IMG/VR virus record: IMGVR_UViG_3300029288_007102
Span: 32,001-96,000 of that record
Source: a virus
Taxonomy: Duplodnaviria; Caudoviricetes
Reading direction: 5' to 3' (one strand)
Length of the DNA: 64,000 nt
The stretch's first letter is position 1; each line of letters opens with the position of its first letter. Position numbers and translations under genes: made by a program. Shown in pieces: positions 1 to 64,000 of the stretch. The notes under the pieces were generated by a model. That model saw only the letters and a program-made list of their open reading frames with translations. It searched no databases and was not told the origin of the DNA.

Positions 1-2033
1 TAGGTAAACCATTTTGTATTGAGCATGATTCAGATAGTCCTGATAAAGCACGAGGGGTTATTTTAGATGCCAGTCTACATGAAGATCCTGATGATTTTTA
101 TGTAGAATGCTTGGTGGCGGTAGATAAGGTGCGGTACCCAGACATTGCTCGGAATTTGGAGTTAGGGATTCTTAATTCTGTTTCGATGGGCTGTGTGTGT
201 TCGGAAGCTGAATGTTCTATTTGTCATAATGTGGCCAGGGACACTGAGCATCTGTGCCCACATATGAATAAAGATGACCTTCGTTATGTGAAAGGTAGAT
301 CTAATGATGCGTATGAAATTAACCGGGGGATTAGTTATGTTGAGTTGTCAGGCGTAAGGAATCCTGCGTTTAACGATACAAAGATTTTTGAAGTAATGGC
401 ATCACAATTGAACGACAAACTAAAGAACGAGCTGAAGAGATATGCGAGTTCTAAACGGGAGGGGGCGGAGGAAAATATGGCAGTGGGATCTGAGAGTGTC
501 AGGGCTAGTCAGAATTCAGGTACTTCAAAGTTACGCAAATTGGTGAATAGTATTTCAGGTATTAAGGAAAAACCTGTACATGGGGATTTCGATTTAGGAG
601 AAGGGAATATTTTAAGGTCCTTTAGGGCAGCGGATAATAGGATCTTAATGCAACTGTTTAAACAAGGGCAAGCTGAAAATGTGTTTATTGAGCCTATCTA
701 TGGAGACTTATCGATAGAACAAAAGGCGAAGAAATATAAGGCGGCTCTAAATTTAGGGGGAATAGAAGGTTCTATTAAAACAGAGAAGGAAATCAAGAAG
801 GAAGTAGCGACAAAAACGAAAGAGACCTGCAAAAAAGCAGAAAAGGAGGAAGTGAATATGTTCAATTTAAGTTATGTAGAAGGTACTTCGCTGGATACCA
901 GTTATTTCCTGGCTAAAGAGGGGGATAAAGAACATAAGGTAAAAGCTAGTGAAGTTGTTCCAAAAGACATACAAGATTCGATCTTGGCGGGAAAGACTGA
1001 TACCGTCATCTCTCCAGAACAAGCTGTTGAACAGATTGTTAAGGAATGTGGTAGTACCCTGCAAGGGTTCCAGAAGTGGTCCTTGATGGAGAAGGTGAAG
1101 AATATCCGTCGGGCAAAGATGAAAAAGGTAGAGAAGAAAGAAGAGAAAAAGGAAGCGTCTGAAAAGCCAGTGGAAAAAGAAGTTGTCAAGGCGGCAGAAG
1201 ATCGGAAAGCTAAGATTAAGGCTATAATTGAGGCCGCTCGGGCTCGTAGGGCAGCCAAGGTAGCAGAGGCTCCTGTTGTAGAATCTGCCGAAACACCTAA
1301 GGTAGAGCCTGTAGAAAAAGTTGTTGAGGCTCCAGTCCAAGCTTCTGCTCTTACCCCAGAACGGAGAAAAGAGCTTGCTGCTCGGGCACATAAGAGAGCA
1401 ATCATTGCTCGGATGAAATTGAGGAAGAAAGCAAATTACATGAACATAGAAGATTCCTCAATTCGTTCAGAAGAGAAAGAAGAAAAAGGAGATCTCAATC
1501 TTCAGGGCACAGATCAAGTGGCCCAGAACGTTAAAGAGCAGAAGGTCGGTATGACTGGTCCTACTGGAAATGCGGGAGGCAAAGTAAAGGAGTATTACAA
1601 TAAGCTCGGCAGTCCAAGCGGTGGTACCCCGACACCTGGCGACAATTGGGCAATGAAGACTTCGGCTCTTGAGAAAGAGGTTGAAGATTTAAAAAAGAAA
1701 ACCGCTGCTTTAGAAGCAGAGAACACCCTGTTGACCAAGAAAGCGGCAATGAAAGAGAAGGCTGAGATGATTGATCAAATCATTTCTGGCTTGGATTTCG
1801 AGAGTGAAGAAGAGAAGAGTAAGACAATTGAAGAGTTGGCCTCTATGGATGCTGAGAAATTGCAGACCACTTTACAATTGAAGGCAAAGACTGCAAGTAA
1901 AGCTACTCCGATGCCGAAGACTGCCGGATTAGAAGCGGTCAATAATATTCCTCCTGTGTTTGCTGCTCAGGATTCACGCAGCACAGTAGATAAACTGTCG
2001 GATATTATGGAGAACGAAGTTCCGAAGATATAG
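1..2033 (+). CDS. Prohead protease fused to scaffold-like region (5'-truncated; frame is open from the window start: GKPFCIEHDSDSPDKARGVILDA...)
   Basis: Frame has no stop upstream of 111. His in IEHD and Ser in VSMGC plus ELSGVRNPAF fit herpes-like (SH clan) phage proteases. CSIC..HLCPH Zn motif; charged coiled-coil C-terminus; lies upstream of decoration and MCP genes. Confidence 0.85.
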   Translation, partial: GKPFCIEHDSDSPDKARGVILDASLHEDPDDFYVECLVAVDKVRYPDIARNLELGILNSVSMGCVCSEAECSICHNVARDTEHLCPHMNKDDLRYVKGRSNDAYEINRGISYVELSGVRNPAFNDTKIFEVMASQLNDKLKNELKRYASSKREGAEENMAVGSESVRASQNSGTSKLRKLVNSISGIKEKPVHGDFDLGEGNILRSFRAADNRILMQLFKQGQAENVFIEPIYGDLSIEQKAKKYKAALNLGGIEGSIKTEKEIKKEVATKTKETCKKAEKEEVNMFNLSYVEGTSLDTSYFLAKEGDKEHKVKASEVVPKDIQDSILAGKTDTVISPEQAVEQIVKECGSTLQGFQKWSLMEKVKNIRRAKMKKVEKKEEKKEASEKPVEKEVVKAAEDRKAKIKAIIEAARARRAAKVAEAPVVESAETPKVEPVEKVVEAPVQASALTPERRKELAARAHKRAIIARMKLRKKANYMNIEDSSIRSEEKEEKGDLNLQGTDQVAQNVKEQKVGMTGPTGNAGGKVKEYYNKLGSPSGGTPTPGDNWAMKTSALEKEVEDLKKKTAALEAENTLLTKKAAMKEKAEMIDQIISGLDFESEEEKSKTIEELASMDAEKLQTTLQLKAKTASKATPMPKTAGLEAVNNIPPVFAAQDSRSTVDKLSDIMENEVPKI

Positions 2034-2113
2034 TTAAAAGACTATATATATCAATTGAATAGAATATGTGACTTGAATTTTAGAATCATCAAAAGTAAGG
2101 AGAGTGAACACCT

Positions 2114-2581
2114 ATGTTGAATGTAGACTACAAAGTGTTAGAAGATGCTACTCGTAGCGTCAATTCTGCAACCACTCTTACTGCTGGCGTACCTGTCAGC
2201 ATTAACTCCTCTGGTGAGATCCTTCTGGCCGCTGATGGCGTCTGCGTGTATGGACTGTCTAAAGTGGACAAGAATGCTTACCGGGATGAGACCTCTGGTT
2301 TACCCGCAGGAGTTTATGGCGGCGGGAAAGCCTCAGTAGTGGTTAGCGGAATCGTTACAGTTAGCCCAAGCACCTACACTACTTCTACTGGTTCCGATGC
2401 GACAATCAATGTTTATAACACTGCTTTGAGCTATTGGATTTTCCAACCTCTGTATGCTAACGCTGGCTTGATCAGCAACGTTAACAGCGGTGCGTTGAAG
2501 AAAGTCGGTGTTGTCTTGATTCCGCCTACTGCTACTAATACTAGTATGCAGCTGATTCTGGATTCCAGTAAGTTGATGTAG
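2114..2581 (+). CDS. Capsid decoration/cement protein (phage G gp26 position)
   Basis: Small beta-rich Gly/Ser/Thr protein between protease and MCP; AAGGAG RBS. Confidence 0.7.
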   Translation: MLNVDYKVLEDATRSVNSATTLTAGVPVSINSSGEILLAADGVCVYGLSKVDKNAYRDETSGLPAGVYGGGKASVVVSGIVTVSPSTYTTSTGSDATINVYNTALSYWIFQPLYANAGLISNVNSGALKKVGVVLIPPTATNTSMQLILDSSKLM

Positions 2582-2659
2582 TAGAAACACCAGCACTAAA
2601 ACATTGAAAACGAATTGAATGATATTTGAATTGACTGAAAAAGACTCAACTTTGAAAAA

Positions 2660-3610
2660 ATGGAGATCACAATGTCTTTTTCACCCCGTGAACAAGAACT
2701 GGTCGGCTTGATTAAGAGTCTTGCCGACAAAACGGGTGGATTCACGAAACAGGCATCTTCTGAGGAAGTTCCGATCCAGGTCAAGGAACGGATGTTCTCA
2801 GAGATCTGGCAGGGTCCAAATAGGCTCTTCCGTGTAGCCCAGATGTTTCAGAAGCCTTTAAAAAAGCTGAATGATTACTATGGTGTTGCTCGGAAAGCTA
2901 TATTTGTAGACACAATGCCAGCAGGTGAGATCCCAGCGTATGACAAAGATATCCAAGAATTCGCCAGTGTAAAAATTGCTATGAAGGGTGCTCCTCCGCA
3001 AGTGGAGCCGAACATTCTGCGTGTACAATTCCCGACATGGGATTTGGCCATCACAGAACGAGTTCGGTATTCGGATATTCAGATTGTGCGTTATCCGGCT
3101 TTCGACCGGGCAAAAGAACGGTGTGCAATTGCTAATGCGATTGCGGAAGATACCGAATTCTTTGCTCTGTTGCTGGCTGCTACCACAGTCGGTCCGAATG
3201 TAAACTTAACAGCATCTTCTCTAACGAGAAGCATCCTGGCGGATGCGTTTGGAACAATCTTAGCGAACCAGCTGACCGTTGGTTCGGTCATACTTAATCC
3301 TTGGGATGCGAAAGACATCCTAAAGTGGACTGCAACTGATCTTGATCAAGTCACATTGTACAACGTGACCACTCAAGGTCTGTTAGGGCAGATCTGGAAT
3401 GCGAAGTTCTTAGTTTCGACTAGGATCCCTCGTGGTTCAGTATATGTCTGTGCAGTTCCGGAGAAATTGGGAGTATTACCTGAAAGAAAGCCTGTGGAAG
3501 TCAAAGTATTTGACAATTCACCTGGTTTGGAATTCTTGATGACGGCTTGGAGCCACATCGGTATGGGCATACACAACACCTACGGTGTTGTTCGTATTGA
3601 CATTACCTAA
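2660..3610 (+). CDS. Major capsid protein, HK97 fold, phage G gp27/Bxz1-like (probable start ATG 2672)
   Basis: Motifs DYYGVARK..VD.MP.G..P.YDKD, RVQFPTW, AEDTEFF, LDQVT..GLLGQIW, P.K.GVLPER match the phage G capsid family as I recall it; GGAG RBS before 2672. Confidence 0.9.
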   Translation: MEITMSFSPREQELVGLIKSLADKTGGFTKQASSEEVPIQVKERMFSEIWQGPNRLFRVAQMFQKPLKKLNDYYGVARKAIFVDTMPAGEIPAYDKDIQEFASVKIAMKGAPPQVEPNILRVQFPTWDLAITERVRYSDIQIVRYPAFDRAKERCAIANAIAEDTEFFALLLAATTVGPNVNLTASSLTRSILADAFGTILANQLTVGSVILNPWDAKDILKWTATDLDQVTLYNVTTQGLLGQIWNAKFLVSTRIPRGSVYVCAVPEKLGVLPERKPVEVKVFDNSPGLEFLMTAWSHIGMGIHNTYGVVRIDIT

Positions 3611-3644
3611 TTGGTTTTAAGTTGTTTTTGAGAGTTGTTGTATC

Positions 3645-3683
3645 CTCTGTAGCCCTACTCTGTGAAGGGTAGGGTTGCAGAGA
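3645..3683 (+). terminator. Strong hairpin after the MCP gene (terminator or RNA stabiliser)
   Basis: CTCTGTAGCCCTAC...GTAGGGTTGCAGAG inverted repeat with G-U pairs; only a short T tract follows. Confidence 0.55.
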
Positions 3684-3737
3684 CTTTAAAGAAGGAACTC
3701 AGTGAATGAACTGAGAATAAAATTAGGAGGAACGAAT

Positions 3738-4451
3738 ATGAAATTTAGAAATAATACCGGGAATCGTGTAGCGTTAGAAGTAATTTTGCCTTCAGGGAAA
3801 GTTACTGATTATATCGATCCATATGCTTTGTCTAATATGGATTATGAAGAAAGTGTTGTAAGGAATTCCAGGGATTTTCAGATCTATCTGGCAAAAAAGG
3901 TTTTAGTCCCAGAGGTGCAAGCGAAAGAAGGCGGTCAAGAAGTAATTGTTGCTGCGGAAATACCTAAGAAGGAACCGATAGAGAGTGTTGGCACTGGAGA
4001 ACAAATTCCGACAACAACGATAGGGGTTGCTCAAAATGAGTCTTCAATTGATATTGAGGGTGATTATTCTGGCGGGGCATCAGTGATTTCAAAAGCACCT
4101 AATGAGACTTTTGCTAGAGAGAAAACAGTTGCTGAGTTGGCTGCTGAAAAGATGCAGACTGCTAGCGAGGTTGTAAGCGGAGTATTGGATCATAAAGAGG
4201 AATTAATAAAACAGCAAGAAGCAAAAATAAGAAAAGCTATTGAAGCGGGAGTCGCTACAGATACTATTGGTGGACAACAAGTAACTGAGCGTATTTCTGG
4301 CTTTAACAAGCTGGGTTATTTTGCTAAGAAAGCAGAGATTTCTAAGACGACAGATAAAGCCTTTTTGGCGGAAGTGTTAGCTTTTGTGACTAATGAGAAT
4401 GTAAAAGCCTTGGCGAGAGCACGAATCCAGGAGATTTCAAATAAAGGATAA
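3738..4451 (+). CDS. Hypothetical head-associated protein
   Basis: AGGAGG RBS before ATG 3738 (MKFRN..); directly follows MCP. Confidence 0.6.
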   Translation: MKFRNNTGNRVALEVILPSGKVTDYIDPYALSNMDYEESVVRNSRDFQIYLAKKVLVPEVQAKEGGQEVIVAAEIPKKEPIESVGTGEQIPTTTIGVAQNESSIDIEGDYSGGASVISKAPNETFAREKTVAELAAEKMQTASEVVSGVLDHKEELIKQQEAKIRKAIEAGVATDTIGGQQVTERISGFNKLGYFAKKAEISKTTDKAFLAEVLAFVTNENVKALARARIQEISNKG

Positions 4452-4466
4452 TGGGGAGACATATAT

Positions 4467-4940
4467 ATGAACACAAGAACGAAGATCAGATTTAGAGTTT
4501 ACGACAGGGATATTGATCGTCTGGTTCTTCTATGGGATGGGCAGGGCTTGAATGAGAGACAAAAAGGCAAGGTTGAACTTGCTGTTGGAGATATTGACGG
4601 GGCGGACGAAAGGCCTCTAGTTTTCAAGACTGCTTCTGAGGGGGAGATTCAGAAATGTAATCTGCCTAAAGGATTAACTATGGCGGTTATAGATCACAAG
4701 GAGAACAATATGGACCCTAAGGAACCTTGTGGTGTTAAGTTGATCCTGGGGGCTGGCAATGAAATGATAATCGAATCTCTGCGGGTTCTCCCGGCTGGGA
4801 TGCTGCCGATGACAGAATGTGATAATAGATATAGAAACGCTCATCTATATTTATTTAACGACAAGATTAATAAATGGCAGAAGGCTTTGTGTGAAGAGGA
4901 TGAAGATGGACGGCCTCGGCTGTTAGTCTCACTTAAATAA
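4467..4940 (+). CDS. Hypothetical protein
   Basis: GGGAG RBS; compact operon spacing. Confidence 0.6.
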   Translation: MNTRTKIRFRVYDRDIDRLVLLWDGQGLNERQKGKVELAVGDIDGADERPLVFKTASEGEIQKCNLPKGLTMAVIDHKENNMDPKEPCGVKLILGAGNEMIIESLRVLPAGMLPMTECDNRYRNAHLYLFNDKINKWQKALCEEDEDGRPRLLVSLK

Positions 4941-4948
4941 GGAGCTAT

Positions 4949-5695
4949 ATGTCTACTTATATTTATTGGCAGGTTTCTAGTGCGGTGCAAACTCAGGGGT
5001 ATACTTATTGGGACAAGGCTAGGGTTTATCGGTCTCCAGCAGAAAACGATTTGTCCCAATATTCCCTGACAGATACGATAAACTCTGTTGTGGGGACTAC
5101 GTGGACTGTAAATTATACAGATGCCACTGCGGGGAATGGCACAGACAAGTTTTACATCGTTAAATATTACAACACTGCGGGTAGTATTGAAGATGTGAAT
5201 ATCCAAGTAACCCATTTCCCGTTGTCTCCCAGAGAAGCCAGGATCGTCCAGATTACGCAGCATATGATGGATCCTCGGCTTACGGTAGGTATGCAAGACT
5301 ATGATTTTCTGCAGGCGATTAATATGTCTTTGCAGATGTTTAATTCCTATCCGCCTCCGACAAGTTTTACGTGGGACAATTTGCCTTATGGGTATGAGGC
5401 GATAATTTCTATGGGTGCGATGATCTCTGCGGTTTTACAACGATTCCTTGGTGTCTCTATGCGAGACTTTAGTTATAATGATCAAGGATTGTCTTTAAAT
5501 TTAGATTTGCAGGGTAAGATGAAAGGTGCAGTGGAAGAGGTCTGGCGGCTGTATGAGCCAATGATTAAGTTATTTAAACTTGAAGAGTCTCCTTCCGGCA
5601 TAGGGCTTGGGTCATGGGCGATCCCACTGGGAGTGGGGAGGGTGAGTAGTGCTCTCATGAACGTTTTGGACCTTTATAGAAGTTACAGCTACTAG
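4949..5695 (+). CDS. Neck/head-tail adaptor protein
   Basis: FNSYPPPTSFT and DFSYNDQGLSLN motifs typical of myovirus neck proteins; Ig-like N-terminus; position after MCP. Confidence 0.65.
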   Translation: MSTYIYWQVSSAVQTQGYTYWDKARVYRSPAENDLSQYSLTDTINSVVGTTWTVNYTDATAGNGTDKFYIVKYYNTAGSIEDVNIQVTHFPLSPREARIVQITQHMMDPRLTVGMQDYDFLQAINMSLQMFNSYPPPTSFTWDNLPYGYEAIISMGAMISAVLQRFLGVSMRDFSYNDQGLSLNLDLQGKMKGAVEEVWRLYEPMIKLFKLEESPSGIGLGSWAIPLGVGRVSSALMNVLDLYRSYSY

Positions 5696-5763
5696 GACAA
5701 TTTTGTCAAGATTGACAATGTTTCTCGTCGGAGAATGAAATCATTGAATGAAGAGGAGAATAT

Positions 5764-6669
5764 ATGTCAGAGAAATGTAAGATTTGCAATTTGGTAAATG
5801 TGTCCCCGAGTCATTTGAATAAAACCCACAAGATTTCTCTTTATGAATATAGAGAAAAATATAGTCCTGATTTTGTGTGGGATACAGGCAATAAAGGGCA
5901 TACCCCCTGGAATAAAGGAAAAGCTCTTAGGGGCGACCCGAAGTATAAAAATATGGGGTATCATGGCGTTCACTCCCCTGAGCACACAGCAAAGTTAATG
6001 GCTGGTAGAGCCAAGTGGGCGGAAGAACACCCTGAAGAAGTTGCTAAATATAGCGTTGAAAAGCAACTTAAGAAGTATATGAAGAAGCATCCAGATTTCT
6101 ATGAGGTGCGTAGCAAGAACCATCCATTAGACGGAAAGAATCACCCTATGTATGGCAAGAAGCATTCAGAAGCAACCAGGGTAAAATTAAGTAAGGCGAC
6201 CACTTCTTATATGAACGCTCACCCTGAATTTGCCAAAGAGAAAGTTCGCCAGATGAATGCAGGGAATCCTCCTGGTCATCACTCTCGTGTCCTTAAAGAA
6301 TTATATAAGAATCCAGAATGGCATGATAGAGTTCTTTCTCCCCAAATGCACACTCGCAAGATGTCTTCTTATGAGCAGAGGGTATCGGATCTCATTAAGA
6401 AATACAAACTGCCTTATAAGTTTGTAGGCAACGGAGAAGTATGGATAGGCCAGAAGAACCCTGACTTTATTAACACTAATGGGGAGAAGAAGATAATTGA
6501 GGTTTATTCTGAGTATCATGTAGGTTTTTGGAAAGACAAGGATTATGAATCTAAACGGAGCAAGCTCTTTGCCAAGTATGGTTTCCAGACAATCTTTCTG
6601 ACTGAGCAAGATTTATTTGCCAGGAATTGGGAAAGTATCTGTTCCTTTAAGTTGGGGGTACAGATATGA
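5764..6669 (+). mobile_element. Free-standing homing endonuclease (C2H2-like N-terminus, NUMOD3, Vsr/DUF559-like nuclease)
   Basis: CKIC..H..TH; PWNKG; HPMYGKKHSEATRVKLS (NUMOD3); PDF...IIEVYSEYH PD-(D/E)xK-like C-terminus. Confidence 0.75.
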
Positions 6670-7142
6670 AGGAAATAAAAGCACCGGATAAGTTTGAATT
6701 CGATGGTACGACAGCGATCTTTTTGGCTGGGAGCATTGAGCAGGGGAAAGCGGTTGATTGGCAAAAAGAGATAGTTAAACTCCTTGAGGAAGCCAATGTG
6801 GAGATAACTATTCTTAATCCCCGGAGAGATAACTGGAACGCTAAGTTAGATCAAAGGAAAGATAATCCTGATTTCCGGGAACAGGTAGAATGGGAATTGG
6901 AAGCTCAGGAGAGAGCAAATCATATTCTGATGTTTTTTGATAAAGAGACTAAGTCTCCAATTACTTTATTGGAACTTGGTTTGTTCGCCAGGACAGGGAG
7001 ATTGATTGTGTGTTGTCCGGAAGGGTTCTGGCGAAAGGGGAATGTAGATATTGTTTGTGAGAAATATAATGTGGAACAGGTGGAAACGATTGAAGGGTTG
7101 GTGTTAACCCTTCTACATAAGCTAGCACAAAATAAAGTGTAA
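6666..7142 (+). CDS. Nucleoside 2-deoxyribosyltransferase-like protein
   Basis: IFLAGSIEQG..DWQ, ILNPRR, QVEWEL, SPITLLELG, CCPEGFWRKGNVD signature. Confidence 0.85.
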   Translation: MKEIKAPDKFEFDGTTAIFLAGSIEQGKAVDWQKEIVKLLEEANVEITILNPRRDNWNAKLDQRKDNPDFREQVEWELEAQERANHILMFFDKETKSPITLLELGLFARTGRLIVCCPEGFWRKGNVDIVCEKYNVEQVETIEGLVLTLLHKLAQNKV

Positions 7143-7257
7143 TTGTTCCCCGGCCTCTGTGGCATTGCCAACCTTTCTTGGCTCCTAAAAATAAAAATAA
7201 TGGAGCATTAAATGGCTTTAACCCGCCAGTGGCTGGGACTTAAAACTAAGGAGAGAT

Positions 7258-10200
7258 ATGAAATCGACTGCGAGTATGTTAGATTGGGGCAAGCAAGGGC
7301 TTGATCCTGCTGTGTTTGATGATCAGGGGAAATTAAAACCTGAACACAAAGAACATATTCTCTCCAAATTATATAAGAAGTTGGAGGATGCCGGGCTTCA
7401 GCATTATGCGGAGTGGATTGATACGATCCACATCATAGGCAGTTTAACTTCCTATCGGTATGCTAAGGCTACAGATGTAGACATCCATCCTGTTGTCAAT
7501 TTAGAAAAGTTCCTGGAAGCAGAAGAACAGGAGTTAGATTTCCAGGGAGCATCAGATCTCTTGAATGAACTTGGTAAAGAGTTGAGCCGGGAAGAGACTG
7601 AGGTGTTAGATGGGACTAATCATGAGATGGAGTATTACTTTGAAACCTATTTCTTTGAAGATGGGGAACAATTGTGGATCACTCTAGCGGAGACAACTGA
7701 GGGGGATTATGATGTTTTGACAGAGGAATGGACCAAGGATCCTCTCTTTGTGGACTACGATTGGGATGCTGACACTATTTACAGTACAGTTCTAGAAGAA
7801 GCGAAGGATTTGGCCAACGAGTTTGATGTGAATATTGGAGAGATCAAGAGGGAGCTTACTGACATAGATCTGTTAGAGCAGTCTTTGCAGTCGTTTAAGA
7901 ATCAGCCTAAGCAATCTAAATTCTTCCTAGAGAAGATTGAAGAGAAGATTGATACGATTGAGGCTGACATTTTAGAGATGGCGGATAAAGGTGAGGCGGC
8001 ACACGATGAGAGAGTGGAACAGTTTGAGGGTAATGACGAAGATCTAGCTAAAGGAGTTAAGTTTAAATATTTACAAAGGTATGGTTACATTTGGTTATAT
8101 AAACAATTAAAAAAACTATTTGAGGAAGAGACGCCACCAGAATTAACCCTTGACGAGATACCACAGGTCAAAAAAATAATAAAGGAGTTTAAGATGAGTG
8201 AAAATTTATTCCAGATTCTATCAGTGCTGAAGAAGCAGGCATCCCATTTTAAGGATGAGGCCTCTTATATTGAGAGCAGTGTTCTGAAAGAACTGGGGAT
8301 GACTCCGCCCAGTGCTGGAGTAGTGCCTGTTTTTGTCCAGGGTTCAACTGAGGGGAAGGAATTTATATCTGTGGTGGCCACTGACGGGGAGCTGAAAGGT
8401 CAACGGTTTAAGGTATCTGTGGCGGATCTACACAAATTGAGTTTTAATCTTGATGAATACTCTAACGAATATCAAGAAGCTGTCCGGGAATATTTTATGG
8501 AACATCCGGAAGCCAAGATGGATACAGTGGAGACGGCATCTGGAATTCGCCAGGCTATGTTGGGGAAGAGGGCGAAAAACGTTTTGTTGGAGAAAGAGAA
8601 AGACTTCAATACTTTTAAACAATTCTTTGTGGATGCTCAGTTGAGTGCGGTAGAAGATTGGTATACAGAGCGTTGTCCGGAAGTCTATGCTGCTGCCATA
8701 GAGCTTAAGAAGCAGGAAGAGATAGAAAGTAAACAGATTCAAGATCTGTATAAGAAAACAATCGCATCATTAAACGGGGAGACAGAGCCGCTCATTAAAG
8801 ATCTTTCGTCTTTTAACAGCGGGTCAGCTGCGGTTCCCGCCAAAAAAACTAGCAGTTTTGACTCGCAGACCTATAATTGGATTAAGGCTGTTCTAATTAA
8901 TGATGAGGCTTCTACTGACGAACAATTGGTACAGCATTTTATCAAAGAAGGTCCGATGACTAAGGAAGAAGCTGAGTGGTGGGTAGGGAAGCGGAATGAA
9001 TTTTTGGCTTGTCTCCCTCAAAATGAGCCAGACTTTGAAGAAGAATTTGAGAGAGCTTTCCCGGACGAAGAAAAGAAAGAGGCTAGCCTTACTTCGGTAG
9101 TTCAGTCTATGGAGCATGCTATTGCTGGAGGATATGCTCAGATCCCTTACGCCAAACGGCAAGGGAATTGGGAATATTATCTAGATGATAATTATATTCT
9201 GCATGTTAAATATTATGCTACAGAGGTGATTACTGCGGACTTTAATGCTAAGAAGGTGTTGAAGGTCACTACTGGTGGTTACAATTCGGTATCAACCAAA
9301 GCTGGGATCACCCGGGCATTGGCTGAACTGAAGGGGTTGGGTTATGAAGTCCCAGAGATGAAAGGGTATGAGACTGAGGCTTCTATAAATAAACAGCCCG
9401 TTAAATTGGATAGTGATGAAAATTCTGCTACAGTAAGATGTAATAATTGTGGTTGGGAAGGTGTTGAGGAAGATTTGAAATTATTTAAGGATAAAGGGGA
9501 ATTTGTAAAGGGTTGTCCTAACTGTGATCATTTAGATCATGCTTTGATGGATATAAAGCGAGAGAGTAAGTTTTTTATAAACAAACAGTCTGCCAAATTG
9601 TATAACGAAAATCCTCAAGGGGTGTTTAATTTCACTCTTGAGCTTGAAGAAGGGGAGTCTAAAGCCGAGGTGATGCGGCAACTTCAGCGGGCAAGCAAGG
9701 GGAATTTGTTTATGTCTGATGAAGATCGGGCTGGTGAAGGGAAAAGTAATGTTATAAATTTTTATGTTTATGCAAAATCTCTTGAAGAGGCGAAGAACGT
9801 TTTCTCTTCTGTTTTAGGATCTTTAGGGCAAAAAGCAAAGTTAAGCAAGCAGTCAAGTAGTATAGGTATTGACTATCAAAGTAAATTCACGACAGAGGAA
9901 GAAGATGAGATAAAGGATCATGTTTGTGAAAGAATTGCCGATGCGGTATTGGAAGGTTATAGTGAAGGGGAAATTTTTATTGAAGAACTTTCAGGTGATA
10001 AGGCCGTAAAGGGTTGGTTTAAGATTGACATAGAAGAAGATGAAAATGAAGAAGATGTAAGAAATGCTGAGGTTGCTAGATTGATCCGGAAAGGTTATTC
10101 TTCCGGATATAACCCGACTTTTGAGTGGAGTGCTAATGTGTGGGATCTGAATGAGCCAGAGGGGAAATCTAAGAAGAAGAAAGCGAAATCTGAACATAGC

Positions 10201-12186
10201 GATATAGTACAAATGATGCAGATAGACAATAATTTGTTTGTAGCTAAAGATAGAGATGGCCATGTTAAATATCAAGGCACCAGGGATGAAGTAAATAAAT
10301 GGATTGATGATAGGAAGAAGGAGAGGGGGGACTCTATGCAGAGAGAGTCTGTAAAAAAAGAGCAGGTGTTTCTCTCTTACGATGAATCGGATATTGCTGA
10401 AGCTGAGGTAGAATTTAGGATGTCTGAGCCCGGGGAGTTTGACTACATATTAGATAAAGTTGAATATGAAAAGGAAGATGGAACGACAAGTGATCTATTA
10501 ACCTTATATGACGAGGTAGGGCATGATAGCCAAAAGTTTATAGCTAAAGTTAAAGAGCTTGGCCTATGGGAAGAATTTGAGGAGAAGGTCCGGGAACAGG
10601 TTTATAAGGATACAGATTTCTTACAGTTTGCCTGGCAAGATCTGATTACAGAGTTGGACTCTGAGCTTAAAAAGCGTAGCCCTTCTGGCGTATGGTATGT
10701 CAAGGGTAGGAATATGGGCTGGCAACATCGGGAAGGAGATAAATCTTTTAAGGCTGATTCTGCAGAAGAATGGTTAAAGGCGATATTACCAAATACCGAT
10801 ACCTCCTTTGATATTTATGAACTGCCGAATAATGGCTTGAAGATGGTTGTTTTCCATCATGATGCCCCTACTGGAGAAACCTACGAGGCTTACCCAAAAG
10901 AGGCTTGTGCTATTTGTGGAGAGCCAGCGGACAAGAAAATAAAAGGCGATTGGTATTGCCAGGATTGTGCGGAGAATGAAGGTATCTGGCCTAAGGAGAA
11001 GAAGGAATCTGCCAAATTATTTACCTATAACGTTATGTTGGATGGCAAAGAAATAGATACCGTTTTCTATAAGCAGGAGCAGGATCCGGAAGAAGTTAAG
11101 AACTCTTTAATTGACCATGACGGGTATGATCCCCGGATAGTGGTTGTCCTAGAAGGAAAAAAGGAAAAGGCTTTGTGGCCTAAGAAGGCGAGATTAGACT
11201 TCCAGATAATAAAAGAAGCAACGAGGTCTTTTAAGGACATAAAAGAGTTACAGAAAGAAGTCCAAGATAATGATCTTCACCCTGGAGACTATATAAAAGT
11301 TGGCGGGGTAGAATATGTGATGGTTGAATATAGTGCGATTTCTTATAAGCGGCCTGGAGGTGGAGGTGGATCCCGGTATGTTTCTTATGCCGATTCAGAC
11401 ACTTTGACTAAAGAAATAAATATAGATTATGAAGAAAAGACAGTGAGGGAAGATGAGGCAATGATTGATTGGACGGAGAAAATTGCTCCTAAGATAAAGA
11501 AGGAGTCTGAGGTTGTCCAGGCACCACCGTTTAAGGAATGGTGGGTAGACAACAAGGTGAAGCCAGAATATAAGCAGCAGTATGAGGAGTATGCCAAACA
11601 GGAGACTGATCGGGGGGAGAAGCCGAGGAGTTATGATGAATGGGCTTCTGATTATTATGATGCGATGCTGGAGAAGTCTACAACCGCTTCGTTGATCAGA
11701 AAATCAATAAAATATAGTGAGCTGCCGGACTTTAAAGATTTTCATCCAGAGGAGTTGGAAGAAGGTTATCGGTTGATGGATATTGATTATAAAATCTGGG
11801 ATAGTTTGGGGGCATTAGGCAGCCGGGATATAACAGATTTTCCTGAAAAGAAAAATGCTTATTTAGAAGAAATACAGAAACGTTTCCCAAATAAAATTCC
11901 GGCTAAGTTTTATAAGCTTTTTGAGAATGAGAATTACCATCTTTTGAATGAGGCTTTATCTAAATTGGATCTATTTGTTCCTCATATTGATGGAATAACT
12001 TATTACCAACTTAAGGCTTCTCTAGAAAGAAAAGCTTATGTGGAGAAAGTTCCTGGGCACAAAAACTCTAAAGGTGAATTGGCCGAATGGGTTATCAAGT
12101 CTCACGAGACCGATAAGATCTTGAGTTCACATAAGACAGAAGAGGCAGCGAATCAACATCTTAAAGATATGCATGCTCATTCATAG
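7258..12186 (+). CDS. Large acidic modular (polyvalent) protein with N-terminal Pol-beta-type nucleotidyltransferase; putative internal head protein
   Basis: IIGSLTSYRYAKATDVDIH (GS..DxD); many short acidic domains separated by basic KxAS/KxS linkers; two CxxC..CxxC Zn ribbons. Confidence 0.7.
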   Translation: MKSTASMLDWGKQGLDPAVFDDQGKLKPEHKEHILSKLYKKLEDAGLQHYAEWIDTIHIIGSLTSYRYAKATDVDIHPVVNLEKFLEAEEQELDFQGASDLLNELGKELSREETEVLDGTNHEMEYYFETYFFEDGEQLWITLAETTEGDYDVLTEEWTKDPLFVDYDWDADTIYSTVLEEAKDLANEFDVNIGEIKRELTDIDLLEQSLQSFKNQPKQSKFFLEKIEEKIDTIEADILEMADKGEAAHDERVEQFEGNDEDLAKGVKFKYLQRYGYIWLYKQLKKLFEEETPPELTLDEIPQVKKIIKEFKMSENLFQILSVLKKQASHFKDEASYIESSVLKELGMTPPSAGVVPVFVQGSTEGKEFISVVATDGELKGQRFKVSVADLHKLSFNLDEYSNEYQEAVREYFMEHPEAKMDTVETASGIRQAMLGKRAKNVLLEKEKDFNTFKQFFVDAQLSAVEDWYTERCPEVYAAAIELKKQEEIESKQIQDLYKKTIASLNGETEPLIKDLSSFNSGSAAVPAKKTSSFDSQTYNWIKAVLINDEASTDEQLVQHFIKEGPMTKEEAEWWVGKRNEFLACLPQNEPDFEEEFERAFPDEEKKEASLTSVVQSMEHAIAGGYAQIPYAKRQGNWEYYLDDNYILHVKYYATEVITADFNAKKVLKVTTGGYNSVSTKAGITRALAELKGLGYEVPEMKGYETEASINKQPVKLDSDENSATVRCNNCGWEGVEEDLKLFKDKGEFVKGCPNCDHLDHALMDIKRESKFFINKQSAKLYNENPQGVFNFTLELEEGESKAEVMRQLQRASKGNLFMSDEDRAGEGKSNVINFYVYAKSLEEAKNVFSSVLGSLGQKAKLSKQSSSIGIDYQSKFTTEEEDEIKDHVCERIADAVLEGYSEGEIFIEELSGDKAVKGWFKIDIEEDENEEDVRNAEVARLIRKGYSSGYNPTFEWSANVWDLNEPEGKSKKKKAKSEHSDIVQMMQIDNNLFVAKDRDGHVKYQGTRDEVNKWIDDRKKERGDSMQRESVKKEQVFLSYDESDIAEAEVEFRMSEPGEFDYILDKVEYEKEDGTTSDLLTLYDEVGHDSQKFIAKVKELGLWEEFEEKVREQVYKDTDFLQFAWQDLITELDSELKKRSPSGVWYVKGRNMGWQHREGDKSFKADSAEEWLKAILPNTDTSFDIYELPNNGLKMVVFHHDAPTGETYEAYPKEACAICGEPADKKIKGDWYCQDCAENEGIWPKEKKESAKLFTYNVMLDGKEIDTVFYKQEQDPEEVKNSLIDHDGYDPRIVVVLEGKKEKALWPKKARLDFQIIKEATRSFKDIKELQKEVQDNDLHPGDYIKVGGVEYVMVEYSAISYKRPGGGGGSRYVSYADSDTLTKEINIDYEEKTVREDEAMIDWTEKIAPKIKKESEVVQAPPFKEWWVDNKVKPEYKQQYEEYAKQETDRGEKPRSYDEWASDYYDAMLEKSTTASLIRKSIKYSELPDFKDFHPEELEEGYRLMDIDYKIWDSLGALGSRDITDFPEKKNAYLEEIQKRFPNKIPAKFYKLFENENYHLLNEALSKLDLFVPHIDGITYYQLKASLERKAYVEKVPGHKNSKGELAEWVIKSHETDKILSSHKTEEAANQHLKDMHAHS

Positions 12187-12192
12187 GGAGAT

Positions 12193-13128
12193 TTGATGGA
12201 TATTACCCAAGACATTAAAGGTGTGTATGATAATGGAGGGGAGTACAACGACCGTTATACTGTAGTCTTTAACGATATAGTTAATGAGAATTTGGGTACT
12301 TTTCTCTCTTTAGGGTTGAGTGATAATCCGAGTGGTGCGGAAGGTGTATCTATCTGGACAGAATCTTCCCTGCCGAATTCTTATTTAGGGAAAAGGATTG
12401 AATTTGCGGAGTTGCCAGACAAACTTAAGAAGTATGTTGAAAAACAATATTATGGCAAAACAGCTTCTTTGGAGGGGATGAAGAAAATGGCTGATGTGAG
12501 TTGGGATCAGGAAGAAGTGTTAAAGGAATTGGTTGAAGAATTCGGTAAAGACTCTAAAGAGGAAATTGAAGGATCTCTGGATCTGGAAAAAGGTAGATAT
12601 TCTAGTTGGGGGCATTGTGGCTCTTTCACTTTTGGGGGAATTGAATACAATTTAATGGAGAGCGAAGATGACGCTGAACAGATCGCTTTTGAGTTAGTTA
12701 AAGATGACTTGGTTGACCAGCCGGAAATATTTACCCAATCTTGGCTACAAAGTTATATTGACGAGGATCGTTGGATGGACGATCTAGAGGGGGATTTGAG
12801 GACTTGGGTGGAAGAAGAGCCGAGCTCTTATACTGCCTTTATTGATAATGAGGACCCCGCAGAGGAAGACGGTACCTATTCTGAAGATCAAATTGATAGA
12901 ATGGTGGAAGGATATAAGGAGGACATTTTAAAACAAGGGTTATTGGATTGGATGCAGCATGATCTGGGATATGAAGGGGATGAGTTGGCCAAACAGATGA
13001 CCCCTTATATAGACCTTAACGAGGCTGCTCAAGGAGCTATTGACACAGATGGCTGGGCACATTTTTTATCTTTGTATGATGGGGATTATAACATTACCAA
13101 GAATGGATTAGTTTATTTCAGGGAATAG
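12193..13128 (+). CDS. Acidic two-module putative internal head protein
   Basis: YDNGGEYNDRYTVVF domain, GKTAS..KKMA linker, acidic C-terminal domain ending DGWAHFLSLYDG. Confidence 0.55.
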   Translation: MMDITQDIKGVYDNGGEYNDRYTVVFNDIVNENLGTFLSLGLSDNPSGAEGVSIWTESSLPNSYLGKRIEFAELPDKLKKYVEKQYYGKTASLEGMKKMADVSWDQEEVLKELVEEFGKDSKEEIEGSLDLEKGRYSSWGHCGSFTFGGIEYNLMESEDDAEQIAFELVKDDLVDQPEIFTQSWLQSYIDEDRWMDDLEGDLRTWVEEEPSSYTAFIDNEDPAEEDGTYSEDQIDRMVEGYKEDILKQGLLDWMQHDLGYEGDELAKQMTPYIDLNEAAQGAIDTDGWAHFLSLYDGDYNITKNGLVYFRE

Positions 13129-13137
13129 GAGTAATTA

Positions 13138-13896
13138 ATGGATGAATCGATTTTTACATATGTAAATCCCAATATAACTGAAAATCCCTTTGCTCAACAG
13201 CCACAAGCTCCTCAGGAAGCACGCCAGCGGTTTAAACAGGAGAAGAAGTGGATTGTGGATGATGAGGGTGCGGAGATAGCCACTAAGCGGTATGTAGAGA
13301 CTACCGGGGATCAATTTGGGGCTTACTTTAAGAAGAAGATATATAAGAAATTCCCAACTAGGGAAGAGGCGATAGCTTATCTGGAACGCCAGGCTTTTGC
13401 TCGGAAGAGGTTCCAAGTCTATGCTAAGTCAAAAGGTTGGATCAGGTTTTCCCAGATGGACCCTATTCTTCTTAATGGTTATATTGCTGAGCTTCAGGGG
13501 GAATTTTTACGGAGTATAGCCGAGAAGGGTGTAGAGAATGTTAACGTTTCTGATACGATTTTGTCTTTTCAAAAAAGTAAAAGGTTAAGCCGGGAAACAA
13601 TGATTGATATTTTAGATAAGATGACTCAAAATGGAGATATATTAAAGGAAACTTTTGAAACATATAAATCTGTTATTCAAGAGCCAGTTGAAGTAGCAGC
13701 GGCTAAAGATGAAAGTCTAGAAAATATTAAGAAACAGATTGTCGGACTATTTCCTCAACTTAAAAAATATGATTTTGTTCTCCGGCCAGGGGATAAAGAA
13801 GGCGAATATTTATGGCAAGGTAAAGAGGGGGAAGAATTATATGGCCATATCTATAAAGTGAATATTGAAAATAAAACTTTAGAGTTGGAGGATTAA
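13138..13896 (+). CDS. Hypothetical (putative head) protein
   Basis: AGGAG RBS; tightly packed in the operon. Confidence 0.55.
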   Translation: MDESIFTYVNPNITENPFAQQPQAPQEARQRFKQEKKWIVDDEGAEIATKRYVETTGDQFGAYFKKKIYKKFPTREEAIAYLERQAFARKRFQVYAKSKGWIRFSQMDPILLNGYIAELQGEFLRSIAEKGVENVNVSDTILSFQKSKRLSRETMIDILDKMTQNGDILKETFETYKSVIQEPVEVAAAKDESLENIKKQIVGLFPQLKKYDFVLRPGDKEGEYLWQGKEGEELYGHIYKVNIENKTLELED

Positions 13897-14277
13897 ATGC
13901 CAGTAGATCAACTTAAACATAGTGAGCAAGAATTATTGAATTTGAGTGCCCAAGCTATTCCAATGGGTGCCAAATATACAGGGGCACAGACTAATACGGT
14001 AGTTATAACCCCTTCAGGTTCAACGTCGGTCGTTTGTGTCATTGGGATGGTGGTTTCTATAGATGCTGATGGCACTTTCTCCTTAAACGACAATTCCACA
14101 TCTCCGGTCACAGTTTATCCTACAACGACTGTGAAGGCGGGGATTCCTTTGGTGATTACGGGTTTAACTATATATCGTGGAGTTGCCGGGAAGAATGTGA
14201 GGTTGACATCTTCAGGATCTATCTCTGTTATGCTTTGGTATTATGAAGATACGGAAGATACAGCTGCACCAGTATAG
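13897..14277 (+). CDS. Small beta-rich putative structural protein
   Basis: Ser/Thr/Val-rich; abuts the upstream stop. Confidence 0.5.
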   Translation: MPVDQLKHSEQELLNLSAQAIPMGAKYTGAQTNTVVITPSGSTSVVCVIGMVVSIDADGTFSLNDNSTSPVTVYPTTTVKAGIPLVITGLTIYRGVAGKNVRLTSSGSISVMLWYYEDTEDTAAPV

Positions 14278-14279
14278 AG

Positions 14280-14951
14280 GTGGTTATGAAAAGAAAGAGA
14301 TGGTTTGACAAACCGCTAATGCAAAAGAATGATTATGGTTCAACAAAATCTGGAAGTGGCAGGGGGTGGTATGAGATGAAAAAATTTGCCGATGAGTATA
14401 TGGATTATTCCATAGAGAAGGTTAAGGAACAGAACCCGGAACTGGGGCCAGAAGAGGTGATAGATAAGATTTCTGGTTTAGTCAAGAACCATATTGCGGA
14501 AGACGACCTGGTTAGGATTAAGAACTCTGATGAGGTAGGTATAGTTGCCTCTTTGAGTAATGGGAAATATGTAATTGATTGTGGGGATCATTTCCGAAAA
14601 GAGGAATTCTCCAATCTCCTGAAACTTACAGTGGCGGACATTGATGATAGCGTGTTCTATCGCAAGCCCTACAAAAAAGCGGAAAGTGTATGGGTGGATA
14701 CCAATCCAGTCAGAGAATGTTTGAATCTTGTGCTAGCTGACATCCCTTTTGCGGATAAAATTGCCAGCTTGCCAGATACCAACTCTTCTGTTTGTGTGTT
14801 CACGGATGGGGTAATTGGCCGGGAGGCTTTTGTTAAGACGGCCAACAAGAAAGGCAAGATCGTAGGAGAATGGGGCGGAAACGGATATCAGGTGGAGTTT
14901 GCTGATGGTACCCGTTCAGTGAGATGGCTCCAGGAATTGTTTATTTACTAG
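14280..14951 (+). CDS. Hypothetical protein with SH3/KOW-like segments and KxA motifs
   Basis: DLVRIK...GIVAS; KGKIVG..YQVEFADG; KKFA, KKAES, KIAS, KTAN. Confidence 0.5.
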   Translation: MVMKRKRWFDKPLMQKNDYGSTKSGSGRGWYEMKKFADEYMDYSIEKVKEQNPELGPEEVIDKISGLVKNHIAEDDLVRIKNSDEVGIVASLSNGKYVIDCGDHFRKEEFSNLLKLTVADIDDSVFYRKPYKKAESVWVDTNPVRECLNLVLADIPFADKIASLPDTNSSVCVFTDGVIGREAFVKTANKKGKIVGEWGGNGYQVEFADGTRSVRWLQELFIY

Positions 14952-14976
14952 AATCTTAATAGAATAGAAGGGGCGA

Positions 14977-17313
14977 ATGAACAAACCCAGACTGCTAGTC
15001 CAGATGATAGTCAGGAATGAAGCTGACCGTTATCTAAAAGAAGTATTGAAGGAAATATCAAAATCCGCTGATGAGATTATTATATTAGATGATAACTCTA
15101 CAGATAATACGGTGGAGATTTGCCGTTCTTTTCCAAAAACATATGTTGAAACCAATACCAAATGCGAATTCGTTGTGAATGAGTCTAAATTGCGAGAGAG
15201 ATTATGGGAGTGCCTGCGACTGAGAGCGAGAGATAAAGACTGGGTTTTAACTCTAGATGCCGATGAAATATTTGATGAGGCGTTCCACGCCGAACTGCCT
15301 AACCTTATGTCGTCATCTTACGATTGGGTGTCATTCCATTTACTTGATTTATGGAATAGAAAAGAGTACAGGAGAGATGGGTTTTGGAGTCCAATCGTAA
15401 CTCGCTTATTCAGATTCAAAGACCTGCCATATGGTATCTCGGGAGAGATACACTGCAAAAATATCCCTCGCTATGTATATGAAACAGACAATGGAATATG
15501 TCGATCAGACATTACCTTGAAACATCTTGGTTATCTACGGGAAGAGGATAGGGAGAAGAAGTTTCTATTCTACTCGCAGAAGTCCGTTGGGTTGGACTAT
15601 ATACACACACAAAGTATCCATGCTGAACCCAAACTAAAAAAAATCAATGGGAAATATTATAACAAGCAAATAATGATAGCTGTTCCAATTAAAGATCGTG
15701 AGTGGTGCCTCAAATCTTTCTTGGAAGGGGTTTTTAATATTGATTATTTGCGGAAATATATTACTTTATATTTTATTGTGAATGATAGTACAGATAACAC
15801 CTTTAACATCCTTAAGGATTGGAAGAATCTGGTTAGCAATTACTATAAAGATGTAATTATAGAAGTGAAGAATTTTGGCAACAGTTCTTTAAAAGAACAC
15901 GATTGGGACGATCAGAAGCTACAGAATATGTCTGTCTTGCGGAATATGTATTTGGTTAAAGCTAAAGAGCTGGACATGGATTATGTCCTGGCAATAGATA
16001 GCGATGTTCTTATTAAGGACCCTGTCTTATTGAATCACTTGCTTAACTTGGATCGTGATGTGGTGGCTGAATTGCATTGGGCTAAGTGGGACATCTTTAC
16101 TCACCCAATGCCGAATGCCTGGATCTGGGGACAGTATGAGATCACCAAACAATGGCTGGCTTTACTTAAAAGGCCATCTTGTTACCCGGCAGGTGGAGTT
16201 TGTGGGTGTACGTTGATCAGCCGGGATGTGATTGAGGCTGGTGTAGACTATAGTCGGATTTACAATCTTCCAGAGGAAATACGGGGGGAAGACAGGTTCT
16301 TTTGTATAAGTGCCCATGCCCACAAGTTTACTACTTGGATAGACACCTGTTATCCTTGTGAGCATATGGAGATGGATCCGGTCTTAAAACTTAAAAAGTT
16401 GACTCAGAGGAAGAAACACACCATTTCCTTTGGGATGATGGTCAAGAATGAGGAAAATTACATACAGCAGGCGATTTCCTGCATAAAGCCTATAGTGGAT
16501 GAATGCATTGTTGTAGATACGGGCAGTTTTGACAAGACGGTGCCGCTAGCAAAGGATTTAGGGGCCAAAGTGATAGAGACGACCTGGGAGAGGGACTACT
16601 CTAAGCCAAGGAATTTGTACTTAGAGGCCGCCACTGGCGATTGGATTCTATATCTGGATGCGGATGAGTATATCCGGCCAGAGGATTTAGGGAAGTTGAT
16701 TGATCTGGTAAATGATGATACGGTTGATGCTTATCTCTTTACAGTGAAGAACTTCCTTGAGGACCCGGGGAAGAAAGATAAGGCCAAATATGCCCTTACT
16801 GAGTCATACAGGCTCTTTAAGAGATCTCCGGCTATAAGATTCACCAGGACAATCCATGAAGGGATAGAAGATTCTCTGATAGCGGAATCGGAAAAGAGAG
16901 AGGTTAAGATTAAGGCTACTGACATTCCGATATTGCATTTTGGTTATATCCGGGAAGATTGCAAAAATAAACACAAGTTCTACGCAGAACTCTATGAAGA
17001 ACGGCTTAGGAAAGATGAACGGGATGAAGAGGCTGCGATGAGCCTGGCTCTACATTATCTAAGTGAAAAAGAAATTCGTAAAGCAGAAGATATTTATTTG
17101 CGGGTGATCTATCATAATAATGCGAATTGGCGGGCATTGAACAATCTGGGGGTAATCTTGCGGCACAAAGAAGATTGTTCGGAAGCCAGGTCGTATTTTG
17201 AGGCAGCTAGAGATTATATGCCTAAAAACATTAATCCTTTATATAAGTTAAAAGTTGAAGAGAATTTGAATGCGGTTAAAAATAAGAACCTTATGGAAGA
17301 CGTAATCGCATAG
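14977..17313 (+). CDS. Multi-domain glycosyltransferase (three GT-A/GT2-like domains plus TPR)
   Basis: IVRNE..DDNSTD..LDADE; AVPIKDR..IDSD; MVKNEE..VDTGSFD..LDADE..HE..HFGY; C-terminal ALNNLG TPR. Confidence 0.85.
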   Translation: MNKPRLLVQMIVRNEADRYLKEVLKEISKSADEIIILDDNSTDNTVEICRSFPKTYVETNTKCEFVVNESKLRERLWECLRLRARDKDWVLTLDADEIFDEAFHAELPNLMSSSYDWVSFHLLDLWNRKEYRRDGFWSPIVTRLFRFKDLPYGISGEIHCKNIPRYVYETDNGICRSDITLKHLGYLREEDREKKFLFYSQKSVGLDYIHTQSIHAEPKLKKINGKYYNKQIMIAVPIKDREWCLKSFLEGVFNIDYLRKYITLYFIVNDSTDNTFNILKDWKNLVSNYYKDVIIEVKNFGNSSLKEHDWDDQKLQNMSVLRNMYLVKAKELDMDYVLAIDSDVLIKDPVLLNHLLNLDRDVVAELHWAKWDIFTHPMPNAWIWGQYEITKQWLALLKRPSCYPAGGVCGCTLISRDVIEAGVDYSRIYNLPEEIRGEDRFFCISAHAHKFTTWIDTCYPCEHMEMDPVLKLKKLTQRKKHTISFGMMVKNEENYIQQAISCIKPIVDECIVVDTGSFDKTVPLAKDLGAKVIETTWERDYSKPRNLYLEAATGDWILYLDADEYIRPEDLGKLIDLVNDDTVDAYLFTVKNFLEDPGKKDKAKYALTESYRLFKRSPAIRFTRTIHEGIEDSLIAESEKREVKIKATDIPILHFGYIREDCKNKHKFYAELYEERLRKDERDEEAAMSLALHYLSEKEIRKAEDIYLRVIYHNNANWRALNNLGVILRHKEDCSEARSYFEAARDYMPKNINPLYKLKVEENLNAVKNKNLMEDVIA

Positions 17314-17405
17314 GAAAGCCGAAAGAGGTGCCACAAGACAGGGGGAGGTGTTATTCTGAATGTCTAAATAGGGCACAAAGAGTGAAAATTAATCAGGAGG
17401 TAACA

Positions 17406-18338
17406 ATGGTAGACGAGAAACCTAAAGGCAAGAAATGGCTGAAATGGCTGATTGGCGTCATTGTGGTCCTAGCTCTCATCTGGGCTGTGATGGCTATAGT
17501 AAAACCTAAACCTGTCGCAGCGGCAGAGTTGGGCGGAATTGTAAGCGTGTTCACGCAAGACAAGCAAGACTCTAATGTAACTAACGTGAAAGACAACCTG
17601 ATCAGATTAGATCTGACACAGGCGATTGACAAGAAAACCAGTTTGAAGATTGAGACTGACCTAGTTCGTGGCAAAGCAATTGTCAACGAGGGCTGGATCA
17701 ATTTGAAATTGGCTGACAAAATCAATCTAAAGGCTGGCAAGTTCTTGCTGCCAGCTGGTTATGCCTCACAACTTTCCCCGGCTGACCAAAAGCTAATAAT
17801 GCAACCGCTTTTTGGTAATGCCTACGACAGTGGTGTAGGTCTTATTGGTACAGCAGGTCCAGCGGACTATTCCGTTGCTTTGGTTAATGGTGATACCAAA
17901 AATAACACCTACGACCTTAATGGAAAAGTCTCAATGGATTTCCTGCCAGAGTACAAAGTCAATGCTGGTATTTCCTATATTTCAGGAAATGCAGGCGTAG
18001 ATAATGAAAAGTTCCAGACCATTGGCATTGGTGCAACAGCTGTGGTATCTAAAGTCGCTTTGATGGCGGAAGCCTTCCAGAGTAAAGATGTTTTGGACAT
18101 CTCTAGTAAGGATATATATATCCAGGCTAGTATGGATCTGAAGACTTGGGAACCAGTTGCTAGAATCGAAAGAGTTAATCCTAATATAGAAACTGATAAC
18201 GAGGCAGTCACTACGACTACTATAGGGGTTAATATCCCGGTTTATGCAGCGAAGTTGTCTATCAACTATGAGATGCCGAGGGAAGTTGAAGAGATCAACA
18301 ACGATCGGTTAATGGCTCAGCTATTGGTGAAGTTCTAG
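17406..18338 (+). CDS. Outer-membrane beta-barrel porin (OprO/OprP-like) with N-terminal hydrophobic signal/anchor
   Basis: AGGAGG RBS before ATG 17406; hydrophobic N-terminus; LKAGKFLLPAG motif; alternating beta strands; C-terminal Phe. Confidence 0.7.
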   Translation: MVDEKPKGKKWLKWLIGVIVVLALIWAVMAIVKPKPVAAAELGGIVSVFTQDKQDSNVTNVKDNLIRLDLTQAIDKKTSLKIETDLVRGKAIVNEGWINLKLADKINLKAGKFLLPAGYASQLSPADQKLIMQPLFGNAYDSGVGLIGTAGPADYSVALVNGDTKNNTYDLNGKVSMDFLPEYKVNAGISYISGNAGVDNEKFQTIGIGATAVVSKVALMAEAFQSKDVLDISSKDIYIQASMDLKTWEPVARIERVNPNIETDNEAVTTTTIGVNIPVYAAKLSINYEMPREVEEINNDRLMAQLLVKF

Positions 18339-18354
18339 TTCTTTGAACTAAGAT

Positions 18355-18574
18355 GAGAATAGGATTGTTGAGGGAAACACTGAGTGGTTAGTCGCCATTC
18401 TTTAGGGGGTTAGCGAGTGTGGAGAGGAAAGCCTGGACACACAAACTGATAAATCCCAGACCTAACTATCAAGGTGCAATCCGGGGCTGGAGAATCCAGA
18501 TAAGCCAAAGACTCTGAAAAGAGAAACTAGGTAAGATGACACCCAACATGATAGTAACAATCCTTTTTCTTCTC
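18355..18574 (+). ncRNA. Putative structured non-coding RNA (~220 nt), family unknown
   Basis: AGGATTGTT (18361) pairs AACAATCCT (18556); internal helices GTGTG/CACAC, CTGG/CCAG, CTCT-GAAA-AGAG; ACTATCA/TGATAGT long-range pairing. Confidence 0.5.
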
Positions 18575-18667
18575 CTTTTAAGACCTTAAATGGTTAATAA
18601 GTGAGCTTGCCCACTTTAATTGGTAAGTAAATAAAAGGCTGTGGAAACAGCTAATAGGAGGCTGCAA

Positions 18668-19546
18668 ATGTATAGAAGTGGCTATGTAGCAAGTGTACGG
18701 TGTAAGGGCAAGAATTATGAGGGGGATACGATCCGTCTGCCGTTCAATGCAGAGTACGAACTTTTTCTCAAGAACAAAACAGATAAGGATTGTGTGTGTG
18801 ACATCTATGTGGATGGCAAGAGGATTGGCAAGCATGAGTTAATCATCAGGGCTCACTCAGACTATTTACTGGAGCGGTTTATAGGTGAGAGTTTAACATC
18901 CGGTCAGAGATTTAAATTTGTTCCTTTAACAGGAGATGAAGTCTCTGACAAGAAGAATCCGGAGAATGGGATTATAGAGGCAAGGTTTTATCCGGCTAGA
19001 AATTATGACTGGCGTACAGTGAAGAAGCCGGATCCGATAGTGATAGAGAAACACATCTATCATCACGAAGATCATTATTACCATCCTCCATATTACCATC
19101 CCAGGCCTTATCAGCCATATCCAATTTGGTATTATGTTGGAGATAATCTTAATTGGAATGGGACTATTGGTAGCGGGACAACAACAAATTGTACACTTGG
19201 GCTTGACAATATAGCGAGTGGCTGTTCCCATACTTTTGATTCTAATTCTCTTAAGTTTACCAGCAGTCTTGATTCAAAAGGCGTTGGCGAGAACGTTGAA
19301 ACTAAGTTGGCTATCCAACAGGAAGAGGCCGGGGCAACAGTAGGTGGGAGTGAAAGCCGACAGGTTTTTGGGGAAGCAGATATAGATGTGGACCGTAGTA
19401 TAGTTACAGTCATCAAATTAAAGATTGTAGGTTATTCAGCTGAGGAAGATATTGAAGAATTGAAAGGTTTTTGTGGCAAATGTGGAATAAAGATTTCTTC
19501 TGAGAATGATAAGTTTTGCCGCAATTGTGGAGAAAAAATAAAATAG
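18668..19546 (+). CDS. Hypothetical protein with C-terminal zinc ribbon
   Basis: AGGAGG RBS before ATG 18668; His/Pro/Tyr-rich linker; FCGKCG..FCRNCG. Confidence 0.7.
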   Translation: MYRSGYVASVRCKGKNYEGDTIRLPFNAEYELFLKNKTDKDCVCDIYVDGKRIGKHELIIRAHSDYLLERFIGESLTSGQRFKFVPLTGDEVSDKKNPENGIIEARFYPARNYDWRTVKKPDPIVIEKHIYHHEDHYYHPPYYHPRPYQPYPIWYYVGDNLNWNGTIGSGTTTNCTLGLDNIASGCSHTFDSNSLKFTSSLDSKGVGENVETKLAIQQEEAGATVGGSESRQVFGEADIDVDRSIVTVIKLKIVGYSAEEDIEELKGFCGKCGIKISSENDKFCRNCGEKIK

Positions 19547-19562
19547 GAAAGGAGAGAGGATA

Positions 19563-19697
19563 ATGAAAATTTTAAAATGGGTAATAATTGTGGTGGTGCT
19601 TATTTTAATTGTATGGGCAATTAAGGCAAAGGTTAATTCAATAAAAGTAGCACCAGCTGTCTCAACAGGTACTGTGGCAACAGAAATAGCGAAATAG
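19563..19697 (+). CDS. 44-aa single-TM peptide (MKILKWVIIVVVLILIVWAIK...)
   Basis: Hand-translated; GAGG RBS; below the ORF-track cutoff. Confidence 0.6.
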   Translation: MKILKWVIIVVVLILIVWAIKAKVNSIKVAPAVSTGTVATEIAK

Positions 19698-19831
19698 GAA
19701 GTGGGTGGAGGTAGTGAAGCAAAAAGTCCTCCTCACTAGTTGATTAATGCAGATCTGGCTTCCACCCCTCCCTTTTAACTGAATATATTGGTGAATGAAT
19801 TTTTGATTAATTCTTTTAAGAAGAGTTATAA

Positions 19832-20866
19832 ATGCCCAATTTTCCTACAACACTAGATGACAATGCTTCGCTACATGTAGCGAAGAATAACTTATATACG
19901 ACATTATCTTCTCAACTTCTGATCGGTGAGACTACCACTATGACAGTGGCATCTACTGTAGGTTGGGACAGTTCAGGATATCTCTCTGTAGACAATGAAA
20001 TCATCTATTATGCCACCACTGATGCAACTCATTTCTTAACTTTAACCAGAGCAAGAGACAACACTTCTGCTGCACAGCATGAAGTAGGAGCAGTTGTAGA
20101 ATTAAGACCTGTGGCAATGCATCATAATGATCCCAAGGATGCTATTGTTGCTTTAGAAACAAAAGTTGGAGTGGACAGTTCTGCTGTCATTACATCTTTA
20201 GACTATCAATTGAAAAGCTCCTCATCTGTAAATCCAGGTCATTTACATGACACATTACAGAATTTGACTTTGACTGGTGGAGCAGATAGTACAGCAAAAT
20301 TGTCTGTGGTTGCATCTGATACTACTCATGTTGTTGATGTGGATGTGATAAGCAAGAAACTAAAAGTTAATAATGAGCTGGAGTTTCAAACTGACTCTAT
20401 CATATCAAATTCATCAGGAGTTTTAACTATAGGAAGTGCATCAGCACAAACCTATTTTGGTCCAGATGGTGGTGCTACAGATCATCATATCTTTTTAGAG
20501 AATGGATCTATAGCTGAGAGATATACAAATTCTGCATCTGCTGTTGCAGTAGGACAAGCTGTTTATATATTAGCAGCTGACACAGTTGCTTTAGCAAAGG
20601 CTGATGCAATAGCAACTATGCCAGCTATAGGAGTGGTTGTTGCTACTCCTACAACTACATCTTGTTTTGTTTCTAAGATTTGTAGAATTGGTGGGCTTAG
20701 CTTTGCTTCTGCAGGGTTGAATGTTTATATCTCAACTGCAACAGCTGGATCTCTGCAAACATCTGTTCCATCTGGAGCAAATGCTGTGGTTCAAAAGGTT
20801 GGGAAATCTAGGAGCACAACAGATTTAGATATCAATATAGATCAGCAGTTTTTAGTTTTACAATAA
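19832..20866 (+). CDS. Tail fibre/structural protein
   Basis: NFPTTLD, DNEIIYY..TRARDNTSAAQH, AIVALETKVG; C-terminal DUF2190-like segment. Confidence 0.65.
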   Translation: MPNFPTTLDDNASLHVAKNNLYTTLSSQLLIGETTTMTVASTVGWDSSGYLSVDNEIIYYATTDATHFLTLTRARDNTSAAQHEVGAVVELRPVAMHHNDPKDAIVALETKVGVDSSAVITSLDYQLKSSSSVNPGHLHDTLQNLTLTGGADSTAKLSVVASDTTHVVDVDVISKKLKVNNELEFQTDSIISNSSGVLTIGSASAQTYFGPDGGATDHHIFLENGSIAERYTNSASAVAVGQAVYILAADTVALAKADAIATMPAIGVVVATPTTTSCFVSKICRIGGLSFASAGLNVYISTATAGSLQTSVPSGANAVVQKVGKSRSTTDLDINIDQQFLVLQ

Positions 20867-20878
20867 GGACATCTATGT

Positions 20879-23026
20879 ATGGCAAATCAAGAGATTGATT
20901 ATATGGAATATTCTACTGATGTATTAGCTCAGGATGCATATGTATCTGATGCTGGTGGAGTAGCTACAGGTGGAACAATAACTACAGTTGATGGAGATAA
21001 AGTTCATACATTTACTTCTAGTGGAACTTTTACTCCAGCAAATTCAGGAAATGTTAGAGTTCTGGTTGTAGCTGGAGGAGGTGGTGGTGGATCTCGTATT
21101 GGTGGTGCAGGTGGAGGTGGAGGTGTCTGCTATCAAGCAGTAAGAGCAGTAACAGCTGGTACACCTTATACAGTAACAGTAGGGTCTGGTGGAGCTAGAG
21201 GAACTGGTGCAAGCTCACTGTCATCTGGCACAACAGGAAATAACTCTATTTTTGACACAATAACAGCTCTTGGCGGTGGCGGGGGTGGAGCTTATGGAGT
21301 TTCTAGTGGTAAGAATGGTGGATCAGGTGGCGGTGGCAGCTATAGCAATACAGCTGCTGGTACAAAAACTCAAGGAGACTCTGGAGGAGCTACAGGATAT
21401 GGAAATAATGGGGGAGCTGGAAACAACACATATCTTTATCAAGGAGCTGGAGGCGGTGGAGCAGGAAGTGTAGGAGAAACAGTTCATGATAGCAATGGTG
21501 GTAATGGAGGAGCAGGATATTCAAGTGATATTTCTGGCTCTGCTGTAAGTTATGGCGGTGGAGGCGGAGGATGCTCAAATTCTGGAACTCCTGGAACAGG
21601 AAATGGCGGAGGAGGTAATGGAAGTTCTGGATCCAGCAATGCTTCAGATGGAACTTCTAATACAGGCGGTGGCGGTGGAGGAGCAAGGAATATTTCAGAT
21701 TCAGGATCTGTAGTTGGTGGTAATGGAGGATCTGGAGTTGTGATAGTTAGGTACACTCCTGTTGCAGATTATCAGTGCTACAGTGAGTCCACGATAAAGA
21801 CTCAAGGATCCTATTCTTTAAGGTGTGTAGGATCAGTTTCAACTAGTTTAAATAAAACTTTAGTTAAAACACTTTCTACTCATTATAATTTAGAAAATGT
21901 TATGTCTCTGTATTTTGATCTTCGTGCTAGCAGGACAGGTGGAAATATTAAGATTGGATTACACAATGCTCAGTCATCTGGTGGAACAATAACTACATTT
22001 GACAGATATACCATTCACACCTTTACTTCTAGTGGAACTTTTGTTCCCTCGGTGTCGGGTGACATTTCTGTTCTGGTTGTAGCTGGAGGAGGTGGTGGGG
22101 GCTCTCGTATTGGAGGCGGTGGTGGTGGAGGAGGAGTCTGCTATCAAGAGTCTAGGGCTGTAGTTGGAGGGACATCTTATACAGTAACAGTAGGGTCTGG
22201 TGGTGCTGGTGGAGTCGGGAAGAGCTTGTCACCAGGAACGACAGGAAATAATTCTATTTTTGATACCATAGTCTCAAATGGCGGTGGTGGTGGAGGAGCC
22301 TATGGATATTCGAATGGAAAGAGTGGCGGATCTGGAGGTGGAGGAGTCTACAGCAATAGAACTGCTGGATCTAAAACTCAAGGAGATATTGGTGGAGCAT
22401 CAGGATATGGTAATGATGGAGGAACAGGAAATAATAGCTATTATTGTGGATCTGGTGGTGGTGGAGGAGGAAGTATAGGAGTTTCTGTTAGTGCTGATGC
22501 TGGTGGAAATGGAGGAACAGGATATTCAAGTAGTATATCAGGATCTTCTGTTTCATATGGCGGTGGTGGTGGCGGATGTGGAAATACAGCAAATGCTGGA
22601 ATAGGAAGAGGTGGCGGAGGAGATGGCTCTGTATCTGGAGCGAGTGCTTCAGATGGAACTTCTAATACAGGCGGTGGCGGTGGAGGAGCAAGGAATATTT
22701 CAGATTCAGGATCTGTAGTTGGTGGTAATGGAGGATCTGGAGTTGTGATAGTTAGGTACCTAACTAGCTCACAAGCATCATCTGATTGTGATATAGAGAT
22801 AGCTCCTAGCATTTTGGTGGCAGACTCCTTTCAAACAGTTTATTTGAATTTGTCTGCTATTAGGAATGATTTTAAAAGCAATATAGATAGAATAACTATA
22901 ACAAATATAAATGCTGATTCTGATAATACTTTTTATATAGACAATTTTTATGCTATAGCAGGAGAAGGTCCTGTTGCTCATCGTATTGCTGGAGTTAATA
23001 TTCTTGGTGAACTTAGATTTATTTAA
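20879..23026 (+). CDS. Glycine-rich fibre/receptor-binding protein with tandem duplicated domain
   Basis: Two copies of HTFTSSGTF..VLVVAGGGGGG..GGSGVVIVRY. Confidence 0.75.
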   Translation: MANQEIDYMEYSTDVLAQDAYVSDAGGVATGGTITTVDGDKVHTFTSSGTFTPANSGNVRVLVVAGGGGGGSRIGGAGGGGGVCYQAVRAVTAGTPYTVTVGSGGARGTGASSLSSGTTGNNSIFDTITALGGGGGGAYGVSSGKNGGSGGGGSYSNTAAGTKTQGDSGGATGYGNNGGAGNNTYLYQGAGGGGAGSVGETVHDSNGGNGGAGYSSDISGSAVSYGGGGGGCSNSGTPGTGNGGGGNGSSGSSNASDGTSNTGGGGGGARNISDSGSVVGGNGGSGVVIVRYTPVADYQCYSESTIKTQGSYSLRCVGSVSTSLNKTLVKTLSTHYNLENVMSLYFDLRASRTGGNIKIGLHNAQSSGGTITTFDRYTIHTFTSSGTFVPSVSGDISVLVVAGGGGGGSRIGGGGGGGGVCYQESRAVVGGTSYTVTVGSGGAGGVGKSLSPGTTGNNSIFDTIVSNGGGGGGAYGYSNGKSGGSGGGGVYSNRTAGSKTQGDIGGASGYGNDGGTGNNSYYCGSGGGGGGSIGVSVSADAGGNGGTGYSSSISGSSVSYGGGGGGCGNTANAGIGRGGGGDGSVSGASASDGTSNTGGGGGGARNISDSGSVVGGNGGSGVVIVRYLTSSQASSDCDIEIAPSILVADSFQTVYLNLSAIRNDFKSNIDRITITNINADSDNTFYIDNFYAIAGEGPVAHRIAGVNILGELRFI
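21640..22759 (+). repeat. 115-bp exact direct repeat (21640-21754 and 22645-22759)
   Basis: Identical TGCTTCAGATGG...GTTAGGTAC at an offset of 1005 bp. Confidence 0.9.
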
Positions 23027-23036
23027 GGAGATATAA

Positions 23037-23735
23037 ATGGCTGGAGAAAGGTTTGCAGTATTCAATCCTACAACAGGAAATTTAGACGTGATAGCTGATG
23101 GGGACACTGTTCAGGTTACCACAATAGATTTGACAGCTAATTTAACTGTAGCAGGATATATAGGTAAAAAAATAGCTCAAGCTTTACATGGCTTTGTGGT
23201 AGGAAATGTTTTAAAATTTGCTGGTGGTGTTTATGCCAAGGCTCAAGCAGATACAGCTGCTAATGCAGAAGTTGTTGGAATGGTCTCAGAGATTGTAGAT
23301 GGAGGAAATTTTATTATCTCAACTGGTGGATATATAGCAGGTTTGTCTGGGTTAACAGCCAATACTGTGTATTACTTGTCTCCTTCTTCTGCTGGAGCAA
23401 TTACAGCAACAGAGCCATCTACAGCGGGACAAATATCAAAACCTGTTTTCTTTGCAGTTTCAACAGCAGCTGGATATTTTATTAACTATCGAGGAGTGTC
23501 TGTTAATAGTTCTACTTCCTATATCAAAAGTTTTGTGAATGGAGATCTTGTTGCTGGTGTTTTAACTGTGGCTCACAATTTAGGATATCAGTATCTTCTT
23601 GCTCAAGTTTATGATGATAGTAATATTTTAATTTTACCAGATGCTATAACACTAACAGATAGCAACAATCTTAGTATAGATTTGACAAGTTACGGAGTTT
23701 TATCAGGAACTTGGCATGCAGTGATGGGAGTGTAG
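23037..23735 (+). CDS. Fibre-associated structural protein
   Basis: AQADTAANAEVVG..GLTANTVYYLS; TVAHNLG motif. Confidence 0.6.
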   Translation: MAGERFAVFNPTTGNLDVIADGDTVQVTTIDLTANLTVAGYIGKKIAQALHGFVVGNVLKFAGGVYAKAQADTAANAEVVGMVSEIVDGGNFIISTGGYIAGLSGLTANTVYYLSPSSAGAITATEPSTAGQISKPVFFAVSTAAGYFINYRGVSVNSSTSYIKSFVNGDLVAGVLTVAHNLGYQYLLAQVYDDSNILILPDAITLTDSNNLSIDLTSYGVLSGTWHAVMGV

Positions 23736-23738
23736 TTT

Positions 23739-24143
23739 ATGACATTAAGAACAGGTATTTTAAATCCTTTAGGAAATGTATACACAGTTGATTGGGTTGA
23801 CTATTCTGGATCATCAACCATTATTGGCTGGCAAGTGGCAGGTAGGACAGAGAAGATTTATTATAAAAAAATAGGAAAATTAGTATTTGTTGCTTTTAAT
23901 ATATCTGGGACAAGCGATTCTGCTTCTGTGTCATTTACAGTTCCATTTACTAATAGTGTTGTTCCTATTCAAGGAGCATTAGGTCAATGTTCTGATGCTG
24001 GAAGTGATATCACTACTGCGTGCTTGTATTCTCTTAATGCAAGCTCTTCGACAGTTTCATGTTATAAGAATATGGTAAATGCTGCTTGGACAGGATCAGG
24101 AGCTAAATCAGTTGTTGGAAATTTTTGGTATATAATAACTTAA
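23739..24143 (+). CDS. Small fibre tip/adhesin-like protein
   Basis: YKKIGKLVFV beta-sandwich motif. Confidence 0.55.
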   Translation: MTLRTGILNPLGNVYTVDWVDYSGSSTIIGWQVAGRTEKIYYKKIGKLVFVAFNISGTSDSASVSFTVPFTNSVVPIQGALGQCSDAGSDITTACLYSLNASSSTVSCYKNMVNAAWTGSGAKSVVGNFWYIIT

Positions 24144-24154
24144 GGAGTTTAAAG

Positions 24155-24658
24155 ATGGGAAGCTCGGCGATAACAAATATTGTAGCAACGAACCCTCAGG
24201 CATTAGCCACTACAGATACGCCTATATTTGCCGGTGTTAATTTAGGTGACACCAGCTTAAATGATTATAAAGAAGGGACTTGGACCCCTAAATTGTATGC
24301 TGGCGGAGTAGAGATAACTTCATATTATTATCAGACTGGTTTCTACACAAGAATTGGTAGACTCGTGTATTTAAACTGTCAACTTACAATCAATCAGGTA
24401 GGAGCAGTAACTGGTGGGCTGACCATTCAAAATTTGCCATACGCTTCAAGCTCAGCAACAAGAAATAGGTCTGTAGCTGTTCTTGCTGGAACCTTTTTAA
24501 CAGGGCTTGCAGGACAGCATCTGTATGCCTACAATGAAGCTGGAACAACATATTATGATTTGATGTATATGAATGGAGCATCTGGAGCATCCTTAGATCA
24601 GACCTTTCTTAATCCAGAAGATACAACATTTTTTCTAACAGGTTTTTATATAGTATAG
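24155..24658 (+). CDS. Fibre tip/adhesin-like protein
   Basis: DYKEGTWTP, YTRIGRLV, NLPY motifs; AAGGAG RBS before ATG ~24155. Confidence 0.65.
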   Translation: MGSSAITNIVATNPQALATTDTPIFAGVNLGDTSLNDYKEGTWTPKLYAGGVEITSYYYQTGFYTRIGRLVYLNCQLTINQVGAVTGGLTIQNLPYASSSATRNRSVAVLAGTFLTGLAGQHLYAYNEAGTTYYDLMYMNGASGASLDQTFLNPEDTTFFLTGFYIV

Positions 24659-24726
24659 AACTCTCGTCAAATGAATAGAAAATGCTGTGACTTATCTTTC
24701 TGAAAGTGAGTTGGGGGTAAAGTGTT

Positions 24727-25032
24727 ATGGTGTTGAGCTGGAATCATTTTTGGTCAGATATATCTTTGATCATGTATATGCTGTCAGCGTTATTTTTCTT
24801 TATTTTAGCTAGTAGATTTTTGCTGAGCAACAGGAAAGAGGCAAGAGCAGTAGGTGTGTTATTTATGGCGGGAGGGATAAAGAGCATTTTGTATATGGTG
24901 TATTATGTATTCCAGGATGGTACACCTGCTCCAGTTTGGATATTTGCTGTTGGACACTCTCCTGTTTTAATATCTCTATTCTATCTTTTTTATGTGATCA
25001 CAGATAGTTCTAATATCTCAAAGGAGAAATAG
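24727..25032 (+). CDS. Three-TM membrane protein (holin-like)
   Basis: Three hydrophobic segments and a charged C-terminus. Confidence 0.5.
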   Translation: MVLSWNHFWSDISLIMYMLSALFFFILASRFLLSNRKEARAVGVLFMAGGIKSILYMVYYVFQDGTPAPVWIFAVGHSPVLISLFYLFYVITDSSNISKEK

Positions 25033-25034
25033 AA

Positions 25035-25418
25035 ATGGTAAATGATCTTGATGGTTGGAGAGAAGTTATTACAAGCTCGATTAAATCACTGCAAAAAACA
25101 GCAGAAGATTTGAAAACTTCTGTTATCATTTCTCAAGGAAATATTGACAAAGCATTTTCGAAATTATCAGACTGTCAGCAATCTCGTTCTGTTTACAGAG
25201 AAGGCATAGAAGAAATACTAAAGGAGCAGAAAGAGATCAATAAGAAATTTAATGATCAAATAAATGGTCGTGAAGGTCTTTTTGTTTTTATGGAAAAGCT
25301 TAGTCAATCAGTGATAGATTTAAAAGACACAGTTGATACTTATGTAAAATCTACATTTTTTAGTCTCATGGCTGCAGGAGTTTTAGGGATAGTTGGTAAA
25401 TATTTCAAATGGTGGTAA
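25035..25418 (+). CDS. Coiled-coil protein with C-terminal TM (holin/XhlA-like)
   Basis: Heptad pattern followed by FFSLMAAGVLGIVG. Confidence 0.5.
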   Translation: MVNDLDGWREVITSSIKSLQKTAEDLKTSVIISQGNIDKAFSKLSDCQQSRSVYREGIEEILKEQKEINKKFNDQINGREGLFVFMEKLSQSVIDLKDTVDTYVKSTFFSLMAAGVLGIVGKYFKWW

Positions 25419-25421
25419 GAG

Positions 25422-26336
25422 ATGGGAAGATATAATCAGAGTTTGACTCCTTATAACAAGGTCCCATCTGAATATAATTATTCAGAGAACACTTATAGCA
25501 AATCTCTTAGTGATAGCATAAGCATCACTGACAATTTTACTGATTTGGTGAGTTATTCCAGGACCCTTACAGATAATGTAGTGATTACTGATTCCCTGTC
25601 TAAAATAGCCGATTTTGTAAGACTGGTAGCAGATTCAGTAAGCATTACAGATAGTTTAATAGATACAGCTGACTATATTAGAGCAACAGCAGATGTAGTA
25701 GGTATTACAGATAATCTGGCTAGAATTGTCGGTTATGTAGTAACAATCGCCGATCATGTGGCGATAAACGATTTCCTCTCAACTGGGGAAATATACATGA
25801 AGTCGGTTTCTGACATAGTAGGGATGACAGATTCTTTAACAAAGACGGTTAATTCGGCAAGGACCATTGCTGATATTGAGGTAATATCTGATACTGTTTC
25901 CAGGGTAGCAAATGCCTTAAGGGCTATCTCGGACAATGTGGCTCTAAGTGATTTCCTCTCAACTGGCGAAATATATCTGAAGTCTGTCTCTGATACTGTT
26001 GGAATTACAGACAATTTGGATAGGACAGTTTCCTATGTTAGATTGATTGCTGATAGTATGGGAATGACAGATGACTTGGCAAGAGTAGTCGGCTACATAG
26101 TTTTCTTATCTGAAAATGTAGGAATAACAGATAATTTATCTTATGGCCAAGGATTTTACAGGGGAATATCTGATACAGTTGGAATGACTGACAATGTAAC
26201 AAAAGCATACCAAGCAATAAGGATAATTCAGGATCAAATGGGGTTATCTGATGCTATTGTGTACCAGTTTATTTCAGGAGTGCAAAGAAGAATATATCTT
26301 ATGGGAGATGACATCTTTATCAGAAGGAGATTCTAA
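25422..26336 (+). CDS. Repeat-containing fibre-like structural protein
   Basis: Many ~19-20-aa SD.VGITD.L repeats. Confidence 0.65.
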   Translation: MGRYNQSLTPYNKVPSEYNYSENTYSKSLSDSISITDNFTDLVSYSRTLTDNVVITDSLSKIADFVRLVADSVSITDSLIDTADYIRATADVVGITDNLARIVGYVVTIADHVAINDFLSTGEIYMKSVSDIVGMTDSLTKTVNSARTIADIEVISDTVSRVANALRAISDNVALSDFLSTGEIYLKSVSDTVGITDNLDRTVSYVRLIADSMGMTDDLARVVGYIVFLSENVGITDNLSYGQGFYRGISDTVGMTDNVTKAYQAIRIIQDQMGLSDAIVYQFISGVQRRIYLMGDDIFIRRRF

Positions 26337-26494
26337 TGAACTCTTGTCCTTCTTGTGGTAGTATGGAAATTAAAGATTTGGAATATGACGGGAATTCAGG
26401 AAAATTTAAGTGCAAAAAATGCAAGAAAATGTTTAACTGGTGGGCATTCTCGCAAACTATATTTACAGAAGAGGTAAAGTATGGCAGTAGATAA
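26336..26494 (+). CDS. 52-aa zinc-ribbon protein (MNSCPSCGS...CKKC)
   Basis: Hand-translated; TAATG coupling and AGGAG RBS. Confidence 0.6.
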   Translation: MNSCPSCGSMEIKDLEYDGNSGKFKCKKCKKMFNWWAFSQTIFTEEVKYGSR

Positions 26495-26642
26495 TTTTTG
26501 GGAAGAATTGAAGAATAAATTTAAAAAAGGTAAACCTGAAATGGAAGATCAGATGGGGATTAAAGATGAGGTTTCTTATGAACTATATGATGAAAATGGA
26601 AAGTTAAAGCAAACATCTAATAAGGAGGAAATAAATGAGTAA
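26481..26642 (+). CDS. 53-aa protein (MAVDNFWEELK...YELYDENGKLKQ)
   Basis: Hand-translated; GAGG RBS; overlaps both neighbours. Confidence 0.55.
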   Translation: MAVDNFWEELKNKFKKGKPEMEDQMGIKDEVSYELYDENGKLKQTSNKEEINE

Positions 26643-27144
26643 GAAAAGTATAAAAAGTAAAGCTAAATATCGGGTTGTTGGTTCATACATTCAGTATGAT
26701 AGTAGTGGAAATGAAAAGCAATCAGGTGATATCTGTAACTTAGTAACAACAAGTGGAGATCAATGGATTGCGGATCTTTTAGCTGATACTCCAACAAAGG
26801 TATTATTTACCAATGCTTATATGATTTTAGGTACAGGATGGGCTGGATCTGCTAAAAGTGATACTTGGGTAACTACAGGATATGCCGGTAATGGTAAAGT
26901 TATGGATGCAGCTTATCCTACAGCTCTGCTTGCAGTATTAACATTCAGGACTACATTTTCTGCTGGTGAGGGGACTTCTAATGGAATAGATGAAGCTGTG
27001 ATTGCGAGTGCAAATTCTGATGGAAGTGGTGGAAATCCTGGTGCGGCATATATACTTGCACACGGACAAATTACGCCAGAAGTAAATAAATCAGCAGGTG
27101 ATACGCTAGTTCTAACCTGGACTGTGACATATTTAGGAGCATAA
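26635..27144 (+). CDS. Tail/fibre structural protein
   Basis: NLVTTSG, LGTG, TFSAGEGT, EA, VNKSAGDTLVLTWTV motifs common in phage tail proteins. Confidence 0.7.
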   Translation: MSKKSIKSKAKYRVVGSYIQYDSSGNEKQSGDICNLVTTSGDQWIADLLADTPTKVLFTNAYMILGTGWAGSAKSDTWVTTGYAGNGKVMDAAYPTALLAVLTFRTTFSAGEGTSNGIDEAVIASANSDGSGGNPGAAYILAHGQITPEVNKSAGDTLVLTWTVTYLGA

Positions 27145-27161
27145 TAGATAAATAGGAATAA

Positions 27162-27193
27162 CCCAAGCTACACTATAAAATGTGTAGCTTGGG
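27162..27193 (+). terminator. Perfect 12-bp hairpin
   Basis: CCCAAGCTACAC-TATAAAAT-GTGTAGCTTGGG. Confidence 0.6.
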
Positions 27194-27227
27194 AAGAAGC
27201 TAATCTTATAAAGCAAGAGGTTTAACT

Positions 27228-28334
27228 ATGTGGATGTTAGCTGGTGGTATAAAAGTTCTTCCTTGTTATTTTGAGGACAATAACCAAGTGGCTGTGGTAG
27301 GTAAAGCACTTAATACTATCCATTTTAATATTTATTATGTGGATGGTACTACTAGCCTATTACACGATGCAACCATAGAGCTTGGATTGGGATGGTATGG
27401 ATATTCTTATACAGATACAGTTGGAGTAGATTTCATCTACAATGCAGTTGACACAACCACTACTTATAAGAACTTCCCTGGGGCTTTTATAGAATTACAA
27501 GTAAAATCTGTTGACAATGTATGGACAGATACACCGGGAAGAGTCTGGGCAAATGCCACTAGAACTTTAACCTCTTTTGGAACACTAGTAGCAGATATAT
27601 CTACAGCAGTATGGACAGCCACAACAAGAACTTTAACGAGCATGGGGACAATAGTTGCAGATATATGGAGCTATTTGACAACCAGCATAACCACATCAGG
27701 AAGTATAGGAAAATTTATAATAGATAAATTGAATGCACTTACTGGTGGTGGATCTACAGGATATGTGGTCACCATTCAATACTATGAGACAGCTACAACC
27801 ACGCCAATTATTCAGGCTCAATCAGTAGTTAGAACTTCTGACGACTCTGTGGTTGTAACACAGATGACCACTGGTGTTGATGGTAAGGCTATATTCAATC
27901 TCCCTGCAGGGACTTACCATATATTTACTTATAAGTTGGGTGTATACTCATTTACTCTTCCGGAAATTCTTGTGGTAACTGGGGCGACTTCGGTAACTTA
28001 CTATGGGTCTCCTTTTGTTGTTCCTTCCCCGTCTATCCCGGGAGTGTGTAGGGTATATGGGTGGGAATATAAGCCAAATGGGTTGCCTTATCAATCCATA
28101 TTGGTTACGGCCCAATTGCAGGATGGCCCATATTTTGCTAGTACTGTTGGGATCTTGGTGACACAATTGTCTACTTATACAGATGTAAATGGATATTGGT
28201 ATCTTGACCTAACAAGGTCAATAAATATGCTTCCAGTGGGAGCAAAATATCTAATTGAAATAGCAGAGCAGAATTATAATAAAGAAGTGACAGTTCCCGA
28301 TTCAGCTACAGCTAACTACAAAGACTTAACTTAA
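27228..28334 (+). CDS. Structural protein with VW..TRTLT repeats and Ig-like domains
   Basis: Repeats VWANATRTLT/VWTATTRTLT; TGVDGKAIFNLPAGTY; TDVNGYW. Confidence 0.6.
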   Translation: MWMLAGGIKVLPCYFEDNNQVAVVGKALNTIHFNIYYVDGTTSLLHDATIELGLGWYGYSYTDTVGVDFIYNAVDTTTTYKNFPGAFIELQVKSVDNVWTDTPGRVWANATRTLTSFGTLVADISTAVWTATTRTLTSMGTIVADIWSYLTTSITTSGSIGKFIIDKLNALTGGGSTGYVVTIQYYETATTTPIIQAQSVVRTSDDSVVVTQMTTGVDGKAIFNLPAGTYHIFTYKLGVYSFTLPEILVVTGATSVTYYGSPFVVPSPSIPGVCRVYGWEYKPNGLPYQSILVTAQLQDGPYFASTVGILVTQLSTYTDVNGYWYLDLTRSINMLPVGAKYLIEIAEQNYNKEVTVPDSATANYKDLT

Positions 28335-28352
28335 ATTTAAGGGAGGTTTTGT

Positions 28353-28496
28353 ATGACTAAAGGGTCTGGTAAAGGAAAGAGGGCGGGGAAGCAAGCTTGT
28401 TCTCCAAAGACGAATAAATCAAAATATTATTACACCTTAATTGAAAGATATGGGAGGGTGGGCGGGTATAGTGATAGACATAGAGGATCTTTGTGA
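28353..28496 (+). CDS. 47-aa basic peptide (MTKGSGKGKRAG...)
   Basis: Hand-translated; GGAGG RBS. Confidence 0.4.
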   Translation: MTKGSGKGKRAGKQACSPKTNKSKYYYTLIERYGRVGGYSDRHRGSL

Positions 28497-28506
28497 GGTG
28501 GACTAA

Positions 28507-29343
28507 ATGGCGTTGCTTCAAATAAGTGGAGTGATAGTTGCATATGATAAAATAAGTAACCATGTAGACATTAATTGGACGGCTAGTACAGAAAGTCCTG
28601 ATGGTTATAATTTGTATCGTAGGCCTGTGCCTTATGGTTTTACGACATCATATGACAAAGTAAATACTACGTTGATAGCAACAAATTCTTATGTGGATTC
28701 CCCGGATTTTGTCTTGTCTAATGAGTGGTATTATTGTATTACTCAGGTTAAAGGGGCAGAAGAATCGGCTCTACAAGGTGCTGGGGTAACTTGGTTGCCC
28801 TATACTATTTTTACGGGACAAACAAACCTAAATTATCCTTATTTGCCAGATAATATTGGAATGGATTTTTATTTTGATGAGATAAGAAGAAGACATACTT
28901 GGATGATAGAAAATGATGGAGAGGACATAACTTTTTACAAAAGAAGGTGGGAGGGGGAGAGGTGCCCTTGTGTGCAAGAGGAGGGGGAAGAGGGGAATTA
29001 TAACTGCCTATTGTGTTTTGGGACAGGTATACTTGGGGGGTATTATCTCGCTTATACCATCAAAATAAGATATGGAAGCATTCCAATTCAACTTGTTCGG
29101 TACGACAAAGAAGGGTTGATAATTGAGCATAAACCTTCTTCTTGGACTTTGTGGACCCCCAGATTGACAGAACACGATCTTGTTGTCCGATTTGACGGGG
29201 TAAGATATGACGTAAATGATCTTGCTCAGTCTACTTGGCGGGGGTTGCCTCTTCATCAAGATTTTAATTTACAAGAAGTTGTTCCTACGGATATTCGTTA
29301 TCAAGTAAACAATACTGCAATATTGGCGGCATTGGGTGCGTAA
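28507..29343 (+). CDS. Head closure/neck protein with FN3-like N-terminus and Zn motif
   Basis: GYNLYR; RRWEGERCPC..CLLCFGTGILGGY; DLVVRFDG.RY. Confidence 0.65.
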   Translation: MALLQISGVIVAYDKISNHVDINWTASTESPDGYNLYRRPVPYGFTTSYDKVNTTLIATNSYVDSPDFVLSNEWYYCITQVKGAEESALQGAGVTWLPYTIFTGQTNLNYPYLPDNIGMDFYFDEIRRRHTWMIENDGEDITFYKRRWEGERCPCVQEEGEEGNYNCLLCFGTGILGGYYLAYTIKIRYGSIPIQLVRYDKEGLIIEHKPSSWTLWTPRLTEHDLVVRFDGVRYDVNDLAQSTWRGLPLHQDFNLQEVVPTDIRYQVNNTAILAALGA

Positions 29344-29363
29344 ATTTTTCCGGAGGCTTGAGA

Positions 29364-29582
29364 ATGGAAACTAAAATAAGAATCGAATACACTTTTAATT
29401 CTTTGGAAGAACTTGTCGAGTTTCTGAAAAAGACTGGGAAGATAGATGGGGGAAAGATAAAAAAGGATGGGACTGATATTCAAAAAGTATTAAAAGAGAT
29501 GAATCCAAACTCTATCCCTCATGGCGATGATGATCAGGGCGAACAGGAGAAGCCGGATGTCAATTCAGACCCCAAAATATAA
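29364..29582 (+). CDS. Small hypothetical protein
   Basis: GGAGG RBS; fills the gap between genes. Confidence 0.45.
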   Translation: METKIRIEYTFNSLEELVEFLKKTGKIDGGKIKKDGTDIQKVLKEMNPNSIPHGDDDQGEQEKPDVNSDPKI

Positions 29583-30171
29583 ATATAGTTATACTTTCTC
29601 TAATGCTCTTAAAAATGCCTTTGTTAACAGCCTCCGGGAAGCTTTTGCGACTAGAAAAGAGGGGGAACAATTTAGGTATATAACTAAAGCAGACGGCAGT
29701 GCTGATCCTACAACTCTTATAACTATCTATAAAGGGTTCCCGAGGAAGGTGTTAAAGTATCCGGCTATTTTTATTTCTTGTAATGCTGGGGAACATTATG
29801 CCACATTAGATGATGAGTTTTTGGAAGAAATAAAAGATGAGGCAGGGGTTTATATAGGAGATCGTTATTTAGGGAGATTTTGGTTTACTGCTTCTGAGAC
29901 AATAGCGGCAATGACGACCTTGGATAGAGAGCAGGTTCTTGACCTTTCTTTGTTTTATCTTAAGGTTTTAAGGAGACCTATGAGAGCAGCAGGGATAGAA
30001 TATCAAGAACCGAGGATCTCCGATGAATCAGAAAAGGTGATAGGAAACGACAATGTTTATCTGATAAATGTTTCCTATAGATGTTTTGTTGAATGGAGTA
30101 TGGATTTGTCGTTAATGGAGTATGAGAGGTTGAATAAGATAAATATAACTGCAATATTAGAGAATACTTAA
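29557..30171 (+). CDS. Tail terminator/completion protein
   Basis: AGGAG RBS before ATG 29557; FP..YPAI motif; directly upstream of the sheath region. Confidence 0.6.
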   Translation: MSIQTPKYKYSYTFSNALKNAFVNSLREAFATRKEGEQFRYITKADGSADPTTLITIYKGFPRKVLKYPAIFISCNAGEHYATLDDEFLEEIKDEAGVYIGDRYLGRFWFTASETIAAMTTLDREQVLDLSLFYLKVLRRPMRAAGIEYQEPRISDESEKVIGNDNVYLINVSYRCFVEWSMDLSLMEYERLNKINITAILENT

Positions 30172-30184
30172 AGGAGGGGATAGA

Positions 30185-30394
30185 ATGAAGATAGAAATTA
30201 AGAATCGGACTAACGGGACTTTGACTTTTGGCTCTTTAGTTATAGAACCAAAAGGAGAAAAGAAATTGCCAATGAGCGACTATCTTAAAATAAAAAAGGA
30301 CGTGGAATATTCTGCGATGAAACAGTGGGCTTTTATTAGAGAGATAGATGAAGAAAAAATTGAAGAGAAAAGGGAAAAAAAGAAAAGTGAATAA
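30185..30394 (+). CDS. Small hypothetical protein
   Basis: AGGAGG RBS. Confidence 0.55.
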   Translation: MKIEIKNRTNGTLTFGSLVIEPKGEKKLPMSDYLKIKKDVEYSAMKQWAFIREIDEEKIEEKREKKKSE

Positions 30395-30428
30395 TTAATA
30401 ATTAAGTAATATAAAAAGGAGGAAACAA

Positions 30429-31994
30429 ATGACTTATCGTAAACCTGGGATATATTTTGCAGAAACAATCAATCCGCAATTTGTATCATTGACGGGGTCT
30501 GAAAGGGTAGTTACTATTATTGGCGATGCTGATAAAGGATTGTTGACGTCGAATGCGGAAGTGGTTCATGGCACAGCTGGTGGGACAGATGAACTTATCA
30601 CAAGTGGAGAGATAATTGAAATAATTGGGGTTGGAGATTACCCTGGTATATACAATTATATTAAAGATACAGACTTCACTCTTTCATCTAATCGTAGAGG
30701 TCTTGATTGGTCAGTGACGCATCGCCCAGAACCAAGTGTTGGGGCAACGTATTATGCGACATATAAAGTGCTGAAGTCCTCGACAAATTATGTTGTGAAT
30801 ACAACATATTCGATAGAACAGATAAGAACTCTGTATGGATATGAATTTAATGGTGGAAATATAAGCGAAATCTCTCTTGCTGCTTATGCCGCCTTCCAAA
30901 ATGGTGCAGTTACCGTTAAAGCCTGTCAAATAAACCCGACGACATACAAAACTTATTTAACATCGGGTTTTTCTTCTTCGGCTATTACGGCAGATGTTTC
31001 TGATACTACAGGGTTCCCATCTAGTGGATCTTTCAAGATCGATGAAGAAGTTGTGGCTTATGCCGGAACAACCCCAACAAGTTTTACTGGCTGTGTAAGG
31101 GCTCAGGGTGGAACAACAGCTGCTGCTCACGGAATAAATATTCCATTGATCTCTGTGCCATCAACAGCAGATGTAAGAACGGCATATCAAGAGGCCTTGA
31201 ATAAGGTAAAAGAGGTGGAGACGGATGTTGTTGTTATAACCTCTACAGATGCGACAATTCAGGGGTATCTTAAAACCCATATTCAAGATATGTCTTCTAG
31301 TATACAAAGAAAAGAGAGAGTTGGGATTATCACTCATGAAAATATAAATGATACTGCAACTCAGATCGCAACACAGGCAGCTGGATGGGACTATAACAGA
31401 ATGATTCTTGTTGCCCCTTCACCCATAAAAATAACTTTGATAGATACCTTAACCAGAGCTTCTTCTCAACAGACTGTTTCTGGTGTCTATTCAGCTTCTG
31501 CACTAGCTGGGCTTCTTTGTAACCCAAATTATGCAGTTTCTGAATCTATGACTAGAAAAGAGATTGCAGGGTTTGATGAGTTAGGAAGAACCTTCCTGGA
31601 AACCGAAATGAATAGCATGGCGGCTGTCGGGGTGTGTTTGTTTATCCCGGGGTCAATTTTGGTTAGGCATGCTATAACAACAGATCCTACAAATGCAAAT
31701 ACCCAAGAAATATCTATTATTATGATAAAGGATTATGTTGTTAAGCAATTGAGAAGTCTTTTAGATACGACTTATATTGGAACAAGAATCTTGCCTGGAA
31801 CGATTGATTCTATAAAGTTGTCGGTCCAGACATTGTTGACTCAGTTGATAAAGTATTCTATAATCAACGATTTTAGGAATATAAATGCAGTACAAGATAC
31901 GGCGGATCCTAGAATAGTCAATGTCCAGTTTGAGTTTGAAGCTGTATATCCATTGATTTGGATGGATGTGACATATCAGCTGTATGTAGCATAA
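30429..31994 (+). CDS. Tail sheath protein
   Basis: Y.KPGIY N-terminus; AFQNGA; ESMTRKEIAGF; HAITTD; YPL C-terminus. Confidence 0.9.
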   Translation: MTYRKPGIYFAETINPQFVSLTGSERVVTIIGDADKGLLTSNAEVVHGTAGGTDELITSGEIIEIIGVGDYPGIYNYIKDTDFTLSSNRRGLDWSVTHRPEPSVGATYYATYKVLKSSTNYVVNTTYSIEQIRTLYGYEFNGGNISEISLAAYAAFQNGAVTVKACQINPTTYKTYLTSGFSSSAITADVSDTTGFPSSGSFKIDEEVVAYAGTTPTSFTGCVRAQGGTTAAAHGINIPLISVPSTADVRTAYQEALNKVKEVETDVVVITSTDATIQGYLKTHIQDMSSSIQRKERVGIITHENINDTATQIATQAAGWDYNRMILVAPSPIKITLIDTLTRASSQQTVSGVYSASALAGLLCNPNYAVSESMTRKEIAGFDELGRTFLETEMNSMAAVGVCLFIPGSILVRHAITTDPTNANTQEISIIMIKDYVVKQLRSLLDTTYIGTRILPGTIDSIKLSVQTLLTQLIKYSIINDFRNINAVQDTADPRIVNVQFEFEAVYPLIWMDVTYQLYVA

Positions 31995-32024
31995 AATAAT
32001 AAAATAAAAGCGAGGTGAATTGCT

Positions 32025-32501
32025 ATGCCTTTAAATCCAACACCAGTAACAAGAACTAGGTTATCGATAGCCTACTCAATTTATATCACTGCTTATGATG
32101 GGAAAAGACACAAAGTAGGTACCTTTAGAAAATTGAGCACATCTGAAAATAGGAACGTGAATGCTGTTTTCTCTATAGATTCTGATCTCTCCGGGCAACC
32201 TTATGAGACTATTCCGGAAATTGCCAAAGACAAGAGCTTGACTTATGAAGCTTTAACTTTGTACACACAGAACCTTATGGAGGCTATTGCCGACAAGCAA
32301 CAGAGAATAGAGTCGTTAGTAGATTTTAATATCCCATTTGACATAGAGGTCATAATCACTGCTCCCGATGGGTCGACAAAATCTAAGAAGTATGTAAGCT
32401 GTTGGTTAACTAGTTATGATGAGAGTGTTGATATTGGCTCTCTTATTGTATCTGCAAGTGGCAAGATTATCTACGAGAGAATTGATTACCCATTGACATA
32501 A
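32025..32501 (+). CDS. Tail tube protein
   Basis: Follows sheath; PFDIEV..YVSCWLTSY. Confidence 0.8.
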   Translation: MPLNPTPVTRTRLSIAYSIYITAYDGKRHKVGTFRKLSTSENRNVNAVFSIDSDLSGQPYETIPEIAKDKSLTYEALTLYTQNLMEAIADKQQRIESLVDFNIPFDIEVIITAPDGSTKSKKYVSCWLTSYDESVDIGSLIVSASGKIIYERIDYPLT

Positions 32502-32525
32502 AATGGAATGAATAGGAGGATTAGT

Positions 32526-33044
32526 ATGACTGTAAAAGAGAACGAAACTGATTCAAAACCGACTGTGACAGTGGTGGATTTAGAGGATCTTCTTTTTAAA
32601 TCTAAAACACTACAAGATACTTTTACCATAGGCAAGCATAAGATATTAGTAAGAACTTTGACTGGTGCTGAGAGGAAAGAAGTGTGGGATAGGCCTATAG
32701 TGAGATCGGCCTCTGGCATTCTTGATAAGATGGAGTTCTCTAAGATTCCGGTGCTTGCCAGGGTAATTGTTTCTATAGATGAGACACCTTGGATGGCAAG
32801 AGATGAAATAAAAAGAATATTAGATAAGAATCCCTCCCGCAAACTGGAAGACGCCATCGAGGAATTTCTTGGCTCCTTGTCAAATGAAACCTTAAATATG
32901 CTTTATGGTTTATATTTAAGGGTTATGTCCAAAGAAAGGCAGGCAATTGATTTGCTAAAAAAAGATTTACCGACCCTGCCTTCAGAAACAGGTGGCGAGT
33001 CTGCAGGAGTTTCGGGTATAGATTTGATGACTCGTCTGTTTTAA
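32526..33044 (+). CDS. Tail assembly chaperone (G)
   Basis: Lies between tube and tape measure; VRTLTGAE motif; AGGAGG RBS before 32526. Confidence 0.75.
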   Translation: MTVKENETDSKPTVTVVDLEDLLFKSKTLQDTFTIGKHKILVRTLTGAERKEVWDRPIVRSASGILDKMEFSKIPVLARVIVSIDETPWMARDEIKRILDKNPSRKLEDAIEEFLGSLSNETLNMLYGLYLRVMSKERQAIDLLKKDLPTLPSETGGESAGVSGIDLMTRLF

Positions 33045-33349
33045 GCGATTTGAGTGAGATCCAACTTCTTTGGTGTCTTTTGAATACAGAAGAGGATTAT
33101 AAAGAGAAGGCCTCTTACAATAGAGATATGATTGAATCTTTATTGCCTTGGTTGAACCCCCAAATGTATTCTAAAATGAAAGAGCGAGAGAGGCTGGAAG
33201 AAGAGACTAGCGATTCTGAATATCAAGGGTATGTGGACGAGTTGAGGCAACATGGCGTACCAGAAGAAGAAATAAAGAGGTTTATAGATTTAGAAAAAAG
33301 GAGTAAGCGAGAGAAGGAAGCGAGACAAAAAGAGCTTACTTTAGGATAA
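32957..33349 (+). CDS. Tail assembly chaperone GT extension via -1 frameshift
   Basis: Slippery A AAA AAA at 32957-32963; the -1 frame is open (RFTDPAFRNRWRVCRSFG...) into the 33050-33349 ORF. Confidence 0.75.
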   Translation, partial: KKRFTDPAFRNRWRVCRSFGYRFDDSSVLSDLSEIQLLWCLLNTEEDYKEKASYNRDMIESLLPWLNPQMYSKMKERERLEEETSDSEYQGYVDELRQHGVPEEEIKRFIDLEKRSKREKEARQKELTLG

Positions 33350-33373
33350 TTACCTTACGTTGGAGTCCTTTCT

Positions 33374-35419
33374 ATGGTTGAAAAAGAAAAAGAGAAGAAA
33401 ATTGATATAGCAGCCGCAAGAGATCTAGTTTCTATTTTTGATGATCTCGATGATGCTTCTAAAAAGTATTTAGACAACATGGATTTAACAAAAAATGCTT
33501 TGAAGGAGCAGACTATAGAATTGGGACTCCAGACTAGGGAGTTAGAGTTGGCAGGGGTGTTGACAAAAGCCCAGGCAGATATGATATACAAAACCCTTTA
33601 TACTTTTGGGCAGTTAGAAAAATCATCAAAGATGTTTAGCGATAATGTCGCCCGGGCAAGAAAAGACCTTAAAGAATCTGATATAGAAAAGCTTGCCAAA
33701 TCTTTTGATACAGTTAATGGGATGATCGGGAAAGTAAGTTCTAGTCTTTCGGGGATTGGAAAGAGTATTGGTGATATTGCCATAGGATTTTCTAAATCTA
33801 GAGGGGCTGGAGTAACAGCTGGTTTGGGGGCTTTGTTGGAGCTTGCTGTTGCTGTAAATAAAGAATTTGTAGAAATGAATAAACAGGCCATAACGGTTGG
33901 CGGTAGTCTTGGGAAATTAGCCTTACCGGGTAGAGCGGAACCATTTACGGGGTTTTTACAAAAAGAGGTAAGAGAGGCAACTGCGGGGTTGACGTTTACT
34001 TATGGCCGGGAAATAACTAAAGAGATGATTGGTGCTGGGGCAGGAATAGGAATAGCCCCCTCAAGAACGCCAGAAATAGAGTATATTGGGGCAGTATCAA
34101 GAATTATAGGGACAGATATAAGTACAGCTGCACAACTTGTTGCAGATATTTCCGTTAAAACAGGCAAAAGTATTGCTTCTACAGCTGTAGTTTTCCAGCA
34201 ATTTGGGGAAGATTTTGATGACATACGAGAAAATGTTAAAATGTCATTTGAGGAATATGTAGCCCAGGTAATGAATGTTTACGAAAGGACTCGTTTATAT
34301 GGGGGGTCCCTAGAGGAAGCAACTGCTATAACTAAAACATTTGCTTCTGAGTTAAGAACTGGCACATTAAGTATGGGGACTTTAACAAATATCCTTACTA
34401 CGGGGGGAAAATCGCCAACAGACACCTTTAAAGCTTTAGGGTGGCTTGGTGCTATGGGAATGACCGTTTCCGGCTCTGTAGGGGGCACAGCTGTCTCGGA
34501 GATGAGTCCTGTTGCTCAATCTATGGCGATATTTACAAACCCAAAGATCCAAGATGCTTTGATCTCCCAGCTCATGACTGCCGGGCAAAAATTTGGAGCT
34601 CAAATGGGGTATGGGGGAGCTGAGGGGAAGCTAATAGGGGAATACTTTCAAAGAGAGTTTGTGAGCCAGGTTTTTGGGGTTAATTTGGGGGCTTCTGAAT
34701 GGAAGACTTTCCAAGAAAAGGTTATGCCTGCGTTAGCGGCAGGGGTACCTGCTACCGAAGCAATGGCAGGGGCGGGGTTACAAACTGAGGCTGAGGCTAT
34801 GGCGGATTATATTACTGACTGGAGATTGTGGGCTAGCGAATCAAGAACTTGGGAAGATAAGGTAGAGTCTCTCTTGCAAATTATGGCTCTTCATTTAGGG
34901 ATAATCCCTGGGACTATAACTGCTTTAGCTAGCGGTCTTGCATCTCTCTTTCCTAATATAGAGGCGAGGATGTTTGACACTTTTACTTTAAAGGCTGAGG
35001 GGATGTTAAAAGGGGTATTAGAAGCAAAGGCGGCAGGGGAGTTAACTACAACAGATTATGAGAGGGCGATAGAAAGCTTTAAGGCGTTAACGGAAGCATT
35101 TCCTAAAATAGGCTTGGTGGCAAGTGCTGTAGCTTCCTATGGGTTAATGTTTAAGTCATTAGAGCCAACAGCGGAGACGTCGTTAGCTGGGTATGATTAT
35201 GGAACGAGCTATGTCCCGGCTACAGGGATGTATACCTTACATAAAGGTGAGGAAGTGGTTTCCTCACAGAGTGTTAATAGGGGGGCATCTATAGCGGTGA
35301 ATTTGAATATAGGGAGATTGGATTCTGCGGCAATAGAAGAGATAGGAAATTTGGCAAAAGAAAAAGTCATTTCTGAATTGAGAAGGCAAGCTCTTTATGA
35401 GCCAGCTTTTGGAGTATAA
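33374..35419 (+). CDS. Tape measure protein
   Basis: Ala/Gly-rich helical protein after the chaperones; C-terminal YDYGTSYVP.TG..LHKGE. Confidence 0.8.
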   Translation: MVEKEKEKKIDIAAARDLVSIFDDLDDASKKYLDNMDLTKNALKEQTIELGLQTRELELAGVLTKAQADMIYKTLYTFGQLEKSSKMFSDNVARARKDLKESDIEKLAKSFDTVNGMIGKVSSSLSGIGKSIGDIAIGFSKSRGAGVTAGLGALLELAVAVNKEFVEMNKQAITVGGSLGKLALPGRAEPFTGFLQKEVREATAGLTFTYGREITKEMIGAGAGIGIAPSRTPEIEYIGAVSRIIGTDISTAAQLVADISVKTGKSIASTAVVFQQFGEDFDDIRENVKMSFEEYVAQVMNVYERTRLYGGSLEEATAITKTFASELRTGTLSMGTLTNILTTGGKSPTDTFKALGWLGAMGMTVSGSVGGTAVSEMSPVAQSMAIFTNPKIQDALISQLMTAGQKFGAQMGYGGAEGKLIGEYFQREFVSQVFGVNLGASEWKTFQEKVMPALAAGVPATEAMAGAGLQTEAEAMADYITDWRLWASESRTWEDKVESLLQIMALHLGIIPGTITALASGLASLFPNIEARMFDTFTLKAEGMLKGVLEAKAAGELTTTDYERAIESFKALTEAFPKIGLVASAVASYGLMFKSLEPTAETSLAGYDYGTSYVPATGMYTLHKGEEVVSSQSVNRGASIAVNLNIGRLDSAAIEEIGNLAKEKVISELRRQALYEPAFGV

Positions 35420-35421
35420 TA

Positions 35422-36096
35422 ATGCCATTAGATTTACAGGTTGATCTTACCAGCTTTCATATAGTGAATAACCTTTTTGATATGGGGTTAGAGTTTATAA
35501 CGATCCCTACATCTTTAGGGTTTAGGTATGATAAAAAAAATCCTATAACCCCAACAGTTAATGATTTTGTTATAGAGCATTGGAAAACTCCGCCACAAAC
35601 CTTAACTATAAGTGGGCAAACTAGATTTAGGATTCTTCAAAATTTCCTTGCAACTAAAGTCCCCTGGGCTATAAATTTAGACACTATAAGGTTTGGTCCT
35701 CAAACAACCTCTGTAACTAGCAATAATCAACAAGCTGGCCTTGTTCCTGTAGCGGACGTGGCCTATTGGCTTATAAATAAGATGGCATTGGACGATCAGA
35801 AGAGGCTTTCAGAAGTATTTGAATTGAAGACCAAGCAAGAGATAGATGCTAAATTAAAAGGGAAAGAAGATCGGGTTAGAACTTTTATCTATTTCAATTA
35901 TAGTATTTATGAGGTTATGTTTAATCAGGTTAATATTTCCAGAGACGCCACTAGAGTCGTTTTTACTTATACCTTAACCTTTACTGTTTTAAATTATAAG
36001 TCTATATATGATTATATTTTTAGAACGAAGTTGGGGAAGTATGCCTTAAAAGGGGTTATAGGGGCAGAGCTTTTAGGGGATCTTATAAAAATATGA
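35422..36096 (+). CDS. Baseplate/tube initiator protein
   Basis: Follows tape measure; EHW..LTISG and FTYTLTFTV tube-like fold. Confidence 0.6.
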   Translation: MPLDLQVDLTSFHIVNNLFDMGLEFITIPTSLGFRYDKKNPITPTVNDFVIEHWKTPPQTLTISGQTRFRILQNFLATKVPWAINLDTIRFGPQTTSVTSNNQQAGLVPVADVAYWLINKMALDDQKRLSEVFELKTKQEIDAKLKGKEDRVRTFIYFNYSIYEVMFNQVNISRDATRVVFTYTLTFTVLNYKSIYDYIFRTKLGKYALKGVIGAELLGDLIKI

Positions 36097-37910
36097 TACA
36101 TACATATGGAGCTGAAAAAAATCCTATAATTAAAATGTATGTTCTGAAGAAGAAAATAAACGAGTCTGAAGAAAGGGCAGACAAGTACGACTCTTTTCTG
36201 AAAAATAAGTTGATGATAGATGGAGCAGATACCAAATATCACACCTTAATAGAATCTCTCCCTTTAATGTTTGATTATACAAAATATTGGATAGTCATGG
36301 GGCTGGAGAAGGCTATCCCGTCAATATCTACAGAGATCTCGGTTTCCGGCTCTGCTTCGGCAACTATTACCATCAAGAATTATCAAAAATGGCTCAATTT
36401 GATGAGGTTAGGAACATCTGATTTATATACTTACGGAACAATTTATCCAGAAACAGCTGCGTCTATGCTTCCTTTGAAATTTAAAGATAAAAATTATAAA
36501 TCTGACCAGGAGCTCTCCACATACATATTATCTGGAGAAAATTACAATAAGATGACAATGAGTCTTCCGGTGTTAGATTATGAGTCTGAAACTTTATTTT
36601 TTACAAATGACGCTGTTATTGTAAAGCAGTTTTCAAAACTATGTTATGAGCATGAGACTTGGACGTCAATAGACGATTGTTATAAAACTATATTTACGGG
36701 GTATATAAATAAGGTAGGTCAGGCAGGTAGGGGACAATCTAACGACATTACCCTTGAGTGTGAAGGGATGTCTAAAAGGTTGAGAGCAGATTTGTTTGTT
36801 CAATTTAGATCCTTAGCTGACTTAGTAGCTCAAACAGGAACAGCTACCGAAGAATATAGGCTTTCCGGAATTGCTTCTCCATTTAGCAATTTAACTGCGT
36901 CCCAGATGGTAAGTGAGATGCTTCTTAATTATTTTTATTTGGATGTTGGAAGGAAGTCGTTTAATTTTATAGCTGGGGAGGAAACTCTTACAGAGGCGGA
37001 TGGATATAAAAAGACAGCTAATTATTCTAATTTGTATATCAATAAAGATAATGTGAAAAAGTTTGCTGTAGTTAGAGATATAAACACGAGAGCGTTTGAT
37101 TATATAGAATTGAACGATTTTAATAATTATTTTTTTACTGAATATTATAGGCCATTAGAGCTAATAGATAATATGAAGAACAAGTTTATGTATTTTTTCT
37201 ATCAAAAAAATGATGGAACGTTTGTTTTTGATGATTTTAATCGGACGATCTCTTCAATTTCTGAGAAGGAATATCTATATAAAATAAATCTTGATAAAGT
37301 TTTTAGATTTAATATAACCCAGGATGATAGCACTTTGTTGACTCGAGTAAGGATTGTTCCTGAATTCCAATTTGATGTGGGAGTTTTAACTCAAATAGAG
37401 ACAAGGGAAGATATAATCCCAGACGTTGAAGAGAGATATGGGATTAGGACGTACGAAACAAAGACTATTCGTGGGGTTTCTTCCATAAAGGAAATTTATA
37501 ATTATGCTAGATCATATTTAATAAGAAATAACGATCAATATGAGAGTATGTCTATTGAAATGCTTGGGGACCCCTTATACGATTTAAACGATAATGTTCT
37601 TATTGAAGATTATATGACAATTTTTATGATAAATAAGATCTCCAGGAATATAGACTCTACTGGGTCAAATACGATGACCCTAGATCTGAGATTTTCAAGA
37701 AAACCATTAAATATAAAAGAGATGAATCGGATAGAAAACTCAGAAACGGCAAGCGTGAACGCCTTAACTGATGCTACAACAAAAGTTTACAAATTTAACT
37801 ATTTAGATCAATATGTGGATACAGCATCAGAAGAAAAAGTTTTATATGGACTGTATTGGCAAATTATTCCAAGACTGCTCTATAGTGAAGGAAGAATTCC
37901 GACGGGATAG
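36093..37910 (+). CDS. Baseplate hub protein (gp27/gpD-like)
   Basis: IFTGYI, TLECEG, RYGIR, GDP motifs; synteny. Confidence 0.7.
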   Translation: MIHTYGAEKNPIIKMYVLKKKINESEERADKYDSFLKNKLMIDGADTKYHTLIESLPLMFDYTKYWIVMGLEKAIPSISTEISVSGSASATITIKNYQKWLNLMRLGTSDLYTYGTIYPETAASMLPLKFKDKNYKSDQELSTYILSGENYNKMTMSLPVLDYESETLFFTNDAVIVKQFSKLCYEHETWTSIDDCYKTIFTGYINKVGQAGRGQSNDITLECEGMSKRLRADLFVQFRSLADLVAQTGTATEEYRLSGIASPFSNLTASQMVSEMLLNYFYLDVGRKSFNFIAGEETLTEADGYKKTANYSNLYINKDNVKKFAVVRDINTRAFDYIELNDFNNYFFTEYYRPLELIDNMKNKFMYFFYQKNDGTFVFDDFNRTISSISEKEYLYKINLDKVFRFNITQDDSTLLTRVRIVPEFQFDVGVLTQIETREDIIPDVEERYGIRTYETKTIRGVSSIKEIYNYARSYLIRNNDQYESMSIEMLGDPLYDLNDNVLIEDYMTIFMINKISRNIDSTGSNTMTLDLRFSRKPLNIKEMNRIENSETASVNALTDATTKVYKFNYLDQYVDTASEEKVLYGLYWQIIPRLLYSEGRIPTG

Positions 37911-37917
37911 AGGTTAT

Positions 37918-38589
37918 ATGCCTTTTGATTGGCCTTATGGCGAATTAGCAAAAAGAGAGTTTAATATACGATTTGGCATAGTAAGATCTGTAGATAATAA
38001 TGCCAAAAAGATGAAAATTGAAATGTGTGATACCCCGGGTGTCTATGTTGACATATACTTTCAAAATATGGTTCAACCAATGTTGGCATCGGGGTTGACA
38101 GCGGGCCAAGGGTGGGGAGTATACACAATCCCTACCGGAAATATAGGGACGGTTGCGGTCATTTGTTTTTATAAAAACGAGTTTCCTTTAGTTTTAGGTT
38201 ATATGGCCTCAGATTATAGAACAGATGTGGCCACAGGAAAACTTGATGATATAAAAAGTGGGGAGATAAAAATAAAATGTGTTAGAAAATCTGAAATATA
38301 TTTAGATGAAAACGGAAATTTATCCATAAAGTGTTTCGCTAAAATGACGATCTTAAACTATAACGATCCAACAGCAACAGCAGAAAGTTTAAGAATTGAA
38401 ATTGATGGCGGGAATATTGTTATGAATAATGGCACTAAGAATGTGGCAAGGGTGGGGGATACAGCGGCAGCCAATTCTGAATTGTGGACTTGGATAAACG
38501 ATGTTAGTACGGCTACGGGAGTGACTCCGCCAACGACCAGTACTATTGTAGCTATTAATTCGGGGACCAGTAAAATAAAAGTAGATTAA
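37918..38589 (+). CDS. Baseplate spike (gpV/gp5-like)
   Basis: OB-fold-like N-terminus; VARVGD; I.SGTSKIKV C-terminus; ATG 37918. Confidence 0.7.
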   Translation: MPFDWPYGELAKREFNIRFGIVRSVDNNAKKMKIEMCDTPGVYVDIYFQNMVQPMLASGLTAGQGWGVYTIPTGNIGTVAVICFYKNEFPLVLGYMASDYRTDVATGKLDDIKSGEIKIKCVRKSEIYLDENGNLSIKCFAKMTILNYNDPTATAESLRIEIDGGNIVMNNGTKNVARVGDTAAANSELWTWINDVSTATGVTPPTTSTIVAINSGTSKIKVD

Positions 38590-38600
38590 GGAGAAATCTG

Positions 38601-40040
38601 ATGGCAACATTCTCTCAAATAGTTACATCAATGATAAACTATATTTTAGGTAAAAAGCCGGATGTGGACACAAGTGTCGGCACAGTACTAAGAGATGTTA
38701 CGATAGAATGTCCGGCAAATGAGATAACGAATCTTTATACAGAGATTGATACGACAAGGGAAATGATAGCTTTTTACGATAATGCCTCCCTTTTGACTAC
38801 TGATCAATTAGATAGTATTGCTAATAATTACGGTCTAACCAGATCTTCGGCAACTACCGCAACGGGGCAGGTAAGGTTTATAAAATATACTATCCCCACC
38901 TCAGATATAGTTATTCCGCAAGGGACCATTGTTTCAACAAGCTCTACAACAAACCAAACATCTGTCAATTTTTATACTCTTTCTCAGATAACAATGTCTG
39001 TTACAAGTTATATATACGATTCTGTTAGGGCATATTATTATGTTAACGGGGACATACAATGTACTGCTGCCGGGTCCTCCGGGAACGTAGCAGCAGATAC
39101 CATAACAACTTTCTCGAGTTTAGCCGGAATTGATCTTGTTTCAAATATTCTTCCGACAACTGGGGGGTCTGACTCCGAATCAAATGCTAATTTGGCCGGG
39201 AGAATAAGAACCAAATTGATGGGGAATAATTATGGGACAAAGAATGGGTATATTAGTCTTGTTAGCACTATAAGCCCTATAGTAGAAGTGATGGCTGTTG
39301 GGCCAAATGATCCTGGAATGCTTAGGAGTGAATATGGCGGAAAAGTAGATGTTTTTGTGAGACCTTCTTCTTATTCGGCAGGATTGGTATCAGAATCGGA
39401 GAATATTGTCTTTGTGTCTGGAACAAATACCTATGTGTTAACTTATCAACCGATTAGAGTCTCAAGCTCGGCAACGGTTACTGGAACTTATTTAGGAAGT
39501 GCTCATACTTTTGTTGAAACTTCTGATTTTGTTCTTTCGGCGGATACTGGCCAAGAATCTGGGTCTAATAGGGCAGCAGATAGTATTTCTTGGGTAGGAA
39601 ATAAACCAGATGATGGTACTGTCTTCACTATAACTTATAATTCTGTTGGGTATATAGCTACAGCTCAAGATTTGATAGATGGAGACACTTATCATATTTT
39701 AACGGCAGATGCTCTTGTTAGGGAGGCTGAGAGGGCTCTTGTCGATGCAACAATTTCTATAGTTAAACTGACAGGATATACTTTAACTTCTGTTTCTAGT
39801 TCGGTCACTTCCGCTTTTACAAGTTATATCACGGCATTGCCATTAGGGAGCAATTTGGATGAAAGTGATATAGTAAACGCTATTTATGATAATGCGATTG
39901 GGGTTGATTCTGTAATTCTTCCCTTTACTTTATTCCAGAAAAGAGATCTCCAGGGAACACATGTAGACGTTGACGGGAGAATAGAGGCTAGTAAGGGGCA
40001 ATATTTTGGAGTGGGGACTTTAACGATTTCTGTGAGGTAA
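38601..40040 (+). CDS. Baseplate J/gp47-like wedge protein
   Basis: GTVLRD, LD.IA.NYGLTR, IPQGT, GSSGNV, GGSDSES, GKVDVFV. Confidence 0.85.
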   Translation: MATFSQIVTSMINYILGKKPDVDTSVGTVLRDVTIECPANEITNLYTEIDTTREMIAFYDNASLLTTDQLDSIANNYGLTRSSATTATGQVRFIKYTIPTSDIVIPQGTIVSTSSTTNQTSVNFYTLSQITMSVTSYIYDSVRAYYYVNGDIQCTAAGSSGNVAADTITTFSSLAGIDLVSNILPTTGGSDSESNANLAGRIRTKLMGNNYGTKNGYISLVSTISPIVEVMAVGPNDPGMLRSEYGGKVDVFVRPSSYSAGLVSESENIVFVSGTNTYVLTYQPIRVSSSATVTGTYLGSAHTFVETSDFVLSADTGQESGSNRAADSISWVGNKPDDGTVFTITYNSVGYIATAQDLIDGDTYHILTADALVREAERALVDATISIVKLTGYTLTSVSSSVTSAFTSYITALPLGSNLDESDIVNAIYDNAIGVDSVILPFTLFQKRDLQGTHVDVDGRIEASKGQYFGVGTLTISVR

Positions 40041-40730
40041 ATGATGTCTATAGACTATAAATTGTTTAATCTGTGTGATCATTATATGATAGAGGAAGAG
40101 CTAGTCATATCAGGTCTTACAGCAACATTAAAATATACCTCCAATAAGAGTCTAAATCAGATGGTTGTTTTTAGAAAATATTGGGGGACGGAGATTGTTG
40201 GGTGGACTTTAGGGGCAGATGCTAAAACTATAACTTTTGTGTCAGGTTCTATTATAACAGACACAACAATTTATCCTCAACCGATTTATCTTTGCAATTA
40301 TACTGCAAATCAGATCTTCTGCCCAAAATGCCAAGGATCATCTGTCATGAAGGACATGAAATATTCTTCTTCAGGATTAATAGATGAAGTAGCAGATGCA
40401 GAAAAGTTAAAGCAATATTTAAAGAAGGCTATTATAACAACTATTGAGAGTAATTCTTTCCATGAAGATTATGGTACTTATTTATCAAGTTTGATAGGAT
40501 ACAGAATAACTCCACAAATGATTGTTAAGATGAACTTTACTATAGATCAGATGGGGGATTCGTTAAAAGGGTACCAGAACGACTCTTTTAACCTTAATGA
40601 TAAAGAAATAATTTATAGTATCTCTAATATAAAAATTGAGCAGACAGATGAAAGAACTTTAGGGGTAAATATAACAGTAACAAATAAAGAGTATGTTGAA
40701 ATTGAGACTTATATTGAGGTGCTTTTGTGA
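40041..40730 (+). CDS. Baseplate wedge protein (gp25-like)
   Basis: CDH..CPKC; KLKQ..NSFHEDYGT motif. Confidence 0.7.
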   Translation: MMSIDYKLFNLCDHYMIEEELVISGLTATLKYTSNKSLNQMVVFRKYWGTEIVGWTLGADAKTITFVSGSIITDTTIYPQPIYLCNYTANQIFCPKCQGSSVMKDMKYSSSGLIDEVADAEKLKQYLKKAIITTIESNSFHEDYGTYLSSLIGYRITPQMIVKMNFTIDQMGDSLKGYQNDSFNLNDKEIIYSISNIKIEQTDERTLGVNITVTNKEYVEIETYIEVLL

Positions 40731-41545
40731 AGAAAGGGAAGATTGGTGCTGTTATCACTTATTATGAAAAACCAAAAGAATTATCTTATGTTTTAACTTC
40801 TTTAAAAAAACAGACAAAGAAGTTGTATGAAATTGTTGTTGTAGATGATCAATCCTCAACAGACTTTGGGGAAAAATTATGTAAAGAGATGGAAATAAAG
40901 TATATAAGACAGGAATATCCGACTAAGGAGTTCCGGGCTGGGCAAGCAAGAAATAAAGGATGGAAAGAATTAGATTCTGAGTATATTCTTTTTGTTGACG
41001 GTGATATTTTATTAGATAAGGAATATGTAGAGAAAGCTTTAACTTATCTTAACAATAACCCTGGAGATATGATTTCTGGTGATGTGATTATGTCTATTCC
41101 TGTTTCTGAAATCGAAAAAAAAAAGGTAGGGGATTTATTTTTAAAAAAAGTAAGTGAAAATTTGGAAATCCGAGATCTTCATTGGGATTTTCTTGGATCA
41201 AATCAGTTTGTTATCTCAAGAAAGATAATGAAGAAGTATGGCGGATTTGATGAGAATTATTATGGTTGGGGAGAAGAAGACACAGAATTGTTTTATAGGT
41301 TTTTTAAGGATGGGGTAAAAATAAAACTTAATCCTGAAATGAAAGCGTTGCATTTTGCTCATTCCAATAATTTTGCGTCTCATATGAAAACTATAAGAAG
41401 GAATGCTGAATATACAATAAAGAAACATCCAGAAATGAAAGATATGGCAAGAAGAGCTTGGTATTATTTTCATACTTTTGACACTTCTATTTCTATTAGA
41501 GGAGATAAGCCAGATTTTTTGTTGCCTATTGAGAGGAAAACCTGA
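40727..41545 (+). CDS. Glycosyltransferase family 2 embedded in the baseplate operon
   Basis: VVDDQS, ARNKG, FVDGD, GGFDENYYGWGEEDTEL. Confidence 0.85.
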   Translation: MKKGKIGAVITYYEKPKELSYVLTSLKKQTKKLYEIVVVDDQSSTDFGEKLCKEMEIKYIRQEYPTKEFRAGQARNKGWKELDSEYILFVDGDILLDKEYVEKALTYLNNNPGDMISGDVIMSIPVSEIEKKKVGDLFLKKVSENLEIRDLHWDFLGSNQFVISRKIMKKYGGFDENYYGWGEEDTELFYRFFKDGVKIKLNPEMKALHFAHSNNFASHMKTIRRNAEYTIKKHPEMKDMARRAWYYFHTFDTSISIRGDKPDFLLPIERKT

Positions 41546-44280
41546 TGAAATTTTCTAGTCCAGAAAGATTGACGAGGTCTTATCAAATAGCAAAATATCC
41601 TTCTATTGTCAGAGACAATGAGAATAAATTTATTGTTGCCTGGCAGGATAATAGAAAATTTGAGAGATTTAATATATACGCTAAGAGGATAAATGCCGAC
41701 AATTCTATTGTTTGGGATCAAAAATATTTTACAAATCAACATTATGATTGTGTTTTTCCAGATATAGCAGTAGACCAGAATAATAGATCTCATATCGTAT
41801 ATGTCGGGTTCCGGGGGGATTTGGGTTGGACTACAAAGTATGATGGCGATGTTTTGCCGGATTCTATTGGATGGGTTGCTGGAGGGAGCGGGGCTGGAAG
41901 TTTTGGGTCAGTTTCTGATGGCATTCTATCGATAGCTCCATACAATGTTACTGGTTTTTGGAGGTATTATTCGTACAACTGGGCCGCATCATATGCAACA
42001 GGATATCGTGTTGATATGAAATTTAAGATGGAGAAGTTGTCTTCAGTTTATACTGACAATTCTTTTGTGACATTAGAACTTAAAGATGGGACAAGGGTTT
42101 TTCGTGTAAATTTCCATCATGATAGACTTTCTATTCAATATGCTATATCGCCTATTCGTTGGTATGTATACTATCATGATTTTTATGAATGGAGCACTAT
42201 AAGGGTCGAGAAGGCAGCTGGGACGAATGTTTACGGTATATATTTAAATAACATTCTTATAAAGACGATAACGATACCTCTTTCTTCTTCCTCTAACTCT
42301 ATTGCTTTTGGATATCAAACGGGATATTCCGGCCCTCCTTTCCCGGATCCTTACAATGCAATAGCAAAATTTGATTATGTCTATTTTTGTACAAGCGGGC
42401 CAATATTGACGGGGAGTTCGGAAACATCTGATCTTGGGTATGTGAGTTTTGATGAAAATGGGGAGAATGCGTCAAGTACAATATTAAATACTGCAACCGA
42501 TTACACTAACTCTTATCCGATTATACAAGTCGGATCGGATAATAAATTATATGTTAGTTGGCAGATGTCCGAGAGCGGTGGTTATGAGGTTTATGTCCAA
42601 AGATTTAATAATGATGGCTCTATTGATGCAGGTTTCCCTATTCCGATAAAGGTTTCTAATGCTGGAGTTGTTGCTGGGGCAGTACGGTATCCGCACGATA
42701 TGGTTCTTGATTCTGATGATAATTTTTATGTAGTCTGGAATGATAATCGAGTTGGGGCAGATTTTGTCTATGGAAGAAAATGTGATAAGGATGGGGTGAT
42801 GTTGACAGCAGAACTTTTGCTTCAAACAATACCTATCCCAGGATATGCTCCAAGATTGGTTTTAGATTTAAGTGGGAGGATAAATGTTGTCTGGTCTGGT
42901 TTATCTGTTAATAAATATAACATATATTTTAAGCGATTTGCCTCTGATTTTTCTTATGTAGGGACAGACAGGGATGTGACTATCACATCTTCTTACGCTC
43001 TCTATCCTGATTTGTTTATAGATTTAGAGGAAAATATCCAAATAGTTTGGCATGAATTTGCTGAATCTTCCGGTTATTATGTTTATTTTAGAGCATTAGA
43101 TAAAGATCTTAATATAATAACTCACAAAAAAAGGTTAACATGGTTGCCTGGAGATAATAGGTATCCTAGAATAGTAAACAATTCTATTGAAATTGCTAGC
43201 GTAGAGGTACAAGATTCTTCTGGGCCTCCAATAAAGGCTCAATTTGTTGGGTATGGGTTAATAGGTGGAATTAAAAGAAACAATGGTGATAATATTTTTG
43301 TTACTGAAAACAGCGATATAACTATAACTGGACAAAATACCCCCGTTTATGTTTATAGGAGAGCGGATGCAACAACAACTACAGGAACTTTAATAAAAAC
43401 TATAGCAGTAGGTGAAACTATTTGGACAAATGTCCCCCCTGGATATTATTTCTTTAGGACTCCGGATGCATATGCTTCTGCCGGGATATTTACCCTCACC
43501 TATAATGTTAGGGATTCTAAAATTGTGTACCACAGCGACATGGGGTTTGCGTATAATTATGAGATATACGATATCCAATCAGCTGCGGAAGGTAATGTTT
43601 CTTGCGAATTTAAGAGATATTTGTCTGCATCTGACACTTCTTTTGTCTGGAATGCGATTGCGTTGCCAGAAGCATCATCTCCAGCTTGGACAGTAACAAC
43701 TACAGTGGGCCCTGATCCTGTTTGTGTTGGTGGAGAGATGTATAATGCAGATTTGTCTATAGTATCTTATAGGGACTGGAATATCCAAACCTCATTGCTT
43801 CCGTCAATATTGGCTGATAGTTTTGATTTTAAGGTAGAAATGAAAGCTGGCCCAGGAGGTGGGACATCAAACCAATATAGTTTTTATGTTTCTGATGGGG
43901 CAAATTTTATAATGCAAATTTACCTGTTTGATTTTGGGACATATAATTTAGAGATGTTTTTTGGGTATTCTGGGGGGTATGGGGATTTTTTAAGTCTTCA
44001 GACTACTACTTCTATCACCTCTAACCATATTTATACTATTAGTTTTAGAAGGCCAAATGTCGAGTTTTTGATAGATGGGGTGGCAATTTATACGGGGATT
44101 TGGGATCATATTATAAGCGAGGATTATCTTGTAGGGGATATGTTAGTTAGCATGGAGCCAGGTGGCTCGGCAATGTCGGGTTATGTAAAGAGTTTTAAGT
44201 TAGAGAAATCTACTACAGTTACAAAGTTTGTTCCAAAAATAGAGAATGCTAGTTCATATTCAAGTACAATTAAGTATTAG
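41545..44280 (+). CDS. Large baseplate/fibre protein with beta-propeller-like repeats and lectin-like inserts
   Basis: Repeated P.I..D.....VVW.D motifs; YDGDVLP..GW lectin-like domain. Confidence 0.6.
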   Translation: MKFSSPERLTRSYQIAKYPSIVRDNENKFIVAWQDNRKFERFNIYAKRINADNSIVWDQKYFTNQHYDCVFPDIAVDQNNRSHIVYVGFRGDLGWTTKYDGDVLPDSIGWVAGGSGAGSFGSVSDGILSIAPYNVTGFWRYYSYNWAASYATGYRVDMKFKMEKLSSVYTDNSFVTLELKDGTRVFRVNFHHDRLSIQYAISPIRWYVYYHDFYEWSTIRVEKAAGTNVYGIYLNNILIKTITIPLSSSSNSIAFGYQTGYSGPPFPDPYNAIAKFDYVYFCTSGPILTGSSETSDLGYVSFDENGENASSTILNTATDYTNSYPIIQVGSDNKLYVSWQMSESGGYEVYVQRFNNDGSIDAGFPIPIKVSNAGVVAGAVRYPHDMVLDSDDNFYVVWNDNRVGADFVYGRKCDKDGVMLTAELLLQTIPIPGYAPRLVLDLSGRINVVWSGLSVNKYNIYFKRFASDFSYVGTDRDVTITSSYALYPDLFIDLEENIQIVWHEFAESSGYYVYFRALDKDLNIITHKKRLTWLPGDNRYPRIVNNSIEIASVEVQDSSGPPIKAQFVGYGLIGGIKRNNGDNIFVTENSDITITGQNTPVYVYRRADATTTTGTLIKTIAVGETIWTNVPPGYYFFRTPDAYASAGIFTLTYNVRDSKIVYHSDMGFAYNYEIYDIQSAAEGNVSCEFKRYLSASDTSFVWNAIALPEASSPAWTVTTTVGPDPVCVGGEMYNADLSIVSYRDWNIQTSLLPSILADSFDFKVEMKAGPGGGTSNQYSFYVSDGANFIMQIYLFDFGTYNLEMFFGYSGGYGDFLSLQTTTSITSNHIYTISFRRPNVEFLIDGVAIYTGIWDHIISEDYLVGDMLVSMEPGGSAMSGYVKSFKLEKSTTVTKFVPKIENASSYSSTIKY

Positions 44281-44288
44281 GAGATCTT

Positions 44289-46445
44289 ATGGCTTGGAGA
44301 GGTTATGAGGCAGATGTTCTTCCGGAAAATGATGGGTGGGAGATAGTACAGACATCTGGGGATATAACAAAACAAATAACTGGTGGGGCTTTTGTTGTTA
44401 CTGGAGATGTGGGTGGCATTTTACGATATGACAAGAAAACGTTTATTTCTCCGACTGCAACATTAGGTCTACAATTCCAAATTAGAGCGAAGAAAACTTT
44501 AACGACTATTGGCCATAATTCTCCGGGGATAGAGTATATAGTTAATGGCCTTGTAGAAGGAAGTTATCAGGATTATAAGATAAGTATAGGTCTTACAACA
44601 TCATCTGGTTCCTATCAAATGATTGTGTTTAAGGTAGGGCTTGCTGATGAGTCTGATATACAAACTGTTCAAATTGTCGGAGATGTAGCAAATTGGCATA
44701 CTTATCGGGTAGAATTCTTAGATAACACCCCATATGCGGTCATTAATTGTTATATTGATGATTTTATTGTCGGGACAAGTGTTACGGCCTTAAGTTTTCC
44801 TACAGATATTCAATCGGAATATTTTAGGATGATAGTAGATCCGATAGACAATACGGATACTATAGAAATAGATAATATCCGGTGGTTAGTCTTTGGTTTG
44901 CCTGCCTCAACTATGCCTGGATTAGGGGAAGATGAGCTTATCCCCTCCTTAGTTAACACTCGGGTGATTTATTGGGAGATTCCGGACCCCTATCTTGTGG
45001 ACATAGATGCAATTAAATTTGAATTGCAGGTTGATTCGGCAAACACATTTGATACTTCAAATTTGAGGACATATTATTATAACAGTTCAACAGATAACAA
45101 TATAGTGAGTTACCAAAATGGGAGATTGATTAAGGCTTTTGAGGTCCCAATTCCATTTAGACAAGATAGTGGGGAATTAACTTATTATTATAGGGTCCGA
45201 GCAACAGGAGCTTATACTTCGGCAGAATGGTCTACAATAAATTCTTTTGTGGTGGATCAAAAATATGAAGACTCTTATGCAGAAGATATGTTTGATAATC
45301 TTGCAGATAGAAATGCCTACAGTAAGGAAAATAAAGATTCTAATATTTACCAAATTATGCAGATGTATGGTCATGAATTTGATCAAACAAAATTAGAAAA
45401 TTTATTGACAGAATATGATATGACTATAAAAGAATGTCGGAATGCTCAATATCAAGCTAATTTTGGTAGGCTTGTCAATTTCAATAAAAGTGATGATTTT
45501 GTTTGGGCTGAATATAGGGAAATTGTTAAGGTCCTAATTGATGCCTTTTTGCATGGGGGGACGCCTTATGCAATCAAAAAATTTGTAAAAATCTTGACAG
45601 GGCAAGATCCTTACATATTAGAGTATAGAAAAGATTTTTCTGGGTGGACATTGGATTATAATTATATCCATTTTCCGAGAAGTTTTGTGGTAGGAGATAC
45701 GAGATCGTCAGAATGTTTCAGTCTTACGGTTACTCCTGGAGTTGTTTACACCTTAGGGGTGGCGACACTTGGTGCTGCAAACAGGTGGATTGTTGATAGT
45801 TTAGAGTATACTGGTATTGCTGGCACTTCCTTATTGTTGTCTATAATTCACCCGGCTGGATGGTATTATATAAAATGGAATGGGACAGCATTTGCTCTAG
45901 AGCCCTATAGTCAAGATGTTGCTTTTGGGTATTCTGGTGTTATTTGGGCGGTCTATTGGAGTGGAAATGCGGTTATGCAAACAATAGACATGAGAAATAT
46001 TTATAATCCAGAATTTGGTGGTGGTACTTCTATAACTTATCCTTCTTACAATCTCTTTTTGACCCCGCCTATAAAACTTTATAGTGGGTATGAAATAGAT
46101 CATGGATGTGAGATTCATATTGGGGATCCTTTCCAAATTTTTACGAATGCAATAGCGAATCCGGTAACTTCTACTTCTACTACAATTAACTCAATTTTTA
46201 CGACCTCTAAATTCCCGTCTTCCGGTTTTCTTTATATAGACGGGGAAATTATAAAGTATTCTGGTTCTGCGACGACTAGTTTTACTGGATGTACCCGAGG
46301 AGTAAATGGGACAGTTGCTTACCCTCATAATATAGGAGATACTATAGTTAGAGGCGATTACCATGAATTATTTGTAAAATTTATAGAATTAATTAAGTCG
46401 GCAAACGTTAAAATAAATTATGTCTATCACTCAGAAGCGATATAA
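44289..46445 (+). CDS. Baseplate wedge/fibre-attachment protein
   Basis: YYYRVRA FN3 motif; YRE..HGGTPYAI (gpI-like); FPSSG..TGCTRG domain. Confidence 0.6.
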   Translation: MAWRGYEADVLPENDGWEIVQTSGDITKQITGGAFVVTGDVGGILRYDKKTFISPTATLGLQFQIRAKKTLTTIGHNSPGIEYIVNGLVEGSYQDYKISIGLTTSSGSYQMIVFKVGLADESDIQTVQIVGDVANWHTYRVEFLDNTPYAVINCYIDDFIVGTSVTALSFPTDIQSEYFRMIVDPIDNTDTIEIDNIRWLVFGLPASTMPGLGEDELIPSLVNTRVIYWEIPDPYLVDIDAIKFELQVDSANTFDTSNLRTYYYNSSTDNNIVSYQNGRLIKAFEVPIPFRQDSGELTYYYRVRATGAYTSAEWSTINSFVVDQKYEDSYAEDMFDNLADRNAYSKENKDSNIYQIMQMYGHEFDQTKLENLLTEYDMTIKECRNAQYQANFGRLVNFNKSDDFVWAEYREIVKVLIDAFLHGGTPYAIKKFVKILTGQDPYILEYRKDFSGWTLDYNYIHFPRSFVVGDTRSSECFSLTVTPGVVYTLGVATLGAANRWIVDSLEYTGIAGTSLLLSIIHPAGWYYIKWNGTAFALEPYSQDVAFGYSGVIWAVYWSGNAVMQTIDMRNIYNPEFGGGTSITYPSYNLFLTPPIKLYSGYEIDHGCEIHIGDPFQIFTNAIANPVTSTSTTINSIFTTSKFPSSGFLYIDGEIIKYSGSATTSFTGCTRGVNGTVAYPHNIGDTIVRGDYHELFVKFIELIKSANVKINYVYHSEAI

Positions 46446-46457
46446 GGAGGATGTATA

Positions 46458-48041
46458 ATGGTTGATGTTAAAATGAAAGGGACAGATTACTTCAGTGGCC
46501 AGAAAGTTTATGTGGAGGATTTAAGTCGTGATTCTAAGGGTCTTGCTGAAGAAATAGGTGATCATTTAAGGGATATAGTCCATTCTACGAGATCTTCAAC
46601 CCCTCCGGTGACATTGCCTGACGATACGATTATGTCTGGTATAGTTCATGATATGCGTGACGATATTCATTATATAGATACATATGGTGGTGGACATGAT
46701 TTTGCGTTAACGAGATCCTCAACTTATACGACCAGGATAAATGTTGGTTCTGGGTTAGCATATGATAGGTATGGGAGAAGAATTTATATTTCAAGTAGTG
46801 AGAGTGTAGAATTTAATGCGGCTAACCCGTCAGCTACCCCTTCTCAATCTACAGGGAATATAGATATAGATTTAACTGCTGCTGGCGGAAATGGAACGGG
46901 AACTGATTGGAATTATATTTATATAAAGTGGCTAGAAGTAAAAAATACAGGAATAACGGCAATAAGCCAAGTTGATGGGACTTTACATTATATCGCAAGA
47001 GAAGATGGATATAAAATAATTGCCGGAATCGGAACTTCTTATATGCCTGCTACTTTTTTATCTGTGGACGCCAATAAAGATTATGTTTATATTGGGGCAG
47101 TGCAAGCCAATAGTGGTTCTGCTTTAAATACGGCAAATATAAGAAATGATGTTGCCAATAGGCAATATTTAGGGGTATCCGGAAACCATATTAAGGCAAG
47201 AACGCCGAATACTACTGGAGATAAGCCTACCTCTGCTGAATATACCCAGAATGTAATTGTAACTCTTGAACAACATATCAGGGCGGTAGAAAATCCAGCA
47301 TTAGTAACTCCTGATAATCCTCATGGGATGGTTGTTGGTGGGACTGGTGATCATAAAGTTATGGCTTCGTCAGGAGATCCTACGCCAGATTATTTACTTG
47401 GAAAAGTAGATAATGTTACTATGGATATTGTAGCAAATAAGCTTGCAATAAAAGCATTAGGTGTGAATACAGCTCAAATAGCTAATAGTGCTGTTGACTC
47501 GTCAAAAATAGCAGTTGATCAGGTGAAGAGTCAACATTTAGAGGCGATTGTTACTGGACCTCCAGGATCATCTACTGTTAAGAGAACTCATTTAGATAAT
47601 AGTGGATCAACTACTTATATTGGTGCTTTGGTAAATGGTAGTAATGCAGATAGTTTACATTTACATGCAGGTACACTTATAACTTATGGTAAGAATGCTG
47701 TAAATACATCAAGCAATCTTGCGTCAGGAACTCACTCTCTAGTTTCTGTTATTACCCCAGCTGTTTCGTCAAATGATAGGATATATATATCTACTCTGTG
47801 TAGCACAAATGGTGGTGGAGATGGGACTTTACATAGTATGTATATCACTGTAGACGGAGTAGCTGTATCAGATGCGATACCATTTACGGGAGCTAGTGTG
47901 ATGGGAGCTGTATCTATGTCTGTGATGGCGACAGTCTCTTCTGGAGCACACACATTGACGCTTGTTTTTAAACAGAATGGGGGATCAAGTGTCACAGTTT
48001 GGAGAGGTGTGATAAATTATATGATCTTTGGTCATTCTTGA
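46458..48041 (+). CDS. Tail fibre protein
   Basis: G.AYD.YG.RI, DNPHG, IANSAVDSSKIA repeats. Confidence 0.65.
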   Translation: MVDVKMKGTDYFSGQKVYVEDLSRDSKGLAEEIGDHLRDIVHSTRSSTPPVTLPDDTIMSGIVHDMRDDIHYIDTYGGGHDFALTRSSTYTTRINVGSGLAYDRYGRRIYISSSESVEFNAANPSATPSQSTGNIDIDLTAAGGNGTGTDWNYIYIKWLEVKNTGITAISQVDGTLHYIAREDGYKIIAGIGTSYMPATFLSVDANKDYVYIGAVQANSGSALNTANIRNDVANRQYLGVSGNHIKARTPNTTGDKPTSAEYTQNVIVTLEQHIRAVENPALVTPDNPHGMVVGGTGDHKVMASSGDPTPDYLLGKVDNVTMDIVANKLAIKALGVNTAQIANSAVDSSKIAVDQVKSQHLEAIVTGPPGSSTVKRTHLDNSGSTTYIGALVNGSNADSLHLHAGTLITYGKNAVNTSSNLASGTHSLVSVITPAVSSNDRIYISTLCSTNGGGDGTLHSMYITVDGVAVSDAIPFTGASVMGAVSMSVMATVSSGAHTLTLVFKQNGGSSVTVWRGVINYMIFGHS

Positions 48042-48115
48042 TTTTAGAATGATCGACCAAATATAGATATTTATAAATTAATCAAATGAACTAATCGAAA
48101 AGGAGATTATAAATA

Positions 48116-49291
48116 ATGATTCTCAACGAATGGAAGAAAGATCTTTGGAAGAATTATAATTTAGATTTCAGAAAAGTCATAGGATACGAATTAGGGGGTG
48201 ATTATGGGAGGCTCCTTAAAGAAACGATGGAGTTGTTTGATCGTGGTTCATATGCCCATCTGATATTAAGAAACAATGCTACATTAATTGGGCAGAATAT
48301 CATAAATATGGCTGGAACTGTAAGTTTAGATGAAGAAGAAACTTTGTTAATGAATTGTGATTTAGTTGTAACTTCAGATACAGGACTGTGCGATCTTTTG
48401 AATAAAAAGAATCGTAGAGTCCTGTTTTTGTCTACATCGAGTCTTAGTTCTTTTGAATTTTTGTCTAAGGTTAGAGAAATTGTTGAGTATGGAGTTTACA
48501 AAAAATTAAATGTTGTTGGGATGGATTGGGATGTAAATACCACACTAAATAATTTTAATAAGGCAGTCGTAGTAGAGAAAGTGGAGGCGAAAGTTTTCCA
48601 GGAGAAAAAAGAGCTTTCTAAGTCTATCGGGATTGTTATGCCGTTATATAATCAAGAGAAGTATGTAGGGAAAACCATAGAAAGTCTATTAAGGCAAACT
48701 TTTAAAAATTGGAATCTTTATGTGGTAAATGACGGCTCATTAGATAGGTCTAAGGAGATTGTCGACTCTTTTAATGATAGAAGGATTGTTTCTGTAAGCC
48801 ATATGAAGAATATGGGGATCTCTGCTGCGTTAAATACTGGCTTTAAATTGGCCAAGGAACCTTATCTTACGTGGATTTCCGGAGATAATATTTATTATGA
48901 AGATTGTTTTAGTGAAATGTTAAATGTAATGATGTCGACAAGAAATGTAGAGTTTGTTTATGGGAACTATGACATTATTGATAAAGATGATAATTTTTTA
49001 AGAAGTGTGACGAATTTGCCATATGACCGGAAACAGCTTTTGGATAGTTATAATTTAGGGATCTGTTTTTTATTTACAGAGCAGATAAAAAAATCTGCTG
49101 GCGAGTATAGGGCGGGATATGCCCAAGATTATGACATGGCTGTAAGAATGTCTCAGTTTGGTCAATTTTATAGATTGGATAAATCTTTAGGGGCGTTCCG
49201 GCAGCATGAAGAACAAGCTTCCACTAAGAATGTTTCTGGTGATACAAAAGAAGTCAAAGAGCTTGCAAAGAAAGTGATAAAAAATAGATAG
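48116..49291 (+). CDS. Glycosyltransferase (GT9-like fragment plus GT2)
   Basis: VVTSDTG; MPLYNQ, VNDGS, ALNTG, QDYD. Confidence 0.8.
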   Translation: MILNEWKKDLWKNYNLDFRKVIGYELGGDYGRLLKETMELFDRGSYAHLILRNNATLIGQNIINMAGTVSLDEEETLLMNCDLVVTSDTGLCDLLNKKNRRVLFLSTSSLSSFEFLSKVREIVEYGVYKKLNVVGMDWDVNTTLNNFNKAVVVEKVEAKVFQEKKELSKSIGIVMPLYNQEKYVGKTIESLLRQTFKNWNLYVVNDGSLDRSKEIVDSFNDRRIVSVSHMKNMGISAALNTGFKLAKEPYLTWISGDNIYYEDCFSEMLNVMMSTRNVEFVYGNYDIIDKDDNFLRSVTNLPYDRKQLLDSYNLGICFLFTEQIKKSAGEYRAGYAQDYDMAVRMSQFGQFYRLDKSLGAFRQHEEQASTKNVSGDTKEVKELAKKVIKNR

Positions 49292-49302
49292 GAGAGAATG
49301 AA

Positions 49303-50841
49303 ATGACTGAACCCCTTGTGTCTGTAGTTATTCCTACATTTAATAGGAAAGTTATTGTTCAGCGGGCAATAGAAAGCGTTCTTAAGCAGACCTACAAAAA
49401 TGTTGAAATCGTTGTTGTTGACGATGGCTCAACAGATGGTACTGATCTGATTATAAAAAGAAGCTATAATGCTCCTAACATAAAGTATATTTATAAGGAG
49501 AATGGGGGTTGTGGGTCTGCATTAAATAAGGGCATAAAAAACTCATCTGGGGATTTTATCTGCTGGCTTTCTTCTGATGATTATTATTATGATACAACTA
49601 CATTAGAAACTATGTTGGAGGCATTAAAGGTTAAGCCTGAGGCTATGGTGGCGTATTCAGATTTTTTTATAGAGTATGACAACGCCTCCCCTTTCACGGT
49701 ATCTCACGAAAAGATGACCCTCCATCACGCTAAACATTTTGATACAAAACAAGAAAGATATCTTTATAATTTTAAAGAATGTCTTATGAATGGCTCAACT
49801 ACTATGTTCAGAAAAGAGATCTTTAAAAAGGTTGGGTTGTTTAATGAGTGTTATAAGTACTGTCAAGACTGGGATTTATGGTTTAGGATTCTTTATGATT
49901 ATGAGGTTGAATATATAGCCAAACCATTGACTGTATATAGTGCCCATAAAGATGCTCAAGGTTTAGCGATTATGGATCACAGAAAAGCGTACGAGAGACA
50001 GAAATTTGAGAAAGAAAAGATGCTTGTGGCAAAACATCAAAGATTGTGGCTTAACAGAGGGAATAGGCCTACTGTCTGTGTGATGCTTTGTGTAAAGGAT
50101 GAGGAAGAAATGATTGAACAATGTTTGGATGATATAATCCAATGGGCAGATAAAATTGTTATATTTGATGATGGATCTACCGACAAGACGCCAGAATTAA
50201 TAAGACAGTATCCAAAGGTTGTAGATATATATAGACAGAAAAATAAGGGGAACAAAAGAACGGAGGGGAAGGATAGACAAAAATTGTTAGATATGGCAAA
50301 AAATACCGGGTGCGATTGGTTATTCTTCATTGACACAGATGAGATATGTGAAACCCGGTTTAAGTGGGATATTTACGATCTCATCAGCGATAAGAAGATT
50401 AATCTATATTATATGAAAGAACTTAATTTGTGGAGGAGTCTGACCCATAGAAGAGTCGATGAGATGTACGATAAAGGGTGGTTTGGTAGGATGTTAAGAA
50501 ATTTCCCGGAATTAAAAATCCATTCAGAAATAAACGAGCATTGTTGTGGAATTCCTTATAATATCCCCGGGGCTTCTCCTTGGTATTCTGAAGCAGATAC
50601 TAATTCTAAAAAGATGGATGTTGGGATGATTCATTATGGGTTTGCATATTGGGATAGAACGATTAAGAGATATGCGGCAAGAATGGAAAGAGACCCATAC
50701 AGAAACGATAAAGTCCAGGGAAGATGTATTGGTGGGTGGCTTTACTATGAAAGAATGATTGATGAGACTCATTTAGAGTTGGAGCCTTACGAATACATAA
50801 AGAATCAGATGAAGATAGTTGATGATTATATAATAAAATGA
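49303..50841 (+). CDS. Double GT2 glycosyltransferase
   Basis: VSVVIPTFN..DDGSTD..QDWDLW; VKDEE..DDGSTD..IDTDE..HYG. Confidence 0.85.
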   Translation: MTEPLVSVVIPTFNRKVIVQRAIESVLKQTYKNVEIVVVDDGSTDGTDLIIKRSYNAPNIKYIYKENGGCGSALNKGIKNSSGDFICWLSSDDYYYDTTTLETMLEALKVKPEAMVAYSDFFIEYDNASPFTVSHEKMTLHHAKHFDTKQERYLYNFKECLMNGSTTMFRKEIFKKVGLFNECYKYCQDWDLWFRILYDYEVEYIAKPLTVYSAHKDAQGLAIMDHRKAYERQKFEKEKMLVAKHQRLWLNRGNRPTVCVMLCVKDEEEMIEQCLDDIIQWADKIVIFDDGSTDKTPELIRQYPKVVDIYRQKNKGNKRTEGKDRQKLLDMAKNTGCDWLFFIDTDEICETRFKWDIYDLISDKKINLYYMKELNLWRSLTHRRVDEMYDKGWFGRMLRNFPELKIHSEINEHCCGIPYNIPGASPWYSEADTNSKKMDVGMIHYGFAYWDRTIKRYAARMERDPYRNDKVQGRCIGGWLYYERMIDETHLELEPYEYIKNQMKIVDDYIIK

Positions 50842-50855
50842 AAAGGAGAATATGA

Positions 50856-52760
50856 ATGAAAATAGTCAACATTTCTTTAAATTATGATCCAGCTTGTGCG
50901 GGAGAACTTTTAAGTCGTGTTATAAACAAGAATACGGATCATGTTTGTAGATATATCATTGGGGATTACACAAGATTCCCTGCTGGAAGTAAATTTAACG
51001 AATCTTCTGATATTGTATTTTTTGATAAGTTTAACATAAATGAGGTCCATCAAATATTGAGAGAGGCCGATGTTCTTCACTTTAACCAATATGATTGGAC
51101 AACTAAATGGGAGGATTTATATTGGATTTCGTCTAGAAAATCTTTATATCCTAAAGAGGAACTTCCTGCTATAGACTGGAAATCTTATCTTTCTGGAAAA
51201 GTTGTTGTGTGGCATGGTCATGGTGGGGCTTGGTTGTTAAATCCGGAAAAGCAGATGAAAATCTGTCGTGATGTGGGGGCAGTTCCTATAACATGCTCAC
51301 CTATAGATGAAAAAGTAGCCCCGGGACTTGTTTGGATGCCAAATCCGTTATCAACAGAATCTTCTTATTTAAAACCAAAGGAGAGAAACTGGGATGGAGA
51401 ACTTTTAGGGGGGATGGCATCTGTTGCCGGAGACTATAAAGGAAAAGTTATAGCCGAATATGTGTTTGAATATGTCAATAAAGCTGGTTATCCAGTTAAA
51501 TTTGATTATATAACACAGAAGACTAGAAGAGAGTCTCTTGAACAGAGGAAAAACTGGCATATAACTATAGATAATTGGACACAGGGGTTCTTTGGTTTGG
51601 CTGGGCTGGAAGGGTTAGCTTTAGGTCATATAACTATAGCAAGATTAGATCCTTTAGCTAGAGAAAGATGGGATTCTATGTTCAAGTACGATCCAGTTCC
51701 TGTTGTTGATGTTAAAGGAATGGATGAATGTGGAAAGGTTTTAAGAGATTTGTGTAACGATAGAGCATTAGCAAAATGGATGTCGGTAAAGTCAAGTATG
51801 TGGATACAGAATAATTATTCAGAAAAGAAAATGGCTGATAGATGGATTAAATTTTATGAATCGTGTCCGGTTGCTCATGGGGGTAAAAAAAATATTTCTA
51901 TGTCGACGAATTCTGTTGATACAAGGGAAGCTATAAAAACATCTGAGAAGGAAAGTAAGGTTTTTAGTGTAAGGCCAGTTTTTGAAGAAATTTCAACAGT
52001 TGAAGATCTTGTGAAAAGGGAAAAAGAAGAAAAAGTTATTCTAGCTCCTATAGTAGAGAATGAGAGGGGAACTGTGATAGAGATTCTTCCTGATACTCCA
52101 GCTATTGATAAAATAGAGAAAGATTATCCTGTTTATCATAACTATGTTCATGATCAGTTCGATCAGACAGGAGATCTAAAAAAACCATTAGATAGGATTA
52201 TGGGGAATGAATCAAAAAATGATTACGAACTAGATATGATTAAAAAAGTTATGATGGAAAGGGTGAATTTTAAAGATAAAACCAGAGTTATGGACGCCGG
52301 ATGTGGAATAGGAAGACTGTTTCCTGTATATAAGGAGTTGGGATTTAAGGAAGTTGTTGGGATGGATTATTCAACTTGGATGGTTGAGCAGTGCAGGAAG
52401 AAGTATCCAGATTCAAAAATTTATAATACGGACTTGGAGGCTATGTTTGCCTTCCCGGAGAATTCAGTAAATGTTGCTGTTGCTATGTATGTGTTTATTC
52501 ATATTCTTGATGATGATAAATTAACGAGAACGATAAATGCTATGGAGCATGCAGCGAAGGATCTTATAATAATAGGGCAAGTTATGGACCCTGAGCATTT
52601 AATTTCTACTGAATTTTGTAAAGTTAGGGAAGTGTATGATCTTTATAAGAGGTTTAAGACATTTAAAATGAAAAACTTTTTTAAAGATTATTACTCGGTG
52701 AAAGCCGACGATGGGAGTTGGGAGAATAAGATCTCGTTTCTTGTTATGAGTAAGGTATGA
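50856..52760 (+). CDS. GT-B-like domain fused to class I SAM methyltransferase
   Basis: FGLAGLEGLALG; VMDAGCGIGR. Confidence 0.75.
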   Translation: MKIVNISLNYDPACAGELLSRVINKNTDHVCRYIIGDYTRFPAGSKFNESSDIVFFDKFNINEVHQILREADVLHFNQYDWTTKWEDLYWISSRKSLYPKEELPAIDWKSYLSGKVVVWHGHGGAWLLNPEKQMKICRDVGAVPITCSPIDEKVAPGLVWMPNPLSTESSYLKPKERNWDGELLGGMASVAGDYKGKVIAEYVFEYVNKAGYPVKFDYITQKTRRESLEQRKNWHITIDNWTQGFFGLAGLEGLALGHITIARLDPLARERWDSMFKYDPVPVVDVKGMDECGKVLRDLCNDRALAKWMSVKSSMWIQNNYSEKKMADRWIKFYESCPVAHGGKKNISMSTNSVDTREAIKTSEKESKVFSVRPVFEEISTVEDLVKREKEEKVILAPIVENERGTVIEILPDTPAIDKIEKDYPVYHNYVHDQFDQTGDLKKPLDRIMGNESKNDYELDMIKKVMMERVNFKDKTRVMDAGCGIGRLFPVYKELGFKEVVGMDYSTWMVEQCRKKYPDSKIYNTDLEAMFAFPENSVNVAVAMYVFIHILDDDKLTRTINAMEHAAKDLIIIGQVMDPEHLISTEFCKVREVYDLYKRFKTFKMKNFFKDYYSVKADDGSWENKISFLVMSKV

Positions 52761-52829
52761 AATTTTATCCTATAGTTTTGTGTAGCAAGATGCATAGTCA
52801 GATTTTAAACTTTAATTCAATAGGGATAA

Positions 52830-53482
52830 TTATGGCAGGATCAATAAAGAAATTGGCCGAAAATTGGAGAAAATATTTCCCAAAAAGTAAGGTAAGTGTA
52901 AGTGCAAAGAATGATCATTCTGTTCTTTGTGAAGGATTAAATCTGGTGTATGATATTTGTAAAGAGAAGAGTTATGTCCCTGAGAATATTTTAGATGTTG
53001 GGTGTAGTGATGGGTTTGGAATGAGGATCTTGAAAAATTATTTTCCAAAAGCAAAGGTTTGTGGGATAACAATAAACCCAACAGAGAGCATGTTGGGGGA
53101 AACTGAATACGGCTTTAGTCAAGGGAAAGACATTCTTCTTATGGATATGCATGATATGACGTTTGAAGATAAAAGTTTTGATCTGATATATTGTCGTGAT
53201 GTTTTGGAGCATAGCATTTCCCCGTTGATAGCTTTATATGAAATGAATAGGGTGTTAAAGAATGAGGCTTATGCTTTTATCATTGTCCCGGATGAGAGAT
53301 CAATAGATTTTTTTGGCCATACTTATGTTTTGAATGAAAAACAATTAAAGCATATTTACGATAAAGCTGGGTTTGAGGTTGTCAATTATTCGTTTAGAGA
53401 TTATCCTAAATTCATTTTAGGGCAGAATAGGTATGTTTTAAAAAAAATAAAAGAACCTGTATATAATATTGTTGGATTTTAA
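52830..53482 (+). CDS. Class I SAM methyltransferase (start 52757 or ~52831)
   Basis: ILDVGCSDG, DMHDM.F..SFD, LEH, EMNRVLK. Confidence 0.8.
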
Positions 53483-53502
53483 TTGAAGGGGGAAGGAAAT
53501 AT

Positions 53503-54243
53503 ATGACTGAGGTATTATCTTATACAGATAAGGATATATTAGATTTTGTTGGTTCTGTACAATGGTATCAAGGGGATATAAAATTCCCTAATGGGTTAAC
53601 GACATCATCTCCTTATCCTTGCGATACTATTTTTAATATGTTTGGGGTGAAGGATGAGTACTTTAAAGGGAAAAGGGTTCTAGATTGCTGCTGCAATTCT
53701 GGATATTTTTCTTTTAAGGCGTTAGAGTTAGGGGCAGGGGAAGTTGTTGGCTTTGACAATTCAGAATATTGGATTTCTGTTGCAGAAAAAGTTAAAACTA
53801 TGAAGCTTATAAATAAGGAGCCTCATTATGGGAACAAATTAAGATTTTATGTGGAAAGTTTTAAGGATGTTGCCTGGGATCAGATTGGGAAATTTGATGT
53901 TGTTTTTATGAATTCGTGTCTATATCATATAAATATGGATATTCAGAATATTCTTGATATTCTTTCGGAAGCTTGCTCAGACAAACTTATAATTTTTACA
54001 AAGATATTCACATTTTGGAGTCCTGATTCATCTGAGCTTGGTGCTGATTGGAAGGGGAAATATGTTCCAACTTATGAGATGCTTGATTTTGAGCTATTGA
54101 GAAGGAAGTTTAATTTCATAGAACACTCAGCGTTGAAGAAAGAAGAGTTGAAAGAGGTTGGGGTGGGGATAAGCCTGGATGAGAGAAGGATTTTACAGCA
54201 GAAGTGTAATAAGATTTCTTTTGTAGCTTCAAAAAAGATATAA
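53503..54243 (+). CDS. SAM methyltransferase (CmoB/DUF1698-like)
   Basis: WYQ, GKRVLDCCCNSGYFS, LYH. Confidence 0.75.
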   Translation: MTEVLSYTDKDILDFVGSVQWYQGDIKFPNGLTTSSPYPCDTIFNMFGVKDEYFKGKRVLDCCCNSGYFSFKALELGAGEVVGFDNSEYWISVAEKVKTMKLINKEPHYGNKLRFYVESFKDVAWDQIGKFDVVFMNSCLYHINMDIQNILDILSEACSDKLIIFTKIFTFWSPDSSELGADWKGKYVPTYEMLDFELLRRKFNFIEHSALKKEELKEVGVGISLDERRILQQKCNKISFVASKKI

Positions 54244-54257
54244 CCTGGAGGGACTAT

Positions 54258-54965
54258 ATGTTTGGTAAAAGGAAGAAAGAGTTGGCAAAAGCTTCTATCG
54301 ATTTAAAAAACCATAAATGGTATCAAGGGGGATTAGATTTAGGGGATGGGACCGTTTCAGAAGCACAGGTTGACTGTAATGATATTTGGGTAAAAATGGG
54401 GATTGATAAGAAAGAGATAAAAGGGAAAAGGGTATTAGATATTGCTTGTTGCACTGGGTTTTTTGCGTTTAAGGCGTCTGAGTTGAAAGCAAAGTCTGTT
54501 CTCGGTTTTGATATAAACCAAAATGAAATAGAGATGGCAAACAAAGTAAAATTAAATAAAAAAATTAAAAATATTGAATTTTTATCCTGTCCTTTTGAGG
54601 GTTTTGATTGGGGAAAATATGGGCCATTTGATGTCTCTTTCGCTGTTAGATGTTTATACCACTTAAAAGGGGGGAATATACTTAAAACTATCTGTGACAA
54701 CACAAAGAGCACACTAGTTCTTTTTACTATGTTGTGGAGAGAAGATAACCCAAGCCATATTGGTTTAATCGGATGGGAAGGGCAGACGTGGAGATATATC
54801 CCAACATTTAAACAATTAGAGAAGGATTTGGAGGCTAATGGCTTTAAAATAGAATTGACCTCTGCACTTTTCCCTTGGCAATTAGAGTCCTGTAAGATTG
54901 TAGAATCTGAAAATGTATATGGTAATACGGCCCAGAGAATTATTATTAAAGCAAAGAGGAAGTAG
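54258..54965 (+). CDS. SAM methyltransferase (CmoB/DUF1698-like), paralog
   Basis: WYQ, GKRVLDIACCTGFFA, LYH. Confidence 0.75.
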   Translation: MFGKRKKELAKASIDLKNHKWYQGGLDLGDGTVSEAQVDCNDIWVKMGIDKKEIKGKRVLDIACCTGFFAFKASELKAKSVLGFDINQNEIEMANKVKLNKKIKNIEFLSCPFEGFDWGKYGPFDVSFAVRCLYHLKGGNILKTICDNTKSTLVLFTMLWREDNPSHIGLIGWEGQTWRYIPTFKQLEKDLEANGFKIELTSALFPWQLESCKIVESENVYGNTAQRIIIKAKRK

Positions 54966-54966
54966 G

Positions 54967-55590
54967 ATGGTTATTGGGATAAAAAATATTGAAAAAGAAC
55001 TTTCGAGGAAAAATACAAATTATGTTACCTATTTAGTTCATTTAACTGATGATACGCTTGGGGTTTGGAAACCATATGTTGTAAAAGGGAGATACAGAAC
55101 AGAACTACTTGTGTCAGATATAAACAAGATAATTGGTTTAGATTTGGTTCCAGAAGTGTCAGAAACTATATTTGAAGAAAAAGAAGGGATTGTAAGAAAA
55201 TATATTGAGGGTAAAAAGGGGGATTGTGTTGCTTATAGAACAATTAAAAAATCAGAGCTGCAAAAGTTGGCAATATTAGATTTTATCATATTTAATTGTG
55301 ATCGTGGATGGGGGAATGTTATTATCACAGAACAAGGTAAGATTTATGGGATTGACAATGATGCTACATTTATGGATGTTTTTGGGATTTCTTTGAATAT
55401 GGCTCATCTGATTGGGTGTGATTTGTGTGATGAAGCTTTAGATATGATAAAGGTAATAGACACAAATAAAGAAAAAATATCCGATAGGATGAAAGATTAT
55501 GGAATAACTCCAAGCTTATTCCAGTGGTACGAAAGAAGAGTTAATCTTTTAAATTATGTTGCTGGGCATGTCACTAAGATGGGATGGTAA
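54967..55590 (+). CDS. PI3/4-kinase/HipA-like kinase-fold protein
   Basis: WKP, E, LVP, DFIIFNCDR..N, IDN. Confidence 0.7.
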   Translation: MVIGIKNIEKELSRKNTNYVTYLVHLTDDTLGVWKPYVVKGRYRTELLVSDINKIIGLDLVPEVSETIFEEKEGIVRKYIEGKKGDCVAYRTIKKSELQKLAILDFIIFNCDRGWGNVIITEQGKIYGIDNDATFMDVFGISLNMAHLIGCDLCDEALDMIKVIDTNKEKISDRMKDYGITPSLFQWYERRVNLLNYVAGHVTKMGW

Positions 55591-56324
55591 TTATGAATAT
55601 AGATAAAGTTTTAGATAGGTATCCAAACAAAGGGAGAGGGGTAGATTATGAGGTAGATGTTGTCTCCCTTAAAGATGGAGGGAAGGGGATTTTTAAAGGG
55701 AATATGAAAGCGGATCCTTACTCCATAATTCCGTTAAAAGAAGCCTTAGCGTACAAAGTGGATCAATTTATGAATTTTAATTTAGTGCCTGAGACAGAAA
55801 TCGTCTGGTTTGAAGGCCGGGCTGGTTCTTTACAAAGGTTTGTAAACGGGGTAGATGGACAGAAAGCCATTATCCAAAACAGTTTTAACCCCTCATTTGA
55901 GGAGATGCAAAAGTTAGCTATTTTTGATTTTGTGTTTAATAATTGTGATAGGTGGACTGTCAACTTTCTTTTAGAAGAGGATGGTTCTGTTCATGCAATT
56001 GATAACGCAGGATGTTTCCAAAATAGAGATACTTCTTCCTGTACTATCTATTATTTGCTTGGCCAAAAGATAACAGAAAAAAATTTGGTAATCATTAACC
56101 AGTTAATGAAAAATTGTAAAGAACTTTGCGAATTAATGTTGAGTTTTGAGTATGAGCCGTTAGAGGATGGAAAAAAGGTCAGTTTTAAAGAATTGTTTTC
56201 TGATAGCGTAAGGTTAACGACTAATCATATCTATTTGCTGGCTGGGTCCCAGGGGTGGGTACAGAACATAAATTATAAATTAGGATTGATTGCACCAGAA
56301 GAATTAGGGGTAAAAATGAAATGA
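55584..56324 (+). CDS. PI3/4-kinase/HipA-like kinase-fold protein, paralog
   Basis: FK, EALAY, LVPET, GSLQRFV, DFVFNNCDR..N, AIDN. Confidence 0.75.
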   Translation: MVIMNIDKVLDRYPNKGRGVDYEVDVVSLKDGGKGIFKGNMKADPYSIIPLKEALAYKVDQFMNFNLVPETEIVWFEGRAGSLQRFVNGVDGQKAIIQNSFNPSFEEMQKLAIFDFVFNNCDRWTVNFLLEEDGSVHAIDNAGCFQNRDTSSCTIYYLLGQKITEKNLVIINQLMKNCKELCELMLSFEYEPLEDGKKVSFKELFSDSVRLTTNHIYLLAGSQGWVQNINYKLGLIAPEELGVKMK

Positions 56325-57640
56325 AAATATTATTATTGAGAATGAAAATTACAGATAAAGTTCCTATGCCGGAGGCCCCGCTCGGTCTTCTTTATATTGC
56401 TTCTGTTTTAGAGAATGCCGGACATGAAGTCATTTATAGAGATTTAACTTTTGATGAAATATCAAATGAAGAGTGGAAGATGATAGAAAGAGGGGAGTTT
56501 GAGCTTATTGGTATAACCATGCTCTCTTTTTTAAGGAATCAGGCTTACGATCTAATTAAAAAAGTAAAATCTTTGAATACTGGGGTTAAGATTATCGTTG
56601 GTGGGGTTCATGCTTCAGCAACCAGCCTTCAACTTGTAGACAATTTCCCAATAGATGCTGTTATCTTAGGGGAAGGGGAATTGACGGTCTTAGATATAGT
56701 AGAATGTATGCAAAATAAGGGGAATTGGAGAAAGATTAGAGGAATTGCCACAAAAGAAGGCCGAGTACACGAGCCTCAACCGCTTATTCAGAATTTAGAC
56801 TCTATTCCTTTTCCGGCATTTCATTTAACGGATATTGCAAGATATAAGATGTCTATTGCCTCTTTAAAGCCAGATAAGACTGTTAATGGGATACGGATTG
56901 GGGATGCTAATTGGGTTGGGATGATAGCCAGCCGGGGGTGTGTTGGAAGATGTATATTCTGTAATGCTTTTGATCATTGGGGATTAAAGGTTAGATTTAG
57001 ATCTCCCGAGAATATGCTTAATGAGATAGAATGGCTCCAATATGAGTTCGGGGTGTCTTTAATCGCTTTTAATGATGATGCTTTTCCTATATTGAAAAGG
57101 CAATGTATGGAGTTCTGTAACGGAATCGTAAAAAGAGGAATCAAGATAGCCTGGCAAACGACAACCAGACCGAATGTTTTAGATCAAGAAATGTGTCAGG
57201 CGATGAGGGAATCTGGATGTTTCATGGTCGTAATCGGATGTGAGAGTGGATCTCAAAAGATATTAGATAGGATAAAAAAGTTCATAAAAGTTGAAGATTC
57301 AGTAAGAACGATTAGGATGATATCTGAAAACAGGATGTGGAGTTATGCTCTTCTGATGATAGGAAATCCGGGGGAGTCAGATGGGACTATAGAAGAAACA
57401 ATTCAATTTTTACAGATCTCTAAACCAGATATTGTAAGTTTTGTTTCAGGTGTGATGATAACTCCGGGAACTGAAATGGAGCAGTTAGGGGTACAGGCAA
57501 AACTTCTTAAACCAAATTTTTGGGTTCAGGGGGCTGATGGGTTGCCTTTTTATACAGCTGAAGCTTCTTATGACAAGATATTAGGGTGGTCTAATAAGGT
57601 ATCGAAAGCATATCCTAATAATTTTGATAGATTAAAGTAA
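56321..57640 (+). CDS. B12-binding radical SAM protein (class B methyltransferase-like)
   Basis: PLGLLYIAS, GGVHAS, GEGE, SRGCVGRCIFC, GCESGS. Confidence 0.9.
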   Translation: MKILLLRMKITDKVPMPEAPLGLLYIASVLENAGHEVIYRDLTFDEISNEEWKMIERGEFELIGITMLSFLRNQAYDLIKKVKSLNTGVKIIVGGVHASATSLQLVDNFPIDAVILGEGELTVLDIVECMQNKGNWRKIRGIATKEGRVHEPQPLIQNLDSIPFPAFHLTDIARYKMSIASLKPDKTVNGIRIGDANWVGMIASRGCVGRCIFCNAFDHWGLKVRFRSPENMLNEIEWLQYEFGVSLIAFNDDAFPILKRQCMEFCNGIVKRGIKIAWQTTTRPNVLDQEMCQAMRESGCFMVVIGCESGSQKILDRIKKFIKVEDSVRTIRMISENRMWSYALLMIGNPGESDGTIEETIQFLQISKPDIVSFVSGVMITPGTEMEQLGVQAKLLKPNFWVQGADGLPFYTAEASYDKILGWSNKVSKAYPNNFDRLK

Positions 57641-57656
57641 AGAGGATTTAAAATAT

Positions 57657-58601
57657 ATGAAGATTGCTTTACTTCTCCCGGGGAATCTTGGAACACATAG
57701 GTTAGCGATTGAGTCTATCAAAAAAAACATAGTTGATCCAAACAATGCTGACGTTTTCGTGTTAACGTCAGCTAGCAATAACTATATTCATATGACAAAT
57801 TATGAATATAAGGGGAGAGATTTTCCTATACTTGTTGATGAGGATGATGAGAAAAAGATAAGGGATTGTTTTGGGGATAAGCTAGTTATGTTAAATTATA
57901 TAGAAGATATACAAGGGTATGATGATTTTATGAAAGATCAGATAGAAGACGCAAATAAAAGGTTGGCTTTGTGGTTTGGTCCTACAAATAGAGAGCATAC
58001 ACAGTTTTACGATTTTAAAAATAAGAGGATACTTAATCCCATAAAATATTTAAGTCAATTTTCTTTGATATATTATCTCACTAATTTTTTGATAAAGTAT
58101 GAAAAAGAAAAGAACATAAAATATGATTATATAATTAGGGCTAGGATTGATCAAAACTTTGACAAGAAGATAGAGATATGTGATGGTAAAGAAGGTCTAG
58201 AAAAATTCTTTTGGGTTGAAATGGACAACTTTTATTATGGGACAGCAGATATAATGAAGCTTTCTGGCTTAAATCTTATAAAAGAGATTGGGAGTTTTGA
58301 TAATCGTTGTATTACGGAAAAGGGGGATTATAGAAATACTATAGAGCCACAATTTAGGGAATTTATTAAAAAGTATGCAAAAATTTATGGGGTTGCATTG
58401 AATATAGCAAATATTAGAATAGGGATAAAGGTTTATAGCGAGAGTCAAGTTATCTCTATACCAATATGGAAAGTTTTTATGGATTCCCATCCCCAATTTG
58501 TTTTTGATAAAAATTTAACACCAAGATCTTATAATTTACCGGGAAAGTATAGGGGAGTGAATGAGATGTATCCTTTAGTTTGGACATATTATATATTTTA
58601 G
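57657..58601 (+). CDS. Putative glycosyltransferase-like protein
   Basis: MKIALLLPG..R; YDYIIRARID motif seen in glycan clusters. Confidence 0.55.
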   Translation: MKIALLLPGNLGTHRLAIESIKKNIVDPNNADVFVLTSASNNYIHMTNYEYKGRDFPILVDEDDEKKIRDCFGDKLVMLNYIEDIQGYDDFMKDQIEDANKRLALWFGPTNREHTQFYDFKNKRILNPIKYLSQFSLIYYLTNFLIKYEKEKNIKYDYIIRARIDQNFDKKIEICDGKEGLEKFFWVEMDNFYYGTADIMKLSGLNLIKEIGSFDNRCITEKGDYRNTIEPQFREFIKKYAKIYGVALNIANIRIGIKVYSESQVISIPIWKVFMDSHPQFVFDKNLTPRSYNLPGKYRGVNEMYPLVWTYYIF

Positions 58602-58617
58602 ATTAGGAGGGGTAGAA

Positions 58618-59361
58618 ATGGACACAAAAACAATGACAGCAGATTTGGCAATGATTGAGGCGGAGAAATGGGTAGAATTTAACAAAATAAATCCGGAGAC
58701 TATAGAACTTAACCATCCTCCTTCTGATTATACTCTTTTTGCTCAGAGTCGCACAGAGATAAAGGAGTTTGCTCAAGTTCTTGAGAAAATGGATAAAAGA
58801 GATATTGCTTTAGAGACAGGGGTATTTTACGGGGGCACTTTCTTTTTCTGGAAATTGTTTTTTGACCATGTGATAGGAATAGATATAAATCCTAAAAGTT
58901 GTGAGTTTGTAGGGAGAAAGTTAAAAGATTATGGCTGTGATCCCGCTAAACACAATCTTGTTTGTGGCGATGCTCATAATGTAGAGACTGAAGATAAGAT
59001 TAAAGAGATTCTCCAGGGGAGAAAAGTAGATCTCCTTTTTATTGACGGTTCTCATTCTTGCAGATCAATATTAAATGAATTTTTATGTTATGGAGCTCAT
59101 GTTCGAAGCGGAGGAATTATTGCAATCCACGATGTAGGGCAGGAAGCTTTTCCTGTCTGTGGGCACATTAAACCTGAGGAAAGGAATCATCTTTACTCTC
59201 TTAAAAATAATGTTTGGGTGAATTCTAACTGGGTATTTACGGAAATGAATTGTTGTGCAGTCCATTTAATGAGGGATCACGAAAGATATGGGGTTTCTAG
59301 GATGCAATTTATTCACCCTGAAATTCACCGTAGTGGTATTGGTTGGTGCATAAAGAAGTGA
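58618..59361 (+). CDS. Methyltransferase (Methyltransf_24-like)
   Basis: LETGVFYGG, DLLFIDGSH, GGIIAIHD. Confidence 0.8.
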   Translation: MDTKTMTADLAMIEAEKWVEFNKINPETIELNHPPSDYTLFAQSRTEIKEFAQVLEKMDKRDIALETGVFYGGTFFFWKLFFDHVIGIDINPKSCEFVGRKLKDYGCDPAKHNLVCGDAHNVETEDKIKEILQGRKVDLLFIDGSHSCRSILNEFLCYGAHVRSGGIIAIHDVGQEAFPVCGHIKPEERNHLYSLKNNVWVNSNWVFTEMNCCAVHLMRDHERYGVSRMQFIHPEIHRSGIGWCIKK

Positions 59362-59415
59362 ACAGGAAAGGGTTTTAGGTTGATTATATAAAGAGACTTA
59401 AGGAAGGGGAATGAA

Positions 59416-60582
59416 ATGAGAATCGTATCAGTTGCGGGAATTCGGCCAGACTTTATCCGGATGGCTAAAATAATTAGAGGTTTAGATGGCTGTGGTGGGA
59501 TAGAGCACATTTTGATTCATACTGGGCAACATTATAGCCACAATGTTAATGACATCTTCTTTGAGCAATTAAATATAAGAAAGCCGAACGTCAATCTTGG
59601 CATAAAATCAGGATCTTATGCAGAACAGACGGCAAAGTTGCTTGTGGCTTTAGAGAAAGAGCTGATTCGACTTAAGCCAGACGCTGTCCTTTTCTTAGGG
59701 GATTCAAATACTGCCTTGGGGGCCATTACCTCTGCAAAAATGAACATCTTTACGATTCATATTGAAGCCGGGATGAGATCTCATGATTGGCGTATGCCAG
59801 AAGAAAAGAATCGGGTGATAGTTGATCGACTCTCTAATTTACACTATGTGTATACAGAAAGATATAAAGAGAATCTGTTATATGAGGGATTTAACCCTGC
59901 CAATATTGTAGTTGTAGGTAATCCTATTGTAGATATTGTTAATAAATATAAAGACCAGGCTGCTAAGAGTGGGATTATACAGAAACTTAAATTAAAATAT
60001 GGTGAATATTTTCTGACAACCATTCATCGGGCTGAAAATGTGGATGATAAAGAAGTGTTAACTGAAATTCTTATGGGGCTAGGAATGGTGTACCGAAAAT
60101 ATAAGAAGCCGATAATTTATCCTATGTATTATAGGACCCAGAAGAGAATAAAGGAAATGGGGTTGGCTAACCAGATCCCTGAGGGTATTAGGGTTATGGA
60201 TCCTTTAGGGTTCTTTGAGTTTTTGGATCTGGAGGCCCATTCTATGTGTAATATAACAGATAGTGGGACTGTGCAGGAAGAAAGTCTGGTTTTGCGTACT
60301 CCTTGTGTTACTGCTAGATGGTCAACAGAACGGCCAGAAACAGTTGAGGTTGGGGCAAATATTGTTGCAGGTATTGAGGCGGGAGGAGTTTACCAGGCTG
60401 TAGTATCTATGGTTTCGTCTCAGCGGAGTTGGGACACATCAATACTGGGGGATGGGGAATCTAGTGTAAGGATTGTAGAAGATATAAAGGATAGGTCTGG
60501 GCAGATAATAAATAAAGAGCATCTCTTAATGGATCCTTTTGATTTTAGGAAAAGGAACTGTTTTGTGAAACGAGGGGCTTAA
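59416..60582 (+). CDS. wecB: UDP-N-acetylglucosamine 2-epimerase (non-hydrolysing)
   Basis: GIRPDFIRM, HTGQHY, GDSNT, HIEAGMRS, PEEKNR, TDSGTVQEE, TERPE. Confidence 0.92.
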   Translation: MRIVSVAGIRPDFIRMAKIIRGLDGCGGIEHILIHTGQHYSHNVNDIFFEQLNIRKPNVNLGIKSGSYAEQTAKLLVALEKELIRLKPDAVLFLGDSNTALGAITSAKMNIFTIHIEAGMRSHDWRMPEEKNRVIVDRLSNLHYVYTERYKENLLYEGFNPANIVVVGNPIVDIVNKYKDQAAKSGIIQKLKLKYGEYFLTTIHRAENVDDKEVLTEILMGLGMVYRKYKKPIIYPMYYRTQKRIKEMGLANQIPEGIRVMDPLGFFEFLDLEAHSMCNITDSGTVQEESLVLRTPCVTARWSTERPETVEVGANIVAGIEAGGVYQAVVSMVSSQRSWDTSILGDGESSVRIVEDIKDRSGQIINKEHLLMDPFDFRKRNCFVKRGA

Positions 60583-61538
60583 TGAAAAATGTGCTGGTTA
60601 CTGGATGTGCTGGGTATGTTGGGGGTAGCGTAGTTGATCAATTAATAAAGAGCAATAAATATAATATTAGAGGATACGATAACCTTTTATATACCGATAC
60701 TTATATGCAGAAGATAGAATTTGTCAATGGGGATATAAGAGATGAGGCTAAGTTAAAAACACAATTGGATTGGGCTGATTGTGTGATTCATTTGGCAGCG
60801 ATAGTGGGAGACGCAGCCTGTTCTCTTTATCCAAAAGAGACTGTGGCGATAAACGAGAAAGCGGTAGAATTTATATCTAAAAATTTTAATGGAAGGATAA
60901 TTTTTTGTTCAACTTGTTCTGTCTACGGGATGCAAGACGGGGTTCTTACCGAAGATTCCCCAGCCAACCCTCTTTCTTTGTATGCCGGGACGAAATATGC
61001 TGCAGAGAAATATTTAAAAGGAAAGAACGCTTTAATTTTTAGATTAGGGACTCTTTATGGAATAGGGTATAGATTTGGGCGATGCAGATTTGACCTTGTA
61101 GTTAATGTTATGTCTTCTGACGCTTTTATAAATAAGAAATTGACAGTTTTTGGTGGAGAGCAGTATCGCCCATTACTCCATGTTCGAGATGCGGCATATA
61201 TGTTAATCCGGGCGATAGAGCATGATTATATAGGGGTATATAATTTGGCGTCGAAGAATATTAACATTTCTGATCTTGGCCAGCTAGTTGCTTCTAGAAT
61301 TAAAGGTTGTGAGTTGGAGACGATAGATATGAAATTTGAAGATAGCAGAAATTATCAGGTTGATTGTTCTAAGGCGGCTCAAGACATCTCTTTTGATGTA
61401 GAGAAAGCAATTCTGATAGAAGAGGGGGTAGATGAAATAGTAAAAATATTGAACGAAGGACGGATCAAAAATCCTAAAAATTGTATTCACTCAAATGAGT
61501 TTTTCTTGGGTAAACTGAAATATAATGGGAATAAATAG
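60582..61538 (+). CDS. NAD-dependent nucleotide-sugar epimerase/dehydratase (SDR)
   Basis: TGCAGYVG, HLAAIVGD, STCSVYG, YAGTK, RFDLVVN. Confidence 0.9.
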   Translation: MKNVLVTGCAGYVGGSVVDQLIKSNKYNIRGYDNLLYTDTYMQKIEFVNGDIRDEAKLKTQLDWADCVIHLAAIVGDAACSLYPKETVAINEKAVEFISKNFNGRIIFCSTCSVYGMQDGVLTEDSPANPLSLYAGTKYAAEKYLKGKNALIFRLGTLYGIGYRFGRCRFDLVVNVMSSDAFINKKLTVFGGEQYRPLLHVRDAAYMLIRAIEHDYIGVYNLASKNINISDLGQLVASRIKGCELETIDMKFEDSRNYQVDCSKAAQDISFDVEKAILIEEGVDEIVKILNEGRIKNPKNCIHSNEFFLGKLKYNGNK

Positions 61539-61609
61539 CGGGATGGAGCAGTGGTCAGCTCGTCGGGTTCATATCCCGGAGGTCGGTGGTTCGAATCCAC
61601 CTCCCGCAA
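61537..61609 (+). tRNA. tRNA-Met(CAT), initiator type, no encoded CCA
   Basis: Cloverleaf: GCGGGA/TCCCGC acceptor, TGG D-loop, GGG/CCC anticodon stem around CAT, GGTTCGAATCC T-arm. Confidence 0.92.
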
Positions 61610-61627
61610 TAATTTTATAAAAGGAGA

Positions 61628-62086
61628 ATGAAAATGGAAATGGAGATAGTTAAACCTTTTACGGTTGACATTAAACACATTGCTGATGATAGAGGTTTTT
61701 TGGTCCCAATATCTCAATTTTTACCAGTAGAGTTGCAAAAAGAGATAAAGAGAACTTATGTGGTAGGGGATTATGGGAAAGGAGTGATCCGGGGGCTTCA
61801 TGGGCATAGGAAAGAAATGAAGATCTTTTATATCATTAAAGGGTCAGCTAAATTTGTTGCCATAAATATGGGGGATTCTACCGACAAGTATGAAATTACT
61901 TTAGGAGAACGGGCTAATAGGTTATTTGTAGTTCCGCCAGGATATTTTAATGGCTGGGTTAGTTTAGAGGAGGGAACCTTGTTGGTAGCACTATCTACTT
62001 CTACCTTTGAGGAATCGGTAAAAGATGATGAGAGGGAGGATCCTTATAGGTATGGTGCGGATATATGGGGTGTTAAGGCCAGATAA
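61628..62086 (+). CDS. Cupin sugar epimerase/isomerase (RmlC/FdtA-like)
   Basis: DDRGFL, IRGLHGH, VPPGYFNG. Confidence 0.85.
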   Translation: MKMEMEIVKPFTVDIKHIADDRGFLVPISQFLPVELQKEIKRTYVVGDYGKGVIRGLHGHRKEMKIFYIIKGSAKFVAINMGDSTDKYEITLGERANRLFVVPPGYFNGWVSLEEGTLLVALSTSTFEESVKDDEREDPYRYGADIWGVKAR

Positions 62087-62099
62087 ATAAGGAGGAATT

Positions 62100-62420
62100 G
62101 TGGAAATTCAAGGATTTGCGGAAGAAATAGATAAGACAGGATACTTGACAATAACGGCGGAAGACCATTCTGGTATCCCTAAAGACGATCATTTGATCGT
62201 TTTTAATAACAAAGATAATCAGAAATATAAAGTGCTTTTATCTACTGTGTGTTCTTATGACTGGCAGAATCTAAAGAGGGTTTTGGATGGCGGGGAAGCA
62301 AAGATAATGGATCAGATGACCCGGATCGTGGGATACTATTCAAGGGTTAGCAACTGGAATAAGTCTAAGTTAGGGGAACTTGGTGATCGGCGTAAAGGAG
62401 ATTACAAAATAGGAATATAG
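62100..62420 (+). CDS. Stand-alone NrdD-type C-terminal glycyl-radical domain protein
   Basis: TRIVGYYSRVSNWNKSKLGELGDR matches the class III RNR C-terminal motif; AAGGAGG RBS. Confidence 0.75.
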   Translation: MEIQGFAEEIDKTGYLTITAEDHSGIPKDDHLIVFNNKDNQKYKVLLSTVCSYDWQNLKRVLDGGEAKIMDQMTRIVGYYSRVSNWNKSKLGELGDRRKGDYKIGI

Positions 62421-62430
62421 GAGGACATAT

Positions 62431-63315
62431 ATGAATGAAGGAACTGAATTGAAAGAGACGAATGTGTTGGTCTTAGGATGTACCGGAATGCTTGGACATA
62501 GGGTGTTTATGGAGTTTGCTAATCAAGGGTTTAATGTTTCAGGGACAATGCGGAGTGGATTAAAAGAGTATGATAAATATGACTTTTTTAACCCCCAAAG
62601 TGTTGTAGAGTTTCTTGACCCTGTAAATCATTTTTCAGGGATACTTGAAGCAGTGGAACAATTTGATCCTTCAGTGATCATTAATTGTATTGGTAAAACC
62701 AAACCTCACACTAAGGATCCGGTGGCCACCATTGAGACTAATTCTGTGTTGCCGCACAAGCTTGCCCGTTTTTGCGATGAGTTTGGGATAAAGTTGATCC
62801 ATATCACTACCGATTGTGTTTGGACGGGTAAAAAGGGCGATTATGGCCTTTCAGACCCCCACGATGCCACAGATCTCTACGGGAAAAGTAAGAGTTTGGG
62901 GGAAGTGGCCTACGGAAACCATCTTACTGTCCGCACTTCTATTATAGGGAGAGAGCTGAATAGCCGGGATAATTTATTAGAATGGATCCTCTCTCAGCCT
63001 GGTGATAGCGTATTGTCGGGGTTTACGGAGCATCTTTGGAATGGGGTTACGACTATGGAGTTAGCCAATATCTTGGTTAGAATAGTAGATGATGAGCCAG
63101 AACTAAAAGGGATAATCCAGATAGCAGGAGAGAAGATCAACAAGTATGATTTGTTGAACCTGGTTAAAGATGTTTATCATCTTAACTTTAAGGTAGAGCC
63201 TAAACAGACTGAAAAATGCGACCGGACAATGATCAATACGAGTGGGCACACTCCTCCGTCAATACGACAAATGTTAGAAGAATTTTACGGCCAAGAAGAA
63301 TTATATAAGAAGTAA
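62431..63315 (+). CDS. rfbD: dTDP-4-dehydrorhamnose reductase-like SDR
   Basis: GCTGMLG, INCIG, HITTDCVW, YGKSKSLGE, RTSIIG. Confidence 0.85.
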   Translation: MNEGTELKETNVLVLGCTGMLGHRVFMEFANQGFNVSGTMRSGLKEYDKYDFFNPQSVVEFLDPVNHFSGILEAVEQFDPSVIINCIGKTKPHTKDPVATIETNSVLPHKLARFCDEFGIKLIHITTDCVWTGKKGDYGLSDPHDATDLYGKSKSLGEVAYGNHLTVRTSIIGRELNSRDNLLEWILSQPGDSVLSGFTEHLWNGVTTMELANILVRIVDDEPELKGIIQIAGEKINKYDLLNLVKDVYHLNFKVEPKQTEKCDRTMINTSGHTPPSIRQMLEEFYGQEELYKK

Positions 63316-63326
63316 GAAGTGGGCAT

Positions 63327-64000
63327 ATGAAGATTTGTGCGATGCTTCAAATAAGGGATTGTGGAAAAAAGATTCTGTTTCTGCTAATGGCGATATCTCG
63401 GTTTGTGGATGATATTGTCGTGTTAGATCATGCCTCTAAAGATGACACTCATAGGATAGTAAAATTATGCCCAAAGGTAAGAGAGGTTTTGCGGGAGAAT
63501 GAACCTAACTGGGCTTTAGTGGAAATGAAGAATAAACAACGGCTGTTAGAACACTCCTTATTATATAAGCCGGATTGGTTGTTTTGGATCGACTCAGACG
63601 AATTGCCTTCTTCCCCTCTAATTGAAGGGGTCCGGAGTCTTCCTGAGAAACATCCTTCTGTAAGCTTATTTGGTTTTCCAGAAGTCAATCTATGGAATGA
63701 TGAATATCATTATAGGACAGATGAAGGATGGTATCCGGCTTGGACTTATAGATTAATTAAAGTTAATGGGGGGTTGAAGTTCTCACAAAAGAGGGGGGTA
63801 GGGCCACGCAACCCTATGATCCCAGAAGGAAAGACGCATCGTGAACCCTTGCTTGTAAATAATATGCCTATTCTTCATTATGGGTATATGACTGAACAGC
63901 AACGCCAAGATAAATTTAAACTTTATATGAGTTTGGATGACAACAAGGATGAGATGGACAAATATTTTACTTACAATAGGATTGTTGAAGATAAGATCGT
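63327..64000 (+). CDS. Glycosyltransferase family 2 (3'-truncated)
   Basis: Hand-translated MKICAMLQIRD..VLDHASKD..WIDSDE..ILHYGY; open to the window end. Confidence 0.8.
   Translation, partial: MKICAMLQIRDCGKKILFLLMAISRFVDDIVVLDHASKDDTHRIVKLCPKVREVLRENEPNWALVEMKNKQRLLEHSLLYKPDWLFWIDSDELPSSPLIEGVRSLPEKHPSVSLFGFPEVNLWNDEYHYRTDEGWYPAWTYRLIKVNGGLKFSQKRGVGPRNPMIPEGKTHREPLLVNNMPILHYGYMTEQQRQDKFKLYMSLDDNKDEMDKYFTYNRIVEDKI

Follow-up and report, generated by a model that had tools for sequence, protein, structure and literature searches.

The stretch analysed here, referred to as the window, is 64,000 nt long and comes from the genome (about 183 kb) of a metagenomic myovirus. It contains a giant ORF, P0001, and the extent and strand assigned to it in the preliminary description proved to be real (Table 1). 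The gene lies within the head-tail gene block, flanked by genes for the portal, protease, capsid protein, sheath and baseplate, with the sheath gene 18 kb downstream, and is probably expressed late. The encoded chain had been called very acidic, and its net charge of -116 bears this out; E makes up 12.7% and K 10.5% of the residues. Its sole close homologue, P0002 (1609 aa), is syntenic and comes from a related metagenomic phage. Of 24 related head modules, 23 lack a giant of this type at the corresponding position. No homologue was found by tblastn of P0001 against the INPHARED phages, no shorter homologue by a word-based search, and no paralogue of its modules among the small leader-bearing proteins or the rest of the genome.

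Table 1. Features of P0001 and of selected neighbouring genes (positions in the window; aa numbers refer to the protein concerned).
Feature	Position	Strand	Remarks
Prohead protease fused to K/E/A-rich scaffold-like tail	1..2033	+	758 aa; start 243 nt before the window
Major capsid protein	2660..3610	+	316 aa; FTKQAS (aa 28-33) closes the N-terminal extension; conserved core from ~aa 40
Giant ORF P0001	7258..12186	+	1642 aa plus stop; syntenic homologue P0002
N-terminal leader MKSTAS (aa 1-6)	7258..7275	+	pLDDT below 50
Pol-beta-type nucleotidyltransferase plus long helical domain (aa 7-320)	7276..8217	+	Conservation, AF2, Foldseek
Junction LKKQASH (aa 323-329)	8224..8244	+	Canonical h-x-K-x-A-S, right after the NTase domain
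Junctions KKTIAS (aa 499) and KKTSS (aa 529)	8752..8856	+	Extra ~87-aa module between the two in P0002
Junction EEKKEAS (aa 604-610)	9067..9087	+	Matches to aa 606-707 begin here
Module aa 611-709, ending ETEAS	9088..9384	+	Homologues P0081 and P0098 stand-alone or relocated
Zn ribbon 1 (C728, C731, C753, C756)	9439..9525	+	DUF6510 match, E 0.004; module not in P0002
Junction DIKRES...INKQSAK (aa 764-779)	9547..9594	+	P0126 match begins at aa 775
Junction LSKQSSS (aa 861-867)	9838..9858	+	K-[QK]-S-S retained in P0002 despite a different upstream module
Domain A (aa 868-965)	9859..10152	+	Stand-alone homologues of 111-137 aa with the same ...ANVW end
Linker with KKKKAKS (aa 966-982)	10153..10203	+	pLDDT below 50
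Mini-domain, three strands and a helix (aa 983-1026)	10204..10335	+	pLDDT about 90; deleted in P0002
Linker SMQRESVKKE (aa 1027-1036)	10336..10365	+	pLDDT dips to about 50
Domain B, HHDAPTGE motif and Zn ribbon 2 (aa 1037-1244)	10366..10989	+	pLDDT above 90
Linker PKEKKESAK (aa 1245-1253)	10990..11016	+	Block pLDDT 59; next module replaced in P0002
Module aa 1254-1299 (phrog_6353)	11017..11154	+	Also within other large proteins of L008 and L009
Linker with WPKKAR and IIKEAT (aa 1300-1323)	11155..11226	+	pLDDT below 50
Linker PKIKKESEV (aa 1411-1419)	11488..11514	+	Within low-pLDDT stretch 1391-1428
Linker KSTTASLIRKSIKY (aa 1471-1484)	11668..11709	+	pLDDT below 50
Linker ...KASLERKAY (aa 1576-1594)	11983..12039	+	Canonical L-E-R-K-A-Y site; pLDDT below 50
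C-terminal small domain, PGHKNSKGE (aa 1595-1642)	12040..12183	+	pLDDT 87-94
311-aa protein directly 3′ of the P0001 gene	12193..13128	+	GKTASLEG and MKKMAD inside

The N-terminal domain had been proposed to be a Pol-beta nucleotidyltransferase, and catalytic residue conservation, the predicted fold and structural matches all confirmed this. In an alignment of 60 homologues, G61, S62, D73, D75, H122 and E125 are invariant or nearly so; the hG[GS] motif (G61-S62) and the DxD metal pair (D73-x-D75) are invariant or at least 90% conserved. An AF2 model (pLDDT 90.3) shows the minimal alpha-beta-alpha-beta-alpha-beta NTase fold, and its top Foldseek matches in the PDB are all NTases (AAD(9), CdnE, CdnC/D and poly(A) polymerase). 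These matches are weak (best E 8e-4, TM about 0.2) and favour none of the subfamilies (CD-NTase, CCA-adding enzyme, aminoglycoside NTase, MNT). One homologue of the domain also gave a weak Pfam NTP_transf_2 match (E 9.5e-4). Judged by its retained catalytic residues, the domain is predicted to be catalytically intact.

Homologue alignments of this domain stop at about aa 310–330, and the same NTase leads hundreds of other giant phage proteins (831 library matches); a scan of viral contigs with it found no homologue. The family consensus at the extreme N-terminus is M-x-K-x-[AS]-S, followed by [IVM]LD[YW]. This defines a widespread family, in which an NTase of ~310 aa heads giants carrying anti-CBASS-like 2H, NUDIX, LigD phosphoesterase, ligase and PrimPol domains, which are likely tools of counter-defence or nucleic-acid repair. 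The partners fused to it in relatives (LigD phosphoesterase, ligase plus PrimPol, 2H, NUDIX) hint at nucleic-acid end chemistry for the NTase. Domains of counter-defence type in relatives of P0001 comprise 2H/Acb1, NUDIX, LigD phosphoesterase and a low-molecular-weight phosphatase (LMWPc).

Behind the NTase follow about 14–15 small modules. The suggestion that they are independent small domains is borne out by the AF2 domains, by module exchange relative to P0002 and by homologues that stand alone or are otherwise placed, found for aa 606–707, 775–866, 863–963 and 1030–1215; four modules thus have independent homologues. Domain B alone has 18, several of them stand-alone, and has no Pfam family and no clear fold match. 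Both of the Zn ribbons previously noted are present, the second with cysteines from C1217 to C1240. P0001 and P0002 differ by gains, losses and swaps of modules whose borders coincide exactly with the motifs described below, and the motif goes with the downstream module. A further module of P0002, for example, is inserted just 5′ of its KEASL, the counterpart of the EEKKEAS junction. The module set varies even among close relatives. Besides the NTase, profile and fold searches revealed no recognisable function in the modules. Scans of P0001 and the stand-alone homologues against Pfam, PHROG and NCBIfam gave, beyond the DUF6510 match, just phrog_6353, a family without assigned function; for P0001 itself DUF6510 was the only Pfam match and NCBIfam gave none. 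Searches with the model of aa 955–1642 (Foldseek against the PDB, the ESM Atlas by shape, VIA-align wide) returned nothing usable (best Z 5.8), nor did an Atlas search by features with P0001, where one weak lead pointed to LPD18 (score 0.75).

The modules had been described as divided by short basic motifs, and every motif string on the original list is present at its coordinate. As a loose pattern, [KR]x[AS], the motif is not enriched (34 occurrences against 27.8 +/- 4.5 in shuffled sequences, P 0.11), but tighter, ordered patterns are: [KR][KRQ]x[AS] occurs 12 times against 4.8 in shuffles (P 0.002), [KR][KRQ]x[AS][AS] five times against 0.6 (a count reached in 0 of 5000 shuffles) and K[EQKT][AS][AST] seven times against 1.2 expected. 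The reversed tight patterns were found 0–5 times, which is at expectation. In a set of 57 giants from the family, K[EQKT]A[ST] was counted 96 times, and its permuted orders 6–37 times. KEA occurs 135 times against 39 expected. The order of residues is kept in giants of 30–40% identity with different modules. Composition as the sole cause of the motif is ruled out, as neither reversed nor permuted orders are enriched. A signal in the DNA, such as a recombination site, hairpin or palindrome, is also ruled out, since codons differ from junction to junction, with Ser encoded by both AGY and TCN. These patterns indicate a motif that acts at the level of the protein and in which residue order matters.

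Models were made of the N-terminal domain and of aa 955–1642, the latter from an alignment of two sequences outside domain B. Within aa 955–1642, all seven of the listed motifs fall in low-pLDDT linkers between confident domains, and the same is true of seven of the nine matches to an unbiased [KR][KR] pattern. KKRSPS (aa 1138) is doubtful as a junction because it lies inside a well-folded domain. KRAK (aa 437) is not conserved in the close homologue P0002 and is doubtful for that reason; probably neither string is a junction. As modelled, the linkers are short, disordered and basic, of the form (h)-x-[K/R]-[K/Q/E/T]-[A/S]-[S/A].

A related motif was seen in the head proteins. In about 25 related phages, the capsid protein, the portal, a 488-aa head protein (p488) and the prohead protease carry hypervariable N-terminal extensions, each ending with a conserved h-x-[K/R]-x-A island. 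The extension of the capsid protein has a single conserved island, h-[STK]-[KR]-x-A-[SAG], with the Ala at least 90% conserved among 26 homologues. It directly precedes the core as defined by NCBIfam and by the capsid protein of phage G, which has no extension. The same island is found in orthologues of the portal, p488 and the protease, and in the capsid and portal extensions it lies 20–60 residues from the N-terminus. In this genome, a match within the first 30 residues occurs in a 632-aa protein, p488, the portal, the protease and the capsid protein; five more head-block proteins have matches further inside, and these ten proteins hold 15 of the 61 matches in the genome. The protease-scaffold protein is enriched in the motif (5 against 1.05, P 0.003), with FKREAS at aa 17, LKRYAS immediately behind the protease domain at aa 226 and a KKEAS at aa 464 that has no hydrophobic P5 residue; tighter patterns give four or five sites in total. 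Its homologues are annotated as head maturation proteases (gp19 of phage G is 41% identical), including T4 gp21-like annotations in the jumbo phages JA29 and AD1. In the cultured phage G the same strings precede the protease core and occur in the portal N-terminus; they read LVKTAA and VVKIAP in gp19 and MAKQAA in the portal gp14, and gp20 has RLKKTA. Islands at the ends of these extensions carry the signature of a maturation site, as expected for a prohead-protease site, and would provide a well-defined cleavage motif, open to testing, for a group of big myoviruses that is large but little studied.

At the level of sequence, the head-protein island and the linker motif of P0001 match in part only. 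The strict form, h-x-[KR]-x-A, occurs five times in P0001 against 3.7 expected (P 0.31), a chance-level count, with four of the five at module borders. Relaxed head-motif sites number 14 against 7.2 expected. Most linkers have the looser form K-K-x-S/A, lacking the hydrophobic position or with Ser in place of Ala.

Capsid-targeting sequences of phage T4 are short N-terminal peptides, and those of the internal proteins and Alt are cut by the gp21 prohead protease. As in the phage studied here, a short leader or linker motif is common to the capsid protein and accessory cargo proteins. Cargo of this kind is believed to be expelled together with the DNA and to act against host defences. The T4 motif, however, ends in Glu (L/I-x-E) whereas the present one is basic-x-Ala/Ser, and in T4 the cargo proteins are small and separate, with a single N-terminal site apiece, compared with up to about 14 putative sites in the single chain of P0001. 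The heads of phiKZ, 201phi2-1 and SPN3US are matured by the gp175 and gp245 proteases at the motif S/A/G-x-E (PMC10052503). Giant-phage heads with many proteins trimmed at a short motif, and several cuts possible per propeptide, are a trait that the present phage would share, and the proteases are distantly related (T4 gp21-like fold), but the motifs differ. Moreover, besides protease self-cleavage, all cleavages identified in SPN3US remove N-terminal propeptides; they do not part folded modules from one another, which is what is proposed for P0001. DdrB/DarB of phage P1 and the virion RNA polymerase of N4 are likewise accessory proteins of very large size that travel in the head and enter the cell, as P0001 may do, but their domains are unrelated and none of them is processed more than once, if at all. 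Processing of DdrB precedes its packaging (PMC5512222).

P0001 is a phage 'polyvalent' protein, whose small domains fold and move independently. Polyvalent proteins of phages and conjugative elements were described by Iyer, Burroughs, Anantharaman and Aravind in 2017 (PMC5512222); such a protein is a single chain that unites from two to 15 or more distinct globular domains, and its gene has a portal, terminase or virion gene context. P0001, with about 15 modules, agrees in both respects. As in that set, its small domains are many and unrelated, its gene lies near packaging and virion genes and shuffling is fast; its relatives also carry a 2H phosphoesterase and other nucleotide- or nucleic-acid-directed domains. 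Polyvalent proteins were predicted to be packaged and possibly processed, and the same is predicted for P0001. Of the signature domains of this set (MuF, ArdC-N, zincin peptidase, ART and the LPD families), none was found in P0001, which differs from the set in having no Pfam 'large polyvalent protein-associated' (LPD) match and no MuF, ArdC, zincin peptidase or methylase domain. Its lead domain, an NTase of ~310 aa plus a helical unit, contrasts with the minimal NTase described there, and the passages of the paper that were searched mention no conserved motif between domains that recurs in the propeptides of head proteins.

It is proposed that the prohead protease encoded by the phage itself (the 758-aa protease-scaffold protein) cuts P0001, because the linker motif resembles the island of the head proteins. 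Packaging of P0001 in the head and cutting at some of its linkers form the favoured reading, about as likely as not. P0001 would enter the prohead and be cut; the canonical sites near aa 328, 1311–1322 and 1594 are the likeliest targets, the weaker K-K-x-S sites perhaps further ones, and the pieces would leave with the DNA on ejection and act on the host. It would then be a tailed-phage polyprotein, one late gene giving rise to a dozen or more separate injected proteins, of which no described case was found in a limited literature search; with uncut linkers, it would be an ordinary, though large, polyvalent protein. More tentative, and rather doubtful as a whole, is the wider proposal that a short code, hydrophobic-x-K/R-x-Ala (or Ser), serves throughout this lineage, including the cultured Bacillus phage G, both to direct proteins to the capsid interior and to mark where they are cut. 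Such a code would stand at the end of the propeptides in the capsid protein, the portal and the protease, separate the modules of the giants and also make up the leader, seven residues long (M-x-W-x-K-x-A), with which about 17 small proteins of the early region begin; one protease could then free a rapidly shuffled library of injected effectors from single genes or polyproteins alike.

Against cutting stand the chance-level count of the strict motif in P0001, the motif in giants of L008-type phages and the motif that caps stand-alone N-domain proteins (e.g., MKKQSS|VLDY), where a cut would take off only about six residues. P0001 could instead be an uncleaved string of beads, in which K-K-x-A/S represents the inherited leaders of once separate cassettes (M-x-K-K-x-S-S, M-x-W-x-K-K-A), now flexible linkers only and held in place by frequent cassette exchange. 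A leader carried along with its cassette accounts equally well for the stand-alone proteins that open with the motif and for its company with the downstream module. It also agrees with the chance-level count of the strict motif in P0001, with the Met still present at some junctions (SMGKKSS, SSMGKKA in P0002, SMQRES in P0001) and with the roughly 17 small proteins of the same genome that begin M-x-W-x-K-x-A. The related motif deep inside the capsid and portal extensions of so many phages is left unexplained, as is the residue order kept between divergent giants, and an uncleaved chain is a possible though somewhat doubtful account. A binding signal for capsid targeting or scaffold docking, which would stay uncut and anchor head proteins and cargo to the protease-scaffold core, is unlikely. 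It would suit a motif that head proteins, the scaffold and the module borders have in common, and leaders at the extreme N-terminus of small proteins, where the targeting peptides of T4 also lie. However, a motif placed right after the protease domain and along the scaffold better fits self-processing and scaffold removal, and the targeting peptides of T4 and phiKZ-type phages are cleaved as well (PMC10052503).

Processing by another protease, either a host enzyme after ejection or a trypsin-like enzyme encoded beside related giants and cutting after Lys, is quite unlikely. Post-injection processing of polyvalent proteins was predicted by Iyer et al. (PMC5512222), and giants of L008-type phages share the linker motif. 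In the 26-kb stretch examined there, the only protease recognised is of ClpP type, and tblastn with the prohead protease and capsid protein of the present genome gave no match; no ClpP-type protease was found in the genome of P0001. In L008 and in L009/L010 the giant is immediately preceded by a Trypsin_2 gene, but the trypsin-like products have signal or lipoprotein-type N-termini and are probably exported, and no trypsin-like protein was found in the present genome or beside the giants of L011–L013. The trypsin-like neighbour was rejected as the processing enzyme on these grounds. That P0001 is a structural part of the virion (for instance a tape measure), or acts whole as a large, acidic mimic of DNA, is very improbable. 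Its size, charge and position in the structural block would allow this, but the catalytic residues of its enzyme domain are intact, its module content differs between close relatives and related head modules mostly lack it. Tape measures are long helical or coiled-coil proteins encoded between the tail chaperone and baseplate genes; P0001 is encoded well upstream of the sheath gene and consists of mixed alpha/beta small domains of variable content, with no long coiled-coil or hydrophobic tape-measure-like segment in the model of aa 955–1642.

Similar strings occur in other proteins. The KASL-x-K-K-A-Y string, as in the linker at aa 1576–1594, recurs in the giant of L015/L016, and in the 311-aa protein encoded directly downstream of P0001, GKTASLEG and MKKMAD separate an N-terminal phrog_4496 domain from an acidic C-terminal part.

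The record containing the window is 183,208 bp long and an estimated 87% complete, and the window corresponds to its bases 32001–96000 (IMG/VR). All long ORFs in the window lie on the + strand. The order of genes, from the portal to the tail sheath and baseplate wedge (Table), shows this to be a large myovirus. The capsid protein most resembles the one of Bacillus phage G (32% identity), with a weaker resemblance to those of cluster C mycobacteriophages; phage G gp26, in the same position as the 155-aa protein, is annotated as capsid decoration. The Pfam labels of the accessory pair preceding the giant ORF P0001 (products of 301 aa, NUMOD3-type endonuclease-like, and 158 aa, nucleoside 2-deoxyribosyltransferase-like) come from the orthologues in the close-relative locus L002. 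The glycosyltransferase is encoded within the structural block, with 94% conservation in L002. The capsid gene of this relative is apparently interrupted (L002:4578–6446), residues 1–160 (96% identity) being followed by ORFs of 227 and 165 aa; this could reflect an intron, intein or endonuclease insertion.

Table. Head and tail features around P0001, in window coordinates.
Feature	Position	Strand	Remarks
Portal	-3364 to -1703		Upstream of window start
758-aa protease-scaffold protein	-243 to 2033	+	
155-aa decoration-like protein	2114–2581		Matches ORF preceding capsid gene in related loci
HK97-fold major capsid protein	2660–3610	+	phrog_2522, NCBIfam capsid_Caudo_2
Conserved small head-tail proteins (three)	After capsid protein, before accessory genes		Comparison with related loci
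NUMOD3-type endonuclease-like and nucleoside deoxyribosyltransferase-like genes	5764–7142		Upstream of P0001
Giant ORF P0001	7258–12186	+	ORF call, 1642 residues
More proteins of unknown function, then two-domain glycosyltransferase	Downstream of P0001		Glycosyltransferase at 14977–17313 (778 aa, two glycosyltransferase domains)
Tail sheath	30429–31994	+	
Baseplate wedge	38601–40040	+	

P0001 carries a net charge of -116. The preliminary description took it for a putative head-packaged, protease-processed cargo polyprotein with modules split by K/R-x-(A/S) linkers, and both the ORF and every basic string listed for it were found in place. The general pattern [KR]x[AS] is not enriched over a composition-matched background (34 observed, 27.8 expected, P 0.11), and the observation was largely right once the motif was tightened: [KR][KRQ]x[AS] occurs 12 times (4.8 expected), [KR][KRQ]x[AS][AS] five times (0.6 expected) and K[EQKT][AS][AST] seven times (1.2 expected). 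Backward-read versions of these tighter patterns are at or below expectation in P0001. The codons vary freely among junctions (Ala as GCA, GCT or GCG; Ser as TCN or AGY), so the signal resides in the protein and not in the DNA.

Among 5.8 billion clustered proteins, the only near-full-length homologue is P0002 (1609 aa), encoded in a related metagenomic phage with matching gene order. The two are 64–85% identical in their aligned parts, and whole modules differ. P0002 has an additional module of ~87 aa following KKTIAS and another ahead of KEASL, lacks aa 710–860 (which hold Zn ribbon 1 and the module after it) as well as aa 980–1032 of P0001, and carries unrelated residues instead of aa 1256–1310. 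Each of these breaks coincides with a basic motif, and at the junctions at aa 606, 864 and 1309 the motif is kept with the downstream module even where the upstream module differs. An exhaustive phmmer search with residues 1–1200 matched 831 library proteins, most of them over aa 1–315 only; the remaining matches cover single modules (606–707, 775–866, 863–963 and 1030–1200), found as stand-alone proteins of 110–310 aa or at other positions within other large proteins. The stand-alone versions of 863–963 terminate at the same ...ANVW as P0001, directly ahead of the KKKKAKS linker. The proposal of independent small modules is thus well supported, by stand-alone and relocated homologues and by module gain, loss and swap between P0001 and P0002.

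The module borders within residues 320–954 were taken from homology, and aa 955–1642 were modelled with AlphaFold (20 sequences, the alignment being deep only for domain B, aa 1037–1244). Confident domains (pLDDT about 90) were obtained at 983–1029, 1037–1244 and 1593–1642, with moderate values elsewhere. Segments with pLDDT below 50–60 (955–980, 1029–1032, 1245–1254, 1300–1323, 1391–1428, 1471–1484 and 1576–1590) coincide exactly with KKKAKS, QRES, KKESA, KKAR/KEAT, KKES, TTASLIRKS and KASLERKA, placing all seven motifs listed for this part in predicted disordered linkers. The unbiased pattern [KR][KR] gave nine matches in aa 955–1642, seven of them in low-pLDDT linkers and two outside (KKRSPS, 1138; KKNAY, 1531).

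Assignment of the N-terminal domain to the Pol-beta nucleotidyltransferases (NTases) was confirmed at the superfamily level. An alignment of sixty homologues covers about 315 residues, with D9, D73, D75, H122, W158 and Y277 invariant and G61, S62 and E125 nearly so, and the model is confident (pLDDT 90.3). The leading Foldseek PDB matches are all NTases of this type (spectinomycin adenylyltransferase, CdnE, CdnC/D and poly(A) polymerase), with weak scores (best E 8e-4, TM about 0.2) that are partly due to a long helical arm. Elsewhere the domain occurs alone (about 300 aa), at the head of giants of 1000–3973 aa, or behind a LigD 3′-phosphoesterase, an ATP-dependent ligase plus LigD PrimPol, a NUDIX domain or a 2H/Acb1-like phosphoesterase. 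These fusion partners suggest that the family may act on nucleic-acid ends or nucleotide signals.

Across 57 giants of at least 900 aa, KEA (135 observed, 39 expected), KQA (68 against 16) and ASL (90 against 24) are over-represented, and K[EQKT]A[ST] occurs 96 times, against counts of 6–37 when its order is permuted in seven ways. Domains of unrelated families follow the motif, and so does the N-domain itself, both internally and at the extreme N-terminus (MKKQSS|VLDY, MNKLSS|VLDY; MKSTAS|MLDW in P0001). Other large proteins (1026–1205 aa) encoded beside the related giants (L008:3968–7048, L008:17838–21455, L009:14458–17616 and L013:16107–19496) likewise contain Zn ribbons, the phrog_6353 module and K-E/K/T-A-T/G strings at junctions.

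A similar motif is found in head proteins. The 26 capsid homologues (38–83% identity) have N-terminal extensions of 35–60 residues that vary freely in length and sequence around one fixed island (GFKKEAS, GVSRTAS, PFTKKAS, NFKREAG, QLSRTAA, ALLKKAY, KFVKEAS, etc.), with Ala conservation of at least 90%. In the present phage it is FTKQAS (aa 28–33), and the conserved core begins at about aa 40, as judged by the NCBIfam model and by the phage G capsid protein, which has no extension. The head module is common to 24 related loci, and their portals carry the island 17–27 residues upstream of the conserved RVPLLY core (FKRKAA, FTREAA, FKRTAS, FSRKAS, LTKTAA; LVKQAQ in our phage). Islands of the 488-aa head protein (IKKEAG, LKKDAT, FKKIAA, FNKQAG) sometimes have Ser or Gly for Ala, and those at the protease N-terminus are less regular. 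In the 758-aa protein the protease domain spans about aa 48–235 (EHD...ARGVILDA...SVSMGC) and is followed by a K/E/A-rich tail; homologues in Dickeya jumbo phages JA29 and AD1 are annotated as head maturation protease, and identity to phage G gp19 is 41%. Tighter patterns give four or five sites in it (5 against 1.05 expected, P 0.003), including FKREAS at aa 17 and LKRYAS directly behind the protease domain; KKEAS at aa 464 matches only the pattern without the hydrophobic position.

In this genome a motif match lies in the first 30 residues of the 632-aa, 488-aa, portal, protease and capsid proteins and deeper in five further head-block proteins, and these ten account for 15 of the 61 matches found genome-wide in 57,700 residues. 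The 632- and 488-aa proteins are unannotated, lie upstream of the portal (25265–28613 of the whole record; L006:8265–11613) and have the motif in their first 15 residues (MRKVAG/IYKEAG and IKKEAG, respectively); the latter is conserved in related head modules. Since a short conserved island ends a hypervariable extension in several head proteins, the islands look like prohead-protease sites, and we infer cleavage there. Head proteins of T4 and phiKZ/SPN3US are known to be cut at comparable short motifs (PMC10052503). In Bacillus phage G (9307–38131), gp19 has LVKTAA and VVKIAP immediately ahead of the protease core, the portal gp14 has MAKQAA close to its N-terminus, and gp20 starts MSKKISRLKKTA. 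These strings are islands of the same type, and because phage G is in culture the motif is directly testable by mass spectrometry.

P0001 itself fits the head-protein motif only in part. Its strict form, h-x-[KR]-x-A (h, hydrophobic), occurs at chance level (5 sites, 3.7 expected), with four of the five (LKKQA 324, LGKRA 435, WPKKA 1307, IIKEA 1317 and LERKA 1589) at module borders. Allowing Ser in place of Ala raises the count to 14 (7.2 expected, P 0.015), with ten of these sites at borders. Other junctions (EKKEAS, AKKTSS, EKKESA and KKKKAKS) lack the hydrophobic position. Read cautiously, this leaves three or four good sites (behind the NTase domain, around aa 1310–1320 and ahead of the last domain) and about ten weaker ones. 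An exact fit is seen in about 17 small proteins encoded upstream of the window (4484–11300 of the record), which start M-x-W-x-K-x-A (MNWVKKA, MGWVKKA, MSWIKKA) and whose leaders include WVKKA, WIKTA and WLREA; no sequence similarity was found between them and P0001 modules. Additional MxW leaders occur at 22035, 23111 and 30487 of the record.

The anatomy of P0001 matches the polyvalent proteins of Iyer et al. 2017 (PMC5512222), which combine many domains, among them 2H and NTase, are encoded near late genes of phages and are predicted to be packaged and processed. Their signature domains were undetected in P0001 and the lead domain differs, and the passages of that paper searched contain no mention of a conserved inter-domain motif that also occurs in capsid and portal propeptides. 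Literature searches found no phage polyprotein cleaved by a prohead protease; the nearest working analogies are the phiKZ/SPN3US motif S/A/G-x-E and, in T4, the capsid-targeting sequence cut by gp21.

A polyprotein that would be cut at its junctions is the best single explanation for P0001, and has perhaps an even chance of being correct. The main alternative sees in the motifs the inherited leaders of cassettes, now serving as linkers. Several findings count against the prohead-protease model: the giants of L008, L009 and L013 carry the same linker motif, the sole protease recognised in a 26-kb stretch of L008 is ClpP-type, and tblastn found no match to the protease and capsid protein of the P0001 phage in these three loci. 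Two of the related giants have a Trypsin_2-type protease gene immediately upstream (L008:9077–9982 and L009:4018–4791); both products have signal or lipoprotein-like N-termini and are therefore probably exported, and a trypsin-like gene is absent from the P0001 genome.

A further point against the prohead-protease model is that 23 of the 24 related head modules have no giant with a P0001-type N-domain near the capsid gene, and that in L015/L016 a separate 453-aa protein (MKWLDKQSS|ILDY) holds the NTase. The giant is therefore a shuffled accessory rather than part of the core head gene set. Near the head genes of these loci there is also a separate 2100-aa multi-module ORF (L015:16820–20954, equivalent to L016:16796–20914), which starts MNFNLIGLIKQAS and has junctions such as KASLNKKAY and AWLKKAA, in repeated forms KASL-x-K-K-A-Y and AWL-x-KKA.
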